A stretch of DNA of 64,000 nt from Tubulanus polymorphus. Lineage: Eukaryota; Animalia; Nemertea. The notes under the pieces are model-generated. The model searched no databases, was not told the origin of the DNA, and was given only the letters and a program-made list of their open reading frames with translations. The stretch covers positions 15,004,110 through 15,068,109 of the forward strand of contig NC_134030.1 in assembly GCF_964204645.1 (NCBI RefSeq). Direction: 5' to 3'. Below, in pieces: positions 1 through 64,000 of the stretch. Numbering within the stretch: the first letter of the stretch is position 1; each line of letters starts with the position of its first letter. The position numbers and the translations under genes are program-made.

Positions 1-218
1 AAAGCTTCATTTGTAGGTGGCAAAGAAGCTAACTTTGGCGCTGAAGCCACACTCTGCCCTACTTTGCTTGACCATCCTTTTTATCTTGCTTCTGTCATCG
101 ATTCATAATTGGACTGTCCATAACATTCTAGAACGAATGGTATCGCCTGTGCTACTACCTCAGATAAGCTACTAGTACTACCTAACTTGGACAAGGAGCA
201 CAAACCACTTCTGAGTAC

Positions 219-1439
219 TTATAGCATTACACCTTTGCCAATTCCGAAGTACGGTGCAACGGTATCACAACCACTGAGACAATGAGCTGCCAACAGATCA
301 GGAATAATGGGGCAGTGCTTTTCGATTGTCGCATTTATGTCAATGACTGCCCGTCCATGTATTGGGGAGACCATGAAAACACAGCCAGATATGTCACCAG
401 AGAAATGGAAATGCAACAACATCACAAATATATCCGTGTCATCCGCGATAACAATCGATGTAGCAGCATTCACTGTTGATACTTGTTGCACAATAAGTGT
501 ATCTCCTTCCTCCTGAGTTGTAGTCATATCATTCCGCCGAATAACTGTTCCAGAGTTAATGTGGACTGGTGTCAGATCACTAGCTGTAACTATGAGATTG
601 TTCCCATTGAATTCTCCAGAATGGGCGGCAAGATGTGCAGATATCATGTTGATCAATTGCAATTTGTTGGCTGAGACAGTGAGCATTACTTTCTGTGGTG
701 GAAGTTTTGTAGTGGGAATCAATGTGTAAACTCGACTTGCACCTTGTTCTCTGCCATGACGTGTGGACTCCTTGATGCTACCATCTTGGTATCTGTCAAA
801 TACAAGGTATATATTGCTAGTTTTCAGTTTACTGTGGATGTAAGAACGGAACCGATCTAGGAAGTCTTGTACATTTCCATTGGGCCAAGGTATCACCCAT
901 AGTACTGCACAACCATCGAGGAAGGTGGCATCGATCTCACTGTCTGCGATCCTACTTGAAATCTCAACTTTGGGTGAGTTCTTCAAATTAGATTTTGTCT
1001 TTGGTTCACGCATGTGGCCAGATGCTTCGAACATCGACGCTGGGTATGGTGCTAACTCGTGAGCTAAGATGCTGTTGATGTCAAGGTCACGCGAGCTATA
1101 CTGCAAGCCCATAGCCCTGGCATAAATCATTTCAGGGTCGTACACCTTCACTTCACCGACTTTGATGTGTTTCCGCGAGACTGACATCGTGATCACAGCC
1201 CTTGGAATAGTCTCATGAAAGCTACCAGGCCAACTCTTTTCAAAAGACTGCATTTGTGACTTGCCTAGTGAAACTGCATTGTCGACATTTAATGTTGGAT
1301 GACTGACCAACTTCCCTGATTCGATGTTGACTATACCATCTGATGAGTGTAGATCGGGCTTTAAAGGGTCTTTACATAGCTCCAGCTTTTCCCGAAGTAA
1401 CATTCTGTGATCAACATCAGTCTTTATTCTTGACTTCAT
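219..1439 (-). pseudogene. XPG/FEN1-like (PIN + H3TH) nuclease part of the Academ protein
   Basis: Motifs DGCAVL, VFDRY, EEGDT, DDTDIFV, SGCDTV, GIGK; ends at a premature stop. Confidence 0.6.
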
Positions 1440-1968
1440 TTCCTCTTTGGCAGTTCATCATACTCTCTCATCTGGTTCAACTGGTGAATAATCGCATTGC
1501 ATGTATGTAAACTGTATGCCCATGTTTTGAGCGTATTCGGCTTGAGTGTGATTCCGATTATTCCATTACGACCGTGACCATACCGCATAAATGTGGTCTC
1601 AATGGCCATATCACTCCAGATACCATTGAACAGTCCATCTTTGTGGTGCATTGTGTGCTGTGCCTTCATGGAATACTCCCGTACGTCAGCTGGCATCGAC
1701 TCCATTGAGCGCAAGTAATAGAGCGCATACCTGGCATAGTGAACATGGTTTGCTGCAAAGAACATGGGTACCATCTCCTTAACAACTACAAGATGGAGCG
1801 GCCAATCGGCTTCGTGTTCAGCTCGTATGTATTTCATTATAAGGAAGACTGGCCTAATAAGACAGTCAACCCAGAGTTTGGCCGTTCTGCTCTTTGAAGA
1901 AATGTCATCAAGCACACATTGAAGGTCTGCCATGCCTGTAAGTTCCTGTGATTCAAACAATGGTCGCA
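1436..1968 (-). pseudogene. Academ-type transposase C-terminal fragment (the first ~20 aa of track ORF 1436..2029 are Polinton TIR read-through)
   Basis: HYARY and DMAIET motifs; base composition switches abruptly at 1969. Confidence 0.55.
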
Positions 1969-2530
1969 AGTAATAGGGGTAATGGGCTTTCAAGCCAAAG
2001 GTCGAACGGTCGAGCTCATTAAAAAACAAAACATTAAAAGTAATTTAAAACTATAATATATTTTCATAACCGTGTGCATTTTATATTATAACTAAATATT
2101 TATTCTAAGATATCAATAATTTAAATTTAAAAAGCATATTGTATTAAATCAATTGGTCGCTCCACTTCGCTACCGCTCCGCTACACGACCAATTGATTTA
2201 TTTACAATACACAAATTCATATAATCAAATATACTTTAATAATAATAATTATTCTATTATTCAACTGAAATACACACGGTTATGAAAATATATTATAGTT
2301 TTAAATTACTTTTAATATTTGTTTTTAATGAACTCGACCATTCAACCTTTAACCTGAAAGCCCATTACCCCTATTACTCTTAAAATAATCATATACATGA
2401 ATAACATTTAAATTGACAGATTATTCAATATAAAAGTATATATTTACAACATTATTTTAATATTCATATTTGTGTGAGTTAGATTTTTAAACATTAAAAG
2501 TGTTAGTAAAGTGTGATTGAAATAATGCAT
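1969..2530 (+). repeat. Left terminal inverted repeat of copy A, with a 410-bp imperfect palindrome (1969-2378)
   Basis: Reverse complement of 54264-54717 (which has an internal deletion). Arms AGTAATAGGGGTAATGGGCTTTC...GAAAGCCCATTACCCCTATTACT. Confidence 0.93.
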
Positions 2531-2583
2531 GATATAAATCATTGAACTTCTAAAATCAATTTAAAAAAAAAATTAGTATTAAA

Positions 2584-5500
2584 ATGGAAGCAAATAAGTA
2601 CTACTGTCCAACATGTAATATCAATATAGATAAATCCCAAAAAGCAAGACACAATAAAACTAAAACACATTTAGAGAATAAATTGAAACTAGAATATAAA
2701 GATGATATATTAGAAACTAAATTAGATGAATTAAAGAATGAAAAAGAAACATATAAATGTGATACATGTAATCAATCATTCAGTGATAAAAGATATTATA
2801 AAGAACATTTAAAATCTAAAAGTCATATTATAAATAAGAATAATGATATTTTAGGTGAAGATTATTTCACTTAAGATAATGATAAGAAACAGAAGACAAT
2901 TAAAAGCATAAAAAATAAATTAAACAATAAAAGACCATATATGGAAGATGTAAGAAAATATATTAATTTATTGGATAATAAAAAAGATATAGAGATAACC
3001 GAAGCATTTAAAAGTGATATTGGTCCAGCAGCTATCGAGTTTAAATTTCATAAAGGAAAAACATTAGAAGAAAATAAAAAACATTTAGAAAATATAAAAG
3101 AAATAATAAAAATAATAACTGATGTTGAATATCCTAAAATAAGTATTTCATCAAAAGTTAAATTCATAAAATCTGAAGATAAACCAATATATAATATAAA
3201 TTCTCATTCACAACATATTATATCTAAACAACATATAGATAATAAATTAGATAAATGTTATAATGAAGTAAAAACTAAAATAGAAGAGAAATATTTTGAA
3301 GGATCTGGTTTAATATTTGATGAAATAATATTTATGATTTTACATGTTTATAACACAAAATATAATAAGTTAACTAAATCGAAACCAATTGATGAAAATA
3401 ATTTATCATATTATAAAGACCCAGATATTGAAGCATCGAGTTATATTAAACTACCATTTAAAACTAATGCTGTTATAAATGTACAAAATGAAGATGATAA
3501 ATGTTTTCTATGGGCTATAATAAGTTGTTTACACCCAGTTGAAGATTATAAACAACATAGTTTTAGATTAACTCATTATAAACCATTTGAAAATAATTAT
3601 AAGATAGATAAGTATCCTGTTATAATTAAAAACATCCCAAAATAGAAAGAGATAATAATTTAAGAATGAATGTATTTGATTTAATCAAATTACCAAATAC
3701 AAAAGGTAACAATATAAAACATTATACATTAGAACCTTTATATCTATCAAAAGATTATGATTCAAACGATGTTATAGATATACTATATTATGAGAATCAT
3801 TATATGTGGATTAAACAAATCGATTTATTTTTTAAATCAGAAAGTGATCACCATAAAATATATCTTTGTAGAAAATGTTTACATAGATTCAGTAATGAAA
3901 GTACATTATCAAATCATAAAGAATTATGTGAAAATCATGATTATTGTAAATTAGTTTTACCAAATGAAAAGGATAAAATATTAGAATTAAAAAAATATGA
4001 TTACAAAAATAAAGTACCATTTGTAATATATGGAGATTTTGAATCATTAAATAAAGAACTAACTGATCAAGATAGAAAAGAAATATATTATAAGAGAAAG
4101 AAATTAAATTCTAATGAAAATGATTATTCTGAAGAACCACCAAAAACAAATACTATTAAAAAGATTCATCAATCAGCTGCAGCTTTCGGGTTATATATTA
4201 AATCTGATTATCCAGAACTAATTGAAAGTGAATATTGTCATTATAGAAATGAAAATGTTATCAATCATTTTTGTGACTTATTAATTGAATATGAAATAAG
4301 ATTTAGTAAATTATTGAATACAAATATAGAAATTATAATGACAGAAGAAGATAAAGAAGAATTTGCGTTTGCAGATAAATGTTATTATTGTGAAAAGATA
4401 TTTAATTTTAAAGATAAAAAGTAAGAGACCATGATCATTTGAACGGAAAGTTTAGAGGCGCTGCACATGAGAATTGTAACTTACAAGCTAAGAAAATTAA
4501 TTTTGTACCAGTTATATTTCATAATCTATCAGGATATGATGCACATTTATTCATCAAACAGTTATGCCATAAAATAGAAGAAATTAATAATGAAATAGAA
4601 AGATGAAATTCAAATAGATCAAAAGATAAAATTCCAACTTATAAATTTAGAATGTTAGCTAAAACATCTGAGAATTATATATCATTCCAATTTGGTTGCC
4701 TAAGATTTATAGATTCATATAGATTTTTAAATAGATCATTAGATAACTTATCAAAATCATTAGTTGATGAAGAATTAAAAATATTAAAACAACACTATCC
4801 AAATAATGATGATTTTCAATTAATGAGATATAAAGGAGCAATTCCATATTCATTTTATAAATCACATGATGATTTCAATATAACTGAATTATTAAAAGAA
4901 CAATTTTATGATGAATTAAAAAATGAATATGTTAAAGATGAAGTATATAATAGAACATTGAATATTTGGAATCATTTCAAAATAGAAAATCATGGGCAAT
5001 TAGTAGATTTATATTTAAAATCAGATGTATTATTATTATCGGATATATTCGAAAGGTTTAGAGATGTAAACCTAAAATATTTCAATATTGATCCATGTCA
5101 TTGTTATTCATCACCAGGTTTAACATGGGATTGTGGATTAAAATTTACAGATATAAAAATGGATTTGTTAACAAATATAGATCAATTACTATTATTTGAA
5201 AAATCTATAAGAGGAGGAGTTTCAGGTGTATTAGGTGATAGATATTTCAATGTAAATGATAACCCTGGATATAAGTTATTATATATAGATGCAAATAATT
5301 TGTATGGTTGGGCAATGATGGAACCACAACCTTATGGAGTATTTGAATTAACTGAAGTTTTACAGAATGAAAATAATGATAAATTTGATTGGAAGAAAAG
5401 AATTCTAGATATTGCAGATGATTCAGATACTGGTTACTTCTTTGTTGTAGATTTAGAATATCCTGAAGATAAAAAATTTAAATCTAGAAATCTAGCATAC

Positions 5501-6619
5501 TGTCCCGAACATAAAACCGTTACTCATGAAGAATTATCAAATTATCAAAAAAGAATTAAACCTGAAAATCATATTCATACAGAAAAGTTAATGGTAACTC
5601 AAGAAGATAAATATAATTATGTAGTACATTATAGAATGTTAAAGTTTTATTTGAATCAAGGAATGGTTTTAAAAAAAGTACATAGCTATATTTCATTCAG
5701 TCAATCTAAGTGGTTAGAAAAATATATAGATTTTAACACCAAACAGAGAACTGAAGCTAAAACTGATTTCGAGAAAGATTTCTTCGAGTTAATGAATAAT
5801 GCATTCTATGGTAAGACTTGTGAAAATATTAGAAATAGAAATGATATTGAGTTAGTTAGTAATGGTAAAAGATTTAGACATTTACAAACATATCCTAAAT
5901 TTATAGGTAACAGAATATTTGATGAAAATTTAGCCGCAGTTAAAATGAGAAGAACATCAAAATTTAATAAACCAATCTATGTTGGCGCTTCAGTTTTAGA
6001 ATTATCAAAATTACTAATGTATGAATTCTATTATAATGTATTACAACCACTTTTTGGAGAAAAACATATAGAAATATTATATTTTGATACTGACAGTTAC
6101 ATATTAAAGATAAAAACTGATAACATAACTGATGATTTAAAAACATTAAAACATCATTTTGATTTCAGTAATTATCCTAAAGATCATGAATTGTTTAGCA
6201 ATGATAATAAGAAAGTTCCCGGTAAATTCAAAGATGAATTAGGTGGTGAAGAAATGATTGGATTCATCGGTATAAGATCTAAAATGTGTTCATATAAAAC
6301 TAAAGAACATGAAGCTAAAAAGTTAAAAGGAATAACCAAAAGTGTAGTAGAAAAGAATATTCATTTTTAAGATTACATCAATTGTATATTCAATGAAGAA
6401 GTTAGAAAACATAAGATGAGATGTTTAAGATCTGAAGATCATGAAATGTTTGTTGAAGAAATTGAAAAGATAAGTCTAAACCCATTTGATGATAAAAGCT
6501 ATATTTTAGATGATGGAATTCATACAGTTGCTTATGGTTGCAATTTAGATGAATACTTAAAATTTAAAAGAGAAGAAACAAAAGAGAACGAGATAATGAA
6601 AAGAATTTTAACGTGTTAA
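2584..6619 (+). pseudogene. polB: Protein-primed family B DNA polymerase (copy A), fragmented
   Basis: ExoI YGDFES, YLKSDVLLL, motif A YIDANNLYGWAM, motif B LMNNAFYGK, motif C YFDTDS; split over five track ORFs. Confidence 0.95.
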
Positions 6620-6648
6620 TCAAATTTTAATAAAAATATGTATTATAA

Positions 6649-7006
6649 ATGGAGAGTAAACAAGCACACAGTGAGAACAACACATTATTTCTAGATAGAA
6701 TTAAAGATATAACAAATGTAAAATCTGTAGATTATAAATTCAAAAAGTTAACAGAATTAACAATTCATAAGAAATATCTAATTACAAATATTGATACAGT
6801 TACTAATAACTATGGAGATAAATTAGTTATACACTTAGAATATGAAGGATTAAAAGGAAATATGAATACATAAATTCAGAACATATTTACCAGATAGATT
6901 TCATAGATTATCGAGTGAAGATTTAGAAGAATTATGTTCTGGAGATTTCTATTTCGTATACAAAGGTAAGAATGAGAAAGAGTACCATGAAATAGATTTC
7001 GAATAA
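6649..7006 (+). pseudogene. Small conserved Polinton protein (MESKQ family), frameshifted
   Basis: Homologous to intact 35256..35597. Confidence 0.8.
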
Positions 7007-7023
7007 GAAAATATGTAAAATAA

Positions 7024-7782
7024 ATGGTAGAATTAAAAGAATACAGAATATTTGTTGATTCAAGAAGGCTTACAAATTATAAATCACATAATTTACTAGT
7101 ACAATTAGATAGAGAATTCAAGTATCGTGTAGATTTAAAATTAGTAAATATAAGTTTATGTAATTCTTTTTATAATATATCGGATAAAACTATTGAACAT
7201 AGAGCTTTTTTAATTTTTAATAAAAATAAAAATGAATAGGCCTATATATATTTAAAACCGGGGTTATATAATTTAGATACATTGGCACAAGAAATTAATA
7301 GAAAAGCCTGGCACAAGTCAGGTAATAATTCCGGGTTTAATATTAGATTTTTAAAAAGTGAGAGTAGTGACAAAATAAAGATAAGGTTGTCTAATAGTGA
7401 AAAACATGCATTTATGGTAAAAAAACCTATAGCTAAACTGTTAGGAATTCTTCCAGATAAATCTGTTACAAATATTGATGCTACACCAAACTTAATACCT
7501 TTTACACACTTTTATATCTATTGCAATTTAATCGATCCTACAAAAACATTCAAAGCAACTAAAGATATAACTTGTAATTCTGGTTTACTAAACATTTTAC
7601 CATTGAAGAATGTTAAAGAATTTGGAACGCAAATAAATTATAATTTAACAGAATGTGATTTCAAACCATGCATTCCTCGTTTTAATAATTTTAGATTAGA
7701 AATTAGAAATCATAATGGATACTTAATTGATTTAAATAATTTCCCTGTAATTTATGAATTAGTTATAAGATGTAGAGAGTAA
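7024..7782 (+). pseudogene. Minor capsid (penton-like) protein, in-frame TAG at 7237
   Basis: Homologous to intact 35615..36373. Confidence 0.8.
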
Positions 7783-7799
7783 TTTTTTTCACTATATAA

Positions 7800-8141
7800 A
7801 TGAATATAACTGTTGGACCGAGTATATGTTTTGGGTTTGATTTTAAACATGGAAAAGAAATGAGAATTAAACTAAATGATGTAATTACTGATATAAAAAG
7901 TAAATCATGTAACAATGCATCAATGATTAATAAAGAAAATTATAATATAGAAAAAGTAATTGATTTAATTAAATCACCATTAGAATATTATGAATTAAAT
8001 GAAGATGGAATTATTGATGATATTAAAAACATATTAACAAAAATATATGATAATCATAAAAGTAGTAATGAAATAAATGTTGAATTAATCATAAATAAGT
8101 TAACTAAATATTTTGATGATAGTAATTTTTTTGATAAATAA
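7800..8141 (+). CDS. Uncharacterised 113-aa Polinton protein (MNITVG), the only intact copy
   Basis: Conserved in all three copies; T-run + TAAATG start. Confidence 0.75.
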   Translation: MNITVGPSICFGFDFKHGKEMRIKLNDVITDIKSKSCNNASMINKENYNIEKVIDLIKSPLEYYELNEDGIIDDIKNILTKIYDNHKSSNEINVELIINKLTKYFDDSNFFDK

Positions 8142-8363
8142 ATGAGTGATAATGAGTGGGTAATAACTGGATTATATAATGGCGCATTACTATCAGTTGG
8201 AACTGTTGGTTATTGAATGGTATTAAAAAAAGTATTCAAAATGGGAAGTGTTTATGTTGATAGATTTGATATAAATGATATTTTAAAATTAACATTAGCA
8301 GTTACTTTATCTAATTTAACTATTGATTATTTGGAAAAACAAAAATATATTCCTCCCGTATAA
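8142..8363 (+). pseudogene. Small hydrophobic protein (MSDN), premature stop
   Basis: Homologous to 18767..18988 and 36661..36882. Confidence 0.75.
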
Positions 8364-8387
8364 ATGCATAATTATCTTACTAAATAA

Positions 8388-8810
8388 ATGGCTTCTGCAA
8401 TAATAACTATTATAGGATCGGCAATTGTTAACGCTTTAGCATTTACTGGTGGTGGTTATTTATTCAAGCATATTGATAAAAACGGTTCATTATCAGAACA
8501 AAAAAGACATAACTTAGCGTTAGAAAAATATAATAAAGCTGCAGAAGAATATAGAGAAAAACGACAAAACTATATGGATTATATTAACAAAGAATTATAT
8601 GATCAGAAGATTTCACACAGAGATTTGCAATCAGTTGATGATGCAATGAGTTTATATAACGCGGTAACCAATAAAGAAAAATTACATCTATACAAACCTA
8701 AATTATCAGATTATTATACCCCGAGTAAAGAACAACAGAAATATGAAATAATATGGATTTTAGGCGGAACTGTTATTGTTATATTTGTTGCTTATAAGTT
8801 TACTAATTAG
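8388..8810 (+). CDS. 140-aa predicted membrane protein (MASAII)
   Basis: Hydrophobic N-terminus, coiled-coil-like middle, C-terminal TM; intact in all three copies. Confidence 0.85.
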   Translation: MASAIITIIGSAIVNALAFTGGGYLFKHIDKNGSLSEQKRHNLALEKYNKAAEEYREKRQNYMDYINKELYDQKISHRDLQSVDDAMSLYNAVTNKEKLHLYKPKLSDYYTPSKEQQKYEIIWILGGTVIVIFVAYKFTN

Positions 8811-8830
8811 TAATTTTTTTTGCTAAATAA

Positions 8831-9256
8831 ATGGAAGATAAAGTTGATAATATTGATATTATTCCTCATGTTATAAATAAAACTAAATTAAAAACATATT
8901 TAGAAAAACAAATATTAGAATTTGAAAGATAAAAAAAGAAAAAATATTTAAAAAGTAAAATTATATATCATTTGATTATAAGTGGTTCGGTTACAATTAG
9001 TTCTGTAATAACATTTCTAGCAATATTCAGTCCATTAACACCTTTAGCTATATCAATTGGCGTATTAGGATTAAGTTCCAGTGTGTTAACTGGTATAAGT
9101 TCAAAATTAAATATAAAAAGTAATAAAGAAAAAATTAAAACTAATATAAAAGAAATTAATAAATAAAAGAATACACTAGATTATATAATAAGTTTAAATG
9201 GTCATATAACAGTTGAAGAACAAGATAAATTATTAAAAGAATGAGTTAATTATTAA
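8831..9256 (+). pseudogene. Two-TM membrane protein (MEDKVD), disrupted
   Basis: TAAATG start at 8831; hydrophobic hairpin IISGSVTISSVITFLAIFSPLTPLAISIGVLG. Confidence 0.7.
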
Positions 9257-9272
9257 TTTTTTAATTATATAA

Positions 9273-10579
9273 ATGGGGTTTCCAAAAGCTTTCCAATATA
9301 ATAAATCAATTAAATATAATATTCCTGCAATAGATTTTAAGAAAAATATTACATATAGAAATGTAGTTTCAAATTCATTAACTAATTTAGAAATTTATGT
9401 TACTGAATCACAGTTTTTTATTTCTAAAATGGAAAATATATTTAATACATTGAAGTTACTTTTACTCGAGATGAATACCATATATATAAAGTAAAATCTT
9501 ATATGAAATATTGGCAGAATCAATTAAATTTTGCTGTTTATTGTGCAACAACAGGATGTGGAATAAGTTGGAATGATCATTTAAATAACTTAGATAAAAA
9601 TTGGAAGTATTCTGATTTAAAATTAAGTCGCACAATATTTTATTTAGATTTCACACATATTTTCAAATCAGAATAATATTAAATGAATTAGAATATCCTT
9701 AACCCGGGTCTAAATATTTTAAAGAATTGGATAATAATATTAATCTATCTAAGTTTTATAAAATATGTAATGAATTTAATATAAATATTAATTCCGATTT
9801 CAGAGCGCATGGTAAATTGCAAGGTGTTGTTGAAGAGTATGAAATAAAAAGAATTGATTATATGCATAGAATTGGAGCTTATCATAATTATAAAATTGAT
9901 AATAATAATGGTTGGGTTAATTTCATTTTAGAAAATGGTGAAGGTTTTACAAAATCAGGTATACAAAGAATAAATCGATCAATTAGAACTTATTTGATAT
10001 GTATTTTAGGTGCGCAAGTTGAAACAAAATCCCCAATAATTGGAAATGATAACACTTCATTCGATGCGCAGAAACAATTCAAAGTATTATTTGAAGATTC
10101 AATTCATAATGATAAAAATAGATCGATTCCAGAAAAACATTGTAAGATATCAAAATTATTTAGATAAATCACATATTATATTAAATTATTGTATAGGCCC
10201 TAATCTATTTATTATTTCTAATGATTTAGTATTAAAGATGGGAAATATAATTGGTTATAATAATCTAATTAAAACTGCAACGATAAATAATTCATTTGGA
10301 TTGAATGATATAAATAAAAACATTATTACTGCTCCAAAATTAATGGAAGGTGAAAAAAATAAAAAACATATTCAATCAACAGAAACTAAAACTAAGAATA
10401 TTAAATTAAATAATGATTCTAAAATAAAAGATTACAATACATCAGAAAATATAAAAACTGATAATATTCAACATGATATAATTAAACTAAATGATGATAA
10501 TAAATCCCATGAAAATACTAAATTAGCTTTAACTTGTATAGGAATTGTTATAGGGGGAATATTATATTTTAAATTTTAA
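9273..10579 (+). pseudogene. C-terminally anchored protein (MGFPK family), frameshifted
   Basis: Homologous to intact 37800..39101. Confidence 0.8.
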
Positions 10580-10594
10580 TTTTTTATTATGTAA

Positions 10595-11959
10595 ATGGCA
10601 GAAGGTGGAGAAGATATTCCATTGGATGGCATGGGAACTAATAATGAAGGATATATTGATGATGATTATAATGATGCAGGTGCTAATCTTAATGAAACTA
10701 ATATTAATGATGGTAATGAATCAGCATATAATTCTAATTTAGCAGATAGTGGTTCTAAAGGCCCATCAACAGATGAATTTGATAGAAGAACTAGATCGAG
10801 AATAAATCCTGAAAATGATAGAGGTGCTAGATATTTAGTAAGAGAATTAAAATCATTAGATGGTGAATATTATTATCATTTGAAAGATGATTATTATATT
10901 GATATCTCTTTTAAAAAACAAAACAAAATGTTAGCAGAATCAACTTTGCCTAAGTTAGACCTATCTAGAATTAAAAGAATAAGAAATAGTAATGAAATAG
11001 ACGATGTAACACAAGAAGAAATTATTAAAAATGAAAGAGTATTTAAACAAAGAATTAATGAATTTTTTGAAACAATCGATAATAATTTAGAAACAGAAAC
11101 AACTTCTGAAAACTAGTAAACCTAATTCAAAAGGAGTTCCAATTGAAAAACTTTTACCGAATGGATTACTTGATGCAACATATCAACAATTAGAAGATTT
11201 AAATAATATACTTTCTGATAAAGCAATAAGAGAAATTATTAGTATAAGAAATGAAGCTGATAAAATTGCGCATGATAAAAGTATAAGAGATTTAAAAATT
11301 AGAACTTTAGAAAAAGAATTAACTGATAAAAATAAAGAAATAGAACAATTAAAATTAGATAGAGATAATAAAGTTATTGAAGAAATCGAATTTAAAAAAA
11401 GAAATGCGTATTTAGAAAAAGAAATAGATGATTTAGAATATAAAATAGAATTACAAAAAGAAGAAATTAAATTATTGTTAAAATCATATGATTATAATAT
11501 AAATAGATTAAAAGTTATTTTTAAAGATTTGTTGATTAAACCAGATTCTAAAATATCATTGAAAGATAGAATAAAATTATTAGTAAAATTATTAAGTTAG
11601 AAGGAATAACAATTCTTTCAATTCTAACAGCTGTAACTATGTTATTTACATTAATTGGTTTAGCAATATCAAATGCTTTGAAATCTACTCCTACTCCAAA
11701 TAAACCAGATAAACTCCCAGATGATAATTCTATACAAGATAAAGTTAAAGATGGTTTAAAGAAATTAGCAAAATATTTATGGGAACTATCTAAAAAATCT
11801 GCTGCAGCTTTACCCGGAGTTATTGCGTCAATTGTTGGTTTTATATTGAAATCTGCTGGGAATATTCTTAACTTTGCTGCTGAACATATTATTTTATTTT
11901 TAATTACAGTTGTAAGTGCAATTAATTTTGGGTTAGTAAACATGATAAAAAATAAATAA
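10595..11959 (+). pseudogene. Acidic/coiled-coil protein with C-terminal hydrophobic helices, disrupted
   Basis: C-terminal part nearly identical to that of 39118..40833. Confidence 0.8.
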
Positions 11960-11979
11960 TTAATTTTTTTGTTAAATAA

Positions 11980-13242
11980 ATGAGTGGGAGTTATATTAAT
12001 CCTTCTAAGAATCATAGAATATCTAATGCTATTAAAGCAGAAAGATCACATCATATAATTACTCATAACCCTTCTTATATTAATCCCGATGAAACTTTAT
12101 ATGTTAGAATTCCTAGATTAACACAAAATACTTTTTACGTTCCAAATAGTATTTATTTATCAGCCGATATAAAAGTACTCGGTAATAATAATAATTATGT
12201 TGTTGATAATGTTGGAAGATATTTGATTAAAAAATTAACCATAAAGATCGGTCCAGAAACAGTTTTCTCATTAGATGATTATAATTTATTTATGCATTAT
12301 AAAGATTTATGGTTAACTAAAGAAAATAGAAATAATATGATATTTCAAGGCATCCAATCAGAAAACCAAAATAAATTAAGATCAGAAGCTAATAGCGCAA
12401 TATTAACTAATGCTGTAGATAAATTGATAAAAAGTATATATGGAATCAAATATAAAATTCCATTAGACTTTGAATTGATAAATAATAATGCACCTTTATA
12501 TAAATACGCAATTCAAGGAGACGTTATATTCGAAATAACATTTGCTCCTGTAAATGAAATTGTAATATCTAGCGTTAATAAAGATATGAGTTATAAATTA
12601 TCGAATATATGTTTAGAATATGACACAGTAACTGATGAAAATATTTCAAGTATAATTCAAACTCAATACAATCAAGGATTTTCATTATTATATGATTATA
12701 TTGATAAATTTAAAACTGTAACTATTAATGCAAATGATGAAATTATTAATGAGAATATTAACTTCCCAAGAAGATCTATTAAAGGTATATTAATATTTTT
12801 TACCATTGCAACATATACTAATGGCGCAATAAATGTTGATAATTATTATAATCCTGAAATAACAAAAGTAGAAATAACTATCGAAGGAATAGCAAATAAA
12901 ATATTTTGTCAAGGAATGAGAATGATAGATCAATGGCCAGAAATTATAAAACATTTTATGAATGAAAAAGTAAAATCATCTGAAAATTGTAATATTAATC
13001 AAATTGATTATTATACCGGTAATAAATATGCATTATGGTTAGATTTTAGAACAACAGAGGATAATTCATTACATGGTCCTGGAAAAAAACTACAGAACAC
13101 TAAAGATGGAATACAATTATTCATGACAAAGAATAAAGGAATCAAAAATTTTAAAATGCACATTTATATTATATCTGACGCGCAATTAAATATTGTAAAT
13201 TCATCGATACACATGAAAATAATGATGGTTTATATTATGTAA
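11980..13242 (+). CDS. Major capsid protein (double jelly-roll, predicted), copy A; last residues replaced by junction sequence
   Basis: 420 aa, beta-rich, highly conserved in all three copies; size and context fit a Polinton MCP. Confidence 0.75.
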   Translation: MSGSYINPSKNHRISNAIKAERSHHIITHNPSYINPDETLYVRIPRLTQNTFYVPNSIYLSADIKVLGNNNNYVVDNVGRYLIKKLTIKIGPETVFSLDDYNLFMHYKDLWLTKENRNNMIFQGIQSENQNKLRSEANSAILTNAVDKLIKSIYGIKYKIPLDFELINNNAPLYKYAIQGDVIFEITFAPVNEIVISSVNKDMSYKLSNICLEYDTVTDENISSIIQTQYNQGFSLLYDYIDKFKTVTINANDEIINENINFPRRSIKGILIFFTIATYTNGAINVDNYYNPEITKVEITIEGIANKIFCQGMRMIDQWPEIIKHFMNEKVKSSENCNINQIDYYTGNKYALWLDFRTTEDNSLHGPGKKLQNTKDGIQLFMTKNKGIKNFKMHIYIISDAQLNIVNSSIHMKIMMVYIM

Positions 13243-13244
13243 TA

Positions 13245-16200
13245 GTACTACTGTCCAACATGTAATATCAATATAGATAAATCCCAAAAAGCAAGGCACA
13301 ATAAAACTAAAACACATTTAGAGAATAAATTAAAACTAGAATATGAAGATGATATATTAGAAACTAAATTAGATGAATTAAAGAATGAAAAAGAAACATA
13401 TAAATGTGATACATGTAATCAATCATTCAGTGATAAAAGATATTATAAAGAACATTTAAAATCTAAAAGTCATATTAGAAATATGAATAATGATATTTTA
13501 GGTGAAGATTATTTTGATAAAGATAATGATAAGAAACAGAAGACAATTAAAAGCATAAAAAATAAATTAAACAATAAAAGACCATACATGGAAGATGTAA
13601 GAAAATATATTAATTCATTAGATAATAAAAAAGATATAGAGATAACCGAAGCATTTAAAAGTGATATTGGCCCAGCAGCTATCGAGTTTAAATTTCATAA
13701 AGGAAAAACATTAGAAGAAAATAAAAAACATTTAGAAAATATGAAAGAAATAATAAAAATAATAACTGATGTTGAATATCCTAAAATAAGTATTTCATCA
13801 AAAGTTAAATTCATAAAATCTGAAGATAAACCAATATATAATATAAATTCTCATTCACAACATATTATTTCAAAACAACATATTGATGATAAATTAGGTA
13901 AATGTTATAATGAAGTAAAAACTAAAATAGAAGAGAAATATTTTGAAGGATCTGGTTTAATATTTGATGAAATAATATTTATGACTTTACATGTTAATAA
14001 CACAAAATATAATAAGTTAACTAAATCAAAACCAATTGATGAAAATAACGTATCATATTATAAAGAACCAGATATTGAAGCATCGAGTTATATTAAACTA
14101 CCATTTAAAACTAATGCTGTTATAAATGTACAAAATGAAGATGATAAATGTTTTCTATGGGCTATAATAAGTTGTTTACATCCTGCAACTTATAATATTT
14201 GTAGATTAACTCATTATAAACAATTTGAAAATAATTATAAGATAGATAAGTATCCTGTTATAATTAAAAACATCCCAAAAATAGAAAGAGATAATAATAT
14301 AAAGATAAATGTATTTGATTTAATCAAATTACCAAATACAAAAGGTAACAATATAAAACATTATACATTAGAACCTTTATACCTATGAAAATATTATGAT
14401 TCAAATGGTGTTATAGATATATTATATTTTGAGAATCATTATATGTGGATTAAACAAATAGATTTATTCTTTAGAACAGAAAGTGATCACCATAATAAAA
14501 TATATCTATGTAGAAAATGTTTACATAGATTCAGTAATGAAAGTACATTATTAAATCATAAACAATTATGTGATAATCATGATTATTGTAAATTAGTTTT
14601 ACCAAATGAAAAAGATAAAATATAAGAATTAAAAAAATATGATTACAAAAATTAAGTTCCATTTGTAATATATGGAGATTTTGAATCATTAAATAAAGAA
14701 TTAACTGATCAAGATAGAAAAGAAATATATTATAAAAGAAAGAAATTAAATTCTAATGAAAATGATTTTTCAGATGAACCACCAAAAACAAATACTATTA
14801 AAAAGATTCATCAATCAGCTGCTGCTTTCGGGTTATATATAAAATCTGATTATCCAGAACTAATTAAAAGTGAATATTATCATTGTAGAAATGAAAATGT
14901 TATCAATCATTTTTGTGACTTATTAATTGAATATGAAATAAGATTTAGTTAATTACTGAATACAAATATAGAAATTATAATGACAGAAGAAGATAAAGAA
15001 GAATTTGCGTTTGCAGATAAATGTTATTATTGTGAAAAGATACTTAATTTTAGAGATAAAAAAGTAAGAGACCATGATCATTTGAATGGAAAGTTTAGAG
15101 GCGCTGCACATAAGAATTGTAACTAACAAGCTAAGAAAATTAACTTTGTACCAGTTATATTTCATAATTTATCAGGATATGATGCTCATTTATTTATCAA
15201 ACAGTTATGCCATAAAATAGAAGAAATTAATAATGAAATAGAAAGATTAAATTCAAATAGATCAAAAGATAAAATACCAACTTATAAATTTAGAATGTTA
15301 GCTAAAACATCTGAGAATTATATATCATTCCAATTTGGGTGTTTAAGATTTATAGATTCATATAGATTTTTAGGTAGTTCATTAGATAACTCATTAGTTG
15401 ATGATGAATTGAAAATATTAAAACAACACTACCCAAATAATGATGATTTCCAATTAATGAGATATAAACGATCAATTCCATATTCTTTCTATAAAAATCA
15501 TAATGATTTCAATATAACTGAATTATTGAAAGAACAATTCTATGATGAATTAAAATGAATATGTTAAAGATGAAGTATATAATAGAACATTGAATATTTG
15601 GAATCATTTCAAAATAGAAAATCATGGACAATTAGTAGATATATATTTAAAATCAGATGTATTATTATTAACTGATATATTCGAAAGGTTTAGAGATCTA
15701 AACCTAAAATATTTCAATATTGATCCTTGTCATTGTTATTCATCACCAGGATTAACATGGGATTGTGGATTAAAATTTACAGATATAAAAATGTATTTGT
15801 TAACAAATATAGATCAATTATTATTATTTGAAAAATCTATAAGAGGAGGAGTTTCAGGTGTATTAGGGGATAGATATTTCAATGTAAATGATAACCCTGG
15901 ATATAAGTTATTATATATAGATGCAAATAATTTGTATGGTTGGGCAATGATGGAACCACAACCTTATGGAGTATTTGAATTAACTGAAGTTTTACATAAT
16001 GAAAATAATGATAAATTTGATTGGAAGAAAAGAATTCTAGATATTGCAGATGATTCAGATACTGGTTACTTCTTCGTTGTAGATTTAGAATATCTTGAAC
16101 ATATTAAATTTAAATCTAGAAATCTAGCATACTGTCCAGAACATAAGACTGTTACTCATGAAGAATTATCAAATTATCAAAAAAGAATTAACCCGAAAAT

Positions 16201-17252
16201 CTTATTCATACAGAAAAGTTAATGGTAACTCAGGAAGATAAATATAATTATGTAGTACATTACAGAATGTTAAAGTTTTATCTAAAACAAGGAATGATTC
16301 TAAAAAAAGTACATAGATATATTTCATTTAGTCAATCTAAGTGGTTAGAAAAATATATAGATTTTAACACCAAACAGAGAACTGAAGCTAAAACTGATTT
16401 CGAAAAAGATTTCTCCAAGTTAATGAATAATGCATTCTATGGTAAGACTTGTGAAAATATTAGAAATAGAAATGATATTGAGTTAGTTAGTAATGGTAAA
16501 AGGATAAGGCATTTACAATCATATCCTAAGTTCATTGGTAACAGAATATTTGATGAAAATTTAGCCGCAGTTAAAATGAGAAGAACATCAATGAAATTTA
16601 ATAAACCAATCTATGTTGGCGCTTCAGTTTTAGAATTATCAAAATTACTAATGTATGAATTTTATTATAATGTATTACAACCACTTTTTGGAGAAAAACA
16701 TATAGAAATACTATATTTTGATACTGACAGTTACATATTAAAGATAAAAACTGATAACATAACAGATGATCTGAAAACATTAAAACATCATTTTGATTTT
16801 AGTAACTATCCTAAAGATCATGAATTGTTTAGCAATGATAATAAAAAAGTTCCAGGGAAGTTTAAGGATGAATTAGGCGGTGAAGAAATGATAGAGTTCA
16901 TAGGTATTAGATCTAAATGTATTCATATAAAACTAAAGAACATGAAGCTAAAAAGTTAAAAGGAATAACCAAAAGTGTAGTAGAAAAGACTATTCATTTC
17001 AAAGATTACATCAATTGTATTTTCAATGAAGAAGTTAGAAAACATAAGATGAGATGTTTAAGATCTGAAGATCATGAAATGTTTATTGAAGAAATTGAAA
17101 AGATAAGTCTAAACCCATTTGATGATAAAAGATATATTCTGGATGATGGAATTCATACAGTTGCTTATGGTTGCAATTTAGATGAATACTTAAAATTTAA
17201 AAGAGAAGAAACAAAAGAGAACGAGATAATGAAAAGAGTTCTAACGTGTTAA
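13245..17252 (+). pseudogene. polB: Protein-primed DNA polymerase B (copy B), start lost, fragmented
   Basis: Same motifs as copies A and C; multiple stops and frameshifts. Confidence 0.95.
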
Positions 17253-17281
17253 TCAAATTTTAATAAAAATATGTATTATAA

Positions 17282-17635
17282 ATGGAGAGTAAACAAGCAC
17301 ACAGTGAGAACAACAAATTATTTCTAGATAGAATAAAAGATACAACAAATGTAAAATCTGTAGAGTATAAATTCAAAAAGTTAACAGAATTAACAATCCA
17401 TAAGAAATATCTAATTACAAATATTGATACAGTTACTAATAACTATGGAGATAAATTAGTTATACACTTAGAATATGGAGGATTAAAAGGAAATACACAT
17501 AAATTCAGAACATATTTACCAGATAGATTTCATAGATTATCAAGTGAAGACTTAGAAGAATTATGTTCTTGAGATTTCTATTTCGTATACAAAGGTAAGA
17601 ATGAAAAAGGGCATCATGAAATAGATTTCGAATAA
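17282..17635 (+). pseudogene. MESKQ-family protein, premature stop
   Basis: Homologous to 35256..35597. Confidence 0.8.
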
Positions 17636-17649
17636 AATATGTAAAATAA

Positions 17650-18407
17650 ATGGTAGAATTAAAAGAATACAGAATATTTGTTGATTCTAGAAGACTTACA
17701 AATTATAAATCTCATAATTTACTAGTACAAATAGATACAGAATTTAAGAATTGTGAAGATTTAAAATTAGTAAATATAAGTTTATGTAATTCTTTTTATA
17801 ATATATCGGATAAAACTGTTGAACATAGAGCCTTTTTAATTTTTAATAAAAATAAAAATGAATGGGCCTATATATATTTAAAACCGGGGTTATATAATTT
17901 AGATACATTGGCACAAGAAATTAATAGAAAAGCCTGGCACAAGTCAGGTAATAATTCCGGGTTTAATATTAGATTTTTAAAAAGTGAGAGTACTGACAAA
18001 ATAAAGATAAGGTTGTCTAATAGTGAAATACATGCATTTATGGTAAAAAACCTATAGCTAAACTGTTAGGAATTCCTCCAGATAAATCTTTTACAAATAT
18101 TGATGCTACACCAAACTTAATACCTTTTACACACCTTTATATTTATTGTAATTTAATCGATCCTACAAAAACATTCGAAGCAACTAAAGATACAACTTGT
18201 AATTCTGGTTTACTAAACATTTTACCATTGAAGAATGTTAAAGAATTTGGAACGCAAATAAATTATAATTTAACAGAATGTGATTTCAAACCATGCATTC
18301 CTAAATTTAATAATTTTAAATTAGAAATAAGAAATCATAATGGATACTTAATTGATTTGAATAACTTTCCTGTAATTTATGAATTAGTTATAAGATGTAA
18401 AGAGTAA
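17650..18407 (+). pseudogene. Minor capsid (penton-like) protein, frameshifted
   Basis: Homologous to 35615..36373. Confidence 0.8.
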
Positions 18408-18424
18408 TTTTCTTCACTATATAA

Positions 18425-18766
18425 ATGAATATAACTGTTGGACCGAGTATATGTTTTGGGTTTGATTTTAAACATGGTAAAGAAATGAGAATTAAACTAA
18501 ATGATGTAATTACTGATATAAAAAGTAAATCATTTAACAATGCATCAATGATTAATAAAGAAAATTATAATATAGAAAAAGTAATTGATTTAATTAAATC
18601 ACCTTTAGAATATTATGAATTAAATGAAGATGGAATTATTGATGATATTAAAAACATATAAACCAAAATATATGATAATCATAAAACTAGTAATGAAATA
18701 AATGTTGATATAATCATAAATAAGTTAACTAAATATTTTGAAGATAGTAATTTTTTTGATAAATAA
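18425..18766 (+). pseudogene. MNITVG protein, premature stop
   Basis: Homologous to 7800..8141. Confidence 0.75.
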
Positions 18767-18988
18767 ATGAGTGATAATAAGTGGATAATAACTGGATTAT
18801 ATAATGGCGCATTACTATCAGTTGGAACTGTTGGTTATTCAATGGTATTAAAAAAAGTATTCAAAATGGGAAGTGTTAATGTTGATAGATTTGATATCAC
18901 TGATATTTTAAAATTAACATTAGCAGTTACTTTATCTAATTTAACTATTGATTATTTGGAAAAACAAAAATATATTCCTCCTATATAA
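18767..18988 (+). CDS. 73-aa hydrophobic/membrane protein (MSDNKW)
   Basis: Intact in B and C; TAAATG start. Confidence 0.8.
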   Translation: MSDNKWIITGLYNGALLSVGTVGYSMVLKKVFKMGSVNVDRFDITDILKLTLAVTLSNLTIDYLEKQKYIPPI

Positions 18989-19012
18989 ATGCGTAATTAT
19001 TTTACTAAATAA

Positions 19013-19435
19013 ATGGCTTCTGCAGTTATAACTATTATAGGATCGGCAATTGTTAACGCTTTAGCATTTGCTGGTGGTGGTTATTTATTTAAACATATTG
19101 ATAAAAATGGATCATTAACAGAACAAAAAAGACATAACTTAGCATTAGAGAAATACAATAAAGCAGCAGAAGAATATAGAGAAAAAAGACAAAACTATAT
19201 GGATTACATCAATAAAGAATTATATGATCAGAAGATTTCACATAGAGATTTTCAATCAGTTGATGATGCAATGAGTTTATATAACGCGGTAACCAATAAA
19301 GAAAAATTACATCTATACAAACCTAAATTATCAGATTATTATACCCCAAGTAATGAACAGAAGAAATATGAAATAATTTGGATTTTAGGTGGAACTGTTA
19401 TTGTTATATTTGTTGCTTATAAGTTTACTAATTAG
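19013..19435 (+). CDS. 140-aa predicted membrane protein (MASAVI)
   Basis: Near-identical to copies A and C. Confidence 0.85.
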   Translation: MASAVITIIGSAIVNALAFAGGGYLFKHIDKNGSLTEQKRHNLALEKYNKAAEEYREKRQNYMDYINKELYDQKISHRDFQSVDDAMSLYNAVTNKEKLHLYKPKLSDYYTPSNEQKKYEIIWILGGTVIVIFVAYKFTN

Positions 19436-19455
19436 TAATTTTTTTTGCTAAATAA

Positions 19456-19888
19456 ATGGAAGATAAAGTTGATGATATTGATATTATTCCTCATGATATA
19501 AATAAAACTAAATTAAAAAAATATTTAGAAAAACAAATATTAGAATTTGAAGTGACTTAAAGATAAAAAAGAAAAAATATTTAAAAAGTAAAATTATATA
19601 TTATTTGATTATAAGTGGTTCGGTTACAATTAGTTCTGTATAACATTTCTAGCAATATTCAGTCCATTAACACCTTTAGCTATATCAATTGGTGTATTAG
19701 GATTAAGTTCAAGTGTTTTAACCGGTATAAGTTCAAAATTAAATATAAAAAGTAATAAAGAAAAAATTAAAACTAATATAAAAGAAATTAATAAATTAAA
19801 GAACACACTAGATTATATAATAAGTTTAAATGGTCATATAACAGTTGAAGAACAAGATAAATTATTAAAAGAATTAGTTAATTATTAA
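19456..19888 (+). pseudogene. Two-TM membrane protein (MEDKVD), frameshifted
   Basis: Homologous to 37349..37783. Confidence 0.7.
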
Positions 19889-20070
19889 TTTTTTAATTAT
19901 ATAAATGGCAGAATGTTTTCCAAAAGCTTTCCAATATAATAAATCAATTAAATATAATATTCCAGCAATAGATTTTAATAAAGATATTACATATAGAAAT
20001 GAAGTTTTAAATTCATTAATTGATTTATATATTTATGTTACTGAAAGTAATAATTTTCATGTAAAGATGG

Positions 20071-20435
20071 TGTAGACTCCAAACACGAAAATTTACGAAG
20101 TCGCAGATCTCTCAATGTCAAACTGACGTCTTACATTTATTATCATCATTACCATCGAAGCCGTTTCTAAACAAGCAACAACAACTAAATTAACACACAA
20201 ATATTATAATAATAACAAGAAATTCGGCTAATAACAAATAACTTACAGAACATTTGAGAGTATTAAATCATGTAGCAGCCACAACGTCAGTACACACAAA
20301 TATAAAAATTCAATACCCACAGATCACCAGATCACCAGACTTTATACAATTTCACACATGAGTAACTTACACACTAGGTTGAGCATGAGCAGTAGAACTG
20401 CCAGAAATATGACCATAATACAAACATAAACTACA
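20071..20435 (-). repeat. 3' LTR (365 bp)
   Basis: Direct repeat of 26033-26390; by eye differs by one substitution and a 7-bp indel. Confidence 0.97.
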
Positions 20436-20701
20436 TTCCCGGCCATAAAATACTAAAGTTAACTAAAATTTAACTTAGATTTTATAGTCTTATAAATTTA
20501 CTTAACGTCACAAAACTGAATAATACGTGTACTACGGACAAATAATATGTTACATACCGACAACTAGTGAGCAAACTAATATACCAACACAAATAATTAT
20601 ACATCATAAACTGAAGTTATAATAATATTACACATTAGATAAAGAACTACTGTAATCCTTAATGTATAATCTATTCAAACGTACATTACTTATTCCATTA
20701 C

Positions 20702-23700
20702 TTATTCCACTGCTCGTTCCAGCATAACGCACTTATTAACTGGACGTATAGGTGATGGAGAAGAGCGGGTTTTTATTTTAGCACTTCGCACAACACCATC
20801 TGAACCTGGATGCACTTCAATGACACGACCCAAAGGCCATTGGGCGCGGGGCAGTTGCTCATTTGATACTATAACAAGATCACCTACAGCTAAGTTTCGT
20901 TGCGTATGAAACCATTCCTGACGCTGCTGCAACGATGGCAAATATTCCCGAGTCCATCGCCGCCAAAATACAACAGCCATGTACTGAACCTGGCGCCAAC
21001 GTTTCCTGATGTAAAGATCACGTGCTTGAAATATACCGGGGGGTAAAGTTGAGCCAGCTCTCAGTAACAACAAGTGATTGGGCGTAAGAGCTTCTAAATC
21101 TAACGGATCATCTGAAACAGCAGTTATAGGCCGACTGTTAATAACAGCTTCCACCTCACACATTAAAGTGGATAAGCCCTCATCATCTAGTACTTGAACT
21201 TTCATGAAAGCAGCAAGAACGTTACGGACTGTACGAATTTGACGCTCCCACACACCGCCCATATGGGAAGCAGCAGGCGGATTGAAATGCCACTCAATTT
21301 CCTTCTGTAACAGAAAATCGTGAATGTTATCATGGTTCCAATCTTGTATAGCCTCACGCAATTCCCTATTTCCTCCGACGAAGTTGGTACCGTTGTCACT
21401 CCAAATACCTGTAGGTGTACCTCGTCTTGCCATGAATCTGCGTAAGCCATTAATAAATGATGTTGTATCAAGCGAACGGCATATTTGTATGTGTACAGCT
21501 CGAATTGACAAACAAGTGAATATGCATCCGTAGCGTTTAACTTGCGAACGAAGCTGCTTTACGAGAAACGGACCAAAGAAGTCCACACCCACGTATGTAA
21601 ATTGGGATTCACAAGGAGTTACCCTTTCTTCGGGTAAATCAGCCATCTTGTTTTCTAAGTATTTACCATGCCTACGTCTACAATCGTAACAGTGATTCAA
21701 AACCTTCCATACTGCAGATTTCCCGTTGACGATCCAGAATTTAGCACGAATTACCGACAGAATATGATCACGACCAGAATGACCATACATCTCGTGATAC
21801 TCTTGGATAATCAGATCTGAAATATGCGCAGATTTTGGCAGGATAATAGGATGCTTAACTCGATCGGAATACGAAGATCGCCTTAATCGTCCTCCTACGC
21901 ACAGCAACCCATCAATCATAATCGGATCAAGCTTTATGATCGAACTAGATTCCTTGATCTTTCCACCAGCCAACTCTTCTGAATAATACAGCTGTTGTAC
22001 ATATGAAAGCACGGCTTTCTCGGCTTGCCTCAATTCACGTACCGTTATAGGATCAGCAACTTTGACACCATTCAACCGTCCTGCCAAATTTACTTTGAAA
22101 AGTAGAATCCAAGCGATACATCGCTTCAGCCGTGTCCATGACGAAAATCGCTGGAAGTACATCATACATGGGTCCTCCGCCTCAGTCACTACCAGTGTAC
22201 AGATATGTTTTTGTATCTTCTTCACTTCGACATCAGTAGTGGGTATAGCATCCACATCGGGTTGATTCGGCCACTCCGACTCCAAAGACGATAGAAATGC
22301 CGGCCCCGTCAACCATCTTGAGTTTCCATCCAGCAACTGTTGAACCTTAAACCCGCGTGATGCATCGTCTGCTGGATTATCAGCACCATTAACAAAGAAC
22401 CATTGATCAGGGGTAGTCAGGTCTCTGATAACAGCAATCCGGTTTGCAACATAGACCTGAAAGCGTAGATTCTCATTCCTGATATATTTTAATACGGATG
22501 TGCTATCAGTCCAGAAGTACGACGGTTCCACCTTGATACCAATCTCATTGCGAATTAAACGGTCGAGCCTCGCGGCGACTGTTGCTGCAGCTAACTCCAG
22601 TCTAGGGATGGTTATAATCTTCAAAGGTGTAACCCGTGATTTAGCCATGATGAAACTACAATGAATTTCACCAGCTTCATTTACCAACCGTAAATAGCTC
22701 ACAGCTCCATAGCCACATTCAGAAGCGTCACTGAAATGATGCAGCTGAGCAGAGCAGACGTCTCCAAAGTTCGTAGGCTTGAAACATCGACCTATGCGTA
22801 AATTCTCTAACTTCGGAAGTTCGGCCAACCATGAACGCCATTTCTCCTCATAAATCGCTGGTATCTCATCATCCCAGCCAAGTTTCATCTTACATAATTC
22901 TTGCATAAGTGATTTTACAGGCAAGGTCACTGGAGCGGTAAATCCTATCGGGTCGTATAACGAACTTGCTACAGAGAGCACTCCACGACGGGTAAGTGGT
23001 TTATCCTTTATCTTAACCTTAAAGAGGAACTTATCGGTTTCCATATGCCAGAGCATCCCGAGAGCTCGCTCTGTAGGAAGTTGCGATTGTTGACCAAAAT
23101 CCATATCCTTTAACGTATTAGCACGCTCAGACTCGGGCACCGACTCAATTACTCGTCGAGAGTTGGAGGAAATCTGAGTTAAACGAAAGCCACCACGATG
23201 AAGTAATTCTATCAGTTGATTCAGCAACCGAATAGCAGCGTCCTCAGTGCATACCGACTTGAGACAATCATCTACGTAAAAGTTCTGTAGTACAGTATTT
23301 ACGGTTGTCTTATCGTATTTATCGTCGTTATCGAAAGCAGAATGCCTTAACGCAAAGTTACTGCAACTTGGTGAGGAAGATGCTCCAAAGAGATGCACCT
23401 GCATTCGATATTCCTCTGGCTCCTTGGATAGATCGCAGTCAGACCACCACAGGAAGCGCAATGCATCTTTCATGTCGGGTGTTACTCGAACCTGATGAAA
23501 CATTCCCTCAATGTCTCCCATAAATGCTACTGCGTCTTGTCTGAACCGCAGAAGTACACCAACTAATCGATTGGTCAAATCAGGACCTTGTAGCAACTGA
23601 TCATTTAGCGAAGTTCCATGGTACCTAGCAGAGCAGTCGAACACAACTCGAATTTTCTTCTTTTGTGGATGGTAAACTGTATGATGTGGCAAATACCAGA

Positions 23701-24685
23701 CCATGCCATCTTGACGGTCAAGTTCTCCTGCAGGAATCTTCTCGCAGAAACAAGACTGAATCATCTTTTGAATAAACCCGACGTATTCACTAAACAAACT
23801 GTCATCTTTCTCCAACTTTCTCTTCAGCAGATTCAGCCTATGAGTAGCTACAGGCCGATTATTGGGTAAAGACGGTGGATTATGGCGCCAAGGCAAAGCC
23901 ATCTCGTAATGACCATCCTTTGTCAGCTGAACCGTAGATTCCATGATGGCGAGAGCCCTTTTATCTTCTTGAGACATCTCGGTCTTATCATCGTATACAC
24001 AATCATTGAATTCCGCGTTACAGTAGGTAAGAAACTGCTGAGACAATACTTCATCGCCTTTTATAACGTTAGTAACCGTTCGCCTTGCAATATCACTTCT
24101 ACCCAATGGACCGTTTATTGCCCAACCGAATAAAGTCTTGACAGCATACGGACCACCACATTCACTTCTTCTTATTTCAGATTGTTCCAATGCTACGCTG
24201 TTGTCATTCCCGATTAAAAGGCCAATTTCCGCGTCAATCTGGGGTAGTACAATACCATTCATGTGTCGCCATCTATCAACATCTTCTTGACGAGGAATAT
24301 CATCTTTCGATACAGGTAGGTATGGGCGAGAGTACACATTCGTTAGCTCTATCATATACGTCTCGTTCAAATCGTAAACTTCAAAGCTATCAATCGGAAT
24401 TTTTTCTCGTTCCATAGTCGTCAAAGAAAGTCGAGTTTTTCTGGTTCCAACGCCAAGACGATACATCAAATCTTCAGTACAAAACGTCGAATTCGAACCC
24501 GTATCCAAAAGCGCATAAGTAAGAACGACGTCATTCTCATTAGATCTCAATTTCACCGGAACAATAGGAAGACCAACCACTTTCTCCGATTCTCTTATAA
24601 AGGCATTATGCACTTGTGACTTTGTATTGTCCGATGAGCTACTACCGCGGTCACCACCATTGTCGAATTTATTAATATGTAACAA
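20702..24685 (-). CDS. pol: BEL/Pao pol region: aspartic protease, reverse transcriptase, RNase H (Pao A17), integrase
   Basis: LLDTGS; DIEGMFHQV, HLFGASSSP, FYVDD; FSDAS, TIPRLEL, WTDS, NPADDASRG; VDFFGP, SDNGTNF, GVWERQIR. Confidence 0.96.
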   Translation of the reverse strand: MLHINKFDNGGDRGSSSSDNTKSQVHNAFIRESEKVVGLPIVPVKLRSNENDVVLTYALLDTGSNSTFCTEDLMYRLGVGTRKTRLSLTTMEREKIPIDSFEVYDLNETYMIELTNVYSRPYLPVSKDDIPRQEDVDRWRHMNGIVLPQIDAEIGLLIGNDNSVALEQSEIRRSECGGPYAVKTLFGWAINGPLGRSDIARRTVTNVIKGDEVLSQQFLTYCNAEFNDCVYDDKTEMSQEDKRALAIMESTVQLTKDGHYEMALPWRHNPPSLPNNRPVATHRLNLLKRKLEKDDSLFSEYVGFIQKMIQSCFCEKIPAGELDRQDGMVWYLPHHTVYHPQKKKIRVVFDCSARYHGTSLNDQLLQGPDLTNRLVGVLLRFRQDAVAFMGDIEGMFHQVRVTPDMKDALRFLWWSDCDLSKEPEEYRMQVHLFGASSSPSCSNFALRHSAFDNDDKYDKTTVNTVLQNFYVDDCLKSVCTEDAAIRLLNQLIELLHRGGFRLTQISSNSRRVIESVPESERANTLKDMDFGQQSQLPTERALGMLWHMETDKFLFKVKIKDKPLTRRGVLSVASSLYDPIGFTAPVTLPVKSLMQELCKMKLGWDDEIPAIYEEKWRSWLAELPKLENLRIGRCFKPTNFGDVCSAQLHHFSDASECGYGAVSYLRLVNEAGEIHCSFIMAKSRVTPLKIITIPRLELAAATVAARLDRLIRNEIGIKVEPSYFWTDSTSVLKYIRNENLRFQVYVANRIAVIRDLTTPDQWFFVNGADNPADDASRGFKVQQLLDGNSRWLTGPAFLSSLESEWPNQPDVDAIPTTDVEVKKIQKHICTLVVTEAEDPCMMYFQRFSSWTRLKRCIAWILLFKVNLAGRLNGVKVADPITVRELRQAEKAVLSYVQQLYYSEELAGGKIKESSSIIKLDPIMIDGLLCVGGRLRRSSYSDRVKHPIILPKSAHISDLIIQEYHEMYGHSGRDHILSVIRAKFWIVNGKSAVWKVLNHCYDCRRRHGKYLENKMADLPEERVTPCESQFTYVGVDFFGPFLVKQLRSQVKRYGCIFTCLSIRAVHIQICRSLDTTSFINGLRRFMARRGTPTGIWSDNGTNFVGGNRELREAIQDWNHDNIHDFLLQKEIEWHFNPPAASHMGGVWERQIRTVRNVLAAFMKVQVLDDEGLSTLMCEVEAVINSRPITAVSDDPLDLEALTPNHLLLLRAGSTLPPGIFQARDLYIRKRWRQVQYMAVVFWRRWTREYLPSLQQRQEWFHTQRNLAVGDLVIVSNEQLPRAQWPLGRVIEVHPGSDGVVRSAKIKTRSSPSPIRPVNKCVMLERAVE

Positions 24686-24730
24686 TGTTGAATGCTTTCC
24701 GTCACGGCAGATTGCGCACTGTGTTGCCTT

Positions 24731-26005
24731 TCAACAATTCCTGGCTCGATGACGAGGGATTAAACAGTTAAAGCACAAACCTTTGTCTCTGACGAAATTG
24801 CGTCGCTCTTCATACGATTTGGCTTTGAAGACTGCACAATCGGTCAACGCATGTTCGGCCTGACACATACTACAAGATTTGTGGCCTAATCCCTGTGGTG
24901 AAAATGTATTGTCCTCGCGCTTGACATCACTCGATCTGCTGTAAAACGATTTTGCGAATTTATTTTGCTGCGACCTTTTTTGACCATCATTGATATTGCC
25001 GAAAACTGGATGATTAATGATTCGTGCTTCATTTTCTACGAATTTGCTAATATCAGCGAGAGTTATTTCTCGAAATGCGAACTGCGTAATATAGTCTGCC
25101 TTTACGCGCCATTTTTTTCTAATTTCAAATGGTAAACGACCAATTAGCTTTCTCAGATTATCTGGATTCTCTATTTTGCTCAAGTATCCAATTTGTTCCA
25201 ACGTATTTTTACAACTTGTCAAGGCTACAGAAAATTTCGACAATGACTCTCCATCTTCCCATTTGATAAGCGGGCCGTTGATTACGCGATCAACTAACGT
25301 AGTTGCGATTCGATAACTATCACCATAACGTGTCAGCAAAAGTTGCGTGGCTTCTGGATAACCCACGGCTGGATCTTTGGGTAAGTAGCTTTTTACTAAC
25401 TCGTGTGCATCTCCCTTTGTATATTGGGTAAGGAAATACAATCGCTCGCTATTGTTTACAGTTTTCGCTTCTATCAGATTTTCGAAAGCGCGGATAAAGT
25501 AACAGTACTCCGTGACATCGCCAGAGAAAATAGGCATTTCTGGTTTGGGCAGCGACATACGAACCATACTTTCTATCATCAACTGCAGACCAGGATCAGT
25601 ACCGGAACTCTGTGGATTTCCGCTTAATGAATTGTCCGGGCTAGACGGCTGCGATGCCTGTGCTTTCGGCGTAAAACTAGGTGCTTCGACCATTAAATAT
25701 TGATTTGTTTTTAAACGCAAATTACATGTGAGATTTTCTTCCGTATCGAAATAAACAAATGACGCTTCGATTTCTTCATCATCTAACAGTGAGTCATGCA
25801 CGACTTGGTGGGCATTTTCGAATTTTTTCCAGGCTTCATCAATTCTTAACAAAGCAGCGTTCACTTCATCAGCTGAGAGATTCTTCTTTAACATATCCCT
25901 CAACTCATTTCTTTTCTTAGTGAGCGCGGCTTTATATCCAGCTCTGGATCGTTTCAATGTTTCTAAATCATCGCCGTGTGGCTTACTCTTTCCGTCGACA
26001 GACAT
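24731..26005 (-). CDS. gag: BEL/Pao gag region with zinc knuckles
   Basis: FSGDVTEY..F, CSMCQAEHALTDC and CFNCLIPRHRARNC; in frame with pol across one TGA. Confidence 0.92.
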   Translation of the reverse strand: MSVDGKSKPHGDDLETLKRSRAGYKAALTKKRNELRDMLKKNLSADEVNAALLRIDEAWKKFENAHQVVHDSLLDDEEIEASFVYFDTEENLTCNLRLKTNQYLMVEAPSFTPKAQASQPSSPDNSLSGNPQSSGTDPGLQLMIESMVRMSLPKPEMPIFSGDVTEYCYFIRAFENLIEAKTVNNSERLYFLTQYTKGDAHELVKSYLPKDPAVGYPEATQLLLTRYGDSYRIATTLVDRVINGPLIKWEDGESLSKFSVALTSCKNTLEQIGYLSKIENPDNLRKLIGRLPFEIRKKWRVKADYITQFAFREITLADISKFVENEARIINHPVFGNINDGQKRSQQNKFAKSFYSRSSDVKREDNTFSPQGLGHKSCSMCQAEHALTDCAVFKAKSYEERRNFVRDKGLCFNCLIPRHRARNC

Positions 26006-26032
26006 ATTCTTCTTACAATTGTTCTAAACCAA

Positions 26033-26390
26033 TGTAGACTCCAAACACGAAAATTTACGAAGTCGCAGATCTCTCAATGTCAAACTGACGTCTTACATTT
26101 ATTATCATCATTACCATCGAAGCCGTTTCTAAACAAGAAACAACAACTAAATTAACACACAAATATTATAATAATAACAAGAAATTCGGCTAATAACAAA
26201 TAACTTACAGAACATTTGAGAGTATTAAATCATGTAGCAGCCACAACGTCAGTACACACAAATATAAAAATTCAATACCCACAGATCACCAGATCACCAT
26301 ACAATTTCACACATGAGTAACTTACACACTAGGTTGAGCATGAGCAGTAGAACTGCCAGAAATATGACCATAATACAAACATAAACTACA
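26033..26390 (-). repeat. 5' LTR (358 bp)
   Basis: TG...CA ends; followed on the minus strand by TTGG (PBS position). Confidence 0.97.
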
Positions 26391-27572
26391 GATGGAAAAT
26401 ATATTTCATGTGTATACAATTAATTTCAAAAATTTAAATGAGGCAAAACAATGGTTATTAAAATCTAATATGAAGTATTGGCAGAACCAATTAAATTTTG
26501 CTGTTTATTGTGCAACAACAGGTTGTGGAATTAGTTAGAATGATCATTTAAACAAACCAAGTTTACCATTGATGTTATCACTTTTTAGATTTCATACTTA
26601 TTTTCAAATAAAATTAATATTAGATGAATTAGAATGTCCTTTACCAGGTTCAAAATATTTTAAAGAATTGAATAATAATATTAATTTTTCTAAGTTTTAT
26701 AAAATATGTAATGAATTTAATATCAATTCAAATAAAGATTTTAGAGCAAAAATTGGAACAAAGGGTGGATTAGGAAAATTGTATACTAAAGAATTTGGAA
26801 AAATAATGACAAATTCAGATATAAGAACACTAAATTGGAATGAATTACCAAAATATTATAATAATATACAACAACAAAACAATAATGGTTGGATTAATTT
26901 TATTTCAGAAAATAGTGAAGGTTTTACTAAAGCTGGAATACAAAGAATAAATCAATCTATTAGAACTTATTTGATATGTATTTTAGGTGCGCAAGTTGAA
27001 ACAAGATCCCCAATAATTGGAAATGATAACACTTCATTCGATGCACAGAAACAATTCAAAGTATTATTTGAAGATTCAATTCATAATGATAAAAATAGGC
27101 CGATTCCGGAAAACATTGTAAGATATCAAAATTATTTAGATAAATCACATATTAGATTAAATTATTGTATAGGCCCTAATCTATTAATCATTTCTAATGA
27201 TTTAGTATTAAAGATGGGAAACATAATTGGTTATAATAATCTAATTAAAACTGCAACAATAAATAATTCATTCGGATTAAATGTTATAAATAAAAAGGTT
27301 ATTACTGCTCCAAAATTAATGGAAGGTGAAAAAAATAAAAAAACATATTCAATCAACAGAAACTAAAACTAATAATATTAAATTAAATAATGATTCTAAA
27401 ATAAAAGATTACAATACATCAGAAGATATTAAAACTGATATTATTCAACATGATATAATTAAACTAAATGATGATAATAAATCCCATGAAAATACTAAAT
27501 TAGCTTTAACTTGTGTAGGAATTGTAATCGGAGGAATATTATATTTTAAAATTTAATTTTTTTATTATATAA

Positions 27573-28981
27573 ATGGATGTAGAAGGTGGAGAAGGTTTTC
27601 CATTGGATCCTTTAGATGAACCTGGTATAAGTGATGAACAACAACCTGATTTTAGTGAAACAAGTTTTAATGACGGTAATGAGCCAGGACGTAATTCTAA
27701 TTTAAATACACCTGCATATATTGATAAAACACGTTCAAAGATAAGTATTGAAAATGAAGTACCAGAAATAACAGAAAAAGAATACAAATATAATGAAATT
27801 ATTCATGAATTTAAACCGATGTTAAAAAGATCTGGTTTCAATATAACAAATAAAGGTATGAATTATTTAGTAAAAGATTTTGAAATATTTTAATGGTGAT
27901 TATTATTGGAAATTGAAAGGCGACTATTATTTTAAGATTTCAAATCTTAAAAGTAACGATAAAATAATAACACAATCAACTTTTAATTTATTTAAACCAG
28001 ATAGAATTAAGAAAATCATGATGTTATAACTGATGTTACAGAAAAAGAGATAATTGATAATAGAAGAGAATTTAAACAAAGAAATGCTAAATTTTTTAAG
28101 ATAATTAATGAAAATTTAAGACAAAAGAAAATTCCTAAAGAAGTTATTAATTCCAAAACTAGTAAACATAATTCAAGAGAAGTTCAAACTGAAAAACTTT
28201 TACCGAATGCATTACTTGATGCAACAGATCAAGAATTAGAAGATTTAAATATATTTTCTGATGAAGCAATTAGAGAAATTATTAGTATAAGAAATGAAGC
28301 TGATAAAATTGCACATAATAAAAGTATAAGAGATATTAAAATTAACAATTTAGAAAAAGAATTAACTGATAAAAATAAAGAAATAGAACAATTAAAGTCT
28401 GATTTAGATCGTCAAGTAATTGATGAAATAGAATATAGGCAAAAAGAATCACGTTTAGAAAAAGAAAAAGATGATTTAGAATATAACAAGAAGAAATCAA
28501 ATTATTATTAAAATCATATGATTATAATATTAATAGATTAAAAGTTGTTTTTAAAGAGTTAATACTAAAACCAAATTCTGACATATCACTAAAAGATAGA
28601 ATAAGATTATTATTTAAGTTAGAAGGAATAACAATTCTTTCAATTCTAACAGCTGTAACTATGTTATTTACAACAATTGGTTTAGCAATATCAAATGCTT
28701 TAAAATCTACTCCTACTCCCAATAAACCAGATAAACCCCCAGATAATAATTCTATACAAGATAAAGTTAAGGATGGTTTAAAGAAATTAGCAAAATATTT
28801 ATGGGAACTATCAAAGAAATCTGCTGCAGCATTGCCAGGAATTATTGCATCAATTGTCGGTTTTATATTAAAATCTGCAGGGAATATTATTACTTTTGCT
28901 GCTGAACATATTATTTTATTTTTAATTACAGTTGTAAGTGCTATTATTTTTTGGTTAGTGAACAAGATAAAAAATAAATAA
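27573..28981 (+). pseudogene. Acidic/coiled-coil membrane protein (MDVEGG family), disrupted
   Basis: Conserved C-terminal region; N-terminal region specific to this copy. Confidence 0.8.
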
Positions 28982-29001
28982 TTAATTTTTTTGTTAAATA
29001 A

Positions 29002-30247
29002 ATGAGTGGGAGTTATATCAATCCTTCTAAGAATCATAGAATATCTAATGCTATTAAAGCAGAAAGATCACATCATATAATTACTCATAACCCTTCTAAT
29101 ATTAATCCCGATGAAACTTTATACGTTAGAATTCCGAGATTAACACAAAATACTTTTTACGTTCCAAATAGTATTTATTTATCTGCCGATATAAAAGTAA
29201 TCGGTAATAATAATAATTATGTTGTTGATAATGTTGGAAGATATTCGATTAAAAAATTAACTATAAAGATTGGTCCAGAAACAGTTTTCTCATTAGATGA
29301 TTATAATTTATTTATGCATTATAAAGATTTATGGTTAACTAAAGAAAATAGAAATAATATGATATTTCAAGGCATCCAATCAGAAAACCAAAATAAATTA
29401 AGATCGGAGCTAATGACGCAATAGTAACTCGTACCGCAGATAATTTGATAAAAAAGATTTATGGAAGCAAATATAAAATTCCATTAGACTTTGAATTGAT
29501 AAATAATAATGCGCCTTTATATAAATATGCAATTCAAGAAGACGTTATATTCGAAATAACATTTGCTCCTGTTAATGAAATCGTAATATCTAGCGTTGTT
29601 AAAGATATGAGTTATAAATTATCGAATATATGTTTAGAATATGACACAGTAACTGATGAAAATATTTCAAGTATAATTCAAACTAAATACAATCAAGGAT
29701 TTTCATTATTATATGATTATATTGATAAATTTAAAACCGTAACTATTAATGCAAATGATGAAATCATTAATGAGAATATTAACTTCCCAAGGAGATCTAT
29801 TAAAGGCATATTAATATTTTTTACCATTGCAACATATTCTAATGGTGCAATACAGGTTGATAAGTATTATAATCCTGAAATAACAAAAGTAGATATAACT
29901 ATCGAAGGAATAGCAAATAAAATATTTTGTCAAGGAATGAGAATGATTGATCAATGGCCAGAAATTAGAAAACATTTTATGAATGAAAAAGTAAAATCAT
30001 CTGAAATTGTAACATTAATCAAATTGATTATTATACCAGCAATAAATATGCATTATGGTTAGATTTTAGAACAACAGAGGATAATTCATTACATGGTTCT
30101 GGAAAAAAACTACAAAACACTAAAGATGGAATACAATTATTCATGACAAAGAATAAAGGAATCAAAAACTTTAAAATGCACATTTATATTATATCTGACG
30201 CGCAATTAAATATTGTAAATTCTCAATTAAATAGTGTTATGTATTAA
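29002..30247 (+). pseudogene. Major capsid protein, copy B, frameshifted
   Basis: Homologous to 11980..13242. Confidence 0.78.
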
Positions 30248-30279
30248 AATTTTAACTTTAATAAAAATATATATAATAA

Positions 30280-30720
30280 ATGGAAGGAGGTAAAGTATAT
30301 AAACATATTCCATACATCGATACACGTGAAAATAATGATGGTTTATATTATGTAATACCTTGTAATATAGCTTTGATATTTGATCCTATTTTCAAAATTT
30401 ATAAAACTAAACTAATAGAAATAGATAATAATAAAAGTGAAGTTGTTGATAATTTAAGTAATGTAATTGATAATAATGTAATACCTTCTACATCTAATAA
30501 TGTAATACCTTCTACATCTAATAATGTAATACCCTCTACATCTAATAATGTAATACCTACTACATCTAATAATGTAATACCCTCTACATCTAATAATTTA
30601 ATACCCTCTACATCTAATAATGCAATAATATTAAATGTTAGTGAAAATAGAAATTATTGTGATTATTGTAAAGGTGAATTTTCAAACGCTCCATCAAATT
30701 GGAATAATCATATGAATACA
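30280..30720 (+). pseudogene. MEGGK protein 5' part (Pro/Ser/Thr repeats + zinc finger), interrupted by copy C
   Basis: Homologous to 42158..43114; the TIR starts at 30721. Confidence 0.8.
30472..30620 (+). repeat. Coding 24-bp tandem repeat x6 (NNVIPSTS)
   Basis: AATAATGTAATACCTTCTACATCT units. Confidence 0.9.
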
Positions 30721-31292
30721 AGTAATAGGGGTTTAGTTGTTTCAGATCAAAGGTCGAACGGTCGAGCCCATTAAAAAACAAATATTAAAAGTAATTAAAA
30801 AACTATAATATATTTTCATAACCGCGTGCATTTTATATCAAAACTAAATATTTATTATAAGATATCAATAATATAAAAAGCATATTGTATTAAATCAATT
30901 GGTCCGCTTCGCTACCGCTCCGCTCCACGACCAATTGATTTAATTACAATACACAAATTTAAATAATCAAATATATTCAAATGATAATAATTATTCTATT
31001 ATTCAACCGAAATGCACGCGGTTATGAAAATATATTATAGTTTTTTAATTACTTTTAATATTTGTTATTAATGAACTCGATCATTAAACCTTTAACCCGA
31101 AACAACTAAACCCCTATTACTCTTAAAATATTCACATATATATGAATAACATTTAAATCATTGAACTTCTAAAATCAATTTTAATAAAAAATATAGTATT
31201 AAAATGGAAGCAAATAAATACTACTGCCCAACATGTAATATCGATATAGACAAGTCTCAAAAAGCAAGACACAATAAAACTATAACACATTT
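30721..31292 (+). repeat. Left TIR of copy C with terminal fold-back 30721-31121; includes the first ~29 codons of polB
   Basis: Reverse complement of 48542-49089. Confidence 0.95.
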
Positions 31293-34200
31293 AGAGAATA
31301 AATTGAAACTAGAATATAAGGATGATATATTAGAAACTAAATTAGAAGAATTAAAGAATGAAAAAGAAACATATAAATGTGATACATGTAATCAATCATT
31401 CAGTGATAAAAGATATTATAAAGAACATTTAAAATCTATAAGTCATATTGGAAATAAGAATAATGATATTTTAGGTGAAGATTATTTTGATAATGATAAC
31501 GATAAGAAACAGAAGACAATTAAAAGAATAAAAAATAAATTAAACAATAAAAGACCATATATGGAAGATGTAAGAAATTATATTAATTCATTAGATAATA
31601 AAAAAGATATAGAGATAACCGAAGCATTTAAAAGTGATATTGGTCCAGCAGCTATTGAGTTTAAATTTCATAAAAGTAAAACAATAGAAGAAAATAAAAA
31701 ACATTTAGAAAATATGAAAGAAATAATAAAAATAATTACAGATGTTGAATATCCTAAAATAAGTATATCAGTTAAAGTAAAGTTTATAAAATCTGAAGAT
31801 AAACCAATATATAATATAAATTCTCATTCACAACATATTATATCTAAACAACATATAGATGATAAATTAAATAAATGTTATAATGAAATAAAAACTAAAA
31901 TAGAAGAGAAATATTTTGAAGGATCTGGTTTAATATTTGATGAGATAATATTTATAACTTTACATGTTTATAACACAAAATATAATAAGTTAACTAAATC
32001 AAAACCAATTGATGAAAATAATTTATCATATTATAAAGAACCCGATATTGAAGCATCAAGTTATATTAAACTACCATTTAAAACTAATGCTGTAATAAAT
32101 ATACAAAATGAAGATGATAAATGTTTTCTATGGGCTATAATAAGTTGTTTACATCCTGCAACTTATAATATTTGTAGATTAACTCATTATAAACCATTTG
32201 AAAATAATTATAAGATAGATAAGTATCCTGTTAGAATTAAAAACATCCCCAAAATAGAAAGAGATAATAATATAAAGATAAATATATTTGATTTAATCAA
32301 ATTACCAAATACAAAAGGTAACAACATAAAACATTATACATTAGAACCTTTATACCTATCAAAAGATTATGATTCAAATGATGTTATAGATATACTATAT
32401 TATGAGAATCATTATATGTGGATTAAAAGAATTGATTTATTTTTTAAATCAGAAAATGATTTTGATAATAAAATATATCTATGTAGAAAATGTTTACATA
32501 AATTCAGAACTGAAGGTGCATTATTAAATCATAAACAATTATGTGATAATCATGATTATTGTAAATTAGTTTTACCAAATAAAAAAGATAAAATATTAGA
32601 ATTCAAAAAATATGATTACAAAAATAAAGTACCATTTGTAATATATGGAGATTTTGAATCATTAAATAAAGAATTAACAGATAAAGATAGAAAAGATATA
32701 TATTATAAAAGAAAGAAATTAAATTCTAATGAAAATGATTTTTCAGATGAACCACCAATAACAAATACTATTAAAAAGATTCATCAATCAGCTGCAGCTT
32801 TCGGGTTATATATTAAATCTGATTATCCAGAACTAATTGAAAGTGAATATTATCATTACAGAAATGAAAATGTTATCAATCATTTTTGTGACTTATTAAT
32901 TGAATATGAAATAAAATTTAATGAAAAGTTAAATAAGAATATAGAAATAATTATGACAGAAGAAGATAAAGAAGTATTTGAGTTTGCAGATAAATGTTAT
33001 TATTGTGAAAAGATATTTAATTATAAAGATAAAAAAGTAAGAGACCATGATCATTTGAATGGAAAGTTTAGAGGCGCTGCACATGAGAATTGTAACTTAC
33101 AAGCTAAGAAAATTAATTTTGTACCAGTTATATTTTATAATCTATCAGGATATGATGCACATTTATTTATATAACAGCTATGTCATAAAATAGAAGAAAT
33201 CAATAATGAAATAGAAATATTAAATTCAAATAGATCAAAAGATAAAATACCAACTTATAAATTTAAAATGTTAGCTAAAACATCTGAGAATTATATATCA
33301 TTCCAATTTGGTTGTCTAATATTTATAGATTCATATAGATTTTTAAATAGTTCATTAGATAACTTATCAAAATCATTAGTTGATGATGAATTAAAAATAT
33401 TAAAAGAATATTACCCAAATTATGATGATTTTAAATTAATGAGATATAAAGGAGCAATTCCATATTCTTTCTATAAAAATCATAATGATTTTAACATAAC
33501 TGAATTATTGAAAGAACAATTCTATGATGAATTAAAAAATGAATATGTTAAAGATGAAGTTTATAATAGAACATTGAATATTTGGAATCATTTCAAAATA
33601 GAAAATCATGGGCAATTAGTAGATTTATATTTAAAATCAGATGTATTATTATTAACCGATATATTCGAAAGGTTTAGAGATGTAAACCTAAAATATTTTA
33701 ATATTGATCCATGTCATTGTTATTCATCACCAGGATTAACATGGGATTGTGGATTAAAATTTACAGATATAAAAATGGATTTGTTAACAAATATAGATCA
33801 ATTACTTTTATTTGAAAAATCTATAAGAGGAGGTGTTTCAGGTGTATTGGGTGATAGATATTTCAATGTAAATGATAATCCTGGATAAATTATTATACAT
33901 AGATGCAAATATCCTTTATGGTTGGGCAATGATGGAACCACAACCTTATGGGATGTTTGAAATAACTGAAGTTTTACAAATTGATAGATTTGATTGGAAG
34001 AAAAGAATCCTAGATATTGCAGATGATTCAGATATTGGTTACTTCTTTGTTGTAGATTTAGAATACCCTGAAAATATTAAATTAAAATCTAGAAATCTAG
34101 CATATTGTCCCGAACATAAAATTGTTAAACATGAAGAATTATCAAATTATCAAAAAAGAATTAAACCCGATAATCATATTCATACTGAAAAGTTAATGGT

Positions 34201-35227
34201 AACTCAAGAAGATAAATATAATTACGTTGTGCATTATAGAATGTTAAAATTCTATTTGAATCAAGGAATGATATTAAAAAAAGTACATAGATATATTTCA
34301 TTTAATCAATCTAAGTGGTTAGAAAAATATATAGATTTTAATACTACACAGAGAACTGAAGCTAAAACTGATTTTGAGAAGGATTACTTTAAACTAATGA
34401 ATAATGCGTTCTATGGAAAAACATGTGAAAACATAAGAAATAGAAGTGATATTGAGTTAGTTAGTAATGGTAAAAGAATTAGACATTTACAATCGTATCC
34501 GAAATTCATAGGTAACAGAATATTTGATGAAAATTTAGCAGCAGTTAAAATGAGAAGAACAAGTATGAAATTTAATAAACCAATTTATGTTGGTGCATCG
34601 GTTCTAGAAATTTCAAAATTATTAATGTATCAATTTTACTATAACATATTACAACCCCATTTTGGAGAAAAAAATATAGAAATGTTATATCTAGATACTG
34701 ACAGTTATATATTAAAGATAAAAAGTGATAATATAAAAGATGATTTAAAAATATTAAATCACCATTTTGATTTTAGTAACTATCCAAAAAATCATGAACT
34801 ATTTAGCAATGATAATAAAAAAGTTCCTGGTAAGTTTAAGGATGAATTAGGTGGTGAAGAAATGATAGAGTTCATAGGTATTAGATCTAAAATGTATAGT
34901 TATAAAACTAAAGAACATGAAGCTAAAAAGTTAAAAGGAATTACCAAAAGCGTTGTTGAAAAGAATATTCATTTCAAAGATTACATCAATTGTATATTTA
35001 ATGAAGAAGTTAGAAAACATAAAATGAAATGTTTAAGATCTGAAGATCATGAAATGTATATTGAAGAGATAGAGAAGATAAGTCTAAACCCATTTGATGA
35101 TAAAAGATATATTTTAGATGATGGAATCCACACAGTCGCCTATGGTTGCAATTTAGATGAATATATAAAATTCAAAAGAGAAGAAACAAAAGAAAATGAA
35201 ATTATGAAAAGGATTCTAACGTGTTAA
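31204..35227 (+). pseudogene. polB: Protein-primed DNA polymerase B (~1340 aa), copy C; one in-frame stop (33172) and one frameshift (~33885)
   Basis: N-terminal C2H2-like fingers, CFLWAI...HYMWIK, exonuclease with a CxxC..DHDH..GAAH..CN insert, YIDAN.LYG, KLMNNAFYGK, YLDTDS. Confidence 0.96.
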
Positions 35228-35255
35228 TAAATTTCAATAAAAATTTGTATAATAA

Positions 35256-35597
35256 ATGGAGAGTAAACAAGTACACAATGAATTCTTAGATAGAATTAAA
35301 GATACCACAAATGTAAAATCTGTAGATTATAAATTCAAAAAGTTAACAGAATTAACAATTCACAAGAAATATTTAATTACTAACATTGAAACAGTTACTA
35401 ACAAATATGGAGATAAATTAGTAATTCATTTAGAATATGAAGGATTAAAAGGAAATAAATATAAATTCAGAACTTATTTACCAGATAGATTTCATAGATT
35501 ATCAAGTGAAGATCTAGAAGAATTATGTTCTGGAGATTTCTATTTCGTATATAAAGGTAAGAATGAAAAAGGGCACCATGAAATAGATTTCGAATAA
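35256..35597 (+). CDS. 113-aa conserved protein next to polB (possible OB-fold DNA-binding protein)
   Basis: Intact; FKKLTEL...KYGDKLVIHL...YLPDRF beta-strand pattern. Confidence 0.75.
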   Translation: MESKQVHNEFLDRIKDTTNVKSVDYKFKKLTELTIHKKYLITNIETVTNKYGDKLVIHLEYEGLKGNKYKFRTYLPDRFHRLSSEDLEELCSGDFYFVYKGKNEKGHHEIDFE

Positions 35598-35614
35598 GAA
35601 AATACGTAAAATAA

Positions 35615-36373
35615 ATGGCGGAATTAAAAGAATACAGAATATTTGTTGATTCTAGAAGACTTACAAATTATAAATCACATAATTTACTAGTACAATTAGA
35701 TAGAGAATTCAAGAATTGTGTAGATTTAAAATTAGTAAATATAAGTTTATGTAATTCTTTTTACAATGTATCGGATAAGTCTATTGAACATAGAGTCTTT
35801 TTAATTTATGATAGAAATAAAAGTAAATGGTTTCATCTTTATCTTAAACCAGGATTATATAATTTAGAAACATTAGCTCAAGAAATTAATAGAAGAGCTC
35901 GGTTGAAAATGGGTGCATCTGCTGGATTTGGATTAAGACTGATTAAAAGTGATAGTTCTGATAAAATAAGAATAAAATTAGGTAATGAAGATCAACATCA
36001 ATTTCTAGTTAAAAAACCCTTAGCTAAAATTTTAGGAATAACCCCAGATGTAAGGATACGCAATGCTGATGCTACACCAAATATAATGCCATTTACACAT
36101 TTTTATATTTATTGCAATTTAATCGATCCTACAAAAACATTCGAAGCAACTAAAGATATAACTTGTAATTCTGGTTTACTAAACATTTTACCATTGAAGA
36201 ATGTTAAAGAATTTGGAACGCAAATAAATTATAATTTAACAGAATGTGATTTCAAACCATGCATTCCTCGTTTTAATAATTTTAGATTAGAAATTAGAAA
36301 TCATAATGGATACTTAATTGATTTAAATAATTTCCCTGTAATTTATGAATTAGTTATAAGATGTAAAGAGTAA
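35615..36373 (+). CDS. Minor capsid (penton-like, single jelly-roll) protein
   Basis: Typical pattern IFVDSR / NSFYN / PGLYNLETL / YIYCNLI / LEIRNHNGYLIDLN..VIYELVI. Confidence 0.82.
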   Translation: MAELKEYRIFVDSRRLTNYKSHNLLVQLDREFKNCVDLKLVNISLCNSFYNVSDKSIEHRVFLIYDRNKSKWFHLYLKPGLYNLETLAQEINRRARLKMGASAGFGLRLIKSDSSDKIRIKLGNEDQHQFLVKKPLAKILGITPDVRIRNADATPNIMPFTHFYIYCNLIDPTKTFEATKDITCNSGLLNILPLKNVKEFGTQINYNLTECDFKPCIPRFNNFRLEIRNHNGYLIDLNNFPVIYELVIRCKE

Positions 36374-36389
36374 TTTTTTCATTATATAA

Positions 36390-36660
36390 ATGAATATAAC
36401 TGTTGGACCGAGTATATGTTTTGGGTTTGATTTTAAACATGGTAAAGAAATGAGAAAATTATAATATAGAAAAAGTAATTGATTTAATTAAATCACCTTT
36501 AGAATATTATGAATTAAATGAAGATGGAATTATTGATGATATTAAAAACATATTATCCAAAATATATGATAATCATAAAACTAGTAATGAAATAAATGTT
36601 GAAATAATCATAAATAAGATAACTAAATATTTTGATGATAGTAATTTTTTTGATAAATAA
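36390..36660 (+). pseudogene. MNITVG protein with internal deletion
   Basis: Homologous to 7800..8141. Confidence 0.7.
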
Positions 36661-36882
36661 ATGAGTGATAATAAGTGGATAATAACTGGATTATATAATG
36701 GCGCATTACTATCAGTTGGAACTGTTGGTTATTCAATGGTATTAAAAAAAGTATTCAAAATGGGAAGTGTTAATGTTGATAGATTTGATATAAATGATAT
36801 TTTAAAGTTAACGTTAGCAGTTACTTTATCTAATTTAACTATTGATTATTTGGAAAAACAAAAATATATTCCTCCCATATAA
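36661..36882 (+). CDS. 73-aa hydrophobic/membrane protein
   Basis: Two hydrophobic segments; conserved between copies. Confidence 0.8.
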   Translation: MSDNKWIITGLYNGALLSVGTVGYSMVLKKVFKMGSVNVDRFDINDILKLTLAVTLSNLTIDYLEKQKYIPPI

Positions 36883-36906
36883 ATGTATAATTTTTTTGCT
36901 AAATAA

Positions 36907-37329
36907 ATGGCTTCTGCAATTATAACTATTATAGGATCGGCAATTGTTAACGCTTTAGCATTTACTGGTGGTGGTTATTTATTTAAACATATTGATAAAA
37001 ATAGTTCATTAGGAGAACAAAGAAGACATAACTTAGCGTTAGAGAAATACAATAAAGCTGCAGAAGAATATAGAGAAAAAAGACAAAACTATATGGATTA
37101 CATCAATAAAGAATTATATGATCAGAAGATTTCACATAGAGATTTTCAATCAGTTGATGATGCAATGAGTTTATATAACGCAGTAACAAATAAAGAAAAA
37201 TTACATCTATACAAACCTAAATTATCAGATTATTATACCCCAAGTAAAGAACAACAGAAATATGAAATAATTTGGATTTTAGGTGGAACAGTTATTGTTA
37301 TATTTGTTGCTTATAAGTTTACTAATTAG
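36907..37329 (+). CDS. 140-aa predicted membrane protein
   Basis: Hydrophobic N-terminus and C-terminal TM IIWILGGTVIVIFVAY. Confidence 0.85.
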   Translation: MASAIITIIGSAIVNALAFTGGGYLFKHIDKNSSLGEQRRHNLALEKYNKAAEEYREKRQNYMDYINKELYDQKISHRDFQSVDDAMSLYNAVTNKEKLHLYKPKLSDYYTPSKEQQKYEIIWILGGTVIVIFVAYKFTN

Positions 37330-37348
37330 TAATTTTTTTTCTAAATAA

Positions 37349-37783
37349 ATGGAAGATAAAGTTGATAGTATTGATATTATTCCTCATGATATAAATAAAA
37401 CTAAATTAAAAACATATTTAGAAAAACAAATATTAGAATTTGAAAGTGACTTAAAGATAAAAAAGAAAAAATATTTAAAAAGTTAAATTATATATTATTT
37501 GATTATAAGTGGTTCGGTTACAATTAGTTCTGTAATAACATTTCTAGCAATATTCAGTCCATTAACGCCTTTAGCTATATCAATTGGTGTGTTAGGATTA
37601 AGTTCAAGTGTTTTAACTGGTATAAGTTCAAAATTAAATATAAAAAGTAATAAAGAAAAAATCAAAACTAATATAAAAGAAATTAATAAATTAAAGAACA
37701 CACTAGATTATATAATAAGTTTAAATGGTCATATAACAGTTGAAGAACAAGATAAATTATTAAAAGAATTAATAAATTATTAA
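37349..37783 (+). pseudogene. Two-TM membrane protein (MEDKVD), frameshift near 37484
   Basis: TAAATG start; 3' part is track ORF 37499..37783. Confidence 0.72.
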
Positions 37784-37799
37784 TTTTTTAATTATATAA

Positions 37800-39101
37800 A
37801 TGGGGTTTCCAAAAGCTTTCCAATATAATAAATCAATTAAATATAATATTCCGGCAATAGATTTTAAGAAAAATATTACATATAAAAATATAGTTTTAAA
37901 TTCATTAACTAATTTAGAAATTTATGTTAATGAATCACAGTTTTTTATTTCTAAAATGGAAAATATATTTAATACATATGAAGTTACTTTTACTCGAGAT
38001 GAATATCATATATATAAAGTAAAATCTAATATGAAGTATTGGCAGAACCAATTAAATTTTGCTGTTTATTGTGCAACAACAGGATGTGGAATAAGTTGGA
38101 ATGATCATTTAAATAACTTAGATAAAAATTTGAAGTATTCTGATTTAAAATTAATTCACACAATATTTAGATTTCACACATATTTTCAAATCAGAATAAT
38201 ACTAAATGAATTAGAATGTCCTTTACCCGGGTCTAAATATTTTAAAGAATTGGATAATAATATTAATATATCCACGTTTTATAAAATATGTAATGAATTT
38301 AATATAAATATTAATTCCGATTTTAGAGCGCATGGTAAATTGCAAGGTGTTGGTGAAGAGTTTGAAATAAAAAGAATTGATTATATGCATAGAATTTCAG
38401 CTTATCATAATTATAAAATTGATAATAATAATGGTTGGGTTAATTTCATTTTAGAAAATGGTGAAGGTTTTACAAAATCAGGTATACAAAGAATAAATCA
38501 ATCTATTAGAATTTATTTGATATGTATTTTAGGCGCCCAAGTTGAAACAAGATCCCCAATAATTGGAAATGATAACACTTCATTCGATGCGCAGAAACAG
38601 TTTAAAGTTTTATTTGAAGATTCCATACATGATGATAAAAATAGATCGATTCCAGAAAACATTATAAGATATCAAAATTATTTAGATAAATCTCATGTAA
38701 GACTTAATTATTGTATAGGCCCTAATCTATTAATTATTTCTAATGATTTAGTATTGAAGATGGGAAACATAATTGGTTATAATAATCTAATTAAAACTGC
38801 AACAATAAATAATTCATTTGGATTGAATGATATAAATAAAAAGATTATTACTGCTCCAAAATTAATGGAAGGTGAAAAAAATAAAAAACATATTCAATCA
38901 ACAGAAACTAAAACTAAGAATATTAAATTAAATAATGATTCTAAAATAAAAGATTACAATACATCAGAAAATAATAGAACTGATAAAATTCAACATGATA
39001 TAATTAAACTAAATGATGATAATAAATCACATGAAAATACTAAATTAGCTATAACTTGTATAGGAATTGTAATCGGAGGAATATTATATTTTAAATTTTA
39101 A
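37800..39101 (+). CDS. 433-aa uncharacterised protein with C-terminal TM anchor
   Basis: Conserved YWQNQLNFAVYCATTGCG and RFHTYFQ blocks; C-terminal LAITCIGIVIGGILYF. Confidence 0.85.
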   Translation: MGFPKAFQYNKSIKYNIPAIDFKKNITYKNIVLNSLTNLEIYVNESQFFISKMENIFNTYEVTFTRDEYHIYKVKSNMKYWQNQLNFAVYCATTGCGISWNDHLNNLDKNLKYSDLKLIHTIFRFHTYFQIRIILNELECPLPGSKYFKELDNNINISTFYKICNEFNININSDFRAHGKLQGVGEEFEIKRIDYMHRISAYHNYKIDNNNGWVNFILENGEGFTKSGIQRINQSIRIYLICILGAQVETRSPIIGNDNTSFDAQKQFKVLFEDSIHDDKNRSIPENIIRYQNYLDKSHVRLNYCIGPNLLIISNDLVLKMGNIIGYNNLIKTATINNSFGLNDINKKIITAPKLMEGEKNKKHIQSTETKTKNIKLNNDSKIKDYNTSENNRTDKIQHDIIKLNDDNKSHENTKLAITCIGIVIGGILYFKF

Positions 39102-39117
39102 TTTTTTTATTATGTAA

Positions 39118-40833
39118 ATGGATGTAGAAGGTGGAGAAGATTATGAAATGGGAGAAATGGGAAATAATAATGAAGGATATATTGATGATGATTATAATGA
39201 TACAGGTGCTAATATCGATAATGATGATGAATCAGCATATAATACTAATTTAGGTGAAGATGATTATGATGATGATGATGGAATTAATACCGAAGTACGT
39301 GAAAAATTAAATAAATATTTAAAAGCTCCTGAAAGTGGTAGAATTTCAACTAGAACAGAAAGAAAAGAATTCATGAAACTATTAGAAAAACAACAAGAAA
39401 AATATCCTAATGAACATTTGGAATTATATAGAATGAAATCTAGAGTAACAGATACAATTGTTAACGAATTATTACCAAAAGTTGTAATAGATGAAATTGA
39501 TACTGAAGATGTTGTAGAACAAATTTTTAAAGATGACCCATATTTCACAAATAATTTAGAATTTAAAAATGATTCATGGTATTATAATCTTGAATTAAAT
39601 AGGAATACTGTATCAATTCAATTATCTAGAATGGGTCAAGAAAATATTTTTGAACCTGGAATGCGAGCATTATCTACAATTGAAGGTTCAAAAGGTGGTA
39701 GAGAATTTCTCAGAATTATATGGAATGCAATCGATAGAATAAATGAAGAAGAACCAATTCCTAATATTAATATAAACAAATATTCACCATTTAAAAATCC
39801 AAATCCTACTGATTTTGATCCAGAAATGGAAGATCATAGAAATCGATTAGATAAATTAAGATCTTCAACACCCGAAACATCGAGAAGAGACACTCAACAA
39901 ATTGATAATGATTCAAGTCAATTACAATTAACATTAGAAAAACAAATTGATAGATTAAGAGATTCAGAAGAACTGATGAATAGTATATCAGATACATCTG
40001 GTTCTGAAACTGGAATAAATCGAATACAATCTTTACTAGAAAAAGGATTACTTGATTTAACTGATGAAGAATTAAAAGAATTTCCTGAACAAGCACGTAG
40101 AGAAATTAAAGGTATACAAGAATCAGCTGGTGAAATTGCTAATATTAAGATGAGATTTTCTAAAATAACCATATTAGAAAAAGAATTAGTTAATGTAGAT
40201 GAAGAATTAAAACAATTAGAATTAAATAGAGATCTTCAATTAATCGAGGAAGCTGATTATGAAAGCAGAAAGTTAGCTTTAGAAAAAGAAATAGATGATT
40301 TAGAATATAACATAAAATTACAAAAAGAAGAAAGAGATACATTATTAAAATCATATGATCTTAATCATATTAAAAAATTAAAAGTTATTTTTAAAGATTT
40401 GTTGATAAAACCAGATTCTAAAATATCATTGAAAGATAGAATAAAGTTATTATTTAAATTAGAAGGAATAACAATTCTTTCAATTCTAACAGCTGTAACT
40501 ATGTTATTTACAACAATTGGTTTAGCTATATCAAATGCTTTAAAATCTACTCCTACTCCCACTCCCAATAAACCAGATAAACCTCCAGGTAATAATTCTA
40601 TACAAGATGAAGTTAAAGATGGTTTAAAGAAATTAGCAAAATATTTATGGGAACTATCTAAAAAATCTGCTGCAGCACTACCAGGAGTTATTGCTTCAAT
40701 TGTTGGTTTTGTTTTAAAATCTGCAGGTAATATTCTTAACTTTGCTGCTGAACATATTATTTTATTTTTAATTACAGTTGTAAGTGCTATTATTTTTGGT
40801 TTAGTAAATATGATATCAAAAAATATCAAGTAA
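39118..40833 (+). CDS. 571-aa acidic/coiled-coil protein with C-terminal hydrophobic helices
   Basis: Intact ORF; coiled-coil-like middle; GITILSILTAVTMLFTTIGLAI and IILFLITVVSAIIFGLV. Confidence 0.85.
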   Translation: MDVEGGEDYEMGEMGNNNEGYIDDDYNDTGANIDNDDESAYNTNLGEDDYDDDDGINTEVREKLNKYLKAPESGRISTRTERKEFMKLLEKQQEKYPNEHLELYRMKSRVTDTIVNELLPKVVIDEIDTEDVVEQIFKDDPYFTNNLEFKNDSWYYNLELNRNTVSIQLSRMGQENIFEPGMRALSTIEGSKGGREFLRIIWNAIDRINEEEPIPNININKYSPFKNPNPTDFDPEMEDHRNRLDKLRSSTPETSRRDTQQIDNDSSQLQLTLEKQIDRLRDSEELMNSISDTSGSETGINRIQSLLEKGLLDLTDEELKEFPEQARREIKGIQESAGEIANIKMRFSKITILEKELVNVDEELKQLELNRDLQLIEEADYESRKLALEKEIDDLEYNIKLQKEERDTLLKSYDLNHIKKLKVIFKDLLIKPDSKISLKDRIKLLFKLEGITILSILTAVTMLFTTIGLAISNALKSTPTPTPNKPDKPPGNNSIQDEVKDGLKKLAKYLWELSKKSAAALPGVIASIVGFVLKSAGNILNFAAEHIILFLITVVSAIIFGLVNMISKNIK

Positions 40834-40877
40834 ACCATGATATCAAAAAATAAATAATTAATTTTTTTGTTAAATAA

Positions 40878-42125
40878 ATGAGTGGGAGTTATATAAGTCC
40901 TTCTAAGATTTCTAGAATATCTAATGCTATTAAAGCAGAAAGATCACATCATATAATTACTCATAACCCTTCAAATATTAATCCCGATGAAACTTTATAC
41001 GTTAGAATCCCTCGATTAACACAAAATACTTTTTATGTTCCAAATAGTATTTATTTATCAGCTGATATAAAAGTAATCGGTAATAATAATAATTATGTCG
41101 TTGATAATGTTGGAAGATATTTGATTAAAAAGTTAACAATAAAGATTGGTCCGGAAACAGTTTTCTCATTAGATGATTATAATTTATTTATGCATTATAA
41201 AGATTTATGGTTAACTAAAGAAAATAGAAATAATATGATATTTCAAGGAATTCAATTAGAAAACCAAAATAAATTAAGATCAGAAGCTAATAGCGCAATA
41301 TTAACAAATGATGTAGGTAAATTGATAAAAAGTATATATGGAAGCAAATATAAAATTCCATTAGACTTTGAATTGATAAATAATAATGCACCTTTATATA
41401 AATACGCAATTCAAGAAGATATTATATTTGAGATAACATTTGCTCCTGTAAATGAAATTGTAATATCTAGCGTTAATAAAGATATGAGTTATAAATTATC
41501 GAATATATGTTTAGAATATGATACAGTAACTGATGAAAATATTGCTAGAACAATTCAAACTCAATACAATCAAGGATTTTCATTATTATATGATTATATT
41601 GATAAATTTAAAACTGTAACTATTAATGCAAATGATGAAATAATAAATGAGAATATTAACTTCCCAAGAAGATCTATTAAAGGTATATTAATATTTTTTA
41701 CTATTGGAACGTATACTAATGGCGCAATAAATGTTGACAATTATTATAATCATGAAATAACAAAAGTAGAAATAACTATCGAAGGTATAGCGAATAAAAT
41801 ATTTTGTCAAGGAATGAGAATGATAGATCAATGGGTAGAAATTAAAAAACATTTTATGAATGAAAAAGTAAAATCATTTGAAAATTGTAACATTAATCAA
41901 ATTGATTATTATACCGGTAATAAATATGCATTATGGTTAGATTTTAGAACAACTGAAGATAATTCATTACATGGTTCTGGAAAAAAACTACAAAACACTT
42001 AAGATGGAATACAATTATTCATGACAAAGAAAAAGGGAATCAAAAATTTTAAAATGCACATTTATATTATATCTGACGCGCAATTAAATATTGTAAATTC
42101 ACAATTAGATAGTGTTATGTATTAA
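40878..42125 (+). pseudogene. Major capsid protein, copy C; one in-frame TAA at 42000
   Basis: Homologous to 11980..13242; the frame continues to ...DSVMY* at 42125. Confidence 0.78.
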
Positions 42126-42157
42126 AATTTTAACTTTAATAAAAATATATATAATAA

Positions 42158-43114
42158 ATGGAAGGAGGTAAAGTATATAAACATATTCCATACATCGATA
42201 CACATGAAAATAATGATGGTTTATATTATGTAATACCTTGTAATATAGCTTTGATATTTGATCCTATTTTTAAAAATTATAAAACTAAACTGATAGAAAT
42301 CAATAATAATAAAAGTGGTGTTGTTAATAATAGTGTAATTGATAATAATGTAATACCTACTACACCTGTAATACCTACTACTACATCTGTAATACCTTCT
42401 ACATCTAATAGCGTAATACCTACTACATCTAATAACGTAATACCTACTACATCTGTAATACCTACTACATCTAATAACGTAATACCTTCTACATCTAATA
42501 ATGCAATAATATTAAATGTTAGTGAAAATAGAAATTATTGTGGTTATTGTAATGGTGAATTTTCAAACGCTCCATCAAATTGGAATAAACATATGAATAC
42601 AAATTCACATATTACTAATGTTATAGAACGTGTTGGTTTAAGAGAATTTATAGAACACCCATTTAGATATGTTACAAAGTTTGTTTCAAATAAAAAAGTA
42701 AATGGTGAAAAAATATATGAAGATTTATTATTAGCAACACCTAATAAAGATGAATTAGATTTAACTGATGCTAATGAAATATTAGGATCAAACACTGTAA
42801 ATGAAATATTAGGAGCAAACACTAATAAAGATGATAATGAAAATGATGCCATACACCCACATGATGATATAGTTACAGTTAAACATATTGATAATAAAGA
42901 TTCTATAAAACTTAAAGTAGAAAATAATGATAAATTTGATTGGATGAATAAGTTTAAAAATGAAACAACTATTGGTGGTGTGGTAAAAAAGGTGAAAAAG
43001 GTGAAAAAAAATTATAAAGATGTTGATGTAGATTCGGTAGAGCATTTAAATATGTTGTTAAGACCGTCTGATAGTGAAAGTGATTCAGAAATTGATTATC
43101 TAAAACTTGAATAA
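42158..43114 (+). CDS. 318-aa protein with VIPTT/S repeats and a C2H2-like zinc finger
   Basis: YCGYCNGEF...WNKHMNTNSH; acidic tail. Confidence 0.8.
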   Translation: MEGGKVYKHIPYIDTHENNDGLYYVIPCNIALIFDPIFKNYKTKLIEINNNKSGVVNNSVIDNNVIPTTPVIPTTTSVIPSTSNSVIPTTSNNVIPTTSVIPTTSNNVIPSTSNNAIILNVSENRNYCGYCNGEFSNAPSNWNKHMNTNSHITNVIERVGLREFIEHPFRYVTKFVSNKKVNGEKIYEDLLLATPNKDELDLTDANEILGSNTVNEILGANTNKDDNENDAIHPHDDIVTVKHIDNKDSIKLKVENNDKFDWMNKFKNETTIGGVVKKVKKVKKNYKDVDVDSVEHLNMLLRPSDSESDSEIDYLKLE

Positions 43115-43171
43115 TAAAAGTTGAAAATTGTATAAAATAATATTAAATAAAAAAAGGGTTTTAATTATTCA

Positions 43172-43288
43172 AGGTATCTAATGGGGTATCAGGTATTAGG
43201 GTATCTAATAGGGTATCAGGTATTAGGGTATCAGGTATTAGGGTATCTAATGGGGTATTAGGTATTAGGGTATCTAATACATAGGTAT
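43172..43288 (+). repeat. Short GGTAT-based tandem repeat in the convergent intergenic gap
   Basis: GGTATCTAATGG / GGTATCA / GGTATTAG units. Confidence 0.85.
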
Positions 43289-43296
43289 ACAAATAG

Positions 43297-43908
43297 TTAT
43301 TTTATAAATTTATATTCATAAGGAAATTGTAATCTCAGTAATAATTTTGAACCTTTATTATTTTTTAATTTATTCATATATTCATCATGTAATTCAGTAG
43401 GTATAATTTGATTTTCTTCCAATGATTGTTGCATAGATTTTCTATCTTTGTTGTAGAATAAAACTAGAAATCTTATATTCTCTCTAAAATCTTTCACAAT
43501 TGAATTATATTTCTGATTTAAAACCCATGTTGTTATCCCAAAATGTCTACCAGAGAAAGCTAAATAACATAACTCACTTTCTCTAATTTTAGAATCATGT
43601 AAATTTGCGCAATCATCAATAATAAATAATGTATTTGATCCTTTATAAATATCTAATACAATTTTTATACAATTATCTAAATTTTCTTTTACTATTTTAG
43701 GGTCTAATATAATAAACTTTTTTATCTTAACTATATCTCTATTATATGTTTTATTCATTTCATATGTAGGACAGAATAATATTATATTATCAAAATGATT
43801 CTTATAAATAGTTTCTAACAAATCTAATATGAAATGTGTTTTACCACAATTTGTAACTCCAGTAACTAACATATTATGTGGTTCAAATATAAATAAATCT
43901 TTATTCAT
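43297..43908 (-). CDS. A32/FtsK-like genome packaging ATPase
   Basis: Walker A GVTNCGKT, Walker B FIIDD, SGRHFGITTWVLNQ. Confidence 0.92.
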   Translation of the reverse strand: MNKDLFIFEPHNMLVTGVTNCGKTHFILDLLETIYKNHFDNIILFCPTYEMNKTYNRDIVKIKKFIILDPKIVKENLDNCIKIVLDIYKGSNTLFIIDDCANLHDSKIRESELCYLAFSGRHFGITTWVLNQKYNSIVKDFRENIRFLVLFYNKDRKSMQQSLEENQIIPTELHDEYMNKLKNNKGSKLLLRLQFPYEYKFIK

Positions 43909-44989
43909 TTATTCTTTTAATTTTACTAGATAAAATCCATTCATTAAATTTATCATCATATCCTTTATATTTCACCAAAGAATACTTTTTTCCTTTAAGA
44001 GTTTTTGTTTTCAATACTTTTTCTATTTTGTATTCTATTTCATCTGGATTTGGTACTAATGATAATTCTTGTTCATAAAAATAACCTAATATTTCTTCAT
44101 CTTTTAGATCTTCTAGTTTATAAACAAATGGTTTAGTTAATATTATCTTTTTAATTTTAAATATTTCTTCAGTAAAATTAGGGGTATAACCTTTATAAAA
44201 TGTTTTTCGATATTTAGAAATTCTAACGTGTTGTCCTATCTTAAATTTAGGTTCACCGAAATCATGTGTAACAAATGCTCCATATAAATTATTCCAAACT
44301 ATTTCCGAATTATCTTCTTTTCTAGCTTGTATGGGTTTCATATTTATAGAACTATGTTTAGAATTATTATAACCTTTCACTAAATCATCTAACACATCGA
44401 TATATTTATATGTTTCATTAGCGGTGAAATATTTCCACATTCTAGTTTTCAATGTTTTATTAAATCTTTCTATAACAGATGCTTTTTTATCTGAATGTGT
44501 TGAAAAATATTCTACATCGTTATCAGATAATAGTTTTTTAAAATGTTTGTTATAAAATTCTTTACCTTCATCAAATTGTATTTTATCTGGGATAGCTTCT
44601 TTAAATATAGATTTAAAAGCATTTGTTACTTCTATACCAGTTTTATTTTTAATCGGGATACTCCATGCGTATCTACTGAATATGTCTATAACATTCAGTA
44701 TCCAAAAATATCCTTTGTTGTATTCTTCTAAGTTCTTCATGTCAATTAAATCAGCTTGCCATTGTTGGTCAATATATGAAACCATAACTTTTCTTGTTAA
44801 ATATTTTTTATCCATCTTTTTATGAATTTGATATGTGGGTTGATTTTGTAACCATGATTTTAATTCACTATATTTTATATCACTATTATCGGATTTAATT
44901 TTATTCCATAATTCTGAAACGTTAGAATATGATACTTCACTTTCTGGGTTATAATATAAATCTCTTAAATATTGTTCTTTTTTCATCAT
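43901..44989 (-). CDS. int: Retroviral-type (rve) integrase with C-terminal chromodomain
   Basis: WQADLIDM, IDIFSRYAW, FDEGKEF, IERFNKTLK; YKIEKVL...VKYKGYDDKFNEWI. Confidence 0.95.
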   Translation of the reverse strand: MMKKEQYLRDLYYNPESEVSYSNVSELWNKIKSDNSDIKYSELKSWLQNQPTYQIHKKMDKKYLTRKVMVSYIDQQWQADLIDMKNLEEYNKGYFWILNVIDIFSRYAWSIPIKNKTGIEVTNAFKSIFKEAIPDKIQFDEGKEFYNKHFKKLLSDNDVEYFSTHSDKKASVIERFNKTLKTRMWKYFTANETYKYIDVLDDLVKGYNNSKHSSINMKPIQARKEDNSEIVWNNLYGAFVTHDFGEPKFKIGQHVRISKYRKTFYKGYTPNFTEEIFKIKKIILTKPFVYKLEDLKDEEILGYFYEQELSLVPNPDEIEYKIEKVLKTKTLKGKKYSLVKYKGYDDKFNEWILSSKIKRINE

Positions 44990-44992
44990 ATT

Positions 44993-45352
44993 TTAATCCA
45001 TTAATAATATTTTAGATTTATTTTCATTTGATTTATTTTCTGGTGGTTTATTGTCTGTACATGGATAACTAAGTTTCCGATCATCTTTATCGTCAGATTT
45101 GAATTTTGATTTGTATATTACACCGGATAATATAATAACTGTTACTAACCCAATTGTAATATATAAGTAATTATTTCTTCCACTATTAGAAGAATTAGAT
45201 GGATTATTATTTGAATCAATACCAGGTGATTCATTTATATCAGTTAATTTCTTTTTCTTAGCTTTTTTTAATTCTGATGATCTTTTACCTAATTCTCTTG
45301 CCCATTTAATTTGTTTCTCTGATCTAGCCTTTTTCTTAACTCCATCACTCAT
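44993..45352 (-). CDS. 119-aa basic protein with one TM segment
   Basis: YITIGLVTVIILSGVIY; intact in B and C. Confidence 0.8.
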   Translation of the reverse strand: MSDGVKKKARSEKQIKWARELGKRSSELKKAKKKKLTDINESPGIDSNNNPSNSSNSGRNNYLYITIGLVTVIILSGVIYKSKFKSDDKDDRKLSYPCTDNKPPENKSNENKSKILLMD

Positions 45353-45947
45353 TTATTTTAGTTAATTTTTGTTCTGATTCATCTTCTGTTTCAACGTTTG
45401 GTTGTAGTACATCTGTTTCGTTCTTACCTGATTTATATTCCATAGGTTTGATGTTTGAAAATGTTATAACTCCAGTAGAAATCAATGTCATAACCGATCC
45501 TAATTGAAATGAAGCATATCCAACCCATTTTTGTAATTCAGTCATAACTAAATAGTCATTTTTCAAATCATTATATAATTTATTTTCATCATCAATTGGT
45601 ATTAACTGCTTACATAATTTTGAATAACATTTGATAATACCATCACTTATAGAGTCGTTTATTCTAGCTAATCTTGCCTCTTCATAAATCTTAAAATATT
45701 TTATTACTTTATCGGGTTTCATAGAGTCTAGTTCTTGAAAAGTTATTATTTTTCCTAAGAAGTCCTTAGATTTCCCACCAGCAATTAATAATTCAAGATG
45801 ATGCTTACAATATAAATAGTATTCATAATCTATATTGTTATTAACTTGAGCACAATTAGTTGCAACTGTATCTTTATTATCACTTATACCCAAATCATCT
45901 AATGTCTTTTCAATATCAATACTATTCTTATTAGATTTCTTTGACAT
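45345..45947 (-). CDS. 200-aa uncharacterised Polinton protein
   Basis: Intact in B and C with many synonymous differences. Confidence 0.85.
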   Translation of the reverse strand: MSKKSNKNSIDIEKTLDDLGISDNKDTVATNCAQVNNNIDYEYYLYCKHHLELLIAGGKSKDFLGKIITFQELDSMKPDKVIKYFKIYEEARLARINDSISDGIIKCYSKLCKQLIPIDDENKLYNDLKNDYLVMTELQKWVGYASFQLGSVMTLISTGVITFSNIKPMEYKSGKNETDVLQPNVETEDESEQKLTKINE

Positions 45948-46216
45948 TTATATTAGAGAAATTTAATAAGAAAAATATTATAAGTATTATAAAATGATAC
46001 CAGTATCTCTTTAGATTAATACTAGCTTAGTAAAAGGTAAAGAATTTTAGTATTGACTACTGATACTAGCTATTTGAATTTAAAGAATTTCTATTTGAAT
46101 CTATTTAAAATATAAAGTATTCTCTTTTGAAAAAAAAGTATCAAAAATATAATAGAAATAATAGATAGTTGAAGGTATGTAATTTTTATTATATTTTATT
46201 TAAAATCTATTATTCT

Positions 46217-46882
46217 TTAACCACTCATTAAAGACTCAACGTATTGTTCATTATGTGTTGAATTCCATAATTCAATAAATTTTTTTGCTTTATCCAGTTG
46301 ATTCAAATATAACTGTAAATCTAGTTTATTAGATTTAATTATATTTTCTTTCTTTTCAAGAGGTCTTAGATTCTTCCAATTCCAAATAAGTTTTTTATTA
46401 TATTCATCATTCATGTTAAATTTAGATATTGGTAACACGTGATCAATGTGGTAATAATCCCCATAATTATCTATATTCATTTTATCATCGAATTGAAATA
46501 TTATCCATGATTTGAGAAATTCATCTGAACAACCCAACAAATTAGATAGTGTTTCTGAATGTGTTTCTTTGTTGAATAATTGTGTTATTCAAGTCCTTAA
46601 GCATTGTTTCAATCTAAAATTAAGATCTGTTTGATATCTTTCTCTCATATATTTTGTCATATAATAATTATAATGTTTTATATTATCTTCTCGATATTGT
46701 TTGGTGTATAGTTTAGCACAAGTTTTACAACAATTTTGAAAACCATCTTTGCTAATCTTACGCTTACTAAATTCTGTTATAGCTAATTTATCTAATTCAC
46801 ATTTAGAACACTTCTTGTAGTATATGTTTATAACGCCAGTGTTATTTGTAATATTGATAGTTTGTGGTTGTTCTGGTTCCAT
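46217..46882 (-). pseudogene. HNH endonuclease, disrupted in copy C
   Basis: Two track ORFs homologous to intact 52664..53335. Confidence 0.8.
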
Positions 46883-47020
46883 TTATTATATGTATTTTTT
46901 TTACTAAATTGGTTAATAATTTTAGAATCCTCTTCCATTTCTCCGACTAACGTCATCCTTTTTCATTCCTCGCTGTTTTTGATAAGTCAGTTTCGATTCC
47001 TTGATATCTAAATAATACCA

Positions 47021-47490
47021 CTGGGCAAAACCGCGCATTCATGCGCGCTTTTGATCAATGCGCATGCGCTAATCATAATTATATATTCATTCTGTAAATT
47101 CTGTAAAATAGAAACGACCGAACACAGAAAATATCAAAACGTGTTCACATTAGGTAAAACCGCGCATTCGTGCGCGCTTTTGATCAATGCGCATGCGCTA
47201 ATCATAATTATATATTCATTCTAGAAATAGAAACGACCGAACATAGAAAATTCAAACGCATGTACACTAGGCAAAACCGCTCTTATAGGAGCGTTTTTGA
47301 TCAATGCGCATGCGTTAATCATAATTATATTTACATAATGAATATATAATTATGTAAATAGAAACGACCGACATAAAATATCAAAACGTGTTCGCATTAG
47401 GTAAAACCGCTCTTATAGGAGCGCTTTTGCTTAATGCGCATGCGCTAATTATAATTATATATTCATTCTGAATAGAAACGACCGAACATA
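47021..47490. repeat. Four ~117-130-bp tandem units, each with a stem-loop and TGCGCATGCG
   Basis: Units start at ~47021, 47151, 47268 and 47398; copy B has a single unit (~53472-53550). Confidence 0.9.
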
Positions 47491-48456
47491 AAAATTCATC
47501 AATCAGATTTACACAATACATTATACAAGTTGTTCGGTCGTTTCTTCCAATACATCATTTGATTTCTATAAATACAATTTATAATTACAAACATTTTTTC
47601 AATTGCTGGTAAATATTTAACTACATCAACAAATGTTAAACTTAATCATTGGAGTCTTAATGTTTTTGAAATTCTTATATAGTTTCTTCGACGATCTTTT
47701 GGGCGATTCTTGTGTTTCTTGTGTTAATTTCTATTGGTTTGATATCCATTGCTGTTGATTCCTCAGTCAGAAAGAGTATCTTGAGTTTCTCTATCACTTC
47801 TTGATGCGTATGGCGTTTTACTAATCTAAAAGATATTAGCGGTAACTCTAACTATCTAAAAGATATTCTAAATACGCTTAAATATATCTAAAGGTTTCAT
47901 ATTTAATAGCCTTAATAACTACAACAAACAGTACTTACATTTAGATTTATAATTGTAAACTATAAACTCCTAATTTCGTTTCGAAAGATAGAATATCCTG
48001 AGCACAATATTACAGCGTATATCCCGTCATCTAGTTCCGGCGCGCCTTTCTAGAATATTCTCTACACGTTTCTGATTATGACGCGTCATCTCTATTCAGA
48101 GTTCCAGCACAGTTTGTAATATTATGAGTCATAATGTCTCGTTGTTATAGTAACAACTGTAACAGCTGTGAATTTATAGATTTATTCTATGGCTCTGTAC
48201 ATTGAATGTATATAGGCCCAAATAGAATCATGTTCTAGTATAAACATCTAGAACAAGCGTGTTGAGACTTGTAAATTATGAGATTTGTGATTCGCTACGT
48301 TCGCTGTATACACAACGTGTTGAAGTTGAAAAAAACAATAATAAAAGCATTTAGATTAATGAAATTAATTAACTCTTTACAATTGAAATATAAGCTGGTA
48401 ACATATGTTTACTAGAGCTAATACAACCAACTATATAGCTGAGTATTATCGGGTGT

Positions 48457-48630
48457 TTATAACGATTCAACATATTTTTCACCATGTGTTGAGTTCCTTA
48501 ATTCGATAAATGTCTTTGCTTTAACCAACTGGACTAAAAACAAATGTGTTATAGTTTTATTGTGTCTTGCTTTTTGAGACTTGTCTATATCGATATTACA
48601 TGTTGGGCAGTAGTATTTATTTGCTTCCAT
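48457..48630 (-). CDS. 57-aa chimeric ORF: polB first zinc finger fused in frame to an HNH-gene C-terminal tail
   Basis: Manual translation MEANKYYCPTCNIDIDKSQKARHNKTITH-LFLVQLVKAKTFIELRNSTHGEKYVESL*. Confidence 0.45.
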   Translation of the reverse strand: MEANKYYCPTCNIDIDKSQKARHNKTITHLFLVQLVKAKTFIELRNSTHGEKYVESL

Positions 48631-49089
48631 TTTAATACTATATTTTTTATTAAAATTGATTTTAGAAGTTCAATGATTTAAATGTTATTCATATATATGT
48701 GAATATTTTAAGAGTAATAGGGGTTTAGTTGTTTCGGGTTAAAGGTTTAATGATCGAGTTCATTAATAACAAATATTAAAAGTAATTAAAAAACTATAAT
48801 ATATTTTCATAACCGCGTGCATTTCGGTTGAATAATAGAATAATTATTATCATTTGAATATATTTGATTATTTAAATTTGTGTATTGTAATTAAATCAAT
48901 TGGTCGTGGAGCGGAGCGGTAGCGAAGCGGAGCGACCAATTGATTTAATACAATATGCTTTTTATATTATTGATATCTTATAATAAATATTTAGTTTTGA
49001 TATAAAATGCACGCGGTTATGAAAATATATTATAGTTTTTTAATTACTTTTAATATTTGTTTTTTAATGGGCTCGACCGTTCGACCTTT
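48542..49089 (-). repeat. Right TIR of copy C (fold-back 48713-49089, outer end deleted)
   Basis: Reverse complement of the left TIR of copy C. Confidence 0.95.
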
Positions 49090-49372
49090 ATTAAGGTCTA
49101 ACACTAAGAAAGATGATAATGAAAATGGCGCCGTATGGCACCGACATGGTGATATAGTTACAGATAAGCATTTTGATAATAAAGATTCTATGAAACTTAA
49201 ATCAGAAAATAAAGATATAGTTGAGATGACTAATAAGTATATCGATAAACCAATTATATATGAAGATACGGTAAAAAGGGTGAAGAATAAGTATAAAAAT
49301 AATGAAGAATTAGAAGAAGATTCGGTAGAGAATTTGAGAAAATTGTTAGGGTATGATAGTGAAAGTGATTAA
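49090..49372 (+). pseudogene. 3' part of the copy B MEGGK gene
   Basis: NTKKDDNEN...DIVTDKHFDNKDSMKLK...DSVENL...DSESD aligns to the C-terminus of 42158..43114. Confidence 0.8.
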
Positions 49373-49759
49373 GATATTAATTATATTTAACTCAAATAAT
49401 AATATTAGTTGAAAATTGTATAAAATAATATTAAATAAAAAAGGGGGTTTTTAGTATTTAAGGTATCTAATACATATCTAATACGTATCTAATACGTATC
49501 TAATACGTATCTAATACGTATTATTTGAAAATACCTTAAATTATATTTCTTTTTTAAATTTATATTGAAACCTCAGTAATAATAAATAACCTTTATTATT
49601 TTCAAACTTATTCATATATTAGTTGAAAAAAATAAAAATAAATTGGTTGAAAATTATATGAATAATATTTATTTTAAAAATGGGGTTTTAAGTATTAATG
49701 TATTTAATACGTATCTAATACGTATTTAATACACATTAGATAGATAGATATATAAATAG

Positions 49760-50371
49760 TTATTTTATAAACTTATATTCATAGGGAAATTGTAGTCTCA
49801 GTAATAATTTTGAACCTTTATTATTCTTTAATTTATTCATATATTCATCATGTAATTCAGTAGGTATGATTTGATTTTCTTCCAATGATTGTTGCATAGA
49901 TTTTCTATCGTTATTGTAGAATAAAACTAGAAATCTAATGTTTTCTCTAAAGTCTTTAACAATTGAATTATATTTTTGATTTAAAATCCATGTTGTTATC
50001 CCAAAATTTCTTCCAGAGAAAGCTAAATAACATAACTCACTTTCTCTAACTTTTGAATCATGTAAATTTGCGCAATCATCTATAATGAATAATGTATTTG
50101 ATCCTTTATAAGTATCAATTGCTATTTTAATACAATTATCTAAATTTTCTTTTACTGTTTTAGGGTCTAACATAATAAACTTTTTTATCTTATCTATGTC
50201 TCTATTATATGTTTTATTCATTTCATAAGTAGGACAGAATAATATTATATTATCAAAATGATTCTTATAAATAGTTTCTAACAAATCTAATATGAAATGT
50301 GTTTTACCACAGTTGGTTACACCAGTAACTAACATATTATGCGGTTCAAATATAAATAAATCTTTATTCAT
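49760..50371 (-). CDS. A32/FtsK-like packaging ATPase (copy B)
   Basis: GVTNCGKT, FIIDD. Confidence 0.92.
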   Translation of the reverse strand: MNKDLFIFEPHNMLVTGVTNCGKTHFILDLLETIYKNHFDNIILFCPTYEMNKTYNRDIDKIKKFIMLDPKTVKENLDNCIKIAIDTYKGSNTLFIIDDCANLHDSKVRESELCYLAFSGRNFGITTWILNQKYNSIVKDFRENIRFLVLFYNNDRKSMQQSLEENQIIPTELHDEYMNKLKNNKGSKLLLRLQFPYEYKFIK

Positions 50372-51455
50372 TTATTCTTTTAATTTTACTAGATAAAATC
50401 CATTCACTGAATTTATCATCATATCCTTTATATTTCACCTAAGAATAATTTTTTCCTTTAAGAGTTTTTGTTTTCAATACTTTTTCTATTTTGTATTCTA
50501 TTTCATCTGGATTTGGTACAAGTGATAATTCTTGTTCATAGAAATAACCTAATATTTCTTCATCTTTTAGATCTTCTAATTTATAAACAAAAGGTTTAGT
50601 TATTATTATCTTTTTAATCTTGAATATTTCTTCTGTAAAATTAGGAGTATAACCTTTATAAAATGTTTTTCTATATTTAGATATTCTAACGTGTTGTCCA
50701 ATTTTAAATTTAGGTTCTCCGAAATCATGTGTAACACACGCCCCATATAAATTATTCCAAACTATTTCTGAATTATCTTCTTTTCTAGCTTGTATAGGTT
50801 TCATATTTATAGAACTATGTTTAGAATTATTATAACCTTTCACTAAATCATCTAACACATCGATATATTTATATGTTTCATTAGCAGTAAAATATTTCCG
50901 CATTCTAGTTTTCAATGTTTTATTAAACCTTTCTATAATAGATGCTTTTTTATCTGAGTGTGTTGAAAAATATTCTACATCGTTATCAGATAATAGTTTT
51001 TTGAAATGTTTGTTATAGAATTCCTTACCTTCATCAAATTGTATCTTATCTGGAATAGCTTCTTTAAATATAGATTTAAAAGCATATGTCACTTCTATTC
51101 CAGTTTTATTTTTGATTGGAATTGACCATGCGTATCTACTGAATATGTCTATAACATTCAGTATCCAGAAATATCCTTTGTTGTATTCCTCTAAGTTCTT
51201 CATGTCAATTAAATCAGCTTGCCATTGTTGATCGATATATGAAACCATAACTTTTCTTGTTAAATAAGTTTTATCCATTTTCTTGTGTATTTGATATGTT
51301 GGTTGATTTTGTAACCATGATTTCAATTCAGTATATTTTATATCACCATTTTCTATATCAGATTTAATTTTATTCCATAATTCTGTAACGTTAGAATATG
51401 ATACTTCACTTTCTGGGTTATAATATATATCTCTTAAATATTGTTCTTTTTTCAT
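50364..51455 (-). pseudogene. int: rve integrase (copy B), frameshift in the chromodomain near 50445
   Basis: DDE motifs intact; tail shifted relative to 43901..44989. Confidence 0.9.
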
Positions 51456-51461
51456 CTTATT

Positions 51462-51821
51462 TTAATCCATTAATAATAATTTAGATTTAGTTTCAATGGC
51501 TTTATGATTTGACTTATTTTCTGGTATAATAGGTTTATTGTCATTGGAATCATCTTTATCATCAGATTTGAATTTTGATTTATATATTACACCGGATAAT
51601 ATAATAACTGTTACTAATCCAATTGTAATATATAATTTATAATTACTTCCAGCATTAGAAGAATTAGATGGATTATTATTTGAATCAATATCAGGTGATT
51701 CATTTATATCAGTTAATTTCTTTTTCTTAGCTTTTTTTAATTCTGAAGATCTTTTACCTAATTCTCTTGCCCATCTAATTTGTTTCTCGGATCTAGCCTT
51801 TTTCTTAACTCCATCACTCAT
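51462..51821 (-). CDS. 119-aa basic single-TM protein (copy B)
   Basis: Homologous to 44993..45352. Confidence 0.8.
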   Translation of the reverse strand: MSDGVKKKARSEKQIRWARELGKRSSELKKAKKKKLTDINESPDIDSNNNPSNSSNAGSNYKLYITIGLVTVIILSGVIYKSKFKSDDKDDSNDNKPIIPENKSNHKAIETKSKLLLMD

Positions 51822-52416
51822 TTATTTTAGTTAATTTTTGTTCTGATTCATTTTCTGTTTCACGGTTTGGTTGTAGTACATCTGTTTCATTCTTACCTGA
51901 TTTATATTCCATAGGTTTGATATTCGGAAATGTAATGACGCCAGTAGAAATTAATGTCATAACCGATCCTAATTGAAATGAAGCATAACCAACCCATTTT
52001 TGTAATTCAGTCATAACTAAGTAGTCGTTTTTCAAATCACAATATAATTTATTTTCATCATCAATTGGTATTAACTGGTTACATAACTTAGAATAACATT
52101 TGACAATACCATCTGAAATAGAATCATTTATTCGGGCTAATCTTGCCTCTTCATAAATCTTAAAATATTTTATTACTTTATTTGGTTTCATAGCATCTAA
52201 TTCTTGAAAAGTAATAATTCTATTTAAAAAATCTTTAGTTTTTCCACCGGCAATCAATAGTTCTAGATGATGCTTACAATATAAATAGTATTCATAATCA
52301 ATATTACAATTAACTTGAGCGCAATTAGTTACAACTGTATCTTTATTATCACTTATACCCAAATCATCTAATGTCTTTTCAATATCAATACTATTCTTAT
52401 TAGATTTCTTTGACAT
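51814..52416 (-). CDS. 200-aa uncharacterised protein (copy B)
   Basis: Homologous to 45345..45947. Confidence 0.85.
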   Translation of the reverse strand: MSKKSNKNSIDIEKTLDDLGISDNKDTVVTNCAQVNCNIDYEYYLYCKHHLELLIAGGKTKDFLNRIITFQELDAMKPNKVIKYFKIYEEARLARINDSISDGIVKCYSKLCNQLIPIDDENKLYCDLKNDYLVMTELQKWVGYASFQLGSVMTLISTGVITFPNIKPMEYKSGKNETDVLQPNRETENESEQKLTKINE

Positions 52417-52663
52417 TTATATTAGAGAAAAAAAGCAAAAAAAATATTATAAGTATTCTTCAAATGATACTAGTATCTCTTTGGGTTAATACTAGTTAGT
52501 TAAAGGTAAAGAATTTTAGTATTAGTTATTGTTTTTTTAGTATTTTTTATTTGTGATATAAAGTATTCTTTTTTGAAAAGAAAATATTAAAAATATAATA
52601 GAATTCACTAGCTAGTTGAAGTTATTGTTTTTTAAATATTTTTTATTTAAAATCTATTATTCT

Positions 52664-53335
52664 TTAACCACTCATTAAAGACTCAACGTATTGTTCATTA
52701 TTTGGATCATTGTTCCATTGATCAATAAATTTCTTTGCCTTTGTTAACTGTTCTAAATATAACTGTAAATCTAGTTTATTATATTTAATTATGTTTTCCT
52801 TCTTTTCTAAAGGTCTTAGATTCTTCCAATTCCAAATAAGTTTTTTATTGTATTCATCATTCATGTCAAATTTAGAAATCGGCAACACGTGATCAATATG
52901 AAAGTATTTACCATAATTATCTATATTCATTTTATCATCGAATTGATATATAATCCATGATTTTAAGAATTCATCTGAACAACCCAATAGATTAGATAGT
53001 GTTTCATAATGTGTTTCTTTGTTGAATAATTGTGTTAATCTAGATCGTAAGCATTGTTTCAATCTAAAATTAAGATCTGTTTGATATCTTTCTCTCATAT
53101 ATTCTGCCATATAATAATTATAATGTTCTATATTATCTTCTCGATATTGTTTGGTATATAGTTTAAAACAAGTTTTACAACAATATTGAAAACCATCTTT
53201 GCTAATCTTACGCTTACTATATTCTGTTAAAGCTAATTTATCTAATTCACATTTAGAACACTTCTTGTAGTATATATTTATAACACCAGAAGTGTTATTT
53301 GTAATATTGATAGTTTGTGGTTGTTCTGGTTCCAT
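52664..53335 (-). CDS. HNH endonuclease with N-terminal Cys4 zinc ribbon
   Basis: KKCSKC...KDG...CKTC; HIDHVLPIS...WKNLRPLEKKEN..K. Confidence 0.85.
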   Translation of the reverse strand: MEPEQPQTINITNNTSGVINIYYKKCSKCELDKLALTEYSKRKISKDGFQYCCKTCFKLYTKQYREDNIEHYNYYMAEYMRERYQTDLNFRLKQCLRSRLTQLFNKETHYETLSNLLGCSDEFLKSWIIYQFDDKMNIDNYGKYFHIDHVLPISKFDMNDEYNKKLIWNWKNLRPLEKKENIIKYNKLDLQLYLEQLTKAKKFIDQWNNDPNNEQYVESLMSG

Positions 53336-54263
53336 TTATTATACATATTTTTTTACTAAATTGGTTAATATTTTAGAATCCTCTTCCATTTCTTCGACCA
53401 ACGTCATCCTTTTTCATTCCTCGCTGCTTTTGATAAGTCAGTTTCGATTCCTTGATATCTAAATAATACCACTGAGCAAGACCGGGCATTCAAGCCCGGT
53501 TTGGATCAATGCGCATGCGTTAATCATAATAGAAACGACTGAACATAAAAATTCACCAAACAGATTTACACAATACATTATACAAGTTGTTCAGTCGTTT
53601 CTTCCAATACATCATTTGATTTCTATAAATACAATTTATAATTACAAGCATTTTTCAATTGCTGGTAAATATTTAACTACATCAACAAATGTTAAACTTA
53701 ATCATTGGAGTCTTAATGTTTTTGAAATTCTTATATAGTTTCTTCGTCGATCTTTTTGCGATTCTTGTGTTTCTTGTGCTAATTTCTATTGGTTCGATAT
53801 CCCCATTGCTGTTGATTCCTCAGTCAGAAAGAGTATCTTGAGTTTCTCTATCACTTCTTGATGCGTATGGCGTTTTATTAATCTAAAAGATATTAGCGGC
53901 AACTCTAGCCATCTAAAAGATATACTAAATACACTTAAATATATCTAAAGGTTTCATATTTAATAGCCCTAATAACTACAAAAAACAGTACTTACATTTA
54001 GATTTAGAATTGTAAACTATAAACTCCTAATTTCGTTTCGATAGATAGAATATCCTGAGCACAATGTTACAGCGCCTGTTCATTTCTTGCCACGTCATCT
54101 GGTTCCGGTTCTAGAGTGTTCTCTCCACGTTTGTAATAATGACTCATATGTCTCGGCGTCATAGTAACAGCTGTAACAGCTGTGAATTTATAGATTTATT
54201 CAATCGTTCATTACATGAAATGTATATAGGCTCAAATAGAATCATGTTCTAGTATAAACAGCT

Positions 54264-54717
54264 ATGCATTATTTCAATCACACTTTACTAACACTTTTAA
54301 TGTTTAAAAATCTAACTCACACAAATATGAATATTGAAATAATGTTGTAAATATATACCTTTATATTGAATAATCTGTCAATTTAAATGTTATTCATTCA
54401 CATGATTATTTTAAGAGTAATAGGGGTAATGGGCTTTCAGGTTAAAGGTTGAATGGTCGAGTTCATTAATAACAAATATTAAAAGTAATTTAAAACTATA
54501 ATATATTTTCATAACCGTGTGTATTTCAGTTGAATAATAGAATAATTATTATTATTAAAATATATTTGATTATGAATTTGTGTATTGTAAATAAATCAAT
54601 TGGTCGCGGAGCGGAGCGGTAGCGATATATTATAGTTTTAAATTACTTTTAATGTTTTGTTTTTTAATGAGCTCGACCCTTCGACCTTTGATCTGAAAGC
54701 CTATTATCCCTATTACT
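54264..54717 (-). repeat. Right TIR of copy B (same subtype as the left TIR of copy A); internal deletion at 54625
   Basis: Reverse complement of 1969-2530; ends ...CCCTATTACT. Confidence 0.93.
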
Positions 54718-54985
54718 TATAATTATGATATCCGATCTTCCGCTGACAACGTAAGTGAATTTTAGCGACGTGTCCATAGTGGTAAATTTTTTTAATTTCA
54801 ATTGGACTGTCACAAAAACGACCATGAAGACATCCAATGTCCAATGCGGTTTTAAAAGCATCTTCACATGTAATGAAAAGTTTCTGGTTTACTTTGTCTT
54901 TCGGAGTTTCCACATAACTGTTCGCCTTCAAATTCAAATCATCGTAGGATTTTTTTAATATCCAGCAATCCAATAAATTCTCCAT
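54718..54985 (-). pseudogene. N-terminal fragment of a possible Kolobok-like transposase, cut by the Polinton end
   Basis: KLFITCE...C..H..FC..P...GHVAKIHLRC pattern; ORF runs into the TIR; divergent from the 55347 ORF. Confidence 0.3.
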
Positions 54986-55346
54986 TACAGCAGCATTGCT
55001 TACTGGTCGCCCAGTTTGTTCAAAAATTAGGTTTTTTAACTTTTTTGAACTTGTTCATTATTGTTTCTTTGATACTTTCATCTCCTCCTATTTCAATTCG
55101 AAAGTTTTTTGCACGTTTTTTTGCGGAGCTTGGGCCTGGAATATCCATGTTGTAGTTGTGACTTTCTCAAATGATATGAAAAATTCTTCAAGGAGTCATT
55201 GGCCAGGGCACACTGACACATACGTTTCGATATATTTCTTTTTAATGGGCTGTTGCTGTGTTATAATCATAACTTTCATACCGTTAGTTTATGTCAAAAT
55301 GCAAAAGGCATATAATTGCCTTCGAAGTAAACTAGGGTAATTACTT

Positions 55347-56057
55347 ATGTTACCAAGCATTATATGTGTTGTGTCTTTTTGTATGCAGTGTCTCAGTCAT
55401 TTGCCCAAGAGAGCTCTGAGAAAAATGAACGCAAATTCCAGCACCCGTGTTATTGACTCAAGTGTCTGTGAAATGGATGAAACTTCGAGGAACGATGAAT
55501 ATACACCAAATCAAGTGTCTTCTATGATGGAGACAGAAGAGAATGATACAAGTTTTAGCACGAAAAAAGTATTCGCTATTATAGTGACTCCTGATCAAGA
55601 AGAGATAATCCGAGGATTTATGAATTTCAATGGTTGGGACGTTGAAATTGCTACTTCTACTTCAGAAATGAGTGGGGTAGACGAAATTGATAATCCATTT
55701 CACATTGACCAGGATGAAGACGAGGTGAAATGTGAACATTGCTTTTGTCGACCGTGTGTCACAGATATTTCAAATAAACAGTTATGGTGGGAGGAAAACT
55801 GTGAACAACCAGACGAATTAAATCCACGTAGGAGAAAAGTTGTATACAAGAGGTTTTGGACAATGTTATTCCATCGAGGCGCATTTAGTGATAATCGTTA
55901 CAAAGAAAAGAAGATAGCATGCCTTGAAAGTGATCCAACACGAAAAAACACTGTGTGGCATCGGAGAGATATTATGCCGGATTGTGTTTTGAAATTAGTG
56001 AGAACTTGGTATCCGAATCCTGAAAATCACCAGTATATGGGACACAAATGGAAATAG
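55347..56057 (+). CDS. Transposon accessory protein with a P2X7-ballast-like C-terminus (Kolobok-associated type)
   Basis: CEHCFCRPC, YKRFW, MPDCVLKLVRTWYPNP...YMGHKW resembles the LPSCVV..IR..FP....Y.GF pattern; intronless; AATAAA at ~56121. Confidence 0.45.
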   Translation: MLPSIICVVSFCMQCLSHLPKRALRKMNANSSTRVIDSSVCEMDETSRNDEYTPNQVSSMMETEENDTSFSTKKVFAIIVTPDQEEIIRGFMNFNGWDVEIATSTSEMSGVDEIDNPFHIDQDEDEVKCEHCFCRPCVTDISNKQLWWEENCEQPDELNPRRRKVVYKRFWTMLFHRGAFSDNRYKEKKIACLESDPTRKNTVWHRRDIMPDCVLKLVRTWYPNPENHQYMGHKWK

Positions 56058-59000
56058 TTATGAACTTATTGTTTAATTAACCTGGATATGAAGTATAAGT
56101 ATATGTGTTCTTCTTGGATTAATAAATGTGTTTTGGTTATCAAAAAATGACAACTTCTTTCATTTTCATTCGATTTTCTTCAAATTTTCACCGTTTGCTT
56201 ATACAGCATCTTGTTCCCTAGATATCAATTTTGAGATAGATTTTTCCCCGAAATCAAAAGTTAGCCTTGATGAATTAAATACGTAGTGTCATGACTACTT
56301 GATCGTCTTCGAGTTGTTTATTGCAACGAATGGTATGTATATAAACAAACTCCTGCGGCTGGTACAGAGTGTTGCTGCAAGACTCCTCCCACTCCAGTCA
56401 ATCATCATTTGAAAATTTTGAAAATTATCATATAAAATCGGAAATACCACATCATTGGCTGCTCCTCTGTCAAAATGAATTAATCATAAATAAAAACGCC
56501 TTTGGATTTCATCACTCATAAGTACAGCGATATTCTGTATCACAGAGTCGCAAAACACGTATGGCCTAGGTTCTCCGTTTTAAAAGTATCGTTAGGTTGT
56601 TGACTGGTGGATAACAAATTATCACATACTCTACCCAGTGATGAAGAAATGGGTCCGATGCCTTGTCCGACAGAAGGTATCACCACGCAAAAGCCTATTA
56701 GTATTTTAAGTAAAGATTCCATGTTTTTGGAAAATTCATCAATTCCGTTGTTCGCAATATGACAACACCGTGAATTTGGCGTGAGGTCTTGTCTGAAAAC
56801 TTACCTTTTTAAATAAACTTTTTTTTAAATGTAATGATGATGTACCTGTACCTATTTTATTTAAACCTCTCTTAATTGAAGTGAGGAGCGGTATGAAAAT
56901 AAATGCTATTATTATTATCAATTTTATCAGGAAAGCTAGGAAATAATATATAGAAAAATTTACATAAGTGTTTAATCTAAGGTGCTGAAATAACATCTCA
57001 ATTTTACAAAACATAATCGCGAGGTAGACCTTGATATACATCTTCACCCGTCAAGGGATTCGAACCCATTACGCTAAAGCTGTTCCCCGAACCCCTTGAC
57101 CTCACGAGTCGTTGGAGTCGTTACTAGCCGACCAGAATCCGGTCGTACCAATCACAGCGCTTGTAACAAACCGACAGTAGACTTCTGTTGGTTTTCCCGT
57201 TAAATGGACCAATCAGCGAACGTTTTACCGAACAAGGAAGTATTTCGCAAATCGATATATGACGTCATGCGCAACAGCGCCAGTAATGAAATCACGCTTC
57301 GTGAGGCCAGGGGGCTGGTGGAAGCGAGTTTGGGAGTGATACTGGACCCCTGGCAAGCGAGGATGCTTGATACAGGGTACGACGACTTTACCTTAATTCT
57401 CCGTTTTGACTTCCGTGGCCAGGCGAGTTGTTTCAAAATGGTTCGCTAAAACGTAAGCGGCTCTCCATCTGAAACACCTCAAATAATGTTCATCAATGTT
57501 GTGATAGAGATTATATGTTCCCTATAAACACGATTTCGGAGTATCGGGCAAGAAAAAACTCATAATTTTGCTTGAAAACATTCATGTATTTTCAAACTTA
57601 CGCGGGAAAAATTGACATTTATATGTTAAAAATTGCCTTCTTATTAAGTAGAAACAATTCCTTAGAGAATCAACAAATTAGTGGGCAAATTTTGAATTCA
57701 TTTTGTCCTCGGTTTCTTCGTATTGTTACCTTCGCCACCGCACAATCTAAAATTATAACAACGCCGGTTCAACTTGTTGACAGTGAAACTACTTACAGTA
57801 CGAGAGCAACATACCCCACGAATAAATCATATACCGTACCTGAGATTTTTCATTAACCAAATGAATAGACTCAGTCATAAATTATCTTAATCACGTTTTA
57901 CAACTTATTGAATGTTTATACCATAAACGCGCAGGCCACCCGCATCAACCTTTCCTTATACACTGCAAGCCACCCGAATCAACCCTAACACTTTTTTCGT
58001 CTGCTCGACAAAAAAGGTTGAAGTGGGATTCTAACCCAATAGTTTACGATAGACTAGATATCGATCCAATTCTTCAGAATACCGTAAAGAAATCAACATT
58101 CTTCCAAATTGATATTCTCGGGTATGTTGAGTATGAACATGACGAATCTGAGTGCTCACTTGAATCCAAGTAAGTTGGCTGAATTTTGAAGGCCAAAGGG
58201 AAATAATTTTGGTGGCACACCTCATCAAATATCTTATCATATGAAAGCCTTAGTGCTATTCACTACAAAATTACACTTGAAACTTAAAACACGTGAACAT
58301 GAATTGGGAATGAGCTATTCAGTATCGTGATAAATTCTCTTTTTTGAGGAATAATAGACACTGCATAGTGTATTCCCGTGTGCTAATGGGTTCGATGTTT
58401 TGCTGATTGAATAGATCTTCTAAGCTTTTTCGCACTGAAACGAATACTGTCGGTCCCATACGCTCCAGATTAAGTGGGCTTTGGTTGTATTTCATCTTAG
58501 ATTCTAGTGATCGTCACACTTACATTCGAATAGCTGTGTTCCATCTTTTTTTTACTGCTTCGGTTGACCCTTCGTCTGCATCCCTGCACCCGCCACAAAT
58601 ACAGCTTATCACCGATTTTGTCTAAAATGTATTATATCTTTGTAAAATCAATTTTGCTCATTACGACGGATGATATATTGGAGTCAGATTTTCTGCAACA
58701 TAAAGCCCTATTGTTATTCTGTTGATTATTATTACGGTTTTCTGCTACTTGCACAGAAAACCCTGTTTTTTTCTGGACTATTATCATACATAATAATTTT
58801 CATCTCTTATTTGTACAAGACTATTTATTCCCTGAATGCCGTCTTTCGAATTAATTAAAAAGGAAAATAAAAACGATTTACAGTGAAACCTCGATACAGT
58901 GAATTTCACACGACGAGACAAGAAGCCCATTGGCCTTAAATCATTAGTAGATTATACTGTAGTAAGGTATCAGGTGGATAATGTTTTACATCTGCCGGCG

Positions 59001-59059
59001 AATGTTCTCAATGACCATGTTGATTGGGAGGACCACAGATTTAGGTTACGGTTCCTGAA

Positions 59060-59180
59060 CTTCGCTGAAAAGCTGAAATACTGAAACGCTGAAATGCCGA
59101 AAAGAAAACGCTGAAATTTCAGGGAATTTCCGAAAAAAGCTGAAATTTCAGGGAATTCACGAAAAACGCTGAAAAAATCT
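59060..59180. repeat. Degenerate GCTGAAA short tandem repeats
   Basis: Several (G)CTGAAA units and two GCTGAAATTTCAGGGAATT copies. Confidence 0.7.
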
Positions 59181-60591
59181 GTGGTGAGAAAATCATCAGG
59201 TTTTTTAAAGAAATGACATAGCATCTGTGAGAAAAATGTAACAATTCTTATTTTTAGTTTATCTATAAAAGGAGGAATCATGGACCAAGTTGATTTGCTA
59301 AGATGGACATACAGATACCGAGAAAAGACTTCTTGTAGCAGCAGTGATTATATTTCATTCAGTAATAACTTGATTCAACCAGAGAAAAATAAGTCAACAG
59401 CTGATGTACAGTTGTACCCCGCTTTACTTGGTTTTCCTGGGAGCAAATTTGTAGTCTTTAAAAGCTAAGCGATATTCCGAGGTAACGAAGGGGATTTCAA
59501 TAGAATACGAAGCAATGGAACCAGAATTCAAGCCCAAGCTAAGCGAATCTGTGGCTTTAACGCTTGATTCGGATAAAATGTAGAACTGATTTCTTTTGTG
59601 TATAATGTATAATGTATATCTCTTAAGCTGTTAATTAATATAGTTAGATAAACGTTCAATTATTGGATCTTTCTTGTTGACTCGTTTCATTTTGAGAGTT
59701 TAGAGTTCCAGTTAATCCACAATGTGCAGTGCCTAGCCTTCATCTACACTAAAGCCAAGCCTGTGTATGTGAAAATGTTGTTCGACTCTCATAGGCCAGA
59801 CCAATCGAGGTATGAAGGCAGATGGTAGTCTCCAGCAACTTGAGAATGTAAACCAAGTTTTGACCTCTACCTTTAAGGCCTCCTTGTAGAAAATGTAGAA
59901 ATATGAAACCCAATCTAAGCTATGCTAAGTACAATGACAATTGAACCTTTATTTACGAATTTCAATGACACCGAAAATAAAATCGAAAATATAGCTGCAA
60001 AGCAGCGATGACGGGTTTTCTGTAAAGCCATTCAGAATGATGGGAATTGTAGTAAATTGAAATATCGATACATAGAATAAAATGCATTGACAGATTCGAA
60101 CCTAATATGCAACCACTGTGTAAACGTCAAATATGATTCAGCTTTGAAACCGAACATACGTGGACGTACAATCACAAATATCAATATATTTGACCAGGCA
60201 CTTATTTTGGCATTCAAACATCATGATACTGTATTATCACCATCCTTAAAAATGGATCTGTCCTATTAAGAACTCATCTTAAGCACCTGCTGAGCCGATA
60301 GATTGAGTGAATTCACAGATAAGAACGTATTATGATTTAGAATAGATAAGATTTAAGAAGTTAATATTTTTATTGAAATATTTGAATAAATACATATATC
60401 GTAGTGTAGATTCAATCAATAAATTATGAATTGATTTGGTCTGGGTTTCCGGCTGATGTTGATTTTGGCTTTTATGGATTACAAATTCTACAGTGATAAA
60501 CAATTGATACCTGCAACATGTGTGTAAATCAAACCTATTCCACTAGTGTTTCCTAATAAACGGGAGAGTCACTCTTGATCTGAGTTATTAG

Positions 60592-61150
60592 AACTAGGGG
60601 TCCAGGGACACCATGCCCACTTGGGAAGTGGTTCCAAATGCTCAACAATCTAACAATTCAGGTATCAAAGGTATAAAACATCCCTTTTCAAAGAATACCC
60701 ATCACAAATTGCAATGAGAAATGGCAAACTCAGAATTCGGGCCAAAATTGACATTTTTGGGCACTAAAAAAGGTCATAGGACGGCCATCTTGAGTCCGTA
60801 TCCCAATTTTTGTTATGCTGATGGGCCCAGGGGCATTCACATATATCCGAAAGATCAAGGTAATTGATCAAAGCATCTTCAAAATTTCCCTCAAAAAGTT
60901 CAAAAATGTGTAAAAAGTGTTGATTTTGGCGAACAACAATGGCTGCCAGTCGGCCATCTTGATTCTGACAGGGCCAGTTTTTGAGCTGAAGATGTGTCTA
61001 GGGTAGATACATGTGAAACCCAAATATCAAGACATTACATTGAAGCGTCTTCAAAACTTCCTAAAATAACTGATTTCCGTCTACGGACGGACGACGGACG
61101 AAAAGTGAACGCAATAGCCCGCTGGGACTAAAGTCCCAAGTGGGCTAAAA
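60592..61150 (-). mobile_element. Non-autonomous Helentron-associated (HINE/DINE-like) element
   Basis: Subterminal inverted repeat GCCCACTTGGG/CCCAAGTGGGC, terminal palindrome GCCCGCTGGGACTAAAGTCCCAAGTGGGC, (GACG)n microsatellite, internal GGCCATCTTG repeats, CTAGTT end. Confidence 0.7.
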
Positions 61151-62279
61151 ATAATGTTCATTTAGTCATAGAAATTCATTGCCTTTTTGGAGTTTCTGTA
61201 ATAATATTTGTTCTGCCCTAATTTTTATTACTGTATGAACCAATGATATGCTTTGTAAATATGATGTAATAAAATAAATTTGAATTAAATTTGAACATGA
61301 GAATCAAGCATAACTTGTGTTTTTTCAACTTGTCTTACTTGTCTTTTGTTAACAGTTCCAGAGTTTCAATTACAATCAAATCCAAATTGGCTAAAAAGTA
61401 CATAGGACTAAATGAAATGAACGGTTAGTTACTGCAAACCTATTCCAGTGTTATGTCGATTGTGTTGAATCACTTTCCTTGAGTTGAAAGAATCAGATCT
61501 TCTATGGTACAACATCGGTCGAAGAGAGATATCTTGGTGTTGACTGTCCTTGACCATCTAACTTCATGCGTTTGACATTGGAATCAGCATCATACCCATT
61601 TGAACTGCAAAATATTCATACAACATGAAAACCTACAGTACATGTATACAGTATTAATCAAACTTTCACCGATGTTGGATATTTGAATGAACATTAGGTT
61701 TATTTCAGTACTCTAAAGCAGGAAATAATAAGCCCAATCAATAGGCCCTATTCCCATTGGAACAATTATATAATGCGTACAGCTGTACCGTACACTTATC
61801 AGTCAAGAATGGAGAAATCGGTATACCGTACCTACGAACAGCAAAATGTACAGGCCTACAATGATTTCTGGTAATACAAGCCGTGACCACATGAACGTTT
61901 TGGTTTGACTATTAATGTCAGCAGGTCAGAGAAGGCCTGGCCAAACTTAATCACATGGCTCAAATCAATTAGCCTTTCTGCGTGTGAATATTTCACTGTA
62001 TTGTTTTAAAAATAGGCCTATCGAGTGAATTAGTACATAGACTGAATTAGACTTTAGGCTAGTCCTGACCAAATCCTATCCATATTAAAATGGCACCAGT
62101 TATAGTAACATCACTGTAGGGCCGACGAGAGGGAAAAAGTTGTGTTTGTAGTACATAGGCATGGTAGGCTTGTCGTACTCACTTAATACTTAAAACGCTG
62201 TTGTTACCTGTACGTGACTGTACGGTGATTTCTACAGGTTAGCCATATGTGAGTACGTTGACGCTCAGACTTGCAATAT

Positions 62280-62343
62280 TGGGATTCGAAACCAAACGAA
62301 AAAAAAATCCAGTAGTAGTCCAGTGATTTACCCACTGTGCCAC
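62280..62343 (-). mobile_element. Degenerate tRNA-derived (SINE-head-like) sequence
   Basis: Box A-like TGGCACAGTGGGTAA and box B-like GTTTCGAATCC on the minus strand. Confidence 0.4.
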
Positions 62344-62440
62344 AGAACGTAACTGGTGGGTGGATGAAATTTGATTTACAAATAGCCTAGCCTCACCTAA
62401 CCCAAACTCTATTCTTTTACGCATGCGCATTTGCAGATTA

Positions 62441-62780
62441 TAGGAACTCACGTACAGCGTTTTTAGGGAACTCACGTACGGTTAACCTGTGAATATCACC
62501 GTACAGTCACGTACGCGTTACAATTTCGTACTTAAAATGGTATTGGCTACTAGGAACTCACGTACGGCGTAAGTAGGGAACTCACGTACGGTTAACCTGT
62601 GGATATCACCTTACAGTCACGTACGCGTTACAATTTCGTACTTAAAATGGTATTGGCTACTAGGAACTCACGTATGGCATTATATACTTAGTAGGGACCT
62701 CACGTACGCGGTTAACCTGTGGAGATCACCGTACAGTCACGTGCGGTTAACAACTACGTACTTAAAATGGTATTGGCTTC
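62441..62780 (+). repeat. 110-bp tandem repeat x3, with an inverted partial copy at ~62205-62255
   Basis: TAGGAACTCACGTA at 62441, 62551 and 62661. Confidence 0.9.
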
Positions 62781-63041
62781 TATATAATAGGCCTATAGAC
62801 AAATAAATACCGGTAGGCTTTCTTATAATCTTAGCTTCCACACTTCACAACCGAACCAACTGACCAACCAGTATATTTAGTCCCAGTACGCACCAACCGG
62901 CACAGGCCTAACACTGTTTGTCAACTGTGTTTACCGTTGTAGGCTATCGATAATCACCTGATACTTTTCTGTCGTTTGTTTTCTCTCTGAGACGAAGACG
63001 AACGTAATTCTAGTGCAAAAGGTAGAAAGTTTCTAATGTCC

Positions 63042-63830
63042 GATAAGATGAGATAAGATAAGATAAGATAAGATATTTATTTCACTCCAACCATAAGAAT
63101 GGTACGTGGAGGCAAGATTGAATACAAAATATGGAATATAAAAATTTACAAAACATGAACAGAATTATATACATATATACAAAACAAAATAGGAATTAAC
63201 AAAATTTAATATCAAACTTTCAGTAATAAAACTATTTACAAACAAAGCAAGTACAGAGATTGAATTATATACAGCAAGATATATCACACGTATATACACA
63301 ATTCACTGGAGGGATTTGTATAAACTTAAACCTAACTGGATAAATTTAGCTAATTGTGGGGTAGGATTCCTTAATATTTCCAAGTTTCTGGACATACTTA
63401 AATGGATGGAATTATCACGCAGATCACTTAGCAAAGTGCAGTCATAAATGAAGTGAAGCTCATCTCCTACGGTGTTACAGGCAGGGCACAGTCTTTCACT
63501 TCGGTCTATGAGCGTTCGATCGATTATTTACCGGTAATAAATAGGAACCAATTCTGAATTCGAATAAGCTATGCACAAGACTTCCGTCAAGTTGAGTTAT
63601 ATATTTTTCAAGCCTAACATCGTTCTTATATAGTTTGAAATTAACATACTGCTGATCGTCATTCACTTTTTGAAGCATTTCTTGTACGTGTTGGTCACGG
63701 AGGACTTGTTTCACGTACTTGGAGAGCGTTTTATAATTTTCCGTGTATTGCTGTAACCATATGTAAGATAAGCCAATGTCGTCAAATATTTTCTTTATAT
63801 ACAATAACCAAGGGGATTTGTGTTTTTCGC
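63042..63830 (-). mobile_element. 3' fragment of a non-LTR retrotransposon (ORF2 C-terminus, 3' UTR, (TCTTA)n tail)
   Basis: ORF 63496..63804 then RLCPACNTVGDELHFIYDC zinc knuckle; (GATAA)n at 63042-63075 next to a minus-strand AATAAA. Confidence 0.75.
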
Positions 63831-63839
63831 TTACATACA

Positions 63840-64000
63840 GATTACGATTACGATTTATTTACACTCCAACCATTTCCATGGTATATGGAGGAAAACTATT
63901 ACACATGTATATACAAATATTTACAAAACAACACTAAAGTGATTAAAATTTAGAGAATGAAAACGTAACGAAATATATATATACATCAACTATTTACAAT
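63840..64000 (-). mobile_element. Second 3' tail of a related LINE
   Basis: (GATTAC)n tail, TTTATT and the same CTCCAACCAT..ATGGT..TGGAG stem-loop. Confidence 0.55.

Follow-up and report, generated by a model that had tools for sequence, protein, structure and literature searches.

The window, by which we mean the whole 64,000-nucleotide stretch of Tubulanus polymorphus DNA analysed here, carries AT-rich copies (about 22-25% GC) of one Polinton/Maverick family. Judged by its polymerase, integrase, ATPase and terminal inverted repeats (TIRs), the element is a Polinton, and its copies are arranged as follows:

1969 to about 13203: copy A, starting at the left TIR
1969-2530: left TIR of copy A, matching the right TIR (54264-54625) at 97% identity along 364 nt
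from 13244: copy B, head-to-tail behind copy A, without a left TIR
30721-49089: copy C, nested within copy B
54717: end D, the close of the remaining copy B and the rightmost end

The TIRs of the A/D pair match over 364 nt at 97% plus a further 94 nt, and those of copy C, which are mirror images, over 548 nt at 99%; both pairs start with AG, and both have the form by which Polinton TIRs are recognised (100-1500 bp, AG start). Target site duplications of 5-8 bp were sought at these ends: the flanks of A and D differ, and the right end of C is deleted. Because the copies are nested and rearranged, the A and D ends perhaps derive from separate insertions. The TIR of copy C reaches into the first 89 nt of the pPolB frame (48542-48713 and 31121-31292), so that its right-hand member holds an inverted pPolB start.

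At 13203-13244 lies a head-to-tail junction, the product of a tandem duplication of about 10.6 kb, where copy A breaks off in the capsid region and copy B, lacking a TIR, begins with the 5' end of pPolB. At the right junction of copy C within copy B, 28 nt of the C end and about 205 nt of B are missing, and in this single case the break falls exactly at the first conserved stem mismatch described below (column 28/29). Copy B also holds a Pao/BEL LTR retrotransposon (20071-26390) with 365-bp LTRs that are 97.8% identical and with long open ORFs. A coding tandem repeat of 24 nt (units such as NNVIPSTS) occurs at 30447-30662 and 42358-42543, and the ORF that contains it is the insertion site of copy C. 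Flanking the element at 219-1933 are two minus-strand ORFs (406 and 165 aa, 43-45% GC), for which Pfam gave only a weak DUF6589 match and which probably belong to a different mobile element that took up copy A. In the host flank at 62201-62782, a 54-nt arm with three inverted copies lies in a 110-nt tandem array.

The genes that define the element, and those that bear on its replication, are these:

4652-6370, plus strand: pPolB polymerase-domain ORF of copy A (PF03175, E=4e-13)
31204-33174, plus strand: N-terminal ORF of the broken pPolB of copy C, with zinc fingers, D1 fold, vOTU, exonuclease start and EndoVII/HNH insert
40878-42002, plus strand: probable major capsid protein (PF16903, Capsid_N, E=0.012, weak and below the curated cut-off)
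43297-43908, minus strand: A32-like packaging ATPase (PF04665, E=5e-11)
43901-44989, minus strand: rve integrase with chromodomain (PF00665, E=2e-9)
52664-53335, minus strand: stand-alone HNH-like nuclease ORF (weak PF13395 match, E=0.094; the sequence shows an HIDH..PL..N motif)

The pPolB gene lies in pieces in copies A, B and C, and the stand-alone nuclease is the last long ORF ahead of the right TIR. No Pfam family of maturation proteases matched the element ORFs, and no HUH/Rep or telomere-resolvase family was found by Pfam among the 26 ORFs, several of which fall in no family. In the ORF at 31204-33174 the terminal-protein (D1) domain occupies aa 136-256 and the EndoVII/HNH domain aa 585-633. 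The structural model of this ORF (mean pLDDT 79.7) shows aa 136-256 as a sheet with two helices, in which Ser241, invariant in 58 of 58 aligned proteins, lies between helix 2 and strand 4, the last strand; the linking residue of the terminal protein (TP) has been placed between the same two elements (PMC11161782, section 6). Foldseek returned no match at E<=0.001 and no OTU chain among the matches listed, which are headed by Y-family polymerases (E about 2e-3 to 1e-2), one of these being a little-finger chain on its own; the little finger of a Y-family polymerase is held to be the likely origin of the TP (PMC11161782). The vOTU residues Cys307 and His403 are invariant in 16/16 and are not among the strictly invariant positions of the 58-row alignment, and Cys, His and Gly residues are conserved in the EndoVII-family domain. 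Full-length pPolB relatives number 166, the named ones being in insects and a coral; together with the retrotransposon they would point to an animal host. The polymerase is predicted to be still protein-primed.

Directly after pPolB stands a 113-aa ORF (35256-35597), whose relative in the locus L022 sits just before pPolB. Its nearest clusters are unnamed eukaryotic proteins, and the nearest named cluster, with a phi29 single-strand binding family on 44% of its members (score 0.85), serves as a lead only.

The left end of copy A is a 410-nt imperfect palindrome that opens with AGTAATAGGGG at the first base of the element, and such a palindrome is present at all four of the four Polinton ends in the window:

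1969-2378: 410-nt fold-back of copy A, starting flush at its left end
1969-2081, plus strand: outer arm, the real element end, whose first 24 nt pair perfectly with the inner arm
2000-2013, plus strand: two GGTCGA motifs, kept unbroken by the outer arms of A, C and D and by a relative with a plain end, L025
2145-2200: central 15-bp perfect stem, 2145-2159 with 2186-2200, and a 26-nt loop between
2169-2181, minus strand (the 3'-terminal strand): GCGGAGC and GCGGTAGC mini-hairpin motifs in the central loop
2268-2378, minus strand: inner arm, an inverted copy of the end with C-to-T states, its first motif GGTTGA, pairing G·T on the 3'-terminal strand
30721-31121: fold-back at the left end of nested copy C, 401 nt, polarity 7:1
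48713-49089: fold-back at the right end of copy C, its outer 28 nt missing, a 99% mirror of the left TIR with the loop not inverted
54416-54717: fold-back at end D, shortened to 302 nt by an internal loss of about 105 nt, polarity 7:0

The layout is a well-paired stem of about 112 bp, then a degenerate middle, then the 15-bp stem with its 26-nt loop. An initial annotation of this DNA had described the fold-back as running from the element's first base, and it is real: as DNA, 1969-2378 folds at -108.8 kcal/mol on the plus strand and -122.9 on the minus strand, with z at about -22 and none of 100 shuffles equally stable. Terminal pairs are perfect over 23-24 positions in copies A and C. Folding both strands with DNA and RNA parameters, a check that the annotation had proposed, gave the same answer with each: the 3' strand is more stable than the 5' strand by 6.5-14 kcal/mol as DNA and by 32-45 as RNA, the DNA gain over the stem only being small (4-9 kcal/mol). 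The full TIR panhandle reaches -615 kcal/mol, against -96 and -101 for two local folds; because the panhandle is so much more stable, the hairpin could matter only kinetically or with the 5' end unavailable.

In the predicted fold the paired 3'-OH is flush and faces the genome, so that the geometry proposed earlier, of a flush 3' end with template running into the genome, is upheld with one caveat on the position of the end. The base just outside it is A in three of three intact ends (1968, 30720 and 54718), and the base after the inner arm is C. Either the true element end could lie one base further out, or the A could reflect a target preference; were the end longer, the A would face the C at 2379, giving once more a G·T pair on the 3' strand.

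The four ends agree in their internal arrangement. The central loop has one orientation at 4/4 ends, end D being without the outer half of the central stem; inverted loops number 0/4 in this small, related sample, outer and inner arm states show no swap among the window ends, and no head-to-head TIR junction occurs in the window. Of the flip/flop isomers for which the initial annotation had proposed a search, none appears among these four ends, the loop keeping one orientation and the arms their states. The refuting case that it had named, a palindrome occurring as a free MITE, fails as well: no free copy exists in the window, and each of the four copies marks an element end and shares its inner flank with the others. 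The fold-back is part of the terminal repeat of this Polinton lineage. Its TIR opens with a 300-410-nt palindrome of one-strand polarity, which sets it apart from the pPolB2 Polintons compared below.

This polarity lies in the mismatches. Transitions in the 112-bp stem that give G·T on the 3'-terminal strand, set against those that give it on the other, number 8:0 in A, 7:1 in C and 7:0 in D; with the poorly aligned centre included they are 15:0 in A and 12:2 in C. The annotation had counted about ten A·C mismatches in copy A, all of one polarity, and about 9 to 1 in copy C: the direction holds in both copies, and the counts come out slightly different, at 8 (15 with the centre) and at 7:1 (12:2). 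The mirrored polarity that it had seen at 54416-54717 is borne out by the 7:0 of end D. Because copies A, C and D are related, we also counted distinct columns, which pooled over copies stand at 13:1 (binomial p=0.0018; 14 columns). Mismatch columns 28, 35 and 47 are common to A, C and D, and column 39 to A and C. A C in the outer arm answers to a T in the inner arm in 8 of 19 columns, and a G to an A in 1 of 23 (p=0.006). Transitions to transversions stand at 14:3 in the stem vs 334:262 in the body (p=0.044), a weak difference obtained with one gap-adjacent column dropped.

The body of the element, compared among three copies over about 6.8 kb, leans the other way: on the top strand C>T changes amount to 76/600 vs 66/886 for G>A (p=0.001), a bias of opposite sign to that of the stem, and the first 1.5 kb of the body has no bias (9/124 vs 15/170). 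A general strand bias was rejected on this ground. CpG decay was likewise rejected as sole cause, CpG making up only 2/8 of the C/T columns, and an assembly artefact was rejected in view of the imperfect arms, the lineage-specific mirrored changes, the occurrence at four ends and the presence of a relative elsewhere. The loop is poor in C on the 3' strand (12 C vs 31 G).

Changes are also mirrored between the arms. Comparison of A with C reveals eight columns changed alike in both arms (six within 13-19, plus 80 and 107), representing about three events. The mismatches at columns 28, 35 and 47 fall between these mirrored events and persist in A, C and D; because continuous copying from the end would erase them, they look maintained. 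Column 35 turns the first GGTCGA into GGTTGA in the inner arm, and this first motif is broken in the inner arms of A, C, D and L022. The GGTCGA motifs may be binding sites of the origin or the integrase.

The central loop carries a second kind of motif. Of the 10 GCGNAGC matches in the 64 kb, eight fall within the four central loops, on the 3' strand throughout, chance giving a mean of 1.96; they stem from one unit, repeated in tandem and shared by related ends, and so do not count as eight separate events, and the motif was chosen after inspection of the loop. Similarly, four of the six matches to GCGNNAGC are in the loops, on the 3' strand. Mini-hairpin motifs of this type are described as very stable as DNA, much weaker as RNA, and present at ssDNA origins (PMC13037366). 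The mismatch polarity, the opposite bias of the body and loop motifs confined to one strand together support the earlier proposal that folding is favoured on the 3'-terminal strand, probably in the form of ssDNA.

Relatives provide a partial view of how this end arose. A metagenome scan covered 25 of 64 parts, with 80 of 346 relatives kept. Among 106 pPolB loci (L015-L120), six have an inverted repeat that reaches into the terminal 20 nt at one or the other end of the locus, a proportion that is no frequency estimate because most loci show no element end. Two, L052 and L022, were counted as end palindromes; L046 was set aside because its inverted repeat abuts a truncated pPolB, L114 as low-complexity AT, and L072 and L110 for their arms of 16-17 nt.

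In L022, with 70% identity in the N-terminal part of pPolB, there is an inner inverted end in which AGTAATAG is followed by AGGTTGA at the same spacing. A motif test, devised after the match was seen, gave 0/200 shuffles; local alignment was not significant against shuffles (51/2000) and picked another AT-rich stretch. The contig opens with a 65-nt palindrome centre, cut within the outer arm, and its loop is without GCGNAGC-type motifs. A 3'-strand polarity may be read from the inner arm, the arm visible on the contig, the outer arm lying off it. L025 (N-terminal part 53% identical) has a plain end with both GGTCGA motifs and without the inner arm, and the structure is thus dispensable in the wider group. 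Because L025 is plain and L022 has the inner end, the outer arm would be the ancestral end and the inner arm a derived inverted copy predating the L022 split. The distant, apparently intact Polinton L052 (31%) has a 249-nt palindrome at the contig start (L052:3-251) with no 3'-strand polarity (5:3, 13 transversions).

Three further loci with TIR pairs (L018, L020 and L118) have no long terminal palindrome, and their tips may be cut. Internal intergenic palindromes of 90-184 nt occur in other pPolB elements (L109:4657-4840; L080:7068-7183 and 14379-14466), those of L080 being related to each other and placed on both sides of the pPolB module. In viral contigs, none of five candidate close relatives was confirmed and the end pattern had 0 matches in these contigs; 14 pattern matches in viral contigs gave no BLAST match to the TIR. 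Five matches in prokaryote genomes, with no long palindrome and no pPolB, were treated as chance.

Several known systems share parts of this arrangement. The pPolB2 Polintons/Mavericks have the same pPolB with TP, vOTU and HNH/EndoVII insert (10.1101/2023.08.22.554363; PMC11161782), as well as the same rve integrase, A32 ATPase and TIRs of about 550 bp starting with AG. The standard Polinton model is a racket or panhandle between both TIRs (PMC4196379), and panhandles are the usual model for displaced strands, for which direct evidence is said to be lacking (PMC11886824). In a word search of the text available to us, 'hairpin' and 'palindrom' were absent from a nematode Polinton survey and 'hairpin' from the adintovirus papers. 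Terminal palindromes with proposed hairpin priming are already known from virophages and PLVs: endogenous elements of these kinds in Halocafeteria seosinensis likewise have palindromes in the TIR near the end, and hairpin priming is put forward there as a hypothesis (bioRxiv 10.64898/2026.07.28.741278). Those palindromes are about 52 nt long, stand mostly in elements without pPolB, and in the portions of the preprint consulted have no strand polarity described, whereas the present element has palindromes of 300-410 nt, keeps a pPolB with TP, and exhibits G·T polarity and mirrored changes. A strand-polarised hairpin at a Polinton end was not found in the openly available article texts that we searched.

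Comparison with other linear replicons is instructive. Streptomyces telomeres likewise combine TP priming with a folded 3' strand, GNA-loop mini-hairpins and fold-back end repair (PMC5449611), and the element end most likely works like such a telomere, by analogy and not by membership. Those telomeres are bacterial, with an internal origin, Tap/Tpg, no family B polymerase and many short palindromes (PMC5449611), while the element has one long stem and a pPolB-fused TP in place of Tap/Tpg. Parvovirus termini, too, have a mismatched terminal palindrome with the 3'-OH pointing into the genome, and some occur in a single orientation (PMC8242256); unlike them, the element has no HUH Rep/NS1 that we could find, and has its own protein-primed polymerase, integrase and ATPase. 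With no Rep found in 26 ORFs and no isomers among four related ends, it is not a parvovirus-type replicon by membership, although its working may be partly similar. Bidnaviruses took their pPolB from Polintons, and their ITRs are described as being without such hairpins (PMC4061559). Poxvirus telomeres are mismatched, AT-rich terminal hairpins with flip/flop forms (PMC8956199), and an EndoVII-like domain, from a family of junction-cutting nucleases, is at hand in the element; unlike poxviruses, the element shows no flip/flop at 4/4 ends, its integrated ends hold both arms as duplex, and the protein-priming domains are kept.

We tentatively favor, at somewhat less than an even chance, a role in which the 3' strand folds back locally, so that the end is protected and repaired and protein priming is given a duplex origin, with the inner end motif disabled. 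The palindrome would have arisen once, through fold-back copying of the end, which would account for its flush boundary. Strand-displacement copying or excision would free the 3' strand to fold onto the inner inverted copy of the end, and trimming with re-extension, or patchy stem repair, would carry changes from arm to arm. Lasting C/T differences would break the inner GGTCGA, leaving the inner copy unused as an end in duplex DNA, while the 3' strand, with its G·T pairs, would still fold and the 5' strand, with A·C pairs, would fold less firmly. The folded end would then form a short duplex origin for TP priming, with no need of the far end or a long-range panhandle. The basis for this reading is the palindrome at four ends, the polarity, the mirrored changes, the strand-specific motifs and the retention of the TP and vOTU residues, in a sample of four related ends in one window and two informative relatives. 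Against it count the far greater stability of the full panhandle, the small DNA margin, the L022 loop without motifs, L052 without polarity, L025 without an inner arm, and the C-poor loop on the 3' strand, which deamination would also give. Folding of the 3' strand is a prediction, and all the mechanisms proposed here are inferred from sequence.

In a first rival, which we regard as unlikely, the structure would be an accident kept by copying, in which fold-back duplication, conversion between arms and C-to-T change on a transiently single-stranded 3' strand left a fold without a job, the outer arm being held by its own function. Read as changes on the 3' strand, the transition mismatches can all be C-to-T with a single exception, and the loop composition fits. 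L025 does without the inner arm, end D has lost 105 nt within the palindrome, unrelated internal palindromes exist in Polintons (L109), and accidental annealing is named as an alternative for the virophage and PLV ends (bioRxiv 10.64898/2026.07.28.741278). Yet the bias of the body is opposite, in A, C and D mismatches are retained at the same columns, with columns to either side made alike, and the inner arm has the T state even in L022, at 70% identity in the N-terminal part of pPolB. Deamination is expected to spare paired stems, and the paired stem is where these mismatches lie; the mini-hairpin motifs, moreover, stand on the same strand.

A paired 3'-OH with template ahead of it would be expected to be extended by a polymerase, and this gives rise to a second rival, self-priming, which we think unlikely. 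Extension of the folded 3'-OH into the genome would yield a second strand with no need of a protein primer, perhaps in the initial round that follows departure from the chromosome, the DNA then bearing no TP; the resulting closed end or head-to-head junction would be opened by the EndoVII/HNH domain of pPolB or by the stand-alone HNH, and the persistent mismatches would set an active arm apart from an inactive one, as does the bubble at the left end of some parvoviruses (MVM). The flush geometry, in which terminal pairing is perfect over 23-24 positions in copies A and C, suits this model, as do the conserved Cys, His and Gly of the EndoVII-family domain and the HNH-like ORF near the right TIR, and the same model has been proposed for virophage and PLV ends (bioRxiv 10.64898/2026.07.28.741278). 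Because parvovirus termini of a single form exist (PMC8242256), the lack of flip/flop is not decisive against it. It is harder to reconcile with the retained TP fold, Ser241 and vOTU residues, which leave the TP unexplained unless both modes are used, and with the lack of an HUH/Rep or telomere-resolvase family in the 26 ORFs; these points make rolling-hairpin replication in place of protein priming, one of the initial annotation's readings, less likely as the main route. No loop is inverted at 4/4 ends, and no head-to-head TIR junction is seen in the window. Within this polymerase group the HNH insert is common (PF02945 in many relatives; 10.1101/2023.08.22.554363), and is thus not tied to palindromic ends, while the palindromes of the preprint are mostly in non-pPolB elements (bioRxiv 10.64898/2026.07.28.741278). 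An open end would also have to be rebuilt for integration, adding extra steps.

The two modes might be joined in a hybrid cycle, to which we give a low probability: self-priming on the 3' strand would rebuild the duplex without TP, the EndoVII/HNH domain within the polymerase would reopen the end at the conserved mismatches or the junction, and TP priming would amplify the product. Finally, a divergent transcript from a TIR promoter, forming a long, G·U-rich outward hairpin that stops where the linear DNA stops and is perhaps diced to small RNAs, is very unlikely: the favored strand is 32-45 kcal/mol more stable with RNA parameters, is antisense to the nearest genes at both ends, and has the G·U pairs typical of RNA hairpins, but there is no Rfam match at E<=0.1, the loop motifs are of a DNA type whose RNA counterparts are much less stable (PMC13037366), and an RNA role requires neither a stem flush with the first base nor arm-to-arm copying.

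Under the reading we favor, the mismatches and loop motifs that promote folding of the 3' strand would be a sequence record of a single-stranded intermediate in the life of a Polinton. A Polinton has to shed its TP in order to integrate, and its return to a replicating linear genome has been left open (PMC11161782, section 6). A hybrid cycle, if true, would explain how Polintons restart after the loss of TP and would give the nuclease insert of the polymerase a job. If the fold self-primes, a single replicon would unite protein-primed and hairpin-primed replication; if its job is limited to protection and repair of the end, this Polinton lineage would offer a eukaryotic parallel to Streptomyces telomeres.

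Follow-up and report, generated by a model that had tools for sequence, protein, structure and literature searches.

Which transcription machinery reads the genes of an animal Polinton? How such elements are expressed and spread is called an open question, with no virion observed, in the available text of 10.64898/2026.06.19.733378. The locus that raises it here is copy B of a Polinton family, an element of about 18.4 kb at positions 30721..49089 of the 64,000-nt stretch of Tubulanus polymorphus contig NC_134030.1 that was analyzed (the window), for which the first-pass annotation had proposed genes expressed by a helper virus. It is a genuine but decayed copy with the following features, in which upstream regions split the genes into an A-rich and a T-rich class.

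30721..31121, plus strand: left terminal imperfect fold-back, 401 nt, starting with AGT; GC-rich loop near 30903-30935
30749..31292, plus strand: left arm of the terminal inverted repeat (TIR), 548 nt, matching the right arm at 99.3% and reaching 89 nt into pPolB
31204..35227, plus strand: pPolB with N-terminal zinc fingers and an endonuclease VII domain; start TAAAATG, A-rich upstream
35256..35597, plus strand: g113; TAAATG, A-rich class
35615..36373, plus strand: likely minor capsid protein (penton); A-rich class
36390..36660, plus strand: g113b, broken near 36455; T-rich class
36661..36882, plus strand: g73, conserved, weakly hydrophobic; T-rich class
36907..37329, plus strand: g140, two hydrophobic segments; T-rich class
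37349..37786, plus strand: g145, two-TM protein, in-frame stop at codon 46; T-rich class
37800..39101, plus strand: g433, conserved, helical, C-terminal membrane anchor, no fold match, unlike adenain; T-rich class
39118..40833, plus strand: g571, acidic/coiled-coil, three hydrophobic segments; T-rich class
40878..42002, plus strand: major capsid protein (MCP), double jelly roll of Polinton-3_NV type, ending prematurely in copy B; T-rich class
42158..43114, plus strand: g318, zinc-finger protein with 24-nt repeats; A-rich class
43115..43296, no strand: repeat-rich spacer between two convergent gene blocks
43297..43908, minus strand: A32 packaging ATPase; A-rich class
43901..44989, minus strand: rve integrase with chromodomain; no TAAATG
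44993..45352, minus strand: g119, one TM segment; A-rich class
45345..45947, minus strand: g200, conserved, no invariant His/Cys; T-rich class
46217..46882, minus strand: endonuclease VII/HNH nuclease gene, broken into two ORFs; A-rich class
46995..47469, no strand: four repeats of about 125 nt, each with a small hairpin and TGCGCATGCG
47471..48250, no strand: non-coding but conserved block, of which 549 nt match copy C at 95.6%
48542..49089, minus strand: right TIR; includes a fold-back but lacks the terminal 28 nt

The annotated core genes were confirmed by Pfam matches for the middle ORF of pPolB (PF03175, E 8e-6), the integrase (PF00665, E 1.9e-9), and the ATPase (PF04665, E 5e-11), and the nuclease, described earlier as of giant-virus type, matched PHROG 1035 (E 9e-15), the sole informatively named of its 76 homologues being a Niemeyer virus nuclease (37%). 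The pPolB gene is broken into three ORFs (31204-33174, 33268-33888, and 33872-35227), matching the full-length pPolB of locus L038 at 41-44%. Together with pPolB and the rve integrase, TIRs of the AG...CT type mark the element operationally as a Polinton; its left end reads AGT, copy C ends with ACT, and the right tip of copy B is lost. Five of the 16 genes are broken (pPolB, g113b, g145, MCP, and HNH), and no target-site duplication, which is 6 bp in Polintons, was visible at copy B, where the junction is deleted. Furthermore, copy B lies within the g318 gene of a different copy, and about 205 nt of that gene are missing at the junction, so that the annotated TIRs are present but the insertion is not a clean one. 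The GC content is indeed very low (24.5%). As a side observation, inverted repeats lie downstream of the ATPase gene in the relatives L003, L005, and L007 too. A read-based, suggestive estimate gave roughly 50-95 copies of the family, which has many insertion sites, and dN/dS values of 0.06-0.34 in nine copy pairs indicated purifying selection between copies. Read sets X7 and X8 yielded short fragments only, and since low-depth contigs of the marine metagenome X5 covered element and flank alike, we make no claim about habitat. No read pile-ups were seen at the element termini in X6, although free linear genomes could escape notice in sheared short reads; IMG/VR held no relatives of the MCP, the MCP profile, P0192, or the integrase, and Rfam gave no match.

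The annotated MCP was predicted to adopt a double jelly roll fold, using the ORF of copy A, and, judged by its sequence, it belongs to the described Polinton-3_NV capsid lineage, as 56 of 118 residues (18-135, ungapped, compared by eye) were identical to the published protein. In keeping with this lineage, the ATPase is present and a protease absent. According to the available part of PMC4028283, Polinton-3_NV is protease-less and its MCP is related to that of PgVV; therefore, being protease-less is not new, and the family, about whose novelty the first-pass annotation could not decide, is not an undescribed one. The Polinton-3_NV-type MCP has been reported as distinct from Mavpol, and animal ATPases near Aquintoviruses have been reported as well. 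In BFVD, virophage MCPs ranked 39 and 42, below nucleocytovirus MCPs. The penton assignment relies on gene position and on a feature match in Atlas (0.98), where the matching viral clusters are unnamed; neither Pfam nor PDB gave a hit.

No adenain match was found among the element proteins, and the longest stop-free stretch outside the assigned genes encodes 70 aa, which leaves no room for one; thus, the reported lack of a recognizable adenain was upheld. The element accordingly has neither the adenain-like protease that characterizes groups 1/2 of Polintoviricetes (adintoviruses) nor the maturation protease of Virophaviricetes. We rejected g433 as a protease or fusogen (BFVD best E 0.12, PDB best Z 4.5, Atlas blank), though its lack of matches does not demonstrate a new fold, and the g113 and g200 profiles had no PDB match below E 0.1. 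Five proteins (g140, g145, g433, g571, and g119) passed the Kyte-Doolittle threshold of 1.6 for membrane proteins, and two weaker candidates, g200 (1.34) and g73 (1.16), stayed below it, compared with the at least six annotated; the g145 ortholog in L005 had a weak SLATT match (E 0.0013). However, this membrane-rich, protease-less gene set is common to relatives lacking the start motif described below and is therefore no sign of helper dependence, contrary to its earlier use as a pointer to a satellite.

TAAATG occurs at 14 of 16 gene starts, as first annotated, and at 44 of the remaining 732 ATGs (p 6e-15, Fisher test), and among relatives at 71/85 ORF starts in 17 loci versus 6/393 in 65 others. 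Its bearers form one capsid clade (support 100/98 in the MCP tree, GC 20-44%) plus one outlier, L031, independently of GC; P0192, Polinton-3_NV-like by eye, falls just outside the clade (82/81). A further tree, of 90 rows, was obtained by a quick search only. For core genes, counted in 11 clade loci and 30 of the 65 outsider loci, the motif was found at 41/46 starts in the clade and 9/9 in L031, compared with 0/53 in low-GC outsiders (43 with A at -3) and 0/118 in high-GC outsiders. The MCP tree needs two changes, that is, two origins of TAAATG, although a single clade is not rejected (p-AU 0.053). In L005, a deoxynucleoside kinase gene also lies behind TAAATG. Because it places T at -3, the motif is not a Kozak context. 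Alternatively, low GC could have produced it as a by-product, or it could act in translation, by coupling stop and start or by allowing ribosomes to re-initiate on polycistronic RNA: it reads TAA-ATG, the genes are tightly packed, and the gene upstream of g73 ends with this very TAA. We consider this very improbable, since the stop codon of the preceding gene is, for most starts, either 15-45 nt distant or located downstream, equally packed low-GC relatives score 0/53, and two upstream classes would be left unexplained.

The annotated fold-backs of about 400 bp were corroborated (30721-31121: -109.5 kcal/mol, z -21.6, 0/100 shuffles as good), and their arms change together from copy to copy. 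The candidate "terminal hairpins" of L067, which surrounds TTAGGG repeats, and L077, which is internal, were rejected, and a hairpin-loop 16-mer shared with 15 viral contigs was attributed to chance, as none had element-protein similarity or a long fold-back. Toward the right end, TGCGCATGCG, which we take to be an NRF1-like word, is followed near 48040-48090 by presumably ETS-like and CRE-like words. A donor-like GTAAGT at 47938 (minus strand) lies in the conserved non-coding block, so the annotated absence of visible introns applies to the ORFs and not to this block. One could thus imagine an autonomous nuclear element transcribed by host Pol II through the NRF1/ETS/CRE-like block, with its own regulator (e.g., g318) and a private initiator, as has been proposed for TBP-bearing Polintons. 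Four copies of TGCGCATGCG against 0 expected in shuffles, a CpG O/E of 1.57 in the right-end repeat/non-coding region versus 0.52 in coding DNA, and the roughly 50-95 nuclear copies speak for it, and such host-factor-like motifs count against a helper. Nevertheless, we hold it to be improbable: no TBP or PC4 match (nor VLTF) was found among the unassigned proteins scanned, L005 lacks g318 yet has TAAATG at 15/16 starts, and the motif leaves no 5' UTR in addition to its T at -3. A Pol II TATA box lies away from the ATG of its own gene, and a motif that overlaps the ATG cannot be that box.

The start regions resemble those of vaccinia virus in several respects. As described in the available portions of PMC11980589 and PMC5294985, they share (i) TAAAT(G) over the start codon and (ii) a class with T at -10 beside an A-rich class, T at -10 being typical of vaccinia late promoters and A preferred in intermediate ones (PMC11980589). 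Moreover, the ATPase falls into the intermediate-like class and most membrane proteins into the late-like class, just as, for vaccinia, A32 is listed among the intermediate genes and the virion membrane proteins among the late ones (PMC11980589, same portion). T at -10 from TAAAT was found at 40/44 virion-type starts, 10/23 others, and 14/44 non-start TAAATG, in a grouping set after the element had been seen and with orthologs that are not independent; contrary to it, penton and g119 sit in the A-rich class. Unlike vaccinia, the element encodes no recognizable RNA polymerase or late factor. TAAATG is, besides, short and AT-rich, which counts against a pox-type polymerase. The helper might instead be another large DNA virus, related to iridoviruses, asfarviruses, or otherwise, with its own polymerase and a TAAAT-like initiator. 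We know of no pox-like virus of this host, the named homologue of the nuclease comes from a mimivirus-type virus, and, in the consulted sections of PMC5294985, TAAAT also appears in ranavirus promoters and African swine fever virus (ASFV) late promoters are likewise bipartite. This appears unlikely to us, because the motif overlaps the ATG exactly, T stands at -10, and the genes split into T-rich and A-rich classes, all as described for vaccinia, while the ASFV motif is TATA-like and that of CroV is TCTA (PMC5294985, same sections).

A motif shared by nearly all genes is a mark of the virophage lifestyle, and a pox late signal at nearly all genes that is almost absent from distant relatives suggests that the element likely borrows pox-like transcription machinery. 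We therefore regard it as probable, if only narrowly so, that this decayed Polinton-3_NV-lineage copy represents an integrating satellite for which a co-infecting pox-like virus supplies the post-replicative RNA polymerase; the proposed helper-read promoters gained support from a clade-specific, GC-independent, anti-Kozak, two-class motif. Several observations count against a pox-type helper: the integrase start lacks TAAATG here (it is present in L003 and L031), flip/flop was not found, as 4/4 ends in the window share one hairpin orientation, and a nuclear provirus is not simply readable by a cytoplasmic polymerase. Codon-shuffle tests of AATAAA, TTTTTNT, and GTRAG did not discriminate the clade from outsiders (AATAAA O/E 1.09 and 0.93 versus 0.83 and 1.01; TTTTTNT depleted in all groups, 0.35-0.74), and a literature search for marine invertebrate viruses of pox-like type yielded no pertinent record.

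Under a pox-like helper, integrated copies would be mostly silent, although nuclear expression of the leftward nuclease/integrase block may be driven from the CpG-rich, host-factor-like right-end block, which may also help release a linear copy. In a helper-infected cell, the A-rich, intermediate-like promoters would yield pPolB, g113, penton, ATPase, g318, and nuclease, followed by MCP and most membrane proteins from T-rich, late-like promoters. Initiation might occur inside TAAAT with a slipped poly(A) leader, the mechanism used by vaccinia. The fold-backs could act as origins, re-copied arm to arm; membrane-containing particles would form without adenain cleavage, and the integrase would re-insert genomes, an antiviral benefit being a further putative step.

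The closest known systems share parts of this arrangement. As far as covered in the available part of PMC4028283, Polinton-3_NV and N1/N1A/N1B_NV of Nematostella vectensis likewise have MCP and ATPase without a protease, and neither a promoter motif nor fold-back ends nor a set of membrane proteins is described for them. Mavirus/EMALE provirophages of Cafeteria share pPolB with an rve integrase, genomic integration, and a near-universal motif, Mavirus and Sputnik carrying helper late promoters; unlike the element, they have a virophage-type capsid and a protease, the TCTA motif of a known helper, a protist host, and demonstrated reactivation (PMC6723459, available text). The entomopoxvirus-associated insect PLVs AHEV_PLV1/2, CBEV_PLV1, and Ca_PLV1, proposed to be poxvirus hyperparasites, include a lineage 2 whose MCP branches near Polinton-3_NV, but they measure about 12 kb, encode adenain, and lack an rve integrase, and neither "promoter" nor "TAAAT" is found anywhere in the main text describing them (PMC11296320). 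Halocafeteria virophages/PLVs share terminal palindromes, proposed as replication primers, and nested insertions; their palindromes are 52 nt in the subtype shown, with mostly non-pPolB replicases and a protist host, versus 401-nt fold-backs with pPolB here (10.64898/2026.07.28.741278, available text). Neither the TAAATG promoter code nor terminal hairpins of such Polintons were found described in the literature within reach, which excluded subscription journals, Repbase entries, and bioRxiv supplements; the promoter code is the part for which no published account was found, capsid lineage and lack of protease being already known.

A wider reading, which we put forward as speculative and rather doubtful, would be that of an animal-resident, virophage-like clade wired to the intermediate/late transcription cascade of a poxvirus-like lineage yet to be discovered in aquatic invertebrates, forming membrane particles and providing a heritable, inducible antiviral defense, with helper dependence perhaps having arisen twice (in the main clade and in L031) in an otherwise Kozak-start family. 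Relatives with the same genes have either pox-style or ordinary starts, and this built-in contrast makes helper dependence testable. The family predicts a pox-type virus in hosts where we found none reported and, if the reading is true, endogenous virophage-like viruses would extend from protists to animal germ lines.

At the 16 genes of the studied Polinton (copy B, 30721-49089; GC 24.5%), which are arranged as two convergent blocks, the first-pass annotation had noted TAAATG at 14 starts, and this count stood against 44 of 732 other ATGs (p 6e-15); the two genes without it are pPolB (TAAAATG) and the integrase. Across all 82 relative loci, TAAATG preceded 71/85 ORF starts in 17 loci versus 6/393 in the other 65, the 17 being 13 members of one MCP clade, three partial loci (50-56% identity) and L031, an outlier. 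When core genes were counted in 11 clade loci and 30 of the 65 outsiders (near-duplicates L004 and L015 and partial L016, L019 and L063 were excluded), the motif was found at 41/46 starts in the clade and 9/9 in L031, versus 0/53 in low-GC and 0/118 in high-GC outsiders. The clade was supported at 100/98 in a 26-row tree with L031 placed apart, and a single origin of TAAATG in both was not rejected (p-AU 0.053). L031 is a distant relative outside the main clade (MCP identity 35%; 12/14 TAAATG starts). Another locus, L005, has TAAATG yet no g318, one of B's genes; it encodes a deoxynucleoside kinase (10340-10981, minus strand; PF01712, E 1.7e-31) preceded by a T-rich TAAATG start. At position -3, most outsiders have a purine, as expected for Kozak context, versus T in the clade; that TAAATG is itself a translation signal seems to us highly improbable.

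Upstream of these starts, B's genes fall into two classes by composition at -16 to -7: eight have 6-8 T per 10 (g113b, g73, g140, g145, g433, g571, MCP and g200) and seven have 6-8 A per 10 (pPolB, g113, penton, g318, ATPase, g119 and nuclease), the integrase being neither. With relatives included, T occurred at -10 in 40/44 of the T-rich set, 10/23 of the second set and 14/44 non-start TAAATG, a comparison in which the grouping is post hoc and orthologues are non-independent. According to a review of vaccinia promoters (PMC11980589), late promoters have TAAATG with T at -10, while intermediate promoters have TAAA with A preferred upstream; the A32 ATPase is intermediate and virion membrane proteins are late, the same split as that of B's genes. 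We somewhat favor the reading that B's family is an integrating satellite expressed by the pox-type polymerase of a putative helper. Against it, neither a helper virus nor RNA nor a free genome was seen, and codon-shuffle tests with AATAAA and TTTTTNT failed to distinguish the clade from the outsiders. A helper of a different type reading the motif is conceivable, if rather unlikely.

Also against the pox-type reading are features near B's right end, listed here with other repeats:

Repeats and non-coding features
46995-47469 and 53474-53525: small hairpins in repeat units, adjoining invariant TGCGCATGCG
47471-48017: conserved non-coding block in which B and C share 95.6% identity (synonymous divergence about 0.28)
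43115-43296 and 49420-49760; L003 3684-3875; L005 9082-9359; L007 3183-3255: repeats, or inverted repeats, located 3' to the ATPase gene

Four TGCGCATGCG repeats lie close to B's right end (0 expected), together with elevated CpG and words that we take to be ETS-like and CRE-like. The adjacent hairpin stems vary in sequence between units and keep their pairing. On its minus strand the conserved block has a donor-like GTAAGT and an acceptor-like TTTTAG, and may be a spliced Pol II leader or RNA. Together, these sequence features suggest some host Pol II input; that the whole system is a private Pol II switch is unlikely, since Pfam searches of the element proteins scanned for TBP, PC4 and VLTF gave no match and L005 has the motif in the absence of g318. 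The post-ATPase repeats, flanked by convergent genes in most cases, are a possible 3'-end signal.

Pfam confirmed pPolB, the rve integrase and the A32 ATPase, and the MCP is predicted to adopt a double jelly roll (pLDDT 83; modeled with a 40-row alignment from copy A's ORF, whose final few residues are changed by a deletion), with iridovirus and PBCV-1 capsids as closest structural matches (E 1e-17). In line with the first-pass annotation, none of B's ORFs resembles adenain; the helical g433 carries an anchor at its C terminus and gave no fold matches, no His or Cys is invariant in g200, and DNA outside assigned genes contains no stop-free stretch >70 aa. Among representatives clustered at 50% identity, 1,475 were related to the MCP at E < 0.001, many of them on large contigs. 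The MCP shares 56/118 residues (ungapped, counted by eye) with the published Nematostella Polinton-3_NV MCP (PMC4028283, Fig. S3). Since Table S1 of that paper lists Polinton-3_NV and N1/N1A/N1B_NV as MCP- and ATPase-positive and protease-negative, and this MCP type is published, the lineage and its protease absence were already known. Barth et al. place the Polinton-3_NV type outside the Mavpol clade, close to PgVV, and Bellas and Sommaruga place ATPases of octocorals, hydrozoans and bivalves close to Aquintoviruses. The g571, g433, penton, g140, g73 and integrase families each recur in 20-40 of the 82 loci, including loci without TAAATG. Some MCP homologues are filed under bacterial assemblies as proteins or contigs (P0046 cluster, L001, L002), likely host-derived contamination. 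No report of Polinton TAAATG promoters was found in literature outside subscription papers, Repbase and preprint supplements. The initial observation is partly upheld: a well-controlled, apparently unreported regulatory feature in a known lineage.

B is a decayed copy in which pPolB, g113b, g145, MCP and nuclease are broken, by mutation or assembly error. The element is real, but its ends are not clean as described: the right tip lacks 28 nt, the target lacks about 205 nt, no target-site duplication is visible around B, and B interrupts the g318 gene of another copy. Related copies (about 85-91% identity to B) span 1969-54718.

Features surrounding copy B
219-1933, minus strand: two ORFs (406 and 165 aa; no Pfam matches) in 43-45% GC DNA left of copy A
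1969-13245: copy A, right part lost
13246-20045 and 26459-54718: copy A2/C, a single element with B nested inside C
~20070-26390: BEL/Pao LTR retrotransposon inserted in A2/C, open gag and pol ORFs, LTRs 97.8% identical
57005-57471 and 58873-64000: high-copy host repeats, depth up to about 8,500x versus 6-12x in low-depth flank

The BEL/Pao retrotransposon points towards an animal as host. In raw-read run X6, labelled with the species of the best-matching record and probably from another individual, element bins reached 385-744x versus 6-12x in six low-depth flank bins, a ratio corresponding to roughly 50-95 copies. Insertion sites are many, because 366 reads leave the left tip into dissimilar flanks (agreement 0.36). 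Between copies, dN/dS was 0.06-0.34 in all 9/9 gene pairs; therefore, selection acted while the copies diverged, before decay.

The fold-back ends of about 400 bp were also confirmed, the terminal 401 nt folding back with z -21.6. Between A and B, nine positions are altered jointly in both arms, and therefore either the arms were copied one from another or pairing was maintained; five arm mismatches are common to both copies, 4/5 of them C/T. Since all four ends in the window share one hairpin orientation, poxvirus- or AAV-like flip/flop is not demonstrated. B's terminus had no match among clade loci, so the hairpin-motif link rests on a single host family; L038, a relative without TAAATG, begins AGTAGT and has no long fold-back, its TIR being about 100 nt long. 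Halocafeteria elements (10.64898/2026.07.28.741278) also have terminal palindromes, but shorter than B's. B's right TIR contains the captured first 89 nt of pPolB (48542-48630), and the inner TIR segment of A and C differs from B's, which suggests that element ends were re-copied from one another.

Under the favored satellite reading, the element would stay latent in the genome, be released, perhaps with host-driven help, and be expressed in two waves by the pox-type polymerase; its own pPolB would copy it starting at the fold-back ends, and it would be packaged into a membrane-containing particle and integrate again. By analogy with mavirus (PMC6723459), such a family might plausibly serve its host in antiviral defence.

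Follow-up and report, generated by a model that had tools for sequence, protein, structure and literature searches.

Results

TAAATG marks the gene starts of a Polinton-type element

Nearly every gene of a Polinton-type element in the nemertean Tubulanus polymorphus begins with TAAATG, preceded about 10 bases upstream by a T- or A-rich core, and we find this start signal to be conserved within a lineage of Polintons. The motif is real and has the sequence and spacing of a poxvirus late promoter. From this likeness we reasoned that the starts probably act as poxvirus-type post-replicative promoters of a satellite, virophage-like element whose genes a pox-related helper virus in the same animal would transcribe with its RNA polymerase.

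The window is the whole stretch analysed, 64,000 nucleotides of contig NC_134030.1 (positions 15,004,110 to 15,068,109). TAAATG stands at 14 of the 16 gene starts of its copy C, while on the coding strands 23 of 389 internal ATGs have it (Fisher p 2e-14). When only ATGs already preceded by AA are compared, the base before them is T in 14/15 starts and 23/66 internal ATGs. The original prediction had sorted the starts into a T-run and an A-run class, and every one of the 13 copy C coordinates it listed, together with 52416(-) of copy B, is an ATG with TAA before it. Starts at 36390, 36661, 36907, 37349, 37800, 39118, 40878 and 52416(-) fit T5+-N5-9-TAAATG; those at 35256, 35615, 42158, 46882(-), 45352(-) and 43908(-) fit AAAA(A)T-N5-9-ATAAATG. 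A fourteenth TAAATG start, 45947(-), was missing from that list. As claimed, polB starts with TAAAATG. The integrase was said to lack the motif, and there is indeed no TAAATG at its ATG, but TAAAAT abuts the ATG and the orthologues in loci L001, L009 and L052 start with TAAATG. The integrase is thus no clear exception: its TAAA initiator is present but displaced from the ATG. The motif does recur in copies A and B, as predicted, but this counts for little because the start regions are 80-99% identical; independent evidence has to come from other elements.

The element is nested in an older copy

Copy C has terminal inverted repeats of about 550 bp, with 100% complementarity in two blocks, and is inserted within the 318-aa gene of an older copy (Table 1). 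The sequence of its left end matches that at 1969. The interval 1969-54718 would be explained by one older element that has a single pair of terminal repeats, has about 10.6 kb of its interior duplicated in tandem and has received a Pao retrotransposon as well as copy C. A 6-bp target-site duplication was not seen around this interval, and copy C has lost its outermost bases on the right. Repeats carrying the palindrome GCGCATGCGC lie at 47060-47445. This palindrome resembles an animal NRF1 site.

Table 1. Positions of elements, genes and start motifs in the window
Feature	Position	Strand	Remarks
Older element (copies A and B)	1969-54718		Repeat families, inverted repeats, ends
Pao retrotransposon gag and pol, inserted in older copy	20702-26005	-	pol 97% identical to Tubulanus polymorphus protein
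Copy C, Polinton-type element	30721-49089		Inverted repeats; 24% GC
Copy C left terminal inverted repeat	30749-31292	+	Partner 48542-49089
polB A-run core and TAAAATG	31181-31206	+	Start 31204
polB, protein-primed DNA polymerase B	31204-35227	+	Pfam DNA_pol_B_2 E 8e-6 (copy C), E 4e-13 (copy A)
A-class motif, 113-aa gene	35235-35258	+	Gene 35256-35597
A-class motif, 252-aa gene	35594-35617	+	Gene 35615-36373
T-class motif, gene broken in copy C	36371-36392	+	126-aa ORF homologue in L001
T-class motif, 73-aa gene	36642-36663	+	Gene 36661-36882
T-class motif, 140-aa gene	36888-36909	+	Gene 36907-37329
T-class motif, gene broken in copy C	37330-37351	+	144-aa hydrophobic ORF homologue in L001
T-class motif, 433-aa gene	37781-37802	+	Gene 37800-39101
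T-class motif, 571-aa gene	39099-39120	+	Gene 39118-40833
T-class motif, major capsid protein gene	40859-40880	+	Gene from 40878
A-class motif, 318-aa gene	42137-42160	+	Gene 42158-43114
A-class motif, A32-type ATPase	43906-43929	-	Gene 43297-43908; within integrase coding sequence
TAAAAT abutting ATG, rve integrase-chromodomain gene	44987-44995	-	Gene 43901-44989
A-class motif, 119-aa gene	45350-45373	-	Gene 44993-45352; within 200-aa coding sequence
TAAATG and TTT at -11 to -9, 200-aa gene	45945-45968	-	Gene 45345-45947
A-class motif, HNH-like gene	46880-46903	-	
Copy C right terminal inverted repeat	48542-49089	-	Outermost bases missing

The element is of the Polinton/Maverick type: polB, an rve integrase, an A32-like ATPase, a double-jelly-roll capsid protein and terminal inverted repeats were all found. 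The integrase gene matches Pfam rve (E 2e-9) and carries a chromodomain, and the packaging ATPase matches Pox_A32 (E 5e-11). The major capsid protein was modeled as a double jelly-roll (pLDDT 75), and Foldseek placed it closest to the capsid of PBCV-1 and to D13 of vaccinia (E 2e-8 to 5e-7). Five copy C genes are broken; polB is split into three ORFs, the capsid gene has a premature stop at 42000-42002, and the HNH-like gene is split, with 223 aa in copy B (52664-53335) and a weak HNH match in its L009 homologue. The 252-aa ORF, without a match in a Pfam search, is presumably a minor capsid protein, judging by resemblance. The 113-aa gene gives a weak lead to a phi29-type single-stranded DNA-binding protein (atlas lead score 0.85). 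Among the membrane-type genes, the 571-aa gene has three hydrophobic segments and the 140-aa product is hydrophobic at both ends. The 433-aa protein is conserved in the family and has a hydrophobic helix at its C terminus; its model (pLDDT 84) matched viral and solved folds only through that terminal helix.

The element had been said to have no RNA polymerase, and a scan of ORFs of the window copies and of 22 ORFs from family loci for RNA polymerase and capping families detected none. Neither the window nor the TAAATG loci yielded a hit to the VLTF3-like profile, and no element protein matches poxvirus-specific families except the A32 ATPase, a general Polinton gene. An adenain-type maturation protease had no Pfam match among 17 copy C ORFs and 52 further frames; a divergent protease is possible.

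The motif is conserved in diverged relatives

We then looked at relatives of the element. In 11 diverged loci (29-44% GC), TAAATG is found at 36 of 42 starts, compared with 13 of 671 internal ATGs. Head-to-head starts carry it in 13/14 cases, and head-to-head pairs in L052 and L061 show TTT-N8-TAAATG on both strands. Even the polB of L064, which has no match to the window polB references, has a TAAATG start behind an A-rich core. The motif was retained in relatives through gene rearrangement and changes in composition. Among genomic copies, compared at two promoters, variation affects 1 of 26 positions in the motif and 5 of 12 in the spacer. None of 90 starts in 18 other family members has TAAATG, and some of these members are just as AT-rich. 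A sister lineage (L031, L032; the family trees are quick trees) has TATA near the ATG, like asfarvirus late genes, together with a VLTF3-like gene. Searches of viral_contigs with the capsid, 433-aa and ATPase proteins, and of genome_contigs, did not recover the family.

The upstream core matches poxvirus promoters in position

In vaccinia late promoters TAAATG spans the start codon, and the 10th base upstream is a conserved T, while intermediate promoters have a TAAA initiator and an A-rich upstream region without T at -10 (PMC11980589). In distant relatives of the element, T occupies -11, -10 and -9 in 19, 22 and 24 of 27 starts (background 0.34), and G+C drops to 0.05 at -11 and -10. In the window, T is at -10 in 8/8 T-class starts and A in 5/6 A-class starts. 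Poxvirus control loci peak in T at the same place, -10 and -9 (0.64 each, background 0.37), and late genes have T clusters spanning -12 to -8. The predicted likeness to poxvirus post-replicative promoters is therefore borne out in three respects: the sequence of the initiator, the way it overlaps the ATG and where the T cluster lies. The promoter element is conserved as far as fish poxviruses (PMC4542343).

The two classes stood up less well. They split orthologous genes in close relatives (p ~0.003). In distant relatives the split is weak (within-locus permutation p 0.11), which leaves a timed cascade unproven, and the 113-aa, HNH-like and 252-aa genes switch class. A T at both -10 and -9 is likewise seen in I5 and E11, which are poxvirus intermediate genes. 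The A-run genes (polB, ATPase, 252-aa, 318-aa) may be expressed before the T-run genes (capsid, membrane-type), a suggestion to which we give slightly less than an even chance.

A reading of the motif as a trans-splice acceptor was rejected, as the spacer has no conserved AG. TTTTTNT is depleted in the TAAATG lineages (26 versus 60), but T5 runs overall are too (101 versus 193), and we did not count this as evidence. AATAAA inside ORFs occurs 73 times in the element against 68 expected, and 4 against 3 in the Pao control, which makes it powerless as a test of nuclear transcription.

Discussion

In the explanation we favor, the element would reside in the chromosome by means of its rve integrase and terminal repeats and be switched on upon helper infection. 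Transcription would begin within TAAAT, producing short poly(A) leaders, and the element would then replicate through its own polB and package itself with its own capsid and ATPase. A post-replicative-type initiator on every gene, including polB, fits a satellite cut off from the helper's virion-packaged early machinery. Such reading would need the integrated nuclear copy to meet a cytoplasmic polymerase. The favored explanation has a precedent: endogenous mavirus-like elements bear their helper's late promoter, and reactivation is limited to that type (PMC10945749). No helper virus sequence was found in the window or any fetched family locus. Nor did a transcript turn up: one sequencing run taken to be RNA gave four matches of 18-27 bases, which has no bearing on expression. 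A scan of viral_contigs for poxvirus polymerase returned only relatives of at least 61% identity and no divergent marine lineage, and a literature search for poxviruses or Chitovirales with marine invertebrates found nothing. Since TAAAN initiators are also known in yeast cytoplasmic linear elements (PMC6211774), the motif indicates a type of polymerase and not Poxviridae as such.

Could TAAATG result simply from AT richness, from a Kozak bias toward AAAATG, from stop codons that overlap the next start or from the AATAAA poly(A) signal of the gene upstream? The element has 24% GC, 10 of 14 window starts read AATAAATG, and an upstream stop codon begins the T-run in three T-class starts. However, only 20 of the relatives' 55 TAAATG starts read AATAAATG, TAA is the upstream stop in 0/9 plus-strand window starts (gaps 16-44 nt) and in 3/42 tandem starts in relatives, the head-to-head starts keep the motif with no gene upstream, and AT-rich L013, L014 and L011 (26-30% GC) have it at 0/9 starts. 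Kozak bias, stop overlap and AATAAA, named beforehand as refuting explanations, failed their tests, and this alternative is largely refuted and highly improbable. It is also improbable, though less so, that the motif is a relic of a former dependence on a pox-type helper, with the copies in Tubulanus polymorphus now spreading or decaying without using it. Five broken genes and the lack of a known helper would agree with this, but motif positions vary less than the spacer among genomic copies (at two promoters only), and the motif survives rearrangement and composition change in relatives.

Two other readings keep the signal functional. A lineage-specific host RNA polymerase II core promoter or translation-start context, nuclear and helper-free, would suit an element that integrates in the nuclear genome in many copies and has the NRF1-like repeats described above. 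Coral polintoviruses, moreover, are transcribed in host tissue; the coral samples were ordinary ones, and the available part of that report does not mention a helper (PMC11131425). We nevertheless consider this unlikely. In polymerase II promoters TATA precedes the start site by about 24 bp (PMC7163114), so a TATA-like element abutting the ATG would put the start site within the ORF. All 90 starts of family members recovered from similar metagenomes are without the motif, the T cluster is fixed at -11 to -9 and so coincides with the poxvirus position, and TAAATG is missing from 5 further ORF starts in the window, those of Pao and the flanks, a very small sample. Also unlikely, to a closely similar degree, is a helper that is not pox-related, whether some other large DNA virus or a plasmid-like element of the cytoplasm, that converged on TAAAT or inherited it. 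Many giant-virus groups have unmapped promoters (an egovirus preprint gives no promoter analysis), the yeast linear elements have TAAAN, and the TATA and VLTF3-like gene of L031 and L032 suggest that helpers may vary across the family. Against this, none of the asfar-, irido-, asco- and mimivirus motifs in the available portions of their sources has both TAAAT overlapping the ATG and Ts clustered at -10, and the promoter element is shared out to the fish poxviruses.

More tentatively, and with rather more doubt than confidence, we propose that the element belongs to a widespread animal Polinton family made up of endogenous virophages of pox-related viruses. Its TAAATG branch would be tuned to poxvirus intermediate/late transcription, and the TATA sister branch, which has a VLTF3-like factor of its own, to a polymerase of the asfarvirus kind. 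From the promoter type one would then predict that such elements have an antiviral role in animals and that this role can be induced. A promoter as short as 30 bp makes it testable whether animal Polintons are autonomous or helper-dependent. If a pox-related helper does read the element, the mavirus type of endogenous virophage would extend from protists to animals, and pox-related viruses would be expected in marine invertebrates; none was found described in the literature searched. Our literature searches found no report of poxvirus-type start signals in such an element, and if the reading holds, it would be the first promoter-level link between Polinton and poxvirus transcription within those searches.

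Comparison with known systems

As in vaccinia late and intermediate promoters (PMC11980589; PMC5294985), TAAAT overlaps the ATG, one class has a T cluster about 10 bases upstream and the other is A-rich without the -10 T. Membrane-type genes are T-class and the gene for the A32 ATPase is A-class, vaccinia A32L being intermediate. The capsid gene runs against the late-class parallel: it is T-class here, while the vaccinia double-jelly-roll gene D13L is intermediate. In addition, no early class is apparent here, and we are dealing with an 18-kb integrating element without a detectable polymerase, whose promoters are putative.

Mavericks/Polintons, including adintoviruses (PMC8502044) and coral polintoviruses (PMC11131425), share with the element polB, rve, the A32 ATPase, the double-jelly-roll capsid, terminal inverted repeats and integration in animals, but the adenain protease is undetected here. 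The word promoter is absent from the main texts of both reports. The entomopoxvirus Polinton-like viruses AHEV_PLV1/2, CBEV_PLV1 and Ca_PLV1, found in insect poxvirus occlusion bodies or a beetle genome, are proposed poxvirus parasites in animals (PMC11296320). They have an adenovirus-type protease and none has an rve integrase, whereas our element has rve, a membrane-type gene block, probably a marine host and no detected protease. The main text describing them does not mention promoter, motif or TAAAT (PMC11296320).

Yeast pGKL1/2 are likewise small linear elements with a poxvirus-type TAAAN initiator, but they bring a polymerase and a capping enzyme of their own, and their upstream element is related to poxvirus early promoters (PMC6211774). 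Mavirus and the EMALEs of Cafeteria, with CroV as helper, are integrating polB and rve elements whose genes share a promoter motif, and the motif differs by element type, which is taken to reflect different helpers (PMC10945749). Their host is a protist, their helper belongs to the mimivirus family and their late motif is TCTA; helper dependence is demonstrated there, while here we infer it.

A TAAATG motif at gene starts

Every TAAATG start listed in the original prediction for copy C, a nested Polinton-type element, was confirmed in the sequence. The motif stands at 14 of the 16 gene starts of copy C and at 23 of the 389 other coding-strand ATGs (p 2e-14). The pattern is well beyond chance. 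An AAAATG Kozak effect is ruled out, since among ATGs preceded by AA the base before is T in 14 of 15 starts versus 23 of 66 others. Overlap with an upstream stop was also rejected: TAA is the upstream stop at none of the nine plus-strand starts tested, where the gaps are 16 to 44 nt. Two minus-strand motifs fall within upstream coding sequence. A poly(A) signal was favored at first because AATAAATG is found at 10 of the 14 TAAATG starts. Copies A and B carry the pattern as predicted, and are too alike to be independent evidence.

From a capsid alignment, we fetched 80 metagenome loci; with near-duplicates and short fragments dropped, 15 to 17 TAAATG-type representatives (the number varying by test) and 18 others were used. 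The motif occurs at 36 of 42 homologous-gene starts versus 13 of 671 internal ATGs in 11 diverged loci (29-44% GC), and at 0 of 90 starts in the 18 other family loci, a comparison that is circular for the capsid start itself, as the loci were grouped after capsid starts were seen, and not for other genes. Three of these 18, at 26-30% GC, have it at 0 of 9 starts. The TAAATG loci are rearranged relative to each other. Where genes start head to head, so that neither a stop codon nor a poly(A) signal lies upstream, 13 of 14 starts carry the motif. Of 46 tandem starts, 42 have it, and in 3 of these its TAA serves as the stop of the preceding gene. AATAAATG is seen at only 20 of the relatives' 55 TAAATG starts. 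In L052 and L061, the capsid gene and the gene divergent from it are separated by a short gap with TTT-N8-TAAATG on both strands. Tests for AATAAA and TTTTTNT depletion were uninformative. The integrase was said to lack the motif, but TAAATG begins its orthologues in L001, L009, and L052, so it is no clear exception.

On quick capsid trees, the 14 TAAATG rows and two or three TATA-type rows share one half, which has good support; a single origin was neither rejected (AU p 0.17) nor demonstrated. One capsid relative (P0047 cluster, 53% identity) is listed under several Bartonella assemblies, probably through carry-over of host DNA, and this hints that the close clade is also present outside marine animals.

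Spacing and promoter classes

According to excerpts of PMC11980589, the vaccinia late promoter has TAAATG over the start codon, with a T conserved at the 10th upstream base, and the intermediate promoter has TAAA and an A-rich upstream region without the late-type T; such features are also described in PMC5294985. Counting back from TAAAT, the capsid and membrane-block genes of the diverged loci have T at -11, -10, and -9 in 19, 22, and 24 of 27 starts (background, 0.34). G+C falls to 0.05 at -11 and -10 across 42 starts in these loci. Applied to five poxvirus loci as a control, this count gave TAAATG at 42 of 91 ORF starts, which represent about ten genes in several genomes rather than 42 independent ones, with a T peak of 0.64 at both -10 and -9 (background, 0.37). 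Across 17 poxvirus loci, T clusters within -12 to -8 in genes that we take, from gene order and size, to be F17, I2, I7, and G1, and T also occurs at -10 and -9 in the presumed I5 and E11; of the gene names used for these loci, Pfam supports only E2, E10, and I1. In vaccinia, F17, I2, I7, and G1 are late and I5 and E11 are intermediate. Among genomic copies of two promoters, 1 of 26 motif positions varies versus 5 of 12 spacer positions (p 0.008), based on 40 of 41 variable sites and with T-runs that vary in length as well.

The starts had been divided into a class with an upstream T-run and a class with an A-run. Among the window starts, all 8 of the T class have T at -10, and 5 of the 6 in the A class have A there. 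We took the classes from the window and scored starts of other loci as T minus A at -13 to -10. The split holds for all loci together (42 versus 23 starts; p 0.003 by permutation within loci) and for four close relatives taken alone (13 versus 11; p 0.003), but the distant relatives show it only weakly (29 versus 12; p 0.11). Across loci, the ATPase gene, the 318-aa gene, and the one other polB start (L064) stay A-like; a change of class is seen in some loci for the 113-aa, HNH-like, and 252-aa genes. The T-run and A-run classes may represent one AAATTT-type core in two settings. The likeness to vaccinia is partial: in excerpts of PMC11980589, A32L belongs to the intermediate genes and most membrane proteins are of the late type, but D13L is intermediate, unlike the T-class capsid gene here. 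A timed two-class cascade is plausible and unproven, and we hold it tentatively.

Element structure and sister lineages

The Polinton-type element has a GC content of 24%. Copy C codes for a broken protein-primed polB, an A32-type ATPase, an rve integrase, and a double-jelly-roll capsid protein, and copies A and B appear from their repeats to be parts of the older element. The Pao pol shares 97% identity with a protein assigned to the ribbon worm Tubulanus polymorphus, which makes this species, or one closely related to it, the probable host. Deep genomic-read coverage with many variants points to a multi-copy family. The 433-aa protein has a confidently predicted fold that matched no known fold, and is possibly a new virion protein with a membrane anchor. 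The GCGCATGCGC palindromes of the right arm, which we take to resemble an animal NRF1 site, might aid a host-driven phase.

Coordinates of features in the window and in related metagenome loci
Feature	Position	Strand	Description
Copy C	30721-49089		Terminal inverted repeats of ~550 bp (repeat analysis)
Older element enclosing copy C	1969-54718		Internal duplication and Pao retrotransposon
Internal inverted repeat in each terminal repeat	30774-31069, 48765-49064, 2023-2326		~60 bp; arms 176-186 bp apart
Tandem repeat in 318-aa gene	30447-30660, 42358-42543		24-bp unit, variable copy number
433-aa protein	37800-39101		Conserved family, 116 relatives, invariant cysteines
Copy C right arm	47000-47500		Imperfect repeats; GCGCATGCGC three times (shuffles: 0 expected)
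Host-flank inverted-repeat element	62195-62760		Small, several internal repeats
Deoxynucleoside kinase gene of a close relative	L001:10343-10981	-	Pfam dNK, E 2e-31; T-class TAAATG start
Sister lineage (also L032)	L031:623-8918		TTTCT, 8-9 bases, then TATA just before most ATGs, in place of TAAATG
VLTF3-like	L031:6543-7049		Pfam E 6e-4, below cut-off
VLTF3-like	L022:385-933	-	Pfam E 6e-8, above cut-off
1209-aa ORF in polB's place	L016:9970-13596	-	AAA_30 and AAA_19 helicase-type matches

In L031 and L032, TATA shortly precedes the ATG at 7 of 9 and 6 of 8 starts, resembling the asfarvirus late initiator (PMC7163114, excerpt). Both loci and L022, in which gene starts have TATAAAAAATG-like contexts, code for a VLTF3-like protein; VLTF3 is already known in some polintoviruses (PMC11131425, excerpt). 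Eight GC-rich loci (L016, L018, L021, L025, L026, L027, L028, and L034) have no TAAATG, and AATAAA/ATTAAA is absent within 60 nt after each of 50 stop codons in them. The ORF composition of L016 suggests that its replication module was swapped.

A proposed helper polymerase and known systems

As predicted, the element has no RNA polymerase among the ORFs scanned. Polymerase, capping enzyme, and transcription factor families were absent from 17 ORFs of copy C, from 52 further window frames (of 60 listed; the other 8 are mainly flanking or Pao sequence), and, except for the VLTF3-like gene, from 22 ORFs of related loci. The best explanation, and a fairly probable one, is that TAAATG belongs to post-replicative promoters of poxvirus type and that a helper, a co-infecting large DNA virus, reads them. 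In the simplest reading, a helper-supplied pox-type polymerase would start within TAAAT; we infer every step from promoter to helper. In poxviruses, transcription starts at TAAAT, and slippage there yields a poly(A) leader; a fish poxvirus retains the element (PMC4542343, excerpt). On the other side, yeast linear elements that have a polymerase of their own share this initiator (PMC6211774, excerpt), so the motif marks a type of polymerase. Transcription of coral polintoviruses is seen in coral samples (excerpt of PMC11131425), no poxvirus-specific gene was found in the element except the A32 ATPase, which is general, and the window and fetched family loci yielded no helper sequence.

In the accessible Polinton and poxvirus literature, most subscription journals lying outside it, we found no report of TAAATG in Polintons. 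The closest paper, on entomopoxvirus-associated PLVs (PMC11296320), has no occurrence of the words promoter, motif, or TAAAT in the main text, and its supplements could bear on this; neighboring work includes PMC8502044, PMC8956199, PMC6401483, 10.1101/2025.10.09.676808, and 10.1101/2024.03.23.586382. Mavirus offers a model: according to excerpts of PMC10945749, endogenous copies carry the helper's late promoter, motifs differ by type, and only the type matching the helper is reactivated. The window family resembles this case in that its motifs, too, are lineage specific.
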